From: Candidatus Lokiarchaeum ossiferum
GTDB lineage: Archaea; Asgardarchaeota; Lokiarchaeia; Sigyniarchaeales; Promethearchaeaceae
Direction of reading: 5' to 3'
Length of the DNA stretch: 32,000 nt
Assembly: GCA_025839675.1 (NCBI GenBank)
Contig: CP104013.1
Coordinates: 210,001 to 242,000 of the forward strand
The translations under genes were made by a program, and so were the position numbers. The notes under the pieces are model-generated. The model was not told the origin of the DNA, did no database searches, and was given only the letters and a program-made list of their open reading frames with translations. Positions 1-32,000 of the stretch are shown piece after piece; position 1 is the stretch's first letter, and each line of letters begins with the position of its first letter.

Positions 1-3000
1 ACATCATTCAAATCAATTGAGGTATTACTAACAGCGATTTTTTTAAAAGGTTCTAAATCATCACTAATATAAATTGAGATATTCCCGTCAAACTTAATTA
101 TCTCATTTGTACTGGCAAATGACTTCAAATTTGTCAAGCTTGTAATTGCTGCGGCCGTATCAGCAGTACTGCTCCAACCCCATTCATTTTTCTCATTTAG
201 CAAATATTCAATTGATTTTTGAATTATTGAAAAATGATCCAAATATCCATCTAGCGCCAGAGCCCAAACACAATAGGAGGTGATCTCAACATTATTACCA
301 AGATTTCTCCAATACCACCCAATACGGCCTGGATTGCTCCAATAGACAGTTCCATCCTTTGTATCACGCTCTAACAGAATATAATTAATTAAAGTGTCAC
401 AAAATGCAGTATTTTCAAAGCTCGAATTTTTAAATCCAAGATAATATAAGGCTGCCCCAAATGGACTTTGGTTATCGGCTGTTCCCCATAAATTTTGTAG
501 TGCAATATTGGCTTTTTGAATCGCTGTTGAAAGCGTTGATGTTAATGTTGGAGCAGAAAGTAAAGCTTTTGAAATATACGCTGTAGATTCAAAAAGGTTA
601 GAGCTTAAGTATTCAAACATCCATGTACCATCACTTTTTTGATTCCCAAGAATGAAGTCAATAGCTTTCGAAAATACACTTTCACTAATTGAAAAACCTG
701 CTGCATCAATTTGATATAGAGCAGAAAGAACTATCGCAGACATTTGAACTCGCGAGTTATCGTCAAACCACCATCCCCACCCTCCATCACTATGTTGAAA
801 TCCATAAATCCGATTTAGACCTTCGAAAATCATTTGAGTCATTTCCTGCTGTTGTGTAGAAGAAAGCATATTATTATCTTGAAGATATTTATAAATTTTT
901 GCCGTAGGAAGCAATTTAGACATGGTTTGCTCTACACACCCATACGGGTAACCAATGAGTGATTCCCAAGAGTCGATTGAGATATCCATTAAATCTGTAT
1001 AAAGTGCAATGGTTTCTTTATTGTAAATGCTTAAGGGATCAACAGTAAAATTAATTTGCGTCGAACCTAAAGTTGCATTCAAAAATCCTTTGGTAAAATT
1101 GATAAGTTCAAGACCATTGGGTTGTACATAAATATTCATAAGTTTAGCATCCGAGTAGACTTGGCCAGATATATTCGTCGCAGCTAATAAGGTTATATTA
1201 TTCATATAGGGATTTTCACAGTACAAAGAAAACTCAATTTCTGCGACATAGTCTTTCGGCACTAGTATTTGTTGGACTTCATTATTTAATACTGCAAATC
1301 CAGGCGCATCTATAGCCACATAAACATGAGTTGCTTCTTCCAAATAATTGTGTACATAGCCTTTAACTGATAAAATATCATCCTGATAAATTGGTTCCGC
1401 AATATCAAATTCAATGAAAAAGGGAAGATATGTTTTAATTTGAATGGTCTGAATTTCTCCCCATAACAGATTTCCTTCTTGGTCTGAATCATAATGATTT
1501 CCCACCGCACGAATTGTCCATTCCCCAATGTTATCAGGTAATTTAAATGTAAAATCAGTTGATTCCGTAATAATCAGGCTTGGGATCCAGTTTGCAGATT
1601 CCGATATGTTTTTTCGAATTTCTGTTTCAAAATTTGATAATAAATCATTAAAGCTTGGAGGTTCAATAGCTCGTTCCCCACCTTTTTGACTATTGGCATC
1701 ATCTGCCGCATAATCTGAAACCATTTCCATTGTATCATCAACAAAATATCTGTTCGGTATATAGATTCCTCCAGTGGAAGATCCATACCCAATCCACCAA
1801 TAACTTTCAGCACTAAATCCGGATCCCCATGAACTCCCGGAACCAATATAGGCATAATATGAAGATTGAGTGAAGTAGGCAAGTTCTGAATCATCCTCGG
1901 GCTCCACATCTAACACCGAACTATCAATAAATGAGAGTGATACAAGGGTTGGATGATTATCATTGGGAGATATTGTCAACGTTATCGTATCTCCCGGTTC
2001 ATAAATTTCTTTATCCGTTTCTAGAGTGAAGCCTGTATCATAGGAAATATGGGCAACAATTGCTTCTTCATACAATCGTCCCGTTGTAGAAATAGAATAC
2101 ACCATAATTGTAAAATCTGGACCCAAAGAAGAAGTTATAGGCAGATTATAATCAAAATTTCCTCCATTTAGGAGCAATTTTTCAGAAAATAACAACCCCC
2201 GTTTATAGATTTCTATATATACAGGCAAATTTGACGGGATCGGAATGTTACCAGAAATCGATAATATATCACCCAAGGTCACTTGAATTTCTTTTCGTTC
2301 CGTATCAATTATAGTTCCATTCGAATTAAGAGTGATAGCAAAATCTTCCCCCACTGTAAAAGTTAAATAAGCGGAGTGATAATTATAACCACCATAGAAA
2401 TCTGTTGAAGGAGAATATACATAAGAATAGATTCTGTATTCTCCTGTTGGAGCATAATCTGATAAATAAACTTCTATATTTTCTTCTCCTGTCAATTCTA
2501 CATATTTTTCGCCCAAAAGTTGATATTCTGAATCGTATAAATAAATATATCCTTGCCCAGTTTCTTCTTCTTTTGTAATTATGTCATGAAAACTCATTGT
2601 TAGTGATAAATTATCTCCTGGATTAATTGCAACTGTGGAGGGTTCTAGATCCAACGAATATTTTTGAAATCGGAAATAAGTCGAAGATTCAGTTTCTCTT
2701 TGATCTTCCAATGAGACAGAAATTTTAACCTCAAATAAATTATATAAACCAATTTTTGCTTCCGGTATATTAAAGATTAATTTGCCTGATCCATATATAT
2801 TGGTGGTTGCTTGATAAGAATCGATCAATCGTCCCTTACCAATATCAACAAGATAGTTAACAAATTTAAAATGACCAAAAACTTCAATGGTGACCGTTAA
2901 GTTGGCCAAAGGATTATAATCATAGTTCCAATAATAATCTCCACTCCGATCGTTTAATATCAATTGATAAGCTGAAAAGTGATACTCGAGTTCATCAGCT

Positions 3001-4658
3001 GGATTAGGCGCCCAATCTGTTAAATATCCATAGGCATATAGCTCTTCAATGCGAGTGAATTGTTTGCTTGTAAATGCTTCCCTATTATACTGATCTATTA
3101 CTTCTACTTCCGCTTTGAAGGAATAATCGAGTTCTTCAAACTCTGCAAGATTTACTGAAAACTCAAGGTTACCCATGCTATTGGTCTTTCCTTCAACTTG
3201 AGTAACTATGGTTTCCGTATAATCTTTTAAAACCATAATAACAGAAGCATCCACTACAGGTTGCCCAAAATAATATTCCACATGAATTTTACCTTCAAAC
3301 AACTCGCTGGTTCCAAATATGTTAAAATTTTTATTAGGATAGAAATCTCTTCCGTTTGTATCAATTTCCACTCGAAACACTGGTTTTACATAATATTGGA
3401 CTTTAATATCATATCTATATTGGATATCCTCTATTTCAAAAGTGATCCCATATAAACCAAGATCACAATCCTCGTCAAATGGTATTTGATAAAGCAAAAC
3501 CCCATTTTGGTCCGATACAATATTATCCCAAAAGATATCCATCTCATCCGGATTTGAGAGAGTAATCTGAACAGGAAAGTTTTTCAAAATCGTTTTCGTT
3601 TCATTCATGAAAGAGTATTGAAGTATAAGTGCTCTGAGATTAACCACATCTCCTGGATTATAAATTGTTTTATCGGTGGTCACTACAAATTGATATTGAT
3701 CTAAATTGGATTCCTGTTCTCCACCCCAAAGTGAATAATAATAATAATCCCACGATTTGTAAATAAAAGTAGAATACTTGGCTGAATTATCGAGCGTTTT
3801 AATCGTTAAACGAATTGAATAATAATAACTTTCTTGGGAAAGAAATTCCGCTGATATAATAGCATATCCATAAACATCAGTTTGTGTTGTTTCAGTTGAA
3901 ATATCTTCCCATGCTTCTAGACTATAGTTATAATATGACAAAGAATATGTAAAATCAATATTGCTTAGAGAGGAATAATCCGTCAGATTTACTATTTGGA
4001 CTGCTGCCTTATAATCGTTGTTATCCATAAAATAACGCGGACCCTTACAAAAAATTCCAACATCCCCAATCGTAAATTCTTTATATGCATCATTTCCACC
4101 ATCGGTGTAAGCAAAAATTGTGTAAATCCCGAGATTGGCTGTATTGGATAGTGTGTAACTTGCTTCTCCATTACTATTGGTTTGAACGGTAAAAGTTTCA
4201 ACTGGTGTAGATACTTCATAATAATTATTGTAATAATAATACCAATTTCGATAGTATCCAGAATAAATTGAAACATGAATGGCTTCATTTGCAGCAGGAA
4301 CTAAATTATCGGTAAGATAAAATTTCATGTTCAGAGCTTCATTTGGAATAATAGCATTTTTATCGAGATAAATACTTAAAGCTTCATAGTCGGAATAATC
4401 TGCTGATTTAGGTGTTTGAAGCGATTCCTCTTCATTATTATCGTCGGAAAGTAGAGGTGTTGTTTCTTGTACCTTAAAATAATAAGGTGATGAATGACTC
4501 GGCAATTCCTGTTCTAATTCAGGATGAATTATACCTGCTTGTGAATTTTGATCTTTTTCAATAATTGAATTTCCTAACCCCAAGGATAAAAATTGAATCA
4601 TAATCATTAGGAAACATAATATCGTTTCCTTCTGTGATAAAAGTTTAAATTTTTTCAT
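1..4658 (-). CDS. alpha-2-macroglobulin-like, thioester-containing large secreted protein (C-terminal part lies beyond the left window edge)
   Basis: The minus-strand frame is uninterrupted from the ATG at 4658-4656 to the window edge. It is missing from the ORF track because no stop falls in the window. N-terminal hydrophobic signal/anchor MKKFKLLSQKETILCFLMIMIQFLSLGLG. MG-domain signatures TDKxIYxPGD recur (FTLETDKEIYEPGDTITL at ~1971-2030; VTTDKTIYNPGDV at ~3650). Thioester motif GYPYGCVEQ (CVEQ codons 927-938) is followed by TED-like sequence (FQHSDGGWGWW). Confidence 0.85.
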   Translation of the reverse strand, partial: MKKFKLLSQKETILCFLMIMIQFLSLGLGNSIIEKDQNSQAGIIHPELEQELPSHSSPYYFKVQETTPLLSDDNNEEESLQTPKSADYSDYEALSIYLDKNAIIPNEALNMKFYLTDNLVPAANEAIHVSIYSGYYRNWYYYYNNYYEVSTPVETFTVQTNSNGEASYTLSNTANLGIYTIFAYTDGGNDAYKEFTIGDVGIFCKGPRYFMDNNDYKAAVQIVNLTDYSSLSNIDFTYSLSYYNYSLEAWEDISTETTQTDVYGYAIISAEFLSQESYYYSIRLTIKTLDNSAKYSTFIYKSWDYYYYSLWGGEQESNLDQYQFVVTTDKTIYNPGDVVNLRALILQYSFMNETKTILKNFPVQITLSNPDEMDIFWDNIVSDQNGVLLYQIPFDEDCDLGLYGITFEIEDIQYRYDIKVQYYVKPVFRVEIDTNGRDFYPNKNFNIFGTSELFEGKIHVEYYFGQPVVDASVIMVLKDYTETIVTQVEGKTNSMGNLEFSVNLAEFEELDYSFKAEVEVIDQYNREAFTSKQFTRIEELYAYGYLTDWAPNPADELEYHFSAYQLILNDRSGDYYWNYDYNPLANLTVTIEVFGHFKFVNYLVDIGKGRLIDSYQATTNIYGSGKLIFNIPEAKIGLYNLFEVKISVSLEDQRETESSTYFRFQKYSLDLEPSTVAINPGDNLSLTMSFHDIITKEEETGQGYIYLYDSEYQLLGEKYVELTGEENIEVYLSDYAPTGEYRIYSYVYSPSTDFYGGYNYHSAYLTFTVGEDFAITLNSNGTIIDTERKEIQVTLGDILSISGNIPIPSNLPVYIEIYKRGLLFSEKLLLNGGNFDYNLPITSSLGPDFTIMVYSISTTGRLYEEAIVAHISYDTGFTLETDKEIYEPGDTITLTISPNDNHPTLVSLSFIDSSVLDVEPEDDSELAYFTQSSYYAYIGSGSSWGSGFSAESYWWIGYGSSTGGIYIPNRYFVDDTMEMVSDYAADDANSQKGGERAIEPPSFNDLLSNFETEIRKNISESANWIPSLIITESTDFTFKLPDNIGEWTIRAVGNHYDSDQEGNLLWGEIQTIQIKTYLPFFIEFDIAEPIYQDDILSVKGYVHNYLEEATHVYVAIDAPGFAVLNNEVQQILVPKDYVAEIEFSLYCENPYMNNITLLAATNISGQVYSDAKLMNIYVQPNGLELINFTKGFLNATLGSTQINFTVDPLSIYNKETIALYTDLMDISIDSWESLIGYPYGCVEQTMSKLLPTAKIYKYLQDNNMLSSTQQQEMTQMIFEGLNRIYGFQHSDGGWGWWFDDNSRVQMSAIVLSALYQIDAAGFSISESVFSKAIDFILGNQKSDGTWMFEYLSSNLFESTAYISKALLSAPTLTSTLSTAIQKANIALQNLWGTADNQSPFGAALYYLGFKNSSFENTAFCDTLINYILLERDTKDGTVYWSNPGRIGWYWRNLGNNVEITSYCVWALALDGYLDHFSIIQKSIEYLLNEKNEWGWSSTADTAAAITSLTNLKSFASTNEIIKFDGNISIYISDDLEPFKKIAVSNTSIDLND

Positions 4659-4914
4659 TTTTCCGTTATTCCTAAATTGTGATTAAGTAAGATTTAGGGT
4701 AATACAACTTAATGCTACAGATTAGAACACCAAAAAAAAAGGGAGAACAATTTGAAATTAGTATACTTCCGTTAATTTTTATTAAATTTTAAGGTTGATT
4801 TCAGCAATATTATTTAAATTTTATAATCTTGAGGATAATAGAGACAAATTTTAAGTGATTGAATCGAAAATGGCTTGTATTTAACTATAAATTTACTATC
4901 GCTCATTAACTTCT

Positions 4915-5379
4915 TTAAATAGGCTTATTTTGATAGTGTACCCACACATCCCACCAAGTATATAAGGTTATCAACCCACCAAATAAAAATACAAACAGAC
5001 TATCTTTTCCCCAAAAAGAAAATATGAATATGAGATATCCTATGAAAAGAACTGAAAAGAAAACGGCTGCAAATAAGACTTTTGGTAATAATCTCCGTCC
5101 AATTAAAATCCACGATGTTAAAACTGGCAGATCTGCTTTTTTAATTAAATAATAAACCCCATTTCGATTTTCAACCAATTTTAAATCGGTTAATTTTTCC
5201 AAATGATATCGTGCTACACTTGGGCTTGATAAATCTAAATGTCTCTGCAGTTCTCTTACGCCTATTTTTATTTTGTTAAGTAATACAAAATAAATCATAA
5301 GAGTTCTTCCATTTAGTTTCTTAAGAACTTCTTGACGGTTTAAAGCTTTTTCTTTAGACAGATTAGTAATGGATTTCAT
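4915..5379 (-). CDS. membrane-anchored winged-helix (ArsR-like) transcriptional regulator
   Basis: 154-aa ORF. The N-terminal wHTH-like segment is GVRELQRHLDLSSPSVARYHLEKLTDLKLVE. It is followed by hydrophobic helices (LLPKVLFAAVFFSVLFIGYLIFIF; LFVFLFGGLITLYTWW). Confidence 0.6.
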   Translation of the reverse strand: MKSITNLSKEKALNRQEVLKKLNGRTLMIYFVLLNKIKIGVRELQRHLDLSSPSVARYHLEKLTDLKLVENRNGVYYLIKKADLPVLTSWILIGRRLLPKVLFAAVFFSVLFIGYLIFIFSFWGKDSLFVFLFGGLITLYTWWDVWVHYQNKPI

Positions 5380-5472
5380 TTTAATCGAAATATAATAGAT
5401 CCTTTGTTATATTTTGATAAAAACTCTGAGGTAATAAATTCGAACAAAAAAAGAAAAGGAAGAAAAAAAAAT

Positions 5473-6042
5473 CTAGTTGAGAATTTCGCCTTCGGCAGGT
5501 TCTGGAAACCCTTTTTTGATAATTTTACCCAAGGTGATTATTCGATTTTCATCTTGTGATGGATCTACTTCTCTCACAAATATTGCCCCCTTTGGACAAT
5601 ATTCAACACATTGAGGTTTATCGAATTCGGTAGATTCACATAAATCACAAGTGATTGCTTGTTTGTTTTTAGTATGAATAGTGATGGCTCCATATTCGCA
5701 AAAACGAACACATGCCCCACATCCATCACATTTATTGTAATCTATTTTAATTACACCAGTTTCATCATTTTTAGTTATAATTCCAAGAGGACAAGCTGAA
5801 ACACAACTTGGATTAAAACATGACACACAGCTAATGGTTGCATTAATTATTGGTTCTAAACGAATTCGGTGAATACGGGCATTTAATGGATTAAATTCTC
5901 CATCATGCACCATTGAGCAGACGGACTCACAAATTTCACAACCTGTGCATCTTCGTTCATCCACAACAAGAATTTCATGCATTTTAACTTCTTCAGTAGG
6001 TTTAGTTTTTGTTGCCATTTTTTTCCACCTATATCTTTCCAA
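5473..6042 (-). CDS. 4x[4Fe-4S] ferredoxin-type electron-transfer subunit (AorA-like partner of AOR)
   Basis: Four Cys clusters: CTGCEICESVC, CVSCFNPSCVSACP, CDGCGACVRFC and CDLC...CVEYCP. The ORF overlaps the aor stop by 14 nt. A more likely start is the ATG at 6018 (MATKTK), preceded by AGGTGG. Confidence 0.85.
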   Translation of the reverse strand: MERYRWKKMATKTKPTEEVKMHEILVVDERRCTGCEICESVCSMVHDGEFNPLNARIHRIRLEPIINATISCVSCFNPSCVSACPLGIITKNDETGVIKIDYNKCDGCGACVRFCEYGAITIHTKNKQAITCDLCESTEFDKPQCVEYCPKGAIFVREVDPSQDENRIITLGKIIKKGFPEPAEGEILN

Positions 6043-7915
6043 TTACAAATTCTAATCCGCGCTCTTTAAGCGCCTTTTCTGTTGGAACCCCATGTTCGTC
6101 CCAATCATGAACTTTGTAATAGGATAATATTGCTTTTTTGAATTCCTTTTCATCATTAAACCAACCCTTTGTTGGGCCATCAGTATTTGGTTCATTGAAA
6201 TTTCTCCATGGCAATGTGTCTTCCGAAGCTGGATCAATACCTTCAAATTTGCATTCACGAATATTGAAACATTTTGCGAGATCATGAATTCGAGTTCCGC
6301 ACATCTCCAGTTCTTCACCATTCATTGGGATTCCGGTGACCATCTCATAAACTTCTGCAACTTCTGGAATACCCCGATGATAAATGCCCCGTGTAAATTT
6401 ACAAACAACGAGGGAATCAATAACGGCGAGGTAATTTTCCATTCCCATCAAATCTTTTCCACGTTTTTCTGCTTGGTCATATTTAGAGCGGTCGTATTTC
6501 TTTTTCATGTCGTATCCATAAGATCCACTTCGTAAATGACACGCTCCTCGCACTGAGACTGCAAAACCAATTGATGCGGTAGATAAACCTTTCAATTCAT
6601 ATCCTGGAATTCCGACTCCTTTAATTTGCATTGCATATCGAATAGAATCATTACCCAGTTTTAATGCAGCTCCACGAGAACCTTCTGCCAAAATATCTCC
6701 TGCAGGTGTGGACCGTAAGCAAATATCTTCGATCATTTGGACCATGGCTTTTCCATCGCCCCAATTGAAGCCATCTTTGTAGACTGGATTATCTCCTAAC
6801 ATTTCTTTGGTAATTAATCCTTTTTCATATGCTTCCATACCAAAACCAAGAGTAATTCCTCCAGACATTGTGTCAATTCCATATCTATCGCATAATTCTA
6901 CACCTTTTATGATGGCGGCAAAATCATCAACCATGCACACGGGTCCTAAGGCATAAATACTTTCAAAATCAACACTTGATACTACGTTTGGCCAATCTTT
7001 ATGATCCTTGGGTATTCCGCAAAGGTGATCGCATGCAATTGGACATTGGGAACATCCTGTTTTTTTAACAACCCATTTCTCATCCATTGTTTCTCCAGAA
7101 ACTTTATCAGCCGTTTCAAAAAAGCCCGTTTGGAAATTTTTTGTAGGTAATACTCCCAAATCGTTGAATTTCATAACATTGATTGGAGTTCCCAAATCTC
7201 GATATTTAATTGTATCTTTCCCATTGGCTAACTGAATCAATTCCTTGGCTTTAACCATAAATTCCTTTGGTTTGGCGACTTTAATTGGTTTGGATCCGCG
7301 GAATGCTAAGGCTTTGAGATTTTTAGATCCCATAACGGCACCCATTCCAGTTCTTCCCACTTGACGAGCACGATCATTAGTAATACATGCAAGCCTGCTA
7401 AGATTTTCTCCACCTTGGCCGCATCCCATAACAGCAATTCGTTGATCTCCAAACATATTTCGAATTTCTTCTTCCGTATGCCAGATATCAGTTCCCCATA
7501 GGGTATCTTTACACGGAATTATTTTTACAGCATCATCATCAAAGAAAATAAAGACCGGTTCTGGAGATTTTCCTGTAATTATTAAGAGATCAATCCCCGC
7601 CCTTCGCATTTGAGCTCCGACGGATCCAGAACTAATTCCGAACCCAATTCTTCGAGATGCTGGTGACTTGGCACCAACGGCATATTTTGATGATGTTGGA
7701 ACAATTGTCCCTGGAAATGGGCCAATTGCTACAATAAATGGGTTTTGAGGATCAAAAGGATCAATTCCTACTGGACATTCATCCCACAATATTTTGGTGA
7801 TGAACCCATATCCACCGATATAATTTTTGCAAAATTCTTTATCTAATTTTTCTTTTTTAACTGTTCCGGTAGTTAAATCAATCCGGACACATATTTGAGT
7901 GTAAGCTTCAACCAT
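6029..7915 (-). CDS. aor: tungsten-type aldehyde:ferredoxin oxidoreductase (AOR family)
   Basis: 628-aa ORF with AOR-family length and layout. The N-terminal domain reads YIGGYGFITKILWDE...GPFPGT. It also has CSQCPIACDH Fe-S ligands and a C-terminal AOR domain. It is translationally coupled to a polyferredoxin. Confidence 0.9.
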   Translation of the reverse strand: MVEAYTQICVRIDLTTGTVKKEKLDKEFCKNYIGGYGFITKILWDECPVGIDPFDPQNPFIVAIGPFPGTIVPTSSKYAVGAKSPASRRIGFGISSGSVGAQMRRAGIDLLIITGKSPEPVFIFFDDDAVKIIPCKDTLWGTDIWHTEEEIRNMFGDQRIAVMGCGQGGENLSRLACITNDRARQVGRTGMGAVMGSKNLKALAFRGSKPIKVAKPKEFMVKAKELIQLANGKDTIKYRDLGTPINVMKFNDLGVLPTKNFQTGFFETADKVSGETMDEKWVVKKTGCSQCPIACDHLCGIPKDHKDWPNVVSSVDFESIYALGPVCMVDDFAAIIKGVELCDRYGIDTMSGGITLGFGMEAYEKGLITKEMLGDNPVYKDGFNWGDGKAMVQMIEDICLRSTPAGDILAEGSRGAALKLGNDSIRYAMQIKGVGIPGYELKGLSTASIGFAVSVRGACHLRSGSYGYDMKKKYDRSKYDQAEKRGKDLMGMENYLAVIDSLVVCKFTRGIYHRGIPEVAEVYEMVTGIPMNGEELEMCGTRIHDLAKCFNIRECKFEGIDPASEDTLPWRNFNEPNTDGPTKGWFNDEKEFKKAILSYYKVHDWDEHGVPTEKALKERGLEFVIGKI

Positions 7916-7928
7916 TTCATATCCACCT

Positions 7929-9008
7929 TTATAATCGATTATTTACTCCATAAAAAATCTTCGTTCCATTATAATGGTTCATGATATCTGTAATAATTGA
8001 TTTCATGTTTTCTTTTATCGAAGATCCAAAATCAGTCGGTACTAATTGGGCATCAGAAATGATCTTATTACGTGTTTCTACTTCAATTTTATCATTAATT
8101 ATCCATGTTGGTAACATTTCTTGAACCCATTTCCGCATTTCATCTTTGTTTAATTCTTTAATCGCATTAGGGACTAATTCTCGCAATTGAACAATAATAC
8201 TTTGAATATAATCCATGGAAAAAGGTTTGCCTCCTTCCAAAGCAATTAATAATTCTTCCATATAGGGTTCCCTATTGAAAGTATCTAAAGAACCAATTAT
8301 TGTTTTAATTGTTCCATCCAAAAATTCATCTTGTTCTAGTTTATCGGGGAATAAAACCGCAGTACTCAAATAATAATTAATTTGTGCAATTTTCCGGTTA
8401 TCCCAGAATTCTTTTCCAAGAGGATCCATGTTTTTAATTTTTTCAACAATTGTGTCGACCATAGCAAAAATTTTGTCATCGTTTGCGGTCGTATCATTGC
8501 TGCGAATAATTGTTTCAATTTGACCAACTTGAGATTTGATTGCAACTGGTTTCACAGTTAATAATTTAAACATTTCTGCAGTTTTCTTCTCATCTAATTC
8601 AAGTATCATGCGATTAATTTTAGTTAAAAATCCCAGAGAAATTAAAAATTGTTTAAACTCTGTATCTTCGGGTACATCGATACTTATAGATTTTAATTCA
8701 TCTAACCCAAAGTATTCGAGCAGCTTAATGAAGGTGAAATCTAAGATTCCTCGATAAGAGTGAGATTTGTTAATTCCCGCGGGACCAAAACGAAGTTCTG
8801 AGCCGACTTTTTCAATTCCCACAAACATCCCAATGTGAATTGTATTTGCATACACATCAACAATCTCGGTTGTGGTTTTTCGGGGGCGTTTCGTTATTCG
8901 TATTTTTTCCTTGTCGCCAAAATTTATCTCAATCGGAAAATATTCTTTAGATTTGAAGAATTTGGATGCAAGGTTTTGTGATTCTGCTGTTATTTTTAAG
9001 CACCTCAA
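7929..9008 (-). CDS. hypothetical protein (359 aa) co-oriented with and 13 nt upstream of aor
   Basis: Long ORF with protein-like composition. I recognise no motif. The only start near the 5' end is TTG at 9008, so the exact start is uncertain. Confidence 0.6.
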   Translation of the reverse strand: MRCLKITAESQNLASKFFKSKEYFPIEINFGDKEKIRITKRPRKTTTEIVDVYANTIHIGMFVGIEKVGSELRFGPAGINKSHSYRGILDFTFIKLLEYFGLDELKSISIDVPEDTEFKQFLISLGFLTKINRMILELDEKKTAEMFKLLTVKPVAIKSQVGQIETIIRSNDTTANDDKIFAMVDTIVEKIKNMDPLGKEFWDNRKIAQINYYLSTAVLFPDKLEQDEFLDGTIKTIIGSLDTFNREPYMEELLIALEGGKPFSMDYIQSIIVQLRELVPNAIKELNKDEMRKWVQEMLPTWIINDKIEVETRNKIISDAQLVPTDFGSSIKENMKSIITDIMNHYNGTKIFYGVNNRL

Positions 9009-9049
9009 TATAGGAATTTAATATTGATTTATTTGATTTGATCAATACA

Positions 9050-9093
9050 TGATGGAAAAAAAGCATTTTTAGTTTGAGCCATCACTCAAACTA
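9050..9093 (-). terminator. hairpin plus oligo-U downstream of mvhD
   Basis: A 9-bp inverted repeat TAGTTTGAG/CTCAAACTA (9070-9078 / 9085-9093) overlaps the mvhD stop codon. On the transcribed (minus) strand a U7 run follows it (plus-strand A7 at 9056-9062). Confidence 0.5.
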
Positions 9094-9564
9094 GTGTTTT
9101 TTCTTTAATGGATTTGGCCCCAATTTCTTAAGACCCGCTGTATATTCATGGACTATTTCGGTAAGTTCTGCGCCTTCGCTAGCAGAAATATGTCGGAGCC
9201 AAACACGATTAGGATCAATTCCAAACTGTTGAATATATTCTTGAACCAAAGGCATACGTCGAACTGTCTTGTAATTACCATTTACATAATGACAATCGCC
9301 AATGTGACATGCTCCAATGAGAACACCGTCTGCACCTCGTTTTAAAGCTTCCAATACCATTTCAGGTTCTACTCGTCCAGAACACATCACCCTCATAACG
9401 CGTAAATTTGCTGGGCGTTGCATTCTTGAAGTTCCCGCTTGATCACAACCTGTATAGGTGCACCAGTTGCAAAAAATACCTAATATAAATGGTTCAAATT
9501 CTTCTGCTTCCACACCTGATTCAGTTGAAATTATTTCTTCATTTTTAATGCTATCTGCGGTCAT
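9091..9564 (-). CDS. mvhD: methyl-viologen-reducing hydrogenase delta subunit homologue (MvhD/FlpD)
   Basis: Sequence FCNWCTYTGCDQAG...RVMCSGRVEPEMVLEALKRGADGVLIGACHIGDCHY is the typical MvhD domain. The start lies 1 nt after the hdrA stop. Confidence 0.9.
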   Translation of the reverse strand: MTADSIKNEEIISTESGVEAEEFEPFILGIFCNWCTYTGCDQAGTSRMQRPANLRVMRVMCSGRVEPEMVLEALKRGADGVLIGACHIGDCHYVNGNYKTVRRMPLVQEYIQQFGIDPNRVWLRHISASEGAELTEIVHEYTAGLKKLGPNPLKKKH

Positions 9565-9565
9565 T

Positions 9566-11569
9566 TTAATTTCCTCCTAACACACCTTTAATTATGGCCA
9601 TCAACTGTTTAGTTGTAAAATGATTTTGTAATATGGCATTGCTTGGGCAAGTGCTCACACAAGTTCCACATCCTTTGCATTTAATACTATTGATTTTTGC
9701 TTTACCAATAGATTCATCAAAAGTTATGGCTCCATATGGGCACTGGCCTATACACGAACGACAACCTGAACATAAGCCATTTTGTACTATTGAATAATAG
9801 GGATCAACCTCTACTTCTCCTTTAGCCATAAGCACTGCAGCACCTGCAGCAGCACCTTTCGCTTGTGAGACAGCATCGGGAATATCCTTTGGTCCTTGAG
9901 CCACACCAGCAATAAAAATTCCATCTGTCAATGAATCAACAGGACGCAATTTGGGATGTGCTTCCATTAAAAATCCATCGGTTGATTGTTGAATGGATAA
10001 TAATGAAGTGATATTCTTAGTATCAGATCGAGATTCTACTCCAGTGGATAATACAACTAAATCTGCATTTATATTGATTGGTCTTGAAAGAAAAGTATCC
10101 TCGGCTCGAATATATAATGTTTTGTCTGGATTTTCTTGAATTTCTGCAAGTCGCCCTCGCATATATTTAATACCAAATTGATGGCTAGAAGATTCATAAA
10201 ATTCTTCAAATCCTTTTCCGAAAGCTCGTATATCCATGTAAAATATATAACAATTTGCATCTGGATGTTTTTCTTTGTATTGACGTGCTTGTTTGATCGC
10301 ATACATACAACACACGCGTGAACAATAAGCATGACATCCTTCCCGAGTATCTCGACTACCAATACATTGAAGCCAAACTACCGTATGGGGATCAGATCCA
10401 TCGGAGGGTTTAACGGGATGACCCAAGTTTGGGCCTGTACTGCTTAAATTTCGTTCCATCTCTAACCCGGTGATAACATTCTCATATTTTCCATATCCGT
10501 AATTTCCTAAGGGTGTTGGATCAATTGCATCATAGCCCGTGGCAACGATAATTGTTCCCACTTCTATATCCACTAATTTATCTACATCATCAAAATTTAT
10601 TGCTTGAGGTTCACAAACAGTTGTTTGTGCACAAATTCCACATTGGATACAACTATCCATATCTATTGTATATTGTCCTGGAACTGCTTGTGGAAATGGA
10701 ATGTAAATTGCTTTTCGTGGCCCCATTCCTAAATCAAACTCATTTGGAACAGTAACTGGACAGTGCATTGCGCATTCTCCACATCCCGTACATTGACCTT
10801 GATTTACATAGTGGGCTTTTTGCCTAATCGTAACTTCAAAGTTCCCGACATAACCATCTACGTTTTCTACTTCACTATAACTCATTATGGTGATATTGGG
10901 ATTCCGGGATACTTCTACCATTTTTGGAGTTAAAATACAACTAGAACAATCCATTGTTGGAAAAGTTTTATCAAGTTGCGCCATATGTCCCCCAATGGTT
11001 GTATCCTTCTCTATTAGATATACTTTAAAACCTTGATTGGCTAAATCAAGAGCAGAATTTATTCCTGCAATGCCTGCACCAATAATTAAGCAAGAAGGTT
11101 TTACTTTCACTTTTTGAGGTTCCAGGGCTTTTAATTGGGCCACTTTTGCTACTTGCATCCGAAGATGATCTTTGGAAATACGCGTTGCTCCAGGTTTATC
11201 GTACATATTTACCCATGTTCCATGCTCGCGAATATTCGCTTGGGCAAAATAAAAAGGGTTTAAATTTGACTCCTTTAATACTCTGCGAAAAGTAGATTCG
11301 TGCATTCGTGGTGAACAAGCTGCCACAACTACACGATTTACAAGACCTTCTTTGATATCTTTGGCAATCTCTGCTTGACCATTATCGGAACAATAAAATT
11401 TATATTGCTTTGCTAAAACAACATTCGGTAAAGTTTTGGCAAAGGCTTCCATCTCATCCATATCAATGACACCAGCGATATTTACACCGCAGTGACAAAG
11501 GTAAACACCTACACGGATGTCTCCAATATCGGTGGCTGTTATTTTTGGTTGTGAATTTGATTTACTCAT
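9566..11569 (-). CDS. hdrA: heterodisulfide reductase subunit A (FAD/Fe-S, electron-bifurcating type)
   Basis: 667 aa. N-terminal VGVYLCHCGVNIAGV. FAD-binding fold CLIIGAGIAGINSALDLANQGFKVYLIEK. Several CxxCxxCxxxCP ferredoxin motifs. Uninterrupted ORF with Cys, not TGA, throughout. Confidence 0.92.
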   Translation of the reverse strand: MSKSNSQPKITATDIGDIRVGVYLCHCGVNIAGVIDMDEMEAFAKTLPNVVLAKQYKFYCSDNGQAEIAKDIKEGLVNRVVVAACSPRMHESTFRRVLKESNLNPFYFAQANIREHGTWVNMYDKPGATRISKDHLRMQVAKVAQLKALEPQKVKVKPSCLIIGAGIAGINSALDLANQGFKVYLIEKDTTIGGHMAQLDKTFPTMDCSSCILTPKMVEVSRNPNITIMSYSEVENVDGYVGNFEVTIRQKAHYVNQGQCTGCGECAMHCPVTVPNEFDLGMGPRKAIYIPFPQAVPGQYTIDMDSCIQCGICAQTTVCEPQAINFDDVDKLVDIEVGTIIVATGYDAIDPTPLGNYGYGKYENVITGLEMERNLSSTGPNLGHPVKPSDGSDPHTVVWLQCIGSRDTREGCHAYCSRVCCMYAIKQARQYKEKHPDANCYIFYMDIRAFGKGFEEFYESSSHQFGIKYMRGRLAEIQENPDKTLYIRAEDTFLSRPININADLVVLSTGVESRSDTKNITSLLSIQQSTDGFLMEAHPKLRPVDSLTDGIFIAGVAQGPKDIPDAVSQAKGAAAGAAVLMAKGEVEVDPYYSIVQNGLCSGCRSCIGQCPYGAITFDESIGKAKINSIKCKGCGTCVSTCPSNAILQNHFTTKQLMAIIKGVLGGN

Positions 11570-11583
11570 AAGATCACCGTAAA

Positions 11584-12186
11584 TTATTTTTTCTCCTTTT
11601 TCTCTTGCTTTTCATCTTTAGATTCAGGAACAAAGCCCACCATTTTATCAAAGTCCAAATTGTGCATTAATGTCTGGATATCCTTTATGGTCTCTGGATG
11701 AGAGAGAGTTGTTGGTGGAACATTGGGCAATCCATAAGATTGTCTCATTTTGCTCCAATTATTATCGGGTTCTCCCTTGACAATCCCTAAAGGAACACCA
11801 TGACCTGTTTTAGCTAAAGTGTGAGTCACAGCAGTATGGGGTGGTTTCATGTAACCCCTCCGACTTGCGATGTTACGCAATTTGATGATTACATCGGTGA
11901 CTGGGATGTTTCTCGGGCATCGTTCATAGCAAGTGTAGCAAGTTGAGCATAACCAGATATCCTCCGATGAAATAACTTCATCTAACCCAATTAGTGCCTT
12001 TCGGATGATTTGGCGAGTTCGAATTGCCGTCCGTCTTCCTGAGGGACACCCTCCTGTACAAGTTCCACATTGAAAGCATGCTTTTACCACTTCCAAAGCT
12101 TCATCCAGAACTAATTGGTCGGAGATATCATTATTGATATCTAGTATTAAATCTGGGTTAATTTTTTCCATAGTTTTCCATTCCAT
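11584..12186 (-). CDS. hdrC: heterodisulfide reductase subunit C-like (2x[4Fe-4S])
   Basis: CFQCGTCTGGCP and CSTCYTCYERCP motifs with HdrC-like spacing. Lies 14 nt upstream of hdrA. Lys/Glu-rich C-terminal tail. Confidence 0.85.
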   Translation of the reverse strand: MEWKTMEKINPDLILDINNDISDQLVLDEALEVVKACFQCGTCTGGCPSGRRTAIRTRQIIRKALIGLDEVISSEDIWLCSTCYTCYERCPRNIPVTDVIIKLRNIASRRGYMKPPHTAVTHTLAKTGHGVPLGIVKGEPDNNWSKMRQSYGLPNVPPTTLSHPETIKDIQTLMHNLDFDKMVGFVPESKDEKQEKKEKK

Positions 12187-12629
12187 TGTTCTTGCATTTC
12201 ACGATATCAGATTACCAGGCAGTTTTAGGAGTTTTAAGTTCAACTCTCGTAAAAAAGTTCAAATACCTCAGTAATCTCGCAAATTAATGAAATTTAAATT
12301 TGAATGTTATAATTTTTTTCTCTCTGATTTAAAAAGATTAATTTATTTTATTTTGGAAAAACGGAGAATAACAATGAAGATTTTAGTCTTTTTTATCTCT
12401 TTTACCCATTTTATTTAGACTTAAGGGTCCTTTTCCATGATTTTTTTCCAAATTATGATCGATATGCGTTATTGCGTAGTCATTTTACAATAATTCCTTT
12501 TGAGGAAATAATTTAATCTATTTTCGGAAATAAGATGAAGCAAATCTTAAATAAGACTTTAAAGTTGGTTAATATCATTCTATTAAAAAAAAATTCACTT
12601 GGAATTTTTTATGAGTTGAGTCGAATAAA
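12187..12629. promoter_or_regulatory. divergent intergenic/promoter region between hdrC-hdrA-mvhD and the TPR-hdrB operon
   Basis: 443-bp AT-rich non-coding gap between divergently oriented genes. Several TATA-like A/T tracts are present. No specific site was resolved. Confidence 0.4.
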
Positions 12630-14453
12630 ATGGAAGACGTTGGAAAACAGATTCAAAAGCTAAAGAAACTCGATGAATCCGCTGAAAATTTAATTCATCT
12701 TGGGAATCTTTACCTTAAGAAACAAGATAAACTCGAAGCCCGATATTATTTTCAACAAGCAATCGAAAAATATCCTAGTCATATCGAAGGATATATCAAA
12801 TTGGGTGAGTTTAGCTTAGAACAAAATAAACTTAAAGAAGCGAATAATCATTTTAGCAAAGCCTATGATATTGACAGTAAAAATGTCGAAGTGCTCATAG
12901 GATTGATTAAAACCCATTTGAAACGTGATGGATTATCGTTCGCTGATAGGTATTCAGAAAAAGCAATAAAAGTCGCTCCTGAAAATGTAGAAATCTTATT
13001 TTTAGCAGGATTAACGAAATTGAAACAACATAATATATTTTATGCTAAAAAATATCTAAATCTCGCTATGGAAAAGCAAGATGCTGAATTTATGCCATTT
13101 ATCCGATTTTATCTCGGTGTCTTGCTCGTAAAACAAGGACTTTTCGAAACCGCATTAGATCATTTCCGAGCAATTCAAGAAAGTGCACCATTCCAAAATA
13201 TTGATTTAAAAAATGGCCAAGCTTTACGAAACAATGTAGCTTACACCGAATTTCGTGTGGGCAATATTGAAAAAGCCGAAAAATTATTTGTTGAATTAAC
13301 CTCAACTGCAAAAGCAGTGGATCCTTATATTTGGGTCAATTTAGGGCAAATTTATTGGATACAAAACAAAGTAGAAGATGCGGTCAAAGCTTTGGAAACT
13401 GCTCATAAAATGGATTCTCGTTCATGGCCTTGGATGAGGGAAACTCGAGAGTATTTAGAAACTGGAGAAAAAGGATTGGCTCAGAAAATTAATGGACTTA
13501 TGAAAGAAAATCCCAATGGGTTAAACCTTGGAATGTATTTAGGGTGTGTTATTCCAAATCGTTATCCATTTATAGATGCCGCTTCTCGCCATGTGTTAGA
13601 TGCCATGAAAGTTGGTGTCGCAGAACTTGAAGGAGCAGGATGTTGTCCTGCTCCCGGTGTGTTTCGATCCTTCGATATTAACACTTGGATGACTTTAGGC
13701 GCTCGTAATATTACCATCGCTGAAGATATGAATCGGAATATGTGTATTATGTGTAATGGCTGTTTTGGAACGCTTAATGATATTAACACAGAACTGAAGG
13801 AAGATAAAACTAAACGAGATTTTGTTAATAAGCAACTTAAAGAGATTGGAAAAGAATTTAAAGGCACTGTTGATGCAGAACACCTTGTTTGGATTCTATT
13901 TAACGATATTGGGATTGAAAATATAAAGAAAAAAATAGTCCATAAATTGGGTTATAAAGTTGCCGTGCACTACGGTTGTCATATTATTAAACCAAGTCAC
14001 AATAAACCATGGGCCGATAGTTCAGAAACTCCTGAATTCATTGATAAATTGGTTGAAATTACCGGATGTCAATCTGTGCCCTATCGTGATAAACTTATGT
14101 GTTGTGGTGCAGGTGGTGGTCTTCGAGGGTCTGAAAAAGAAATTTCTTTGGATTTTACTCGAGATAAACTCGAATCCATTCGTAATGCTGGTGTGGATAT
14201 AATTATTGATTGTTGTCCTTTCTGTCATTTGCAATTAGATTTAGGTCAGATGGAAATCAATGGATTATTCAAAGATAAAATTTCCGCGCCCTTCAAAATT
14301 CCTGTTATTTATATCACCCAGCTATTAGGTCTTGCGATGGGTATGGATCCATATCGATTGGGGTTGCAAAAAACACCCGTTCCGAAAGGTCTTCCGCCTT
14401 TTACTCCCGTTGACTCCATTTTTACACAATTGAGTGACGACCTAGATCTCTAA
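12630..14453 (+). CDS. hdrB: TPR-repeat domain fused to heterodisulfide reductase subunit B (two CCG domains)
   Basis: Residues ~1-290 are TPR-like (LGNLYLKKQDKLEARYYFQQAIEKYPSHIEGYIKLGEF...). Residues ~300-607 carry two CCG-domain patterns: LGCVIPNRY...GAGCCPAPG...CNGCFG and HYGCHIIKP...MCCGAGGG...CCPFCHLQ. Confidence 0.88.
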   Translation: MEDVGKQIQKLKKLDESAENLIHLGNLYLKKQDKLEARYYFQQAIEKYPSHIEGYIKLGEFSLEQNKLKEANNHFSKAYDIDSKNVEVLIGLIKTHLKRDGLSFADRYSEKAIKVAPENVEILFLAGLTKLKQHNIFYAKKYLNLAMEKQDAEFMPFIRFYLGVLLVKQGLFETALDHFRAIQESAPFQNIDLKNGQALRNNVAYTEFRVGNIEKAEKLFVELTSTAKAVDPYIWVNLGQIYWIQNKVEDAVKALETAHKMDSRSWPWMRETREYLETGEKGLAQKINGLMKENPNGLNLGMYLGCVIPNRYPFIDAASRHVLDAMKVGVAELEGAGCCPAPGVFRSFDINTWMTLGARNITIAEDMNRNMCIMCNGCFGTLNDINTELKEDKTKRDFVNKQLKEIGKEFKGTVDAEHLVWILFNDIGIENIKKKIVHKLGYKVAVHYGCHIIKPSHNKPWADSSETPEFIDKLVEITGCQSVPYRDKLMCCGAGGGLRGSEKEISLDFTRDKLESIRNAGVDIIIDCCPFCHLQLDLGQMEINGLFKDKISAPFKIPVIYITQLLGLAMGMDPYRLGLQKTPVPKGLPPFTPVDSIFTQLSDDLDL

Positions 14454-14465
14454 ACTGATCCCCTC

Positions 14466-14496
14466 CATTCACTTATATTCAAGTGAATGCTTTTTT
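14466..14496 (+). terminator. hairpin plus T6 after the TPR-hdrB gene
   Basis: Arms CATTCACTT (14466-14474) and AAGTGAATG (14481-14489) are followed by TTTTTT (14491-14496). Confidence 0.5.
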
Positions 14497-14552
14497 AGAA
14501 ATGATAAATTTAACAAAATATTAGCACTTCGTAAAATAACGAGGAAATAACT

Positions 14553-15308
14553 ATGGCTTTCCCTAAACTATCTAAAGTAATTGACGAATCACAAATTAAA
14601 ATTGAGCAAAAATACTTAGTGAAAAAGTATGAGCTCATCTTAGATCGACTCAAATGTGTTGGATGTGGACAATGCAGTATTGTCTGTCCTAAAGACGCTA
14701 TTTTATTCGGTCCAGCTGCTGCTGTTTACGAAAATAAACCCAAAGATTTGAATGCCGCTGTTATTGATACAGTAGATGAAGAAAAATGTGTCTATTGCGG
14801 TACTTGCACCGTGTTCTGCCCCTTTGATGCCATTCATGTTTATGAAGATGGTGAAAAAATCAAAATGGAAGATTTGGATATTATCAAGCATAACTCCTTA
14901 CCAACCCTAAATGCAGAAATGGTGGCTTGTTCCAATTTAGGAAGAGATGCAAAAGTCTATTGGGAAGGAGAAATTGAAGTAAAATTCAAAATGCCAGAAG
15001 ATAAAACCGAATTCAAGCAAATCTATACTAATAAATGCCCAGGTGATTGTCACAAATGTGACCAAATTTGTCCTACTGATGCTATCAAGTTCCGCGAAAT
15101 GGAAGATGCATGGAAATCGAAAATTCTGATGGAAGTCGATGACGAAAAATGTATCAATTGTGGCGCTTGTGCTCTGGTCTGTCCTCAAGATTTTTATGCC
15201 GTTCGATGGACAAAAGTGAAAACTACTGGTGCTTACAACCAAATCTTCTGGGATCCAATCAAAGAAAAACTCTTGGGTCAAAGAGTGGTCTTTTCTAAAG
15301 AAGAATAA
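14553..15308 (+). CDS. polyferredoxin (4x CxxCxxCxxxCP)
   Basis: Motifs CVGCGQCSIVCP, CVYCGTCTVFCP, CPGDCHKCDQICP and CINCGACALVCP. Confidence 0.85.
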   Translation: MAFPKLSKVIDESQIKIEQKYLVKKYELILDRLKCVGCGQCSIVCPKDAILFGPAAAVYENKPKDLNAAVIDTVDEEKCVYCGTCTVFCPFDAIHVYEDGEKIKMEDLDIIKHNSLPTLNAEMVACSNLGRDAKVYWEGEIEVKFKMPEDKTEFKQIYTNKCPGDCHKCDQICPTDAIKFREMEDAWKSKILMEVDDEKCINCGACALVCPQDFYAVRWTKVKTTGAYNQIFWDPIKEKLLGQRVVFSKEE

Positions 15309-15320
15309 TTTGGTTCTCAC

Positions 15321-15329
15321 TTTTTTTTT
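15321..15329 (+). terminator. oligo-T (T9) tract after the polyferredoxin gene
   Basis: A T9 run starts 13 nt after the stop codon, which resembles an archaeal oligo-T termination signal. Confidence 0.4.
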
Positions 15330-15529
15330 CCCTCCTTTATGTGTTTGAAATACAGAGTTATAAGAAAATCATTCACTATTATTGAAGCAAAGAAAATTTA
15401 GGTAAAAAAAACCTTAATTAACCTTAGAAAAAAGAATTAGATTTCTTAAATTGTTTCAAAAAAAATGAAATCTTTACAATTCTATTTAAACCCCAAATCT
15501 ATAAATAAAATGTATTTTAGATCAAAAAT

Positions 15530-17227
15530 GTGCAAGATATTTCTTCAAATCAGTTTTATTGGTTAAAGCCAAAACTTATTCAAAACTTAAGATTCATTTC
15601 ATCGGTAATTGCTTTACTTTTTGTCATTCTTGGATTTCTTACTAATGATCATTTTAGATGGTATTCGTTAGCTATTGAAGTGATATTGATATTCCCTTAC
15701 TTCTTAAAATCAAAAATTAGAAATCTATTTGGAATGTATTTAGGTTGTTTTGGAATTTCTTTCATTTTACTTGTAAAATCTGCTTTGGATGGGACTGGTG
15801 CCATTTTAAATATTATTTCAATTATTATCATTATTTCGGCTTTACTCCGAAATAAGAAATTTACTCTATTCCTTTCTATTTTTAGTGGGGTAAGTATTAT
15901 CGCAATCACGTTTTTCGGAAAACTTGACCTTTTTCCTGAGATGATACCTGGAACCTCACTACAATATGATAATTCAAGTTCAATTCCATTGATTACATTG
16001 ATAGTTGCAGCTCTTTTATCCTATTATATAATTGATTTCTTGATTGAGTCTATTTTAAAGCAACAAGAAATTAATAGGATTCTTAAAAAAGATCAAGAAC
16101 AATTAATCATCTCTGAGAAACTTGCTTCGCTCAGTTTACTCGCTGGAGGAATAGCCCATGATTTCAATAATTATCTCACAGCAATTTTGGGGAATTTAAA
16201 CTTATTAAAGATGGACGTTGAATCAAATCAAGATTTATATGAACTCGTTCAAGATGCAGAAATTGCCACAAATCAAGCAAAAGAACTGACAAATCAGCTC
16301 TCGACATTATCAAAAGGTGGCCATCCCATAAAAAAGAAACTTGTCTCAATTGAAGAAAATATCAAAAAAATTGTTCGATTTCACTTATCTGGTTCCAATG
16401 TGAAACCATCATTTGATATGAATTTGGAAGAATGGACGATTGAAGCTGACGTTGGTCAATTCAGTCAAGTTATTCAAAATTTGACCATAAATGCAAAACA
16501 AGCCATGCCTGATGGGGGTAGTTTATTGGTTGAATCCCATTACTTAAACCTCCCTTCTACTAATACATATAATGTAAACGAAGGAAATTATATTCAAGTA
16601 AAATTTATTGATACGGGTAAAGGAATACTCAAGCAAAATTATAAAAAGATCTTTGATCCTCATTTTTCCACTAAGAAGGAAGGTCTTGGACTCGGATTGA
16701 TGATTTGTCAAAAAATAGTGTCTGCACATGAAGGAATTATTTCTTTATCTTCTCAAGTTGGCAAAGGATCTGAGTTTACAATACTACTTCCTGCAATCCA
16801 AAGTTCACAAATATTCCAAAGAAACGAAGACTCTATGATTCAAAATTTTGCATATAGTGTTCTCGTATTGGATGATGATCCTAAAATTTTAACCATTTTG
16901 AAAAAAATGCTTAACCGACTTGGAAGTACGGTGTTTACAACCAAAGAAGGCAAGGAAATTTTAGATCTGTATAAATCATTGATAGAAGGAGATCAAAAGA
17001 TTGATTTCTTAATACTTGATTTAACAATACCCGGTGGAATGGGGGGATTGGAAGTTATGAAGCATCTTCTGAAAATAAATCCTGAAGTTCGCGTGATAGT
17101 TTCTAGTGGTTATTCAAAAGATCCTGTCCTAAATCAGCATGTTAAGTATGGATTCAAAAGCGTCCTAAAAAAACCTTATCATATCGAAGAACTAAAGTTA
17201 GCCATCAACGAATGCATGAAAAATTAA
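15530..17227 (+). CDS. hybrid sensor histidine kinase (multi-TM sensor, HisKA, HATPase_c, C-terminal receiver)
   Basis: GTG start in the track. About 170 aa of hydrophobic helices. H-box LAGGIAHDFNNYLTAILGN, N-box NLTINAKQAM, G-boxes DTGKGI and GLGLGL. Receiver domain VLVLDDD...ILDLTIPGGMGG...KKP. Confidence 0.88.
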   Translation: MQDISSNQFYWLKPKLIQNLRFISSVIALLFVILGFLTNDHFRWYSLAIEVILIFPYFLKSKIRNLFGMYLGCFGISFILLVKSALDGTGAILNIISIIIIISALLRNKKFTLFLSIFSGVSIIAITFFGKLDLFPEMIPGTSLQYDNSSSIPLITLIVAALLSYYIIDFLIESILKQQEINRILKKDQEQLIISEKLASLSLLAGGIAHDFNNYLTAILGNLNLLKMDVESNQDLYELVQDAEIATNQAKELTNQLSTLSKGGHPIKKKLVSIEENIKKIVRFHLSGSNVKPSFDMNLEEWTIEADVGQFSQVIQNLTINAKQAMPDGGSLLVESHYLNLPSTNTYNVNEGNYIQVKFIDTGKGILKQNYKKIFDPHFSTKKEGLGLGLMICQKIVSAHEGIISLSSQVGKGSEFTILLPAIQSSQIFQRNEDSMIQNFAYSVLVLDDDPKILTILKKMLNRLGSTVFTTKEGKEILDLYKSLIEGDQKIDFLILDLTIPGGMGGLEVMKHLLKINPEVRVIVSSGYSKDPVLNQHVKYGFKSVLKKPYHIEELKLAINECMKN

Positions 17228-17236
17228 ATTCAATGC

Positions 17237-17261
17237 AAATTATAAGTTAATCTTATAATTT
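17237..17261 (+). terminator. perfect 10-bp A/T hairpin just after the kinase stop
   Basis: AAATTATAAG (17237-17246), loop TTAAT, CTTATAATTT (17252-17261). No clear T-run follows, so the function is uncertain. Confidence 0.3.
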
Positions 17262-17398
17262 AAGATGAATCAACCCTGGTAATATGTTGTTAGGAAACAA
17301 AATTTGATATACTCAAGTTCTTTCTCCAAAAATTTGAATAAAGTGAAAGTAAATACCGTTTGAATAAAGAAGAAAACTAATAAATAAAATGATTAACT

Positions 17399-18223
17399 AT
17401 GATTCCACCCCTGACACCCACTTTCACCCTTAACAATGGAATATCCATGCCTCGGGTTGGCTTAGGTACATACATGCTTTCAGGGACATTGGGCAAACTC
17501 ACAATGAAGCAAGCAATTAAATTAGGTTATCGATTGTTTGATACTGCAACTTTATATGGCAATGAGCAAGAATTGGGGCAATGTCTTGCTGAGTCAGGAT
17601 TATCACGGCAAGAATTTTTCATTACTACTAAAGTTTGGAACTCGGATCAAGGGTATGCTTCAACCTTGCGAGCTTTTGAGATAAGTCTTAAGCAATTAAA
17701 CTTGGAATATGTTGATTTATACTTAATACATTGGCCAGTACCAGGGAAACGAAAAGATACATGGCGTGCCTTAGAAAAATTATACTCTGATGAAAAATGC
17801 CGCGCAATTGGGGTGAGCAATTATTATATTCCCCATATTGAAGAGCTTTTAAGTTATGCTTTCATTCCCCCCATGGTGAATCAAGTGGAATTTAGCCCTT
17901 TTTTATTTCTTCCTGAACTTCTTACCTATTGTAAAAATCATGATATTCTTCTACAGTGTTATTCCCCTTTAACCCATGGCAATCGCATTTATGATTCTGG
18001 TATTCAATCTGTTGCCCAATCCTATCAGAAAACAGAAGCCCAAGTTCTGCTTAAATGGAGCTTGCAACATAATACCAGCGTGATTCCAAAAGCCTCCTCC
18101 AAAAAACATCTCGAAGAAAATATTACTCTGTTTGATTTCGAATTATCATCGTCCGATATGCTCCGTTTAGATCAATTGCATGAAAACTTACATACTGATT
18201 GGGATCCCAGCACAGTTTTGTAA
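17399..18223 (+). CDS. aldo/keto reductase (2,5-diketo-D-gluconate reductase-like)
   Basis: 274 aa. AKR catalytic-tetrad contexts are present: FDTATLYGNE (D, Y), ITTKVW (K) and LYLIHWP (H). Confidence 0.88.
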   Translation: MIPPLTPTFTLNNGISMPRVGLGTYMLSGTLGKLTMKQAIKLGYRLFDTATLYGNEQELGQCLAESGLSRQEFFITTKVWNSDQGYASTLRAFEISLKQLNLEYVDLYLIHWPVPGKRKDTWRALEKLYSDEKCRAIGVSNYYIPHIEELLSYAFIPPMVNQVEFSPFLFLPELLTYCKNHDILLQCYSPLTHGNRIYDSGIQSVAQSYQKTEAQVLLKWSLQHNTSVIPKASSKKHLEENITLFDFELSSSDMLRLDQLHENLHTDWDPSTVL

Positions 18224-18308
18224 GACTTGAAAAGCGATCGGCGCCCATGGATGTGAACCATCAAGTTTTTTGCCTATCATGATTTTTTATTATTTACTAT
18301 ATATCCAT

Positions 18309-18401
18309 GGCTCCGAGCGGCCGGGGTGGTCCCTGGCGCCGGACTTCAAATCCGGTCTATCCTCACCCGATTGGGGGTTCGATTCCCCCTCAGAGCCGCC
18401 A
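18309..18401 (+). tRNA. tRNA-Sec (anticodon UCA), encoded CCA end
   Basis: Hand fold: acceptor GGCTCCGAG/CTCAGAGCC (9 bp, one C-A mismatch). D-stem GCCGGGG/CCCTGGC (7 bp) with a 4-nt loop TGGT. Anticodon stem GCCGGA/TCCGGT (6 bp) with loop CT-TCA-AA. Long variable region. T-arm GGGG-TTCGATT-CCCC. Discriminator G plus CCA. The acceptor and T stems sum to 13 bp (9/4 or 8/5), the tRNA-Sec hallmark. Confidence 0.8.
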
Positions 18402-18404
18402 CAA

Positions 18405-18462
18405 AAGTTTAACTATGGTTAAACCTTTGAAGGTTAAACGATAGTTTAACGATGGTTTAAAC
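18405..18462. repeat. five phased GTTTAAC/GGTTAAAC/GGTTTAAAC motifs (~12-bp spacing)
   Basis: GTTTAAC 18407-18413; GGTTAAAC 18418-18425; GGTTAAAC 18432-18439; GTTTAAC 18444-18450; GGTTTAAAC 18454-18462. The array includes the tandem AACGATaGTTT AACGATgGTTT. Confidence 0.8.
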
Positions 18463-18544
18463 ACAAAGAAAATGTGATAACTATAATTATAGAAAGCAAA
18501 TTCTTTACAAAATTTGGATTTCATATTTCATTTTAGAACTAACT

Positions 18545-20122
18545 CTAATTTTTATTAATCTCTATTTCCAAACACGATCCATGATAAATATTTTGATTAT
18601 AAATTTTAAAAGCTGAGCTTTTTTTCAGAGTAATTTCCCAATCCATATCTTGAATTATAATAATTATTTTTCCTGTAAATTGGGACAACTCTGTTTTTGT
18701 AGGAATTATGGATGTCATCATCGATATACTAAAAGCAAATTGTGTTCCTAAGAATTTTAGGCTAATTGAAAACTCTTTCAATCCGATTATAATTTTTCCT
18801 TCATAATCCTTATCAAAATCTATTGTTGAAATTGAAATTTTTGCTAATAAATTAGGAGGAAAGAGAGGAAATGAATCTCTTATATATTGGTAAGGAGCAG
18901 AAATAAAAGCTCTAATCGAATGATTATATTCTTCATTTTTTTCTTTATTTAAAGATAATCGCCCATATTTATCCATATCAAAAAAGTCATCAAGATGAAT
19001 TAGTTTGAAATATAATTTTAATAACCATTCTTTAAATTCAGTATATTTATTAATAATATCTTGAACATCATGTAATTTACGAGATCCTTTTATAATTTCA
19101 TCAATCGATAATCCTTTATGAAATAAATTATTCCGAGTAGAATGCATAAAATCAATTAATTCTTCATCATAATTTATTTCATCTAATTCAGAACACATAA
19201 GTTTTATTTGATCCTTTATTCTTGGGAATTTCCATAATTCTTTACATATTATTTCTGATATTTTTCTCGGCGAATACTCTTTATAAATAATATCCTGCGT
19301 TCTTATCATTCTTTCTACTTTTTCTGTTAACTTATTCTTTTTTTCTTTAGAAATTGTGATCAATTTCTTTTTTTCCCAGTTTTTAATATTACTCCTGATT
19401 GCCTTGGTAATTTCTTGAATTTTAACTAAACCTTTGTTGTTAGTTTTTAGATTTTTTTTTAGATATCTATGAATTTTTTTTTTTAGCTTTTCTAATTTTT
19501 TCTCACTTATCAAAGTGTTTTGTTGTTTATTCTTGAAATAGGTGCTTGTAATATGTTCTAAAGATAACCAACCTAAACCTATACTTTGATCGATAGTATT
19601 TTGATTAAAACTTTGAATCAAAATTCTCAAGCGAGATGAGTAATCATTATTCTGAAAAAATAAATTCCATAATTGGGAAATACAAAACCGAAATAATTGA
19701 GGTGTACCTATTAAATATGGGATTCGAGCATAAGGTTTGTAAAATTCAATTTGAGAAGGATAACTTTCTAAAATTCTTACTACATTGTTTCTTGAATTGA
19801 AATGAAAACAATTGGTAATTTGAATACGATAATTCATTAATAATAAACATAATTCGGTAAATGGTGATAATAAAGCATAGACCTCATCAATTATTTTTAT
19901 TTCTTCAGGAAGATCAACATCTAAATATAACCAAATGTTAGAATTTACGTCCATCTTAAATCTATCTAACACATTTTCAGAAACTGGATGAGAATCATAA
20001 TATGATTTCATTCGGATATTTTCTTCAGGAGCTAAAATAAATTTTTCAAATGCATCTAATTCAATTTTTATTGGGAAATTAAGATGAATACCTCTTATTT
20101 TTACTAAGATTCGATTAAGCAT
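18545..20122 (-). CDS. hypothetical 525-aa protein with a HEPN-type Rx4H motif (candidate RNase toxin/abortive-infection effector)
   Basis: Last gene of the integrase operon. Motif HSTRNNLFHKG (R330-x4-H335, nt 19118-19135) matches the HEPN RNxxxH signature. It lies in a helical region after a Lys-rich segment. No other motif recognised. Confidence 0.4.
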   Translation of the reverse strand: MLNRILVKIRGIHLNFPIKIELDAFEKFILAPEENIRMKSYYDSHPVSENVLDRFKMDVNSNIWLYLDVDLPEEIKIIDEVYALLSPFTELCLLLMNYRIQITNCFHFNSRNNVVRILESYPSQIEFYKPYARIPYLIGTPQLFRFCISQLWNLFFQNNDYSSRLRILIQSFNQNTIDQSIGLGWLSLEHITSTYFKNKQQNTLISEKKLEKLKKKIHRYLKKNLKTNNKGLVKIQEITKAIRSNIKNWEKKKLITISKEKKNKLTEKVERMIRTQDIIYKEYSPRKISEIICKELWKFPRIKDQIKLMCSELDEINYDEELIDFMHSTRNNLFHKGLSIDEIIKGSRKLHDVQDIINKYTEFKEWLLKLYFKLIHLDDFFDMDKYGRLSLNKEKNEEYNHSIRAFISAPYQYIRDSFPLFPPNLLAKISISTIDFDKDYEGKIIIGLKEFSISLKFLGTQFAFSISMMTSIIPTKTELSQFTGKIIIIIQDMDWEITLKKSSAFKIYNQNIYHGSCLEIEINKN

Positions 20123-20157
20123 AAAAAAAGAGATATTTATTTCTAATTAAGCTTTTC

Positions 20158-21120
20158 CTAATAAGGGAAAAATTGATCATAAAGCTTTAATCTTTCTTTC
20201 CCTGATTTATCATTCTGCGTATATCGTTTAAGATATCTTTGGGCATTCACCCCAGATGGTGTTTGATTCAATAGAATTGAGCGAATACCTGTATCTAGCA
20301 ACCCGTTTTCAACCCAATGGCTATTAATTGCATCTCGGAACAAGTGGGGATTTACGTGGCGTTTCGGGTAATCAGAGAGTATTTTTCTTACCGTTTTAGT
20401 TTCAATAGGAAAGAGAAATTCTTGATCAGGGTTCTCGAACTGTAATTGCACTAGATATGATTCCAAGTGCACTTTGAATTTGCGAGGGAAGAAATACCGA
20501 TTCCATCCGGTTGATCCTTCTGTCGGTTTCTCTTGTGTTTGAAACGTACGATTCTTCATGTCTATATTTTTAATTTTTATCGCACATAAACCACCAACAC
20601 GACATCCTGAATAAGCTAACATAGAAACTAGTACATAATCTCGCATGGATCGATTCTGATAAAAATCCTCAATCTCAAAAATGTCTTGAAATGAAAGAGC
20701 ATCTCGTTCGACTTTTCCAGCAGTATCCGTAAATTTGAAAAAATCGTTTGAGAAGATATAACTGTAATCATAATCAACTTGTTTTTTATAAGCTCGTGAT
20801 TCGCCTAAGAGATATTTAATGAAAGCACTTAAATTCATTCTGTATTTGATTTTCACTTTATCTCGCAAAATTCGAGATTCTAAATGCTTGAAAAACGTTT
20901 TGAATTGATCGGGAGTTATTTCTAATACTGAATTGACTTCAGGAAAGTTTTCTTGGAAATATTTAAACCCGTAATAGCAATTCTGACTTATATTTTTCTT
21001 TGTTGCAGGGGATCGTTTAGATACGATAAATTCCTCAAATTTTACCTGATCTTTCGGTAAGACAACATGAGGTGTTTTTGGAAACACTTTTCCTAGATTT
21101 ACATTCATTTGCGATACCAC
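20158..21120 (-). CDS. tyrosine recombinase / phage-type integrase
   Basis: 320 aa. Catalytic-type contexts are present: AYSGCRVGGLCAIKIKNID (Arg), PHLFRDAINSHW (HxxR) and AQRYLKRY (Tyr). It is too divergent to be the chromosomal XerA type. Confidence 0.8.
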   Translation of the reverse strand: MVSQMNVNLGKVFPKTPHVVLPKDQVKFEEFIVSKRSPATKKNISQNCYYGFKYFQENFPEVNSVLEITPDQFKTFFKHLESRILRDKVKIKYRMNLSAFIKYLLGESRAYKKQVDYDYSYIFSNDFFKFTDTAGKVERDALSFQDIFEIEDFYQNRSMRDYVLVSMLAYSGCRVGGLCAIKIKNIDMKNRTFQTQEKPTEGSTGWNRYFFPRKFKVHLESYLVQLQFENPDQEFLFPIETKTVRKILSDYPKRHVNPHLFRDAINSHWVENGLLDTGIRSILLNQTPSGVNAQRYLKRYTQNDKSGKERLKLYDQFFPY

Positions 21121-21602
21121 CTCTTTCGAGCAGATTGCTCGATTTTGCCCGTTTTTTGTAATGTCACTAAAGATTCTAAAACTTTTGCAGGACTTTCATT
21201 ACAATAGGTTGCAATTTGGTTTAAAAACAAACGTTTTTCACCAAGATTAGAAAGGATTTGTTCTTCTAATGAAATATTGGTTTCACTAGGCTTATTTGAA
21301 AGATTTTGCATTAACATACTCATGCTAAATTCTTTATCTTCCAATTTTGAAACCAATTCAGAAATTTTCCCTAATTCTGTTAAAACGTTTGAAGACTTAC
21401 CATTTGATTGTGTTCGATTGTAGATGACATTATCAACGCAAAACATTATGAATTCAGAAATATTTTGGTTGTGCTCAAGAGCTTTCGCCTTGATTTGGGC
21501 TTTTTTTCCTTTTGAGATTTTGATACCGATGAAATCATCCTTCACAAGAGAAGGATAATGATATTCAGTATTTCTCTTGCTTTCATCAATTTTAGTTGCC
21601 AT
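21105..21602 (-). CDS. RHH-like N-terminus plus wHTH-like C-terminus DNA-binding protein (166 aa)
   Basis: The track lists 21105-21704. That 5' extension overlaps an unlisted RHH gene in another frame. The ATG at 21602 (MATKIDESK) lies inside that gene's stop region, which suggests translational coupling. RHH-like segment IGIKISKGKKAQIKAKALEHNQNISEFIMFCVDNV. wHTH-like segment LFLNQIATYCNESPAKVLESLVTLQKTGKIEQ. It overlaps the integrase start by 16 nt. Confidence 0.6.
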   Translation of the reverse strand: MATKIDESKRNTEYHYPSLVKDDFIGIKISKGKKAQIKAKALEHNQNISEFIMFCVDNVIYNRTQSNGKSSNVLTELGKISELVSKLEDKEFSMSMLMQNLSNKPSETNISLEEQILSNLGEKRLFLNQIATYCNESPAKVLESLVTLQKTGKIEQSARKRWYRK

Positions 21603-21756
21603 TATTTTCTTCTCCGTGGTTTTCGAGGAATTCGTATAAGACTTCTCGCACAACATCCGAGAAGTAATCAGCTTTGCGATGCGGTTTGTGTTGTTTGAAT
21701 ACATCCCGAACGTTTTCTAAGAGATCTTCACTTAGTTTTAGTGTGATTTTTTTCAT
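21592..21756 (-). CDS. ribbon-helix-helix (CopG/Arc-like) protein, 54 aa, not in the ORF track
   Basis: Hand translation: MKKITLKLSEDLLENVRDVFKQHKPHRKADYFSDVVREVLYEFLENHGEENNGN. This is a classic RHH pattern of a beta strand and two helices. It is the first gene of the minus-strand integrase operon. Confidence 0.7.
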   Translation of the reverse strand: MKKITLKLSEDLLENVRDVFKQHKPHRKADYFSDVVREVLYEFLENHGEENNGN

Positions 21757-21874
21757 GTTAGTCTCTACTTACTCTATAAGAAGTGTGAGGTTAAAAAGTT
21801 ACTATAATAGTGGACAAATATTCTACCTTAGGGATAACAATAAAACTTATGATTACTCGATTGTTACTACAAAT
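21757..21874. promoter_or_regulatory. divergent promoter region between two RHH genes
   Basis: AT-rich 118-bp gap with TATA-like TTACTATAATAG. It also has a TTAGGGATA motif (21828-21836) resembling the GTAGGGTA repeats at 27.3-27.7 kb. Confidence 0.4.
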
Positions 21875-22093
21875 ATGGTCGATTATAAATCTATGAAGAT
21901 TCCTATTAAAATTTGGAATACATTTGATGCGTATATTAAAACTCACACCACTTTGAACGATTCTGCTACGACTATGATTCATGAAGTCATTAAAAACAAA
22001 GCAAAAGAACTTCTTCAAGAAATGATAAAGGAAATGGAGGAAAAAAAAGCGAATTGGGAAACAGTTAGAGACCAACTTGATTCAATATCCTAA
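21875..22093 (+). CDS. small RHH-like protein (72 aa)
   Basis: This is an internal ATG of track ORF 21674-22093. The upstream part of that ORF overlaps the minus-strand RHH gene and the promoter gap. Sequence: MVDYKSMKIPIKIWNTFDAYIKTH...TTMIHEVIKNKAKELL. Confidence 0.5.
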   Translation: MVDYKSMKIPIKIWNTFDAYIKTHTTLNDSATTMIHEVIKNKAKELLQEMIKEMEEKKANWETVRDQLDSIS

Positions 22094-22261
22094 AATTTTA
22101 ATAAGTGAATCCAAACCAAGTTTTTTTAACCTTTCTTTAACTTCTTGTTGCAATTTTAAAATATCTTGCTTTAATTTTACATACTGTTTATAATACATAT
22201 CTAATTCAGAATCTTCAATTGGATCATCATTTGCGGTTTTTTCTTGTGTGTCGAGTGCCAT
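22082..22261 (-). CDS. small coiled-coil protein (59 aa), not in the ORF track
   Basis: Hand translation: MALDTQEKTANDDPIEDSELDMYYKQYVKLKQDILKLQQEVKERLKKLGLDSLIKILGY. It is convergent with the preceding gene. Confidence 0.4.
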   Translation of the reverse strand: MALDTQEKTANDDPIEDSELDMYYKQYVKLKQDILKLQQEVKERLKKLGLDSLIKILGY

Positions 22262-22683
22262 ATTTTTTCCCTGTGTTAGTATTTCTTAGCGAAGTTCAAA
22301 GACACATAATAAATATGAAAGTTATGCAAATGAACTTCTATAGTATAATATTAAATAAGAATAATTTAGTATTAAAAGGCTCTAATTGTGAGATAACAAT
22401 ATCACTTGATTAATCCACTAACAAATATTTTAGATCCATAAAATTACGTGAAATTTTAGGTGTTTATGAATATCCATAAACATTTTAAAAAAGAATCTAA
22501 AAATAGGGACTAATTATTAGTCTAAAAATAACCGACATATAAAAATAGGTGATATTTTCTGATTTAAAATCCTTCAATTTTCTCAAACGGTTCTATTCGC
22601 AGTAAACTAAGCCAGAATTGAACAAAATTTTCAAATTTGTCGACAAAAAATGGCCATGTAGGATAGGTAGAGTTAAAAAAATC

Positions 22684-22728
22684 ATATATAAACCTATTGA
22701 TCAATTTATAATCCATAGGTTTATATAT
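22684..22728. repeat. perfect 14-bp inverted repeat with a 17-nt spacer
   Basis: ATATATAAACCTAT (22684-22697) and ATAGGTTTATATAT (22715-22728), inside a ~750-bp ORF-free region. Confidence 0.8.
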
Positions 22729-23013
22729 TTAATGAATACTGACTTCAATTTCAACAGAAGAAGGATGAAATCTATTTGAGGTCCGACTAATATTTTTTTA
22801 AGGTCTTTATCTCAATTCATTGATTTTTACAACTTCATAATGGGCTACTACAATCTTTTAGAATGAGTTCAATTTTTCCAATATGCCTATAAATTACTTA
22901 GAATTCATCCGATTCTTTTCTAAAAAACTGTACTGTGCCGTTACTTTATAAGGAAGATATTGTTTGAGTATCATAGTGTTCAAAATGGGTACTAAACTCA
23001 CAGTGGTGTAAAT

Positions 23014-23196
23014 ATGGAAACTCTAACTCATGTGCGAATAAATCGACGTATTGCTCAAGAAACAAGAGAATTAGGATATACTCTAACTCCCTACATTGAA
23101 ATATTATTGAGGGAGAATAACCAACTTACCAGAGAAATTCGCAAAAGGCGATTTGAATCAGCATTAGAAAAAGCTAACGACCTGCTTCGAATTTAA
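23014..23196 (+). CDS. ribbon-helix-helix (CopG-like) protein, 60 aa
   Basis: METLTHVRINRRIAQETRELGYTLTPYIEILLRENN... fits a beta strand plus two helices. It is the first gene of the replication module. Confidence 0.65.
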   Translation: METLTHVRINRRIAQETRELGYTLTPYIEILLRENNQLTREIRKRRFESALEKANDLLRI

Positions 23197-23212
23197 ATAG
23201 GGGAAAAAACTC

Positions 23213-23509
23213 ATGAACACCCAAAAATCAACCTTAAAACACAAATTCACTCAACCTCCCAAGATAATCTCTGAGCAATCTTTCAAACGAGTGGATGCAA
23301 TTTGGGATTTAGGAGAAAAAACGGATGTTCATGAGTTTCAACTTCTTCCAATCCAAAAAAAACTAGTCTATTTTTTGAATATTATAACTCCAAATACTGC
23401 GTTTTTTGCACGAATAAGTCAAAAAGAAAAAGAAGCATTCTCAAGGTCTCCAGCCCTGAGAATGGGACGAATGATCACAAAGAAAGAATCAGTAAGTATA
23501 TTTACTTAA
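23213..23509 (+). CDS. hypothetical protein (98 aa)
   Basis: ORF 17 nt downstream of the RHH gene, same strand. No motif recognised. Confidence 0.5.
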   Translation: MNTQKSTLKHKFTQPPKIISEQSFKRVDAIWDLGEKTDVHEFQLLPIQKKLVYFLNIITPNTAFFARISQKEKEAFSRSPALRMGRMITKKESVSIFT

Positions 23510-23615
23510 TTCTTCCTTAAAAATATTTGTTATTGAGCTATCAATAGCTCATATGCGATGTTGATGATCGTTTCTAATCACACACTTTCTCTTTTTGAGC
23601 ACCTAAATATACTAA

Positions 23616-23852
23616 GTGATCACAATGATACAACAAGAAACAATAAAAAATACGCAAGAATTAACTCAAAAGCCGAACGCAAAGAAGGGAAGTTCACGGC
23701 TCCTCTTCTTTGCTAACAAATACGCAACTTTTCATTTTATTCAACACAAAAACGCATCTGCTAATTATTTTAAATTAGCATGGGCTAATAAAGTATCGCA
23801 CACCTCATTTGTACCGTTTTTTGTTGCTATCGTCATTGGAGGAATGAATTAA
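23616..23852 (+). CDS. hypothetical protein (78 aa; ATG alternative at 23625)
   Basis: Its stop TAA (23850-23852) directly abuts the ATG of the replication gene. The C-terminus is hydrophobic (FVPFFVAIVIGGM). Confidence 0.5.
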   Translation: MITMIQQETIKNTQELTQKPNAKKGSSRLLFFANKYATFHFIQHKNASANYFKLAWANKVSHTSFVPFFVAIVIGGMN

Positions 23853-26800
23853 ATGAAATCCGAAAATCAAGCGATCAACACTTCGAATCCGTTTAAGAAG
23901 AAAAATACACCCCATCTTAATTTTGTAGTTGGTTTAAATGGATCAATCTATAAAAAAGAAGACACTTTAAGAGAAAAATACAAAGAATTCTTTGAGAAAT
24001 ACAATCCAAAAACAAATTTTGGTGATATTTGCTTACATCACAAAGAATACTTAAAAGAAATCCCCTATGAAGACCGAAAGTGGATTCGATTTAGCCGACA
24101 ATTAAAAATTTGGCGAATTATGACATGTGCGAGTTTTTCCGACGATAGATTACAATTTAGAACTGTTCCTGTCAGCAAAAATGGATTTATTTCTTGTGGA
24201 ACTCAACCTGAATATCAAGGACGATCTTTGGTATTTTTGGATTACGATGTGCCAAAAAATGAAGAAGTCACGTTTAATCTGGAAGCATTAGATAAAGCTT
24301 TAGGAGAATATGCTGATACTTTCACACAAGCAACTCCTACTGGAGGATTTCACAAAGGATATTATTTAAAAGAGCCGTATTTTGAGAGGGATGGAAAAAA
24401 GATAGATATCACTCCTGCAAATACTCAAGAAAAATCGCTTGAAGATCATACCGAATTAACTCAGAAACTAGGGTTGCAAGCAGTTGATATTAGAGGAAAA
24501 GGAGGCAAAATTTTTGCTTCAGGAACAAAATTTGTAGAACATGGGTTAAAAGAATATAAAATCGTGAATGCAAATCTTCCAATGGAAATAACCTTGCAGG
24601 AATTTAGTGAAATCACAGGACTATTCCTCCCAAAAGAATTATACGATCCATTTGAAAATCTGAATAAAGCTCAAAATCGGAAACGGGTAAGTAAATTGAA
24701 AAAGAAAACTTCTTCGCCAAATTCAATAAATTCCGATTCAAGCGAGATTCCTATGAAGATTCGAGAAGGGTTTAAGGATATATTAGAAGGAACAGTCGCT
24801 ATTGAAGATCTTAAACTCGAAAAATTTAAGATATTTTCAGCTCTCTTCCGGGAATGTCTAAATTGTGAAATGATACAAGAAGAAATCATTTCCTTTCTTG
24901 AACTGAACCAAGGTAGTTTTAAACGGTCAGAAACAGAAAATAATCTTAATTCACAAGAAAAATCTGATAATTGGGAAAAAAGACCAACTAAAGAGCATTA
25001 TTCTGAAATATTTTCAGAGTACCTAATCAAAAAAGCACAGACACAAATAAGTAAAATACTTGAAACACTTGAACCTGAGAATTTTACTGATTCCCAAATT
25101 TTAGAATTAATCCATTTAGCAGATACAACAGCAGATAGAATTAAACTTAAGAAAAAGCTGAAGGAAAAAATTGAGTTAACTAGTAAAGAATTCGATAAAT
25201 ATGTATCCTTATTTACAAAAAAACAAAACGAACTAAATGATAGGGCTAAGGAGGTTTACTATAAATCAAAAGAAGAATTAACTGTAAAATTTGACAAAGG
25301 AGATGATCGGAATAAATTCGACCAAGCTTTTAAACTAGAGAAATGCTCTCTTAAAGGGATTCACAGAGAAAAAGTAGGAAAGGAATTTGAATCCTTTTCC
25401 TTCATTGAAATTGTGGATGGATGTAAAAAATTCCAAGAGATCACCGCTCGTTTACGAAATCAAACTCAAAACTCTAATAGAATTTCGGTAGATACCCGAA
25501 ATAACATATTTGCACATGCTTTTAAAGATGTGTTATTGGAAAATGGACGGTTTATTTATGATATAGAAAACACACCTTATTTCTTTCGGAATAAAGAGAA
25601 GGATGTGTTAGAGATCGGGGTTAAAAAAGAACATGCTGAATTTTTAGCCTATATCTCAAAATGGGGGATAAATCATAAAAATAGGGAAGGAAACGTAATA
25701 ATTCAAGAACTGGTGAACTATTGTCTGAAGATGGGAGAAAAAGTTCAAACATATCAACAATCCCATTATGATAAGCTGAGAAAACAACTCTATATCTTTG
25801 ACGGAGTAAATCAAATCTTTCGACTTGATGGCAATCAGATAGTCAAAATTGATAATGGGGAAGATGGAGTGTTTTTCAGATCTGCATTCCGTAATAATCC
25901 TATAGAATTAGTAGATGAAATTGATGAAAAAAGGATTTTTTATGGGAAATTACGTGATGGAAAGTATCTATTTCAACGTATGACTTCATGTCGAATCAAT
26001 TTTAGTGAGACCGAACTATCTATTGAACAAAAGGCATTTCTTTACGATGTTTATTTTATTGGGATTATGTTTAGAGAGCTTTTCTCAGAACGTGCAGGTG
26101 CTCTTTTTATTGGAGATACAGGATCAGGAAAAACTTTAGCTCACTCCTATTTTAGCTTATTTTACACCAATGAAGAACCATTTTCACTTACCAAAGATCA
26201 GCGAGATTTTCGAACCACGTTGAATCATTTTGAATTGGCAAATTTTGAGAATGTAGATACAAATTATAATAATGAATTTGATGATATTATCGCTTCAACA
26301 ATAACAGGAAGTGGAAATACTCCCCTTAGGGAATTACATACCACAAAAAAATCAAGTATTCTCAAACCAAAGACTTGGATCATATTTGACGCACGAACGC
26401 CCCGTTTTTTGCGAGCAGACAATTTGAATCGATTTGTAATGTTCAAACTTGATTCATTTCAAAACTCTATTGGCGAATTCGAAGTTATACAAAGAGATGT
26501 ATTTAAGAAAGTATTTGAAGAGCCAGCTATTCTTAATGAGATTTGGAGCGAATTATTTGTGGTGTTCAATCAAATTATAAGAAAACTACAAAGCACTAAT
26601 AACTCTGAAATTAAGAAATATCCTTTAAGAATCGCTGAGTTTGCCCGGTTCATGGAAATCTGTGGGGATATTTTTGAAAAAGATGAGAAATTTGTGAAAA
26701 ATACTATGAGGGCTTTAGCGAAGGAACAACAAGAGATCGGAAATCAAGGTACCCCATTAGATACAATTTTTCAAAATCTTAAAGGTGAATGGGAAAAACA

Positions 26801-27254
26801 TTGCAATGGAAAATCATTCATTATTCCTGAACCAAAAAATCTTGAAAAAAAAATGTATTTCTCAGCAACAATATTACATGAACTCTGTCAGAAACATTTT
26901 CCTAGTGATTATCACTACAAATCAGCTCAAGCTTTTGGAAGAGCATTGAATGAACGAAAAGCATATTTATACAAAGAATATGGATTTAGAGTGTTCAAAA
27001 CCAAAAAGAAAACCCTTTATTATTTTGAAGATCGTGAGATTTACACAGGAATTGTCCAAAATATTATTGAAAAACTAAAAGCGAAAAGCAAATTCACTAT
27101 CTCAGCCAAAGAGATTGCAAAGGAAATTAGAGTAAATTCAATCAAACAAAGCGAAATATTAAATTACTTAAAAATATTATCCCAAGCTCAGATCAAACAA
27201 TTTAAGATAACCAATATGAAGGAAAACGGACAATTTTTAATTGTCCGAGCCTAA
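23853..27254 (+). CDS. replication protein: N-terminal PrimPol (archaeo-eukaryotic primase superfamily) fused to a C-terminal P-loop (SF3/D5-like) helicase
   Basis: PrimPol motifs: LVFLDYDV (DxD, D130 at 24240-24242), TPTGGFHKGYY (sxH) and AVDIRGKGGKIFASGT. Walker A GDTGSGKT (26112-26135). Walker-B-like KTWIIFDA. A long K/E-rich linker separates the two domains. Confidence 0.8.
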   Translation: MKSENQAINTSNPFKKKNTPHLNFVVGLNGSIYKKEDTLREKYKEFFEKYNPKTNFGDICLHHKEYLKEIPYEDRKWIRFSRQLKIWRIMTCASFSDDRLQFRTVPVSKNGFISCGTQPEYQGRSLVFLDYDVPKNEEVTFNLEALDKALGEYADTFTQATPTGGFHKGYYLKEPYFERDGKKIDITPANTQEKSLEDHTELTQKLGLQAVDIRGKGGKIFASGTKFVEHGLKEYKIVNANLPMEITLQEFSEITGLFLPKELYDPFENLNKAQNRKRVSKLKKKTSSPNSINSDSSEIPMKIREGFKDILEGTVAIEDLKLEKFKIFSALFRECLNCEMIQEEIISFLELNQGSFKRSETENNLNSQEKSDNWEKRPTKEHYSEIFSEYLIKKAQTQISKILETLEPENFTDSQILELIHLADTTADRIKLKKKLKEKIELTSKEFDKYVSLFTKKQNELNDRAKEVYYKSKEELTVKFDKGDDRNKFDQAFKLEKCSLKGIHREKVGKEFESFSFIEIVDGCKKFQEITARLRNQTQNSNRISVDTRNNIFAHAFKDVLLENGRFIYDIENTPYFFRNKEKDVLEIGVKKEHAEFLAYISKWGINHKNREGNVIIQELVNYCLKMGEKVQTYQQSHYDKLRKQLYIFDGVNQIFRLDGNQIVKIDNGEDGVFFRSAFRNNPIELVDEIDEKRIFYGKLRDGKYLFQRMTSCRINFSETELSIEQKAFLYDVYFIGIMFRELFSERAGALFIGDTGSGKTLAHSYFSLFYTNEEPFSLTKDQRDFRTTLNHFELANFENVDTNYNNEFDDIIASTITGSGNTPLRELHTTKKSSILKPKTWIIFDARTPRFLRADNLNRFVMFKLDSFQNSIGEFEVIQRDVFKKVFEEPAILNEIWSELFVVFNQIIRKLQSTNNSEIKKYPLRIAEFARFMEICGDIFEKDEKFVKNTMRALAKEQQEIGNQGTPLDTIFQNLKGEWEKHCNGKSFIIPEPKNLEKKMYFSATILHELCQKHFPSDYHYKSAQAFGRALNERKAYLYKEYGFRVFKTKKKTLYYFEDREIYTGIVQNIIEKLKAKSKFTISAKEIAKEIRVNSIKQSEILNYLKILSQAQIKQFKITNMKENGQFLIVRA

Positions 27255-27275
27255 TTTTTTACATTTTTTATCTTT

Positions 27276-27689
27276 GTAGGGTACTGATTAGAAGCTCTAT
27301 CAAACAATGTCGAAAAAAAGTGTTTTTTATACACAGAGGGAAATTATCGTAGAGATGAAAAACTACCCTAACATCTTCCTTTATAAATCCCTAACGTGCC
27401 AAATTGAATATATGCTTGTTTTAGTTCCGTTGAGGACAAAAAAAGAAAAAAAAAGTAGGGTAGTGCTTGTCAATATCTATTTTATAGCCATATATATTAT
27501 GGGTGTGGGTTGTTTCTACCATGTTTTTTCTACACGTATAGAAAATGACTTTAGTAGAACCCTACTGTTTTTCTTCTCTTTATCCAATACCACACAACAT
27601 AACTCATTAACTCTCACTTACTACCGTAGTCCTTTTTAAACAAAAATGCAGGGTATTGGGAGTGCTTTATATAGAAACAAGTAGGGTAC
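27276..27689. repeat. iteron-like cluster of GTAGGGTA motifs (candidate replication origin or operator array)
   Basis: GTAGGGTAC 27276-27284 (+). TTAGGGTAG on the minus strand (core 27364-27370). GTAGGGTAG 27455-27463 (+). GTAGGGTT on the minus strand (27558-27565). Degenerate GCAGGGTAT 27648-27656 (+). GTAGGGTAC 27681-27689 (+). Copies 3 and 6 share the extension GTAGGGTAnnnnTTGTCA. Confidence 0.75.
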
Positions 27690-27752
27690 GTTTGTCACTC
27701 TAATGACTGTGATATTTTATCAAGCAATCAATGAGAAAGAAAATGGTTAAAC

Positions 27753-28108
27753 TCAATTCATATCTCTTTTAACGTTCAATGAAAGACTTTCCTTCATAAT
27801 TTCATCCTTCTTCTTGGCTAAAATGAGAGTAACAGCATTGTGACACCAAGTACAAACGTTTTGAAATGGTTCAATTTTTAATGTGCCACACTCATGACAA
27901 ACAGCTCGACCGCATATTTCACACACCTATATTCGCCTTCATTCACAGAATTATAACAGTGACAGCAAGTTGGAATAATAATAAAGTCAGAATTTAAAAT
28001 AGCTTCCATAATGTAATAAAGACAACACAAATATTTAAATCCACGTTGTTTTTCGCCTATTTTCGTGCGATAAATTCTCAATTTGGATGAATTGCTTAGT
28101 GAAATCAC
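27753..28108 (-). pseudogene. Cys-rich zinc-finger gene split by a frameshift (76-aa ORF 27878-28108 plus 57-aa GTG ORF 27753-27926)
   Basis: The upstream ORF ends ...PTCCHCYNSVNEGEYRC.... A second frame reads VCEICGRAVCHECGTLKIEPFQNVCTWCHNAV.... Joining them near 27927-27935 gives a regular CxxC-x10-CxxC-x4-CxxC-x11-CxxC pattern. Confidence 0.45.
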
Positions 28109-28575
28109 TCCATTTTGATAATAAGTTCAATTTATTTTGCTTTCACACTTTTCTTGGGATGACCAAACCAAAATAATTTTTTGTGAGGGTGATCCCTCCT
28201 GCTAAGCTAAAAATACCTGCTGGCTGAAAAATGGATGTTTTGTTTCAATAATTAGGTACGCATTATCTTTTTTAGAATGATAACCAAAAAAAGAAGGAAG
28301 TACAGTGTAAATTCGAAAAGATGACCTTTAATACTCAGATGTTTAGGAATATCTATTATTTTTCTTTGTTTCTTTCAATTTCTCAATAAAAATTGCTGAT
28401 GGTTCAAGAAAGATTTCAAAATAGTCTTTTAAAAAATCATTTATATCAAAACCATTTTCTTCAACATGAAGGAATTTCAATTCTAATTCATTTATAGACA
28501 AGCATAAAATTGAATTTATCTGGATTTGAGATAGTAGTTTGAAATCAATAAAATTCTTATCTTTCAGGTAATTTG

Positions 28576-29124
28576 CTACCTTTTTTGGTGGAAACGTAGT
28601 ACAATATAATAAATAATTAAGCCAAATGCAAAAATCAAACCTCCTTTTATTAAAAGATCATATCCAAATTCATCCATCCAATCCTGTGCATAAATGAGAC
28701 CAAATAAATAAATTGTAATTATTGATACAAGTCCAATATTTATGATTAATCCTGAAAGATTTTTCTTTGTTTTGCCACTCGAAGCAATATATACAATCGC
28801 AATTATTAATTCCAGACTTAAAAATGCGAATAAACCAAGATAAAATTCAAAGAAGAACTGAATGACAATGAGAATCCCAAAAACTCTATCACACCATTCT
28901 AAATAAGAAAAAATACCCTCATTTGATTTTTCAATTTTGTATATTCCAAAGAAGCACATAAAAGAAAGTAAAATTGAGATGCTAAAACCTATTCCGAGAT
29001 ATAACGATTCATAACCCGGGAGAAAAAATTCTTGCGACTCTTTTTTTAGTAGTTCCCATAGAAATCCGGCAAATATAATATAATCAACAAAAGAAATAAT
29101 TATTTTTCTCACATTTTTGGACAT
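28576..29124 (-). CDS. polytopic membrane protein (about 5-6 TM helices), unknown function
   Basis: 182 aa, almost entirely hydrophobic helices (IIISFVDYIIFAGFLWELL; LYLGIGFSISILLSFMCFFGIY; GILIVIQFFFEFYLGLFAFLSLELIIAIVYI and others). Confidence 0.65.
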   Translation of the reverse strand: MSKNVRKIIISFVDYIIFAGFLWELLKKESQEFFLPGYESLYLGIGFSISILLSFMCFFGIYKIEKSNEGIFSYLEWCDRVFGILIVIQFFFEFYLGLFAFLSLELIIAIVYIASSGKTKKNLSGLIINIGLVSIITIYLFGLIYAQDWMDEFGYDLLIKGGLIFAFGLIIYYIVLRFHQKR

Positions 29125-29469
29125 GATTTTATTTCTAGTTTGGATTATTTATATGTGAATATACAATTATTTAATGAATAAATTCTAATTTTATTCGAAT
29201 GGAAAGAAAATTTGTAGATATTTCTTCAAACATGCAATATTTTTCAAGTCAAAGTCTTTAATATCCACTAGCTTCTATTTTCCAATTATGTGTTTTCATT
29301 TTCTACTTCATTACATCTCTCATATTCCATGAAATCTTGTGATTCACATGTTTGGAATATCACATGCAAATTCAGACAAATATCGTTAGTTTTGTTATCC
29401 ACTTTACTTTATCTAAATGATTAATGAGACAGTAAATGGATTTATATGATTTTATATCAGTAATAGTGC

Positions 29470-30138
29470 ATGGCGAAAATTTTTATCTCTCATAGTCAAC
29501 GAGATGTGAAAATAAAACAATTCTTCCATGAAATTTTTGCAAATACTAAGATACAAGCAAAATTTGAAGAATTTGATCAAGTTCTAGGACACAAAATCAA
29601 TTCAAACAAAATTGAAACGGATATTGTTTCATGCAATGCAGTTTTTATTTTATTGAGCGAGAATACAGATAATTTAAAACACACTCGGGATTGGATTGCG
29701 TGGGAATCTGGAAGTAGTAAAGAAAAGGAAATATGGTTATTTGTGCCCCAAAAAATTAATCGAAAATTGAATATAGTGATTCCAAAATTTAAACATTTAG
29801 TTCTTTTTGATTATACTGACTATTGGAAACAATATATTTATCAAATTGTTGAATCTTATGATAATTCAAACGTAATGGCTGTTTCAGCTGCAACAACAGG
29901 TATCGGTGCATTAATTGGTGGGACTTCGAGTGAAGATAATTCTTCAGATAGAACAATAATTGGAAGTGCAATTGGTTTATTAGGGGGATTAATCTTGGGA
30001 CAAGTGTTAATGACAAAAGCACCTAAAGGATGTAAGATTGAATGTTCCACTTGCTCTTCTATTTATACAATTCATACACGAGTACGTGAATTTAGATGTC
30101 CTGTATGCAATGCACAGCTTCATTTTATTGAAAATTAG
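29470..30138 (+). CDS. TIR-like (DUF1863/ThsB-like) domain protein with Gly-zipper TM segment(s) and a C-terminal zinc ribbon
   Basis: N-terminus KIFISHSQRD...AVFILLSENTDNLKHTRDWIAWESG...IWLFVPQ follows the TIR-like strand/helix pattern, with a W-x-x-E candidate catalytic Glu (E79, nt 29704-29706). Gly-zipper segments GIGALIGG and IIGSAIGLLGGLILGQVLM. Zinc ribbon CSTC-x17-CPVC. Confidence 0.5.
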   Translation: MAKIFISHSQRDVKIKQFFHEIFANTKIQAKFEEFDQVLGHKINSNKIETDIVSCNAVFILLSENTDNLKHTRDWIAWESGSSKEKEIWLFVPQKINRKLNIVIPKFKHLVLFDYTDYWKQYIYQIVESYDNSNVMAVSAATTGIGALIGGTSSEDNSSDRTIIGSAIGLLGGLILGQVLMTKAPKGCKIECSTCSSIYTIHTRVREFRCPVCNAQLHFIEN

Positions 30139-30267
30139 TAAAAAAACATTTCCACTAATAAAATCGTATTAAATATGCTTTTTTCCTTCACTTTTAGCCG
30201 TTATGTATTCCAATTCATTGAGTTTATCAGTACGTATATATTTAAGGCAGAGCGATAATTGAAGATC

Positions 30268-30540
30268 ATGAACAATAAGACAGAGAAAGAAACTTATTAT
30301 TCTGAAAAACTCCAAAATAGAGTTAAAGAATTAAAAAAAGCAAATAAAATGAAGGATCTCTTCTTTTTAGGCAAAGAAAGATTCGGAATGCGTACAGTTG
30401 AAAATTTATTCTGGCCTAATACATACCCTGAGCCGATTGATGAAGAGAAATGGATTAAATTGATGGATCAGATTCTCCATGAAGGATTATCTGCCGATGT
30501 CAATTTCGTTCCTTTTGATTTGAACAATCAAGATATTTAA
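30268..30540 (+). CDS. hypothetical protein (90 aa from the ATG; the track starts at TTG 30259)
   Basis: ORF with protein-like composition. No motif recognised. Confidence 0.45.
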   Translation: MNNKTEKETYYSEKLQNRVKELKKANKMKDLFFLGKERFGMRTVENLFWPNTYPEPIDEEKWIKLMDQILHEGLSADVNFVPFDLNNQDI

Positions 30541-30644
30541 TTATATCTCATGATTAGTAATAATTTCAGGATTAATGCAGTTAGCAATCTAAAAAACTCT
30601 CACCCTAACAAACTTTTTGAACAATTCGTTTGATTCCTCTAATT

Positions 30645-30794
30645 ATGAACACTCGAAAAGCAACAAAAAAGGAAATAGAATTTGAAAATGCTTCGTTTTT
30701 GAAGAAATTTTTTTTGACCTTAAAAGAAAACCCGATTTACCATGTACCACTAATCATAATTGTGTTCTACCTAGTATATGTTTCTATTTTTTAA
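30645..30794 (+). CDS. possible small membrane protein (49 aa), not in the ORF track
   Basis: MNTRKATKKEIEFENASFLKKFFLTLKENPIYHVPLIIIVFYLVYVSIF, with a single C-terminal hydrophobic helix. Confidence 0.25.
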   Translation: MNTRKATKKEIEFENASFLKKFFLTLKENPIYHVPLIIIVFYLVYVSIF

Positions 30795-30822
30795 GTTGAG
30801 ATTGAATTGGAGTGATAACTCA

Positions 30823-31212
30823 TCAATTTCTAATTTTACCCTCAGCAATAGCCTGAATGTCATCTAATCCCGACAAAAATCCATCAGCAACCCGAATCGA
30901 ATTGGGAATAGATTTCAAAATATCAGATTTAATCAAATCGAAATAGAGTTGGCGAAATTTCTCCCGAATTTCCTTATTGGCGAGATGAGGGTAACACTCT
31001 TGAAATGCACCTATATAAACCATTGATTCATGAGGTTTGACAATAGTATTCCGCAATTTCTTCAAATCTCGATTCGACAGGCCAGAATGGAATTGTTTCT
31101 TGAGCTGTTCGTTCACAATGTCGTTTGAATGGCCATCCACGAGTAATTTTAGTGCAATTCTCTTTTTTTGATCCCTGAGTTTTTTTTCCACAATTGGTAT
31201 TATCACGACCAA
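30823..31212 (-). CDS. hypothetical protein (129 aa, non-ATG start)
   Basis: The ORF has only TTG/GTG starts near its 5' end. A possible HTH-like segment is present (HSNDIVNEQLKKQFHSGLSNRDLKKLRN). No firm motif. Confidence 0.4.
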   Translation of the reverse strand: MVVIIPIVEKKLRDQKKRIALKLLVDGHSNDIVNEQLKKQFHSGLSNRDLKKLRNTIVKPHESMVYIGAFQECYPHLANKEIREKFRQLYFDLIKSDILKSIPNSIRVADGFLSGLDDIQAIAEGKIRN

Positions 31213-31342
31213 TTATTTAACACTTTTGTATTAGGGATCCAGAATTGGATCATTTGCAGATAATCAGAATTATTGTCAATTTGAATAAAAAGATAAAAAT
31301 ATTTATTTCTGAGAATTATACATATAATAAATGATAATATAA

Positions 31343-32000
31343 TGGGAACACTTTTCAGATTTCAGATTCCAAAAACATTCAAAAAAAATATTCAAGATTT
31401 GCTCTCAATATCTGAAAGCAATAGGAAGAAATTTTTAGAGCAAATTCAAATGGCTTCTCCCACTTTGGAGATCCAAGAACTAATTGATTGCTCAGAAAGT
31501 GAATTACAATATCCATCCCAAATGTTAATGTTCCTTTCAATGATTTACAGGATTTTTAAAGAATCGAAAACAAATTTGGGAGATTTTAGAATTTCTTTGG
31601 AAGATGCTATTAATGAGCTAGGGATATCTAAAGAACATGAAAAATACTCAGATATAATCAATTTTTTCATGGAAAGCATCCAACTTGATAATACTCTGGG
31701 GATTTCATCTAAAGCAAATGCAACAATGATAGATCATTCTCAAATAATAAGAAAAACGAGAATTTTAACTGATATTAGACCTCTTTTTCAAGATAATTTT
31801 GATGAATCAGTTAAAACAGGTGTCATTTATCATATGCTAAAATTAACCACTCGTCAGAATAAAATAGAGAAAAATCAATACATCGCATTTGATTTCGAGG
31901 ATTTGGTAAATTTAAAAAATACTATTGACAGAGCTTTAAGGAAAGAAAAAAATATTCGCCAATCACTTAATGATTGGATTATTTTAAGTTATTATGATGA
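31343..32000 (+). CDS. hypothetical protein, 5' part (continues beyond the right window edge)
   Basis: Open frame from the ATG at 31343 to the window end (219 codons, MGTLFRFQIPKTFKKNIQDLL...). It is not in the track because it has no stop in the window. No motif recognised. Confidence 0.55.

Follow-up and report, generated by a model that had tools for sequence, protein, structure and literature searches.

A plasmid-like integrative element, very probably inserted at the 3′ end of tRNA-Sec, in the Asgard archaeon Candidatus Lokiarchaeum ossiferum B35

The DNA extending rightward from position 18402 of the window (the whole analyzed stretch of 32,000 nt, from the cultured Asgard archaeon Candidatus Lokiarchaeum ossiferum B35) is very probably an integrated plasmid-like mobile element whose own tyrosine integrase inserted it at the tRNA-Sec 3′ end. 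The integrase, a replication protein, and comparison with the sister strain B36 support this reading, which had first been proposed in a first-pass annotation of the window. Plasmid-like integrative elements are a known kind, while tRNA-Sec as an archaeal target is unreported: no report of it was found in the literature searched, and PMC6972569, searched for the terms tRNA-Sec and selenocysteine, contained neither. The features of the locus are collected in Table 1.

Table 1. Features of the tRNA-Sec locus and of the element to its right, in window coordinates
Feature	Position	Strand	Basis or remark
tRNA-Sec gene, anticodon TCA, CCA encoded; host side of left junction (attL)	18309-18401	+	ARAGORN; Rfam RF01852
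Left arm of element, 79 nt, palindrome-rich	18402-18480	+	repeats; 68/79 identical to B36
Cargo slot: 525-aa orphan gene	18545-20122	-	no family match
Tyrosine integrase NEF87_000194	20158-21120	-	PF00589, phrog_1, XerA; called product 316 aa from ATG at 21108
NikA-like (RHH-type) protein	21105-21704	-	weak profile match; called product 165 aa (21105-21602); overlaps integrase start
Three small genes: 54 aa (-), 66 aa (+), 59 aa (-)	21592-22261	mixed	gene calls; conserved with B36
Long intergenic region between divergent integration and replication modules	22262-23013		short inverted repeats; equivalent gap in B36
Three small orphan genes (60, 98, 75 aa) ahead of rep gene	23014-23852	+	no family matches
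Replication protein NEF87_000202, 1133 aa	23853-27254	+	N-terminal primase-polymerase-like domain fused to P-loop helicase-type NTPase
Iteron cluster, putative replication origin	27276-27688		six GTAGGGTA-type sites, both orientations
57-aa zinc-ribbon protein	27753-27926	-	weak zinc-ribbon matches; last gene collinear with B36 element
182-aa orphan, read as multi-pass membrane protein	28576-29124	-	translation; sole match 0.078 to DUF2070 (predicted membrane protein)
TIR-like protein with glycine-zipper segment and C-terminal zinc ribbon	29470-30138	+	PADLOC, Pfam
Orphans of 90 aa (+), 127 aa (-), and 223 aa (runs 13 nt past window end)	30268-32000
Past window: DUF5678-like 132-aa gene, retropepsin-like 139-aa gene NEF87_000209, 830-nt non-coding tail	to at least 33685

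The tRNA-Sec gene, which scores 57.6 bits against Rfam RF01852 (gathering score 47), marks the change of gene content that had been claimed. Host redox genes lie to its left, encoding AOR, HdrA/B/C-like Fe-S proteins, a hybrid histidine kinase, and an aldo-keto reductase. To its right are the tyrosine integrase, the fused primase-helicase, the iteron cluster, and mostly orphan genes; most ORFs there have no family in Pfam, PHROG, or PADLOC, and about two thirds of the element genes are without a detectable family. At tRNA-Sec, GC content, amino-acid composition, and coding density each change. GC is 30.2% in the element versus 34.8% in the flank (4.5 points lower), and the annotated richness in Lys/Asn/Ile and longer gaps are borne out by a K+N+I fraction of 26.4% versus 21.9% and a coding density of 74% versus 91%. 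Synonymous codon usage, on the other hand, does not differ significantly between element and flank (a distance as large as the observed one arises in 183 of 2000 permutations). The GC part of the comparison suggested in the first-pass annotation thus separates the two regions and the codon part does not, so that composition and codon usage are not both indistinguishable from the chromosome.

The element/tRNA junction is the last base of tRNA-Sec. Between B35 and B36 the tRNA is identical at 93 of 93 positions and the next base, 18402, is already a mismatch; since the strains begin to differ directly behind the CCA, the B35 element DNA is taken to start at the tRNA end. The left arm is 86% identical between the two strains and contains a 23-nt unit twice, both times with a GTTTAAC/GTTAAAC dyad. 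Half of the ten GTT[TA]AAC motifs in 33.7 kb fall within 18407-18455, and the motif does not recur at the right side of the B35 element; as dyads, the motifs occur in the 79-nt arm alone. Judged from sequence, the integrase or its partner protein probably binds to these 23-nt dyad units. The palindromes CAAAAGTTTAAC/GTTAAACCTTTG start one base after CCA and look like paired recombinase-binding half-sites. Several relatives begin NAAAAGT or similar directly after CCA.

No second copy of the tRNA-Sec 3′ segment occurs in the window, as the first reading had stated. A wider search for an attR or direct repeat of the tRNA 3′ part, by local alignment, gave nothing scoring 22 or more in 15.3 kb (B35) or 22.7 kb (B36), the true far end of the element being outside the DNA covered; the sole weak candidate for an att core is CCCCTCGAG at 32982. 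Comparison among relatives likewise recovered no empty tRNA-Sec site: B36 is occupied, and the others are too distant or on short contigs (Promethearchaeum relatives are about 70% identical). One contig, L012, carries a 231-aa truncated fragment of a paralogous integrase (64% identical); the proteins of this contig do not appear in the NCBI records of B35 and B36. CCCCTCgAGAGCCGCC lies about 3.1 kb past the 3′ end of the integrase fragment in the same relative orientation; apart from one added base it matches the final 15-16 nt of tRNA-Sec, and it is preceded by GTTTAAC dyads. At a score of 26, compared with 25 for the best of 20 shuffles, this relic is modest taken alone. The fragment and the apparently decayed tRNA-Sec 3′ end lend weaker support to tRNA-Sec targeting.

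These observations also bear on whether the target is the tRNA at all. It is very unlikely that the element instead uses a short core in the dyad region downstream, its adjacency to tRNA-Sec being incidental. Such a target would fit the missing tRNA-derived repeat, the half-site-like palindromes one base past CCA, and the shared start of several relatives. However, the dyad arm differs by 14% between B35 and B36 from its first base and so behaves as element DNA and not as host DNA, GTT[TA]AAC motifs are absent from the right side, and the relic on L012 includes the tRNA 3′ terminal bases. In addition, the half-site spacer is 3-4 nt, shorter than the overlap of tyrosine recombinases, which is usually 6-8 nt.

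An element with tRNA-Sec as its target is in keeping with the integration module. The integrase gene is directed toward the junction, and its stop codon lies 1.76 kb from the tRNA-Sec end. Its product, annotated from the outset as a divergent tyrosine integrase, matches PF00589 above the curated cut-off (35.8 bits versus 27.1), phrog_1 at 2.7e-15, and the archaeal recombinase XerA (5hxy) at 7.8e-6. Across six family members (40-74% identity), residues R174, K198, H259-x-x-R262, and Y296 are invariant, with an invariant glutamine, Q286, at the usual His/Trp catalytic position; these residues were assigned by alignment to XerA only. With a dN/dS of 0.056 against the B36 copy, the integrase gene reads as intact and under purifying selection. 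An SSV-type (self-splitting) integrase with attP inside the gene was ruled out, as the ORF is unsplit, 316-320 aa long, and collinear with its homologues.

The NikA-like protein is a candidate directionality factor or regulator. Its profile match is weak (E = 0.052), in its homologues also, and it is the one among the claimed RHH regulators, at least three or four, with profile support; the three small genes beside it are RHH-like by eye only and have no Pfam match. The NikA-like/integrase gene pair is also found in B36 and on contigs L013 and L026. A 15.7-kb environmental contig carries the same module, with rep, small ORFs, the NikA-like gene, the integrase, and variable genes, and a 3.1-kb environmental contig holds its NikA-like/integrase/variable-gene part. 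Homology of the integration module to B36 reaches 22277, and the intergenic region from 22262 is probably a control region.

The replication module is divergently oriented relative to the integration module and consists of the primase-helicase followed by its own iteron cluster. The PrimPol-helicase assignment of the first-pass annotation holds most clearly for the helicase-type half: residues ~540-980 have 955 homologues and match DUF5906/VapE-like families, and the partners of this region among 25 aligned proteins include Toprim/DnaG, AEP-TOTE, and NrS-1-like primases as well as DUF5906 and VapE-like domains, which marks the P-loop helicase-type domain as one of the primase-fused kind. The N-terminus scores 20.5 bits against Pfam Prim-Pol PF09250, below the 22.8 cut-off; AEP-like motifs and a Walker A motif, GDTGSGKT, are recognizable by eye. 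The protein has no PDB sequence match, and a single-sequence AlphaFold model was unusable (pLDDT 33). The claimed iteron-like array is confirmed by the clustering of GTAGGGTA matches (at most 1 mismatch), with 6 of the 10 in the window falling within the 413 nt directly after the rep stop codon. In B36, iterons of another sequence, AAGGTTGGCAA, stand at the corresponding position downstream of that strain's rep gene.

Right of the replication module, the 57-aa zinc-ribbon protein is 58% identical by tblastx over 55 aa to contig L021 (8223-8387). The TIR-like protein is possibly defense cargo; it matches the PADLOC model ThsB TIR-like at 3e-5 and, in Pfam, TIR_2, ThsB_TIR, Gly-zipper, and Zn-ribbon, every match below cut-off. 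The start at 18402 that had been proposed for the element stands, and the element runs past the end coordinate given, 32000: it is at least 15 kb in size and goes on to at least window-equivalent 33685.

It is quite unlikely that the element is a temperate virus integrated as a provirus, with capsid and packaging genes hidden among the orphans right of the replication module. Profile libraries represent the structural proteins of Asgard viruses poorly (in the one cultivated Lokiarchaeum virus, the capsid protein was recognized only through structure prediction), about two thirds of the genes here lack a family, and the size is close to the 16 kb of that virus. Yet no PHROG or Pfam match points to a capsid, portal, terminase, or packaging ATPase, and in IMG/VR the tRNA-junction patterns found no match and an integrase-profile scan returned only three weak partial ones. 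The recognizable content is an integrase, RHH-like regulators, a primase-helicase with iterons, and defense-like cargo, a gene make-up that typifies archaeal integrative plasmids and "cryptic integrated elements". The published B36 virus, moreover, occupies a different locus, at 4.36 Mb.

The comparison with B36 is the strongest evidence for a plasmid-like element that targets tRNA-Sec. The left flanks of the two strains are 99.4% identical overall, with 14 mismatches over 10409-17550; at 17551, within the aldo-keto reductase gene of the host, divergence climbs from 0.2% to 4.4%, and homology is lost past 18480 (50% across the 300 nt that follow). The integrase modules are 77% identical in DNA and the integrase proteins 74%, whereas the replication proteins are unrelated (BLASTP E = 0.088). 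In the variable cargo slot between left arm and integrase, the place of the B35 orphan, whose GC of 24.9% is the lowest in the window, is taken in B36 by a 551-aa Mrr-type nuclease; B36 cargo further includes a 1525-aa Schlafen/NACHT protein, and an unrelated integrase fragment lies 18 kb into its island. Integrase dS is about 3.1 (3.07) compared to 0.107 for the adjacent host gene, which makes the B35 and B36 elements far older than the host split. As judged from these alignments, two diverged relatives occupy the same tRNA-Sec 3′ junction in B35 and B36. Since B36 differs in cargo, rep, and iterons and its integrase is diverged, the integrase next to tRNA-Sec is not a case of vertically conserved synteny, and the pattern is the expected product of an integrase family targeting the tRNA-Sec 3′ end. 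The divergence jump at 17551 suggests exchange of the entire locus by homologous recombination as a better account of the B35/B36 difference than recent integration.

This breakpoint in a host gene is also what a fixed, immobile variable or defense island would predict, in which the integrase is a relic, content turns over solely through homologous recombination in conserved flanks, and the tRNA is a mere conserved anchor. Such an island is unlikely. It would accommodate the defense-like cargo on both islands (TIR-like in B35; Mrr-type nuclease and Schlafen/NACHT in B36), the unrelated B36 integrase fragment, the host-like codon usage, and the missing attR. Against it, the integrase is full length, with catalytic residues invariant in its family and a dN/dS of 0.056, and each element retains a complete rep gene with matching iterons. 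The arm is kept at 86% compared to 77% for the integrase gene, with the rest lost, which indicates a functional site, and alignable sequence ends exactly after the tRNA and not at an arbitrary point.

For a mobile element at tRNA-Sec, the following cycle can be envisaged. The free form would be a circle that replicates from the iteron origin by means of the primase-helicase. The integrase, probably aided by the overlapping NikA-like protein, would carry out recombination between the 3′-terminal portion of tRNA-Sec and an attP made up of the GTTTAAC-dyad arm plus a copied tRNA 3′ end. The tRNA would be regenerated at attL, and a partial tRNA copy would be displaced to the far end, beyond 33685 or since decayed. 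Successive elements may pile up at tRNA-Sec, and the locus may also be exchanged between strains via homologous recombination in the flank.

Bacterial selC (tRNA-Sec) islands and phages use P4-type integrases. Like the selC islands, the B35 element has a tyrosine integrase near the tRNA-Sec 3′ end, strain-variable content, and different elements at the same site; Pf phages also occur at tRNA-Sec (PMC7549136). Unlike them, it has an archaeal host with a structurally different tRNA-Sec and an integrase closest to the archaeal XerA-type, and while the bacterial cases are defined by att duplication, the B35 element was characterized with none found. Among Asgard archaea, the Heimdallarchaeia elements (PMC8813620) also integrate by tRNA genes (HeimV1 at tRNA-Gly(CCC)), and their boundaries, like those of B35, were set by two closely related complete genomes. 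HeimV1 is a virus whose integrated and circular states were shown by PCR, and aloposons are defined by tandem giant genes (PMC8813620); the B35 element has no tandem giant genes and no detected genes in common with either.

The closest parallels in organization are archaeal integrative plasmids and "cryptic integrated elements" that carry an intact tyrosine integrase and a primase-helicase, among them the integrated elements of Thaumarchaeota (PMC6563490) and the pT26-2 family of Thermococcales and Methanococcales (PMC6972569). These share with the B35 element a tRNA-associated integration, a tyrosine integrase, small RHH-type regulators, orphan genes, variable cargo, a lack of capsid genes, and a large primase-helicase fusion with a repeat-rich origin. 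They differ in that no sequence kinship was detected beyond generic domains, none of the pT26-2 core genes is seen in the B35 element, the B35 integrase gene is unsplit, and the B35 target is tRNA-Sec. The replication protein resembles the pRN1-type rep of Sulfolobus plasmids (PF09250) in combining an N-terminal primase-polymerase-like domain with a P-loop helicase-type domain and in having small RHH-like regulators alongside; unlike that protein, it has a sub-cut-off Prim-Pol match, no PDB match, and a helicase half that is DUF5906/VapE-like.

The integrase encoded beside tRNA-Sec on the chromosome of L. ossiferum B35 has a 74%-identical counterpart on a second L. ossiferum chromosome (CP163304.1; 6,274,825 bp), which was taken as strain B36, the second strain described in a 2026 preprint. 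In B36, the same host genes lead to the same tRNA-Sec, after which a different element begins. Between the first 79 nt past the tRNA (the arm) and the integrase is a slot filled in B35 by a 525-aa orphan and in B36 by a 551-aa Mrr-type nuclease, and the replication (rep) proteins of the two strains (1133 and 1171 aa, respectively) do not align (BLASTP E = 0.088). Iterons following the rep gene read GTAGGGTA in B35 and AAGGTTGGCAA in B36, where at least 10 AAGGTTGGCAA/TTGCCAACCTT sites in both orientations lie directly after the DUF5906 rep gene (7745-8185 of the B36 locus, L021), matching the B35 iterons in position and unrelated to them in sequence. Gene order is nevertheless common to both elements up to a small zinc-ribbon gene past the origin.

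Features of the tRNA-Sec locus of strain B35 and their comparison with strain B36
Feature	Window position	Strand	Remark
Open reading frame, >1560 codons	3-4682	-	runs off the left window edge
Aldehyde:ferredoxin oxidoreductase, HdrA/B/C-like iron-sulfur proteins, hybrid histidine kinase, aldo-keto reductase	left of tRNA		host genes
Host DNA	10409-17550		B35 vs B36: 14 mismatches (0.2%)
Aldo-keto reductase	17399-18223		last host gene before tRNA-Sec
Host DNA, about 750 nt	17551-18299		B35 vs B36: 33 mismatches (4.4%)
tRNA-Sec	18309-18401	+	B35 vs B36: 93/93 identical
First base after CCA	18402		differs between B35 and B36
Arm	18402-18480		B35 vs B36: 68/79 identical
300 nt beyond arm			B35 vs B36: 50% (random level)
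Orphan, 525 aa	18545-20122	-	slot between arm and integrase
Integrase and three small genes	20144-22277		B35 vs B36: 77% identical
Tyrosine integrase	20158-21120	-	100% identical to NEF87_000194
NikA-like protein			overlaps the integrase gene
Several very small genes, then a 750-nt gap			between NikA-like gene and rep module
DNA right of 22277			no DNA-level alignment of B35 with B36
Three small genes			directly ahead of the rep gene
Rep protein, 1133 aa	23853-27254	+	100% identical to NEF87_000202
Repeat-rich stretch, 400 nt			after the rep gene
Mostly orphan genes			right of the repeat-rich stretch
TIR-like protein, 222 aa	29470-30138
Rest of a 223-aa gene	beyond window end		on contig L010
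DUF5678-like C-terminus (132 aa) and adjacent retropepsin-like aspartic protease (139 aa; NEF87_000209)	32026-32856		L010 13665-14495
Non-coding tail, 830 nt			after NEF87_000209, on L010

The integrases of the two strains differ by a dS of 3.07 and a dN of 0.17 (ratio 0.056), while the adjacent host reductase has a dS of only 0.107. The B35 and B36 elements therefore split long before their present hosts did. Conserved synteny beside tRNA-Sec had been named as refuting an integrated element; the opposite is seen, with B36 carrying a diverged, different element at the same junction. A junction shared by two old, distinct elements is the pattern expected if the 3′ end of tRNA-Sec is what this integrase family targets.

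At 17551, within the aldo-keto reductase gene, divergence between the strains jumps from 0.2% to 4.4%, a step that looks like a homologous recombination breakpoint. One strain probably obtained the 0.8 kb of host DNA next to the tRNA, and the resident element with it, from a lineage diverged by about 4%; such a breakpoint would imply that the tRNA-Sec locus and the element were swapped as a block. With the locus exchanged in this way, the difference between B35 and B36 is not evidence of recent integration in either strain and is instead evidence that two lineages each hold a different family member at tRNA-Sec. Strain variation in Asgard genomes thus includes a tRNA-anchored island with defence-like genes, exchanged along with about 0.8 kb of its flank.

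The arm contains a 23-nt unit that occurs twice within the 79 nt, each copy with a GTTTAAC/GTTAAAC dyad, and 5 of the 10 GTT[TA]AAC motifs in 33.7 kb fall within it. Between B35 and B36 the arm is more conserved than the integrase gene (86% versus 77% identity), which suggests that it functions in protein binding, with the integrase or the NikA-like protein as the simplest candidates. On a JGI contig from another Lokiarchaeon (L022, 1228-1293), tRNA-Sec is directly followed by CAAAAGTGAAATCCTTGTTAAATTTTTGA, whose resemblance to the B35 arm, judged by eye, is about 68% over 31 nt and hints that this Lokiarchaeon has a related element. In two contigs of Promethearchaeum type (L024 and L025), the 20 nt upstream of tRNA-Sec are the same and the sequences are unrelated from the first base after the CCA.

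The tRNA-Sec gene is the single tRNA found in the window by ARAGORN and scores 57.6 bits against its Rfam model (gathering score 47). Its 3′ CCA is gene-encoded (18399-18401), and its 9-bp acceptor stem contains a C:A mismatch (18314/18392). The mismatch was considered as a mark of element-derived DNA and rejected, since the base at 18392 is common to 8 of 8 tRNA-Sec copies from Lokiarchaeal relatives. Logan contigs of run SRR22273277 split in the T-arm of this tRNA, the left contig ending at 18388 and the element contig starting at 18362, with a 27-nt overlap (18362-18388) and the same contigs in three samples. Given 31-mers, this break fits the presence in the sample of a 33-nt segment (18359-18391) in two contexts; a second context for that segment was looked for and not found.

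The shift in gene content that the first-pass annotation placed at the tRNA is borne out, with redox and other host genes on the left and the integrase and mostly orphans on the right. Proteins on the right are indeed richer in Lys, Asn, and Ile (26.4% versus 21.9%) and the gaps between genes longer, coding density dropping from 91% to 74% and median gene length from 275 to 128 aa. GC is lower on the right (30.2% versus 34.8%), with the gap mostly at codon positions 1 and 2; synonymous codon usage does not differ significantly between the two sides (the observed distance was reached in 183 of 2000 block permutations).

The integrase, recognized as a tyrosine integrase in the first-pass annotation, exceeds the Pfam curated cut-off (35.8 versus 27.1 bits) and matches phrog_1 (2.7e-15) and archaeal XerA (7.8e-6). 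Residues R174, K198, H259-x-x-R262, and Y296 are invariant in six members of its family (40-74% identity), and the usual His/Trp position is an invariant Gln in all six. A self-splitting integrase of the SSV type was ruled out because the gene is intact.

The rep protein had been described as a PrimPol-helicase. An impression from a word-indexed search that it is an orphan was overturned by exhaustive HMMER searching, in which the C-terminal half proved widespread: residues of about 540-980 have 955 homologues. The module matches DUF5906 and VapE-like domains, and its fusion partners in these homologues are DnaG/Toprim, AEP-TOTE, or NrS-1-like primases. At the N-terminus, the Prim-Pol match lies just under the cut-off (20.5 versus 22.8 bits), and a structure model reached a pLDDT of 33. 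AEP-like motifs and a Walker A motif are discernible in the protein by eye. The label of primase-helicase replication protein is therefore justified. The iteron-like array noted earlier is located directly after the rep stop codon, where 6 of the 10 GTAGGGTA matches in the window cluster in both orientations (27276-27688). As for the RHH regulators once listed (at least three or four), the NikA-like protein has weak profile support and the others are recognizable by eye only.

Further right, a 222-aa protein has an unusual architecture, with a TIR-like domain at its N-terminus, then a glycine-zipper segment, and a zinc ribbon at its C-terminus. PADLOC assigns it as ThsB-like at 3e-5, and it is possibly a membrane-associated defence effector carried by the element. 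The recognizable content of the element comprises the integrase and its small partner, a primase-helicase accompanied by its own iterons, small regulators, and cargo that looks defence-like, the TIR-like protein among it. PHROG and Pfam profiles detected no capsid, portal, or packaging genes. In IMG/VR, tRNA-junction patterns gave no match, and a scan with the integrase alignment gave only three weak partial matches covering a 32-residue generic motif. Because packaging and structural genes of this kind were not detected, IMG/VR was nearly blank, and what is recognizable is integration, replication, and cargo, the element is read as plasmid-like and integrative, with a provirus as the minority alternative. 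The published B36 provirus, Fylgjavirus 1, lies at 4.36 Mb and is unrelated to the tRNA-Sec locus.

A Logan contig of the B35 culture run (L010) corresponds to window positions 18362-33685 and extends the visible element by 1.7 kb. It adds the protease NEF87_000209, which reads IDTGAD, and the neighbouring DUF5678-like protein; the Pfam matches of this pair are just under cut-off. A direct repeat of the tRNA 3′ end (attR) was to be expected at the right end, yet exact and 3-mismatch patterns, repeat finding, short-word BLAST, and local alignment of the tRNA plus arm disclosed no convincing copy in B35 up to 33685 or within 22.7 kb of B36. The far end of the element either lies beyond these limits or has decayed. 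Over the 15.3 kb that follow the tRNA on the right, CCCCTC occurs only once, within CCCCTCGAG in the non-coding tail (32982-32990, equal to L010 14621-14629; tRNA strand), about 28 nt after TTTAAACC. This 9-mer arose in 17 of 2000 shuffles and also occurs in a tRNA-Sec relic on L012, a contig from a related sequencing run. Broader alignments around it are not significant, and those of the B35 tail with the L012 relic or with the arm are within shuffle range; CCCCTCGAG at 32982 is a possible but weak candidate for a decayed attR. In B36, 13-18 kb into the island, a 1525-aa Schlafen AlbA_2 plus NACHT-like protein (L021 13464-18418) is followed by a 93-aa C-terminal integrase fragment unrelated to the window integrase, which suggests that the B36 island comprises several elements or remnants in tandem, the second of them degraded.

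L012 encodes a 231-aa fragment of a paralogous integrase (64% identical to that of the window). The contig was rejected as a continuation of the B35 island because the NCBI B35 and B36 records lack its proteins. About 3.1 kb past the 3′ end of the integrase fragment, and oriented relative to it as in the window, L012 has CCCCTCgAGAGCCGCC, in which the last 15-16 nt of tRNA-Sec appear with one extra base, preceded by GTTTAAC-type dyads (dyads and relic in 13782-13891, minus strand). Its alignment score is 26, with a best score of 25 in 20 shuffles, and its weight derives from the co-location of tRNA-like fragment, dyads, and integrase fragment; a decayed tRNA-Sec 3′ end at this point is a weaker supporting observation. 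Genes around the relic include those of an HpaII-type restriction-modification pair, an OLD-family ATPase-nuclease, and another ATPase (AAA_15/AAA_21). The integrase-centred module is also present on a 15.7-kb environmental contig, which in addition encodes a 591-aa DUF5906 protein and has numerous small genes, and its NikA-like, integrase, and variable-gene part on a 3.1-kb contig. Searches for the tRNA-Sec 3′ end matched MK-D1, two Promethearchaeum MAGs, and one uncultured archaeon among species-representative genomes, and four short contigs in JGI metagenomes; none of these has an integrase in the few hundred bases present downstream of tRNA-Sec.

The element that the first-pass annotation observed beside tRNA-Sec is thus confirmed. 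Its interpretation as a site-specific integration is supported at the left junction and in its site specificity and still falls short of classical proof, as neither an att repeat nor an empty site was found. A bolder and more tentative reading is that Lokiarchaeum has a family of small integrative plasmids that replicate themselves and are still active, which would use the tRNA-Sec 3′ end as their specific attachment site and bear, between arm and integrase, a swappable cargo slot that holds defence genes in some members. Should it be true, a first integration or shuttle vector could be assembled from ready-made parts, namely the integrase, arm, rep gene, and iteron origin, as the host is among the very few cultured Asgard archaea. 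To our knowledge, there are no genetic tools for the cultured Lokiarchaeon host; the element is compact and, with its integrase intact, its arm defined, and a rep protein and an origin of its own, could start tool-building, and the natural B35/B36 pair shows which of its parts are interchangeable.

tRNA-linked mobile elements have been documented in Heimdallarchaeia (PMC8813620) and diverse integrated elements in Atabeyarchaeia (PMC11529989). The B36 preprint reports a 16-kb provirus at 4.36 Mb, outside any tRNA gene, and mentions differences in mobilome and defence content between the two strains in general terms only. Full-text literature, with few subscription-journal papers covered, contained no description of an archaeal element at tRNA-Sec or of this element, which is absence of evidence only. 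The kind of element is well known, and the tRNA-Sec target appears unreported for archaea. In archaea, mobile elements routinely integrate at tRNA genes, with cases known from Asgard archaea, and in bacteria tRNA-Sec is the classic selC hotspot. Confirmation of the target would mean that two domains of life had independently settled on the same tRNA, a rare one present in single copy.

Follow-up and report, generated by a model that had tools for sequence, protein, structure and literature searches.

A candidate stand-alone TIR NADase with a glycine-zipper hairpin and a zinc ribbon in Candidatus Lokiarchaeum ossiferum

The gene located at 29470..30138 on the forward strand of the window (the whole 32,000-nucleotide stretch of Candidatus Lokiarchaeum ossiferum DNA that was analysed) encodes a protein of 222 aa with an ATG start (P0001), composed of three modules: an N-terminal TIR domain, a glycine-zipper helical hairpin, and a C-terminal zinc ribbon. 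Sequence comparisons place it in a real, widespread, and unannotated single-protein family, and its features lie far beyond chance. The best explanation, given a probability of roughly one half, is that it represents a stand-alone, single-gene, membrane-associated TIR NADase defence protein, of which the NAD-cleaving activity, the membrane link, and the role in defence are predicted. The immune systems of bacteria, plants, and animals have TIR domains in common as their enzymatic core; they differ in how they are switched on, with activation being their least understood aspect. The very small protein described here joins an apparently complete TIR active-site signature to two modules that had not so far been reported alongside TIR, and with one gene, no partner, and a handful of invariant residues, it is therefore an unusually simple object for studying TIR activation.

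Architecture of the 222-aa protein

The sequence motifs quoted in an earlier sequence-only reading of this DNA are all found in the protein where it placed them, namely, KIFISHSQRD (residues 3–12), AVFILLSEN (57–65), DWIAWESG (74–81), and IWLFVP (88–93), followed in the zipper by GIGALIGG (144–151) and IIGSAIGLLGGLILG (163–177), and the glutamate that it singled out is residue 79. The N-terminus MAxIFISHS is common to the homologues in a 54-sequence alignment, which confirms the start codon of the ORF.

The TIR domain spans residues 1–128 (29470..29853, + strand) and is recognised by AlphaFold, by Foldseek, and, in other family members, by Pfam TIR_2. The AlphaFold model, with a pLDDT of 88.1 for the full-length protein and 84.8 for the TIR domain alone, has the secondary structure E3-8/H13-24/E29-34/H45-54/E57-61/H70-82/E87-93/E109-113/H117-128, in which five parallel strands alternate with helices as in a flavodoxin-like fold. 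TIR domains account for approximately 40 of the 50 highest-ranking structures in the Foldseek search of the PDB (TMq 0.55–0.68), with modest E-values (best 3.7e-4), and the top matches include TIR-STING, SPARTA TIR-APAZ, L6, RPS4, SARM1, SpbK, AbTir, and ThsB. Among the 54 members, TIR_2 (PF13676) is matched by 44 at E ≤ 0.01 (best 2.6e-7), CAP12-PCTIR_TIR (CAP12/Pycsar) by 11, ThsB_TIR by seven, and TIR by four; several homologues also carry a precomputed PF13676 annotation. The window protein itself lies below the Pfam gathering cut-offs (16.8 vs. 28 bits for TIR_2 and 15.5 vs. 21.2 for ThsB_TIR), and its best PADLOC match is ThsB (3e-05). The TIR-like domain proposed earlier is borne out, as the AlphaFold model, the fold matches, and the profile matches of the members agree; with the TIR/flavodoxin-like fold detected by both AlphaFold and Foldseek, the N-terminal domain is classified as TIR by predicted fold and profile.

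The putative active site is the motif H71-T-R-D-W-I-A-W-E79 in the alpha-C helix (29680..29706, + strand), assigned by the AbTIR profile alignment and by conservation. The best PDB sequence match of the protein is the AbTIR NADase, a weak one (E = 0.04) in which DWivWE aligns on DWTNYE, and in the profile alignment R73, D74, W75, and E79 fall on K202, D203, W204, and E208 of AbTir, whose residue roles, including that of the catalytic E208, are documented, an aromatic residue at the W204-equivalent position being the hallmark of cyclase-type TIRs (10.1101/2022.05.07.491051). E79, aligned in this way and conserved in 188 of 195 sequences, is upheld as the equivalent of the catalytic TIR glutamate; W75 is found in 190 of 194 (98%) and T72 in 187 of 194. 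The alpha-C helix thus carries a glutamate with an aromatic residue four positions earlier, the arrangement of a catalytic TIR, and R73, W75, and E79 make up what reads as a complete NAD-cleaving signature. Conservation of the motif suggests NADase activity; were this activity absent, some other reason would have to be sought for so strictly conserved a catalytic triad. The BB loop, whose Gly/Ser in catalytic TIRs supports the self-association behind the composite active site, varies among members and is modelled with low pLDDT (residues 39–41); a glycine in this loop, essential in AbTir, is not strictly conserved in the family (125 of 185 members).

Residues 133–180 (29866..30009, + strand) form a predicted glycine-zipper helical hairpin, identified from the AlphaFold helices and from Pfam glycine-zipper matches in family members, with helices at 133–152 and 161–180 connected by a short polar loop (pLDDT 62–76). 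Gly-zipper_YMGG is matched by 11 of the 54 members (best 9.1e-7) and Rick_17kDa_Anti (Glycine zipper 2TM) by eight (best 7.3e-7), the window protein being sub-threshold for the glycine-zipper profile (17.1 vs. 28.9 bits). Two Gly-rich segments are present in 53 of the 54 members, and the hairpin helices have family-wide hydropathies of 1.5 and 1.9, a glycine content of 18%, and loops of 0–14 aa; at the family level, profile matches, two Gly-rich hydrophobic helices, and a short loop therefore define a glycine-zipper hairpin. The earlier description of these segments as transmembrane is not secure, although the zipper itself has Pfam matches in several members, since the Gly-rich helices are marginally hydrophobic. 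The Kyte–Doolittle 19-aa threshold is passed by helix 2 only, and the approximate insertion energies of the two helices are +5.6 and +3.2 kcal/mol, compared with −1 for the TM helices of the neighbouring membrane protein; such unfavourable insertion makes the membrane association of the protein uncertain. One sub-clade has no hairpin at all, which points to the TIR domain and the ribbon as the conserved core.

The four-Cys zinc ribbon at residues 188–218 (30031..30123, + strand) is supported by AlphaFold, by conservation, and by matches to ribbon families, which in the members are Zn_ribbon_FGT1, Zn_ribbon_4, and SprT. It is modelled as four short beta strands with a pLDDT of 92–98, and its cysteines C195, C210, and C213 are each conserved in 173 of 173 aligned sequences and C192 in 169 of 172. 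Two CxxC knuckles on a beta-ribbon thus occur family-wide, and metal binding is putative. The four-cysteine ribbon of the earlier description is confirmed, but its spacing is C192-x2-C195-x14-C210-x2-C213, with x14 rather than x17 between the knuckles.

Distribution of the family and its genomic surroundings

Full-length homologues of the 222-aa protein (n = 58) share 35%–58% identity with it, and the family constitutes 671 cluster representatives at E ≤ 1e-3 (clusters at 50% identity). The residues invariant in the 54-sequence alignment (F5, S7, H8, the H71-T-R-D-W75 block, E79, P105, and the four cysteines) are also near-invariant across approximately 195 diverse sequences, among which F5, S7, H8, and D12 are each at least 95% conserved. 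Members occur sporadically in many phyla of bacteria and in several lineages of archaea; when 185,579 species genomes were scanned with a motif restriction, 47 loci were confirmed, including one from an Asgard relative (L011). The archaeal setting named earlier holds for the window gene but not for the family, which is mostly bacterial and not specifically archaeal. Among 2.9 million viral contigs of IMG/VR, one encodes a relative, and this single viral carrier fits a host-side conflict gene. No dedicated family model was found in Pfam, NCBIfam, PADLOC, or PHROGs, and a search of the available literature found no paper joining TIR with a glycine zipper or a zinc ribbon in a defence context, in agreement with the earlier reading, which did not recognise the TIR-like, Gly-zipper TM, Zn-ribbon architecture as a described system. 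Being broad (671 clusters), unannotated in these four libraries, and common to bacteria and archaea, including Asgard relatives, the family deserves a place in surveys of immunity in archaea and in accounts of the history of TIR-based defence. Swapping of the hairpin and ribbon onto other N-terminal domains was also considered and rejected, as a C-terminal profile search, a weak one in which 8000 candidates were scored, gave only truncated fragments of the same family.

When 362 neighbour ORFs were clustered all against all, the most widespread family reached five of 41 loci, and on this count a conserved partner gene of any kind is rejected. Of the two marks by which the sequence-only reading proposed to judge the homologues, the glutamate is conserved (188 of 195), but the neighbourhood is not. 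With no recurring neighbour, the TIR gene looks like a stand-alone module, located in regions of mobile or defence type, an association that is descriptive. Two of the related loci (L004 and L005) share their upstream gene while their downstream genes differ, as in a variable slot.

The neighbourhoods are variable and rich in conflict genes, again as a description. Related loci contain type ISP/IIG restriction-modification genes, integrases, Ser/Thr kinase, Schlafen/AlbA_2, and DNA methylases, together with DUF4062, Mrr_cat, ThiF, and reverse transcriptase, and in some loci, toxin–antitoxin pairs and OLD-TOPRIM are found near family members. Searched with Pfam and PADLOC, 139 proteins from the flanks gave a heterogeneous picture in which methylases, kinases, integrases, and TPR proteins prevail. 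The PADLOC matches in the flanks include mad2/mad6, MkoA, and PD-T4-6, and many PADLOC matches are to generic kinase or methylase domains. Several related loci sit among ordinary metabolic genes.

In the window, part of a contig with a GC content of approximately 32%, a tRNA-Sec gene (18309..18401, + strand; ARAGORN; Rfam RF01852, 57.6 bits) lies at the border between conserved, Pfam-annotated metabolic genes to the left and an orphan-rich region of lower GC. This accessory region carries a tyrosine recombinase/integrase (20158..21120, − strand; Pfam Phage_integrase 8.5e-9; PHROG integrase 2.7e-15). No att repeat was found: the 3′ end of tRNA-Sec is not directly repeated in the window or in the 1.7 kb beyond it, covered via an identical public contig of 15.3 kb, so that carriage of the TIR gene on an integrated element beside tRNA-Sec is plausible but unproven. 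There is also a weak hint of Loki-CTERM. A 1133-aa Prim-Pol-like protein has no viral relatives.

Proposed working and competing explanations

In the proposed working of the stand-alone NADase, the glycine-zipper hairpin would most likely anchor the protein at the membrane's cytoplasmic face and favour its side-by-side self-association, with the C-terminal zinc ribbon on the same side of the membrane as the TIR domain. In the resting state, the TIR domains may be held apart or latched. A trigger perceived via the ribbon, or a membrane perturbation during virus entry or assembly, would cause the molecules to cluster, and the clustered TIR domains could then form head-to-tail assemblies with composite active sites. 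Cleavage of NAD+ would yield ADPR, a cyclic ADPR isomer, or both, and the infected cell would be arrested (abortive infection), with no second gene required. The anti-virus or defence role of the family is presumed here, and the sensing role of the ribbon is a guess.

A more specific version of this reading, considered rather less probable, takes the protein as a minimal membrane-organised TIR "signalosome" made of one protein of approximately 220 residues, in which the ribbon would sense, a conditionally inserting zipper would assemble, and the NADase would kill, possibly together with membrane damage; as such, it would be distinct from Thoeris, the CBASS/Pycsar effectors, SPARTA, and SpbK. 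The span of this version includes Asgard-type and methanogen-related archaea and more than 10 bacterial phyla.

The hairpin may itself be the killing device, with a zipper-driven pore or ring permeabilising the membrane and the TIR domain serving mainly as an oligomerisation or trigger module, or with both acting as effectors. Glycine zippers are typically found in toxins that form pores and in lipoproteins that form rings, and the glycine-zipper family matches, the marginally hydrophobic, Gly/Ala-rich composition, and the very short loop are of a type expected for conditional rather than co-translational insertion. However, the catalytic Glu, Trp, and Arg are near-invariant, which speaks for an enzymatic TIR domain rather than a scaffold, and one sub-clade keeps the TIR domain and the ribbon without a hairpin, so that the core function can do without the hairpin. 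This explanation is accordingly considered unlikely.

Of comparably low probability is a non-immune role, in which the protein would decap NAD-capped RNA, turn over NAD locally at the membrane, or act as a stress protein that is merely mobile. Nucleic-acid binding is frequent among zinc ribbons, several loci lie amid the ordinary metabolic genes mentioned above, and TIR proteins of bacteria and archaea are reported to be able to decap NAD-RNA (PMC10937652). Against this stand the sporadic distribution (47 confirmed loci in the motif-restricted scan), the repeated adjacency of members to integrase, restriction-modification, and toxin–antitoxin genes, and the near-absence from viral contigs, which fits the host-side conflict gene.

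Somewhat less probable still is a ThsB-like TIR that produces a cyclic ADPR-type messenger for an effector encoded elsewhere or in a variable neighbouring slot. Its attraction lies in the PADLOC match to ThsB, in the 98% conservation of W75 at the position where an aromatic residue marks cyclase-type TIRs, and in the co-directional, tightly linked downstream gene seen in many loci. These linked genes are, however, mutually unrelated, and neither a ThsA-like nor any other partner family recurs. Beside the TIR gene in the window, a ThsA-like effector (SIR2/SLOG or Macro/TM) was looked for and not found; its neighbours are orphan ORFs, and downstream of it lies just a 93-aa orphan ORF.

The second gene of the earlier reading, at 28576..29124 on the − strand (ATG start), is real and divergent from the TIR gene across a gap of 345 bp, and it encodes a 182-aa polytopic membrane protein with five TM segments predicted by hydropathy. 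A search of 5.8 billion clusters returned only its self-match, and BLAST found no counterpart of it or of the other window neighbours in 53 related loci. In a homology-free search, proteins with at least three TM segments occur within 1 kb of the TIR gene in four of 39 loci, the window being the only one with a divergent upstream polytopic neighbour, and the closest homologue (58% identity, L001) has neighbours different from those of the window. A two-gene system of the TIR protein and this membrane protein, in which they might act, for example, as a sensor and its effector in the membrane, has the adjacency, the divergent orientation, and the five predicted helices in its favour, but a protein without homologues, counterparts, or equivalent polytopic neighbours is a locus-specific orphan unrelated to the TIR gene, and the two-gene reading is effectively refuted as a conserved system. 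What the earlier interpretation retains is the TIR domain, E79, the zipper, the ribbon, and the lack of a described system; the divergent pairing, with no co-occurrence in the 53 related loci, is lost.

Comparison with known systems

The closest functional parallel to a stand-alone TIR NADase is SpbK of Bacillus subtilis ICEBs1, a single-gene TIR NADase carried on a mobile element that is activated by clustering and causes abortive infection (PMC12847820). The window protein resembles it in having a TIR domain with NADase residues, no dedicated partner gene, and plausible carriage on a mobile element, with activity and activation by clustering predicted here, and in its fold match (9phb, TMq 0.64). 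SpbK differs in possessing neither a glycine-zipper hairpin nor a zinc ribbon and in being triggered by the phage portal protein, and no sequence relationship beyond the TIR fold was detected between the two.

The AbTir/TIR_2 NADases (PF13676) share the FISHS beta-A and K/R-D-W-x3-E alpha-C motifs, which align, and the conserved catalytic Glu and cyclisation Trp, whereas AbTir is soluble with an N-terminal coiled coil. The sequence match to it is a weak one (E = 0.04), and the Pfam cut-off is not reached by the window protein. Thoeris ThsB is likewise a small TIR-like protein, the best PADLOC match, with ThsB structures among the fold matches; it has no hairpin or ribbon, and the present family has no ThsA partner or conserved neighbour.

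Among the membrane-linked effectors of nucleotide-signalling defence, CBASS Cap14/Cap15, Pycsar PycTM, and TIR-STING couple an immune domain that oligomerises to a membrane or TIR effector, and TIR-STING is the top fold match (9lmr); these effectors, however, depend on a cyclase encoded by another gene and on a sensor domain that binds nucleotides, neither of which was found here. The hairpin recalls those of the Glycine zipper 2TM and YMGG families (PF05433 and PF13441) in having two short Gly/Ala-rich helices with a short loop, with significant matches in 8–11 of the 54 members. Members of both families are mostly small lipoproteins in the outer membrane of Gram-negative bacteria, whereas the hairpin described here is an internal insert between two domains of cytoplasmic type, in archaea as well as in bacteria.

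The 222-residue protein and its TIR domain

The 222-aa TIR-family ORF (29470-30138, +) and the 182-aa membrane-protein ORF (28576-29124, -) are divergent and 345 bp apart, exactly where the sequence-only reading had placed them, and the motifs quoted from the larger product all fall at the residue numbers assigned. The 222-aa protein is a real, conserved protein: 58 relatives turned up among 5.8 billion protein clusters, nearly all of 210-235 aa, with 35-58% identity over approximately 98% of the query, and when 1.84 billion cluster representatives were searched exhaustively with a profile, 671 passed E≤1e-3, of which 382 reached ≤1e-10 and 97 reached ≤1e-30. The residues F5, S7, H8, A57, H71-T-R-D-W75, E79, P105, C192, C195, R209, C210, and C213 are invariant in an alignment of 54 sequences. 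When all 201 retrieved proteins were aligned to the family HMM, E79, the Glu expected to persist at the WxxE position, was conserved in 188/195, along with W75 (190/194), F5 (165/169), H8 (166/171), D12 (170/173), C192 (169/172), and C195, C210, and C213 (173/173 each).

The TIR fold on which the sequence-only reading had staked its N-terminal domain was found in models, fold search, and family profiles. By itself, the window protein matches TIR_2 at E=0.0097 (16.8 bits, below the cut-off of 28), with further sub-threshold matches to ThsB_TIR (0.024) and the PADLOC ThsB model (3e-05); at the family level, TIR_2 is matched by 44 of the 54 members (best 2.6e-7), CAP12/Pycsar TIR by 11, and ThsB_TIR by seven. 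The full-length AlphaFold model has a pLDDT of 88.1 and a pTM of 0.82, and the N-terminal domain alone (pLDDT 84.8) is modelled as five strands alternating with helices. TIR domains make up approximately 40 of its top 50 fold-search matches, including TIR-STING 9lmr (E 3.7e-4), MapSPARTA 8spo (TMq 0.63), flax L6 (TMq 0.68), SpbK 9phb (TMq 0.64), RPS4, SARM1, AbTir, and ThsB, and the rest are other flavodoxin-like folds and nucleoside deoxyribosyltransferases. Because the E-values are modest, this fold evidence is good, not overwhelming; with the motifs added, the modelled TIR fold is convincing and very probably correct. The ThsB matches bear on a less likely rival explanation, in which the protein would be a ThsB-like signal producer acting on an unlinked effector. 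Among PDB sequences, the family profile matches the AbTIR NADase best (E=0.04).

In the profile alignment with AbTir, FISHS lies over FISHAS, and R73-D74-W75...E79 lies over K202-D203-W204...E208. E208 is central to catalysis in AbTir, where the E208A mutant is inactive, W204 on helix alpha-C is required for ADPR cyclisation, and K202 touches the diphosphate (10.1101/2022.05.07.491051). The BB-loop glycine, essential in AbTir, is found in just 125/185 family members. Judged from these residues, the domain is likely to be catalytically competent.

Glycine-zipper hairpin and zinc ribbon

The AlphaFold model is less confident in the middle segment (pLDDT 62-76), where it places helices at 133-152 and 161-180. 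Family-wide, the segments are approximately 15 residues long and Gly/Ala-rich (mean hydropathy 1.5 and 1.9; Gly 18%), with a polar loop of 0-14 residues between them, and 8-11 of the 54 members match Pfam glycine-zipper families, including 'Glycine zipper 2TM'. The glycine-zipper segments proposed earlier are thus borne out, while a secure transmembrane anchor is not: in a rough translocon-scale sum, the helices score +5.6 and +3.2 kcal/mol, against approximately -1 for the 182-aa neighbour's TM helices. Since they are far less hydrophobic than usual TM helices, the segment is described with caution as a glycine-zipper hairpin, probably membrane-associated or conditionally inserting, and a two-pass anchor is not secure. 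In either case, the TIR domain and the ribbon would lie on the same, cytoplasmic side. The glycine zipper could also, though less probably, be read as a membrane effector in its own right, a rival that the members without a hairpin speak against.

The ribbon (residues 188-218) is modelled as four short strands at pLDDT 92-98, and several zinc-ribbon families are matched by family members. Its cysteines are essentially invariant, spaced C192-x2-C195-x14-C210-x2-C213 and not with the x17 given previously, and Y199, H202, and the R209-C-P-x-C-N motif are also kept. A sub-clade (P0102, P0105, P0106, P0119, P0138, and others) has TIR, a short linker, and ribbon without the hairpin; the comparison of these sequences indicates that TIR plus ribbon is the conserved core, or ancestral, unit and the hairpin an insert. 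Separately, P0101, P0108, and P0113 carry an unannotated N-terminal extension of approximately 130-190 aa, and a second, C-terminal TIR-like domain is fused in P0118 (572 aa) and P0201 (539 aa).

Genomic neighbourhood

The 182-aa protein, with five TM segments predicted by hydropathy, had been proposed as the partner. It has no homologue but itself in the 5.8 billion clusters, and none of the window's neighbouring ORFs is present in any of 53 family-encoding loci, so the pairing falls. A homology-independent check is of the same tenor: only 4/39 loci encode a protein of at least three TM segments within 1 kb, and the window is the sole locus with a divergent upstream one. As a conserved partner, the candidate is effectively ruled out. 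Even the locus of the closest homologue (L001, 58% identity) has neighbours wholly different from the window's.

A census of 362 neighbour ORFs within 3.5 kb at 41 loci, clustered, gave no conserved partner, the commonest family occurring in only 5/41 loci. The families seen repeatedly comprise type ISP/IIG restriction-modification enzymes, tyrosine integrases, TPR or Ser/Thr-kinase proteins, Schlafen/AlbA_2, and DNA methylases; PADLOC models matched include mad2/mad6, MkoA, and PD-T4-6-like kinases, several of these matches being to generic domains. Closely linked at single loci are DUF4062, Mrr_cat, MBL fold, ThiF (twice), and reverse transcriptase genes, and toxin-antitoxin pairs and an OLD-TOPRIM protein occur near the family gene in L001, L004, and L005. 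Two of these, the related loci L004 (7348-9514) and L005 (7553-9611), share an 83-aa upstream gene, whose product looks antitoxin-like at its N-terminus, and the TIR gene; the genes immediately 3' (252 and 261 aa) are mutually unrelated and have no Pfam match, which suggests a variable insertion slot. In the unrelated loci L016 (3186-4535) and L021 (4838-5968), a ThiF/E1-like gene lies immediately upstream and co-directional, and may link to ubiquitin-like conjugation defence systems. This descriptive census fits a stand-alone gene in conflict-gene and mobile neighbourhoods.

Left of 18.3 kb, the window holds well-annotated anaerobic metabolism genes, including a hybrid histidine kinase, an aldo-keto reductase, and, just upstream of the tRNA-Sec gene, an electron-transfer cluster (5473-12186, -; 12630-15308, +) of aldehyde:ferredoxin oxidoreductase, HdrA-like flavoprotein, MvhD/FlpD, HdrB/C-like CCG, Fer4 proteins, and a TPR-CCG fusion. 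At the tRNA-Sec gene (18309-18401), the content switches sharply to a stretch (18545-32000) of lower GC and many orphan ORFs, a layout like the classical selC-type island insertion site. This stretch looks like an integrated element. It encodes an unannotated 525-aa ORF (18545-20122, -), a tyrosine integrase (20158-21120, -), and a 1133-aa protein (23853-27254, +) with a weak N-terminal Prim-Pol match (E=0.0046), no PHROG match, and no relatives among the viral contigs of IMG/VR; this protein may serve an undescribed archaeal mobile element in replication. A 57-aa Cys-rich ORF (27753-27926, -; MCEICGRAVCHECG...CTWCHNAV) with weak zinc-ribbon/FYVE-like matches lies approximately 650 bp beyond the 182-aa ORF and approximately 1.5 kb upstream of the TIR gene. 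From an independent public assembly, contig L054 (Logan SRR22273277, 15,324 bp) matches window positions 19470-32000 (12,531 bp) without a difference and continues for 1.7 kb with three more genes (223, 132, and 139 aa). No att repeat of tRNA-Sec was found in the window or this extension, up to approximately 33685. By arithmetic, L054 starts inside the tRNA-Sec gene, which could reflect an assembly break at an element border or a mere fragment.

Distribution, proposed mechanism and known systems

With one genome taken per species, a motif-restricted scan confirmed 47 loci, in Acidobacteriota (many), Bacteroidota, Ignavibacteria, Nitrospira, Chloroflexota, WOR-3, Elusimicrobia, Gemmatimonadota, Planctomycetota, and Thermotogae, and, among archaea, in Methanoregula, Methanophagales, Njordarchaeum, and others. 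Of 2.9 million viral contigs, only one encodes a member. The family thus occurs rarely and sporadically and spans both prokaryotic domains. The architecture had been put forward as undescribed, in an archaeal accessory region: this stands, as no model in Pfam, NCBIfam, PADLOC, or PHROGs covers the whole family and no description was found in the literature searched. The family is not specifically archaeal, its hosts being mostly bacterial.

TIR NADases are inactive as monomers and activated by clustering, since the active site spans two domains, as shown for AbTir and SARM1 (10.1101/2022.05.07.491051) and for SpbK, whose clustering is driven by a phage portal protein (PMC12847820). By analogy, we propose that the hairpin would gather and align the protein at the membrane, while the ribbon, which stays joined to the TIR domain even in hairpin-less members, would sense a trigger or latch that domain; clustering would then turn on E79-dependent NAD+ cleavage and halt the infected cell. 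The whole chain is given a probability of roughly 0.5. A defence role for the family is slightly favoured, its less likely rival being a non-immune NAD or NAD-RNA role. New TIR domain partners are unsurprising in themselves; this family is worth experiments since it is broad, minimal, apparently self-sufficient, and common to both prokaryotic domains.

Among known systems, Thoeris does not take in the family, which is without ThsA. The active-site motif is common to the AbTir-type TIR_2 domains, and in the proposed mechanism, the 222-aa protein would work as the SpbK-type single-gene TIR NADases do.
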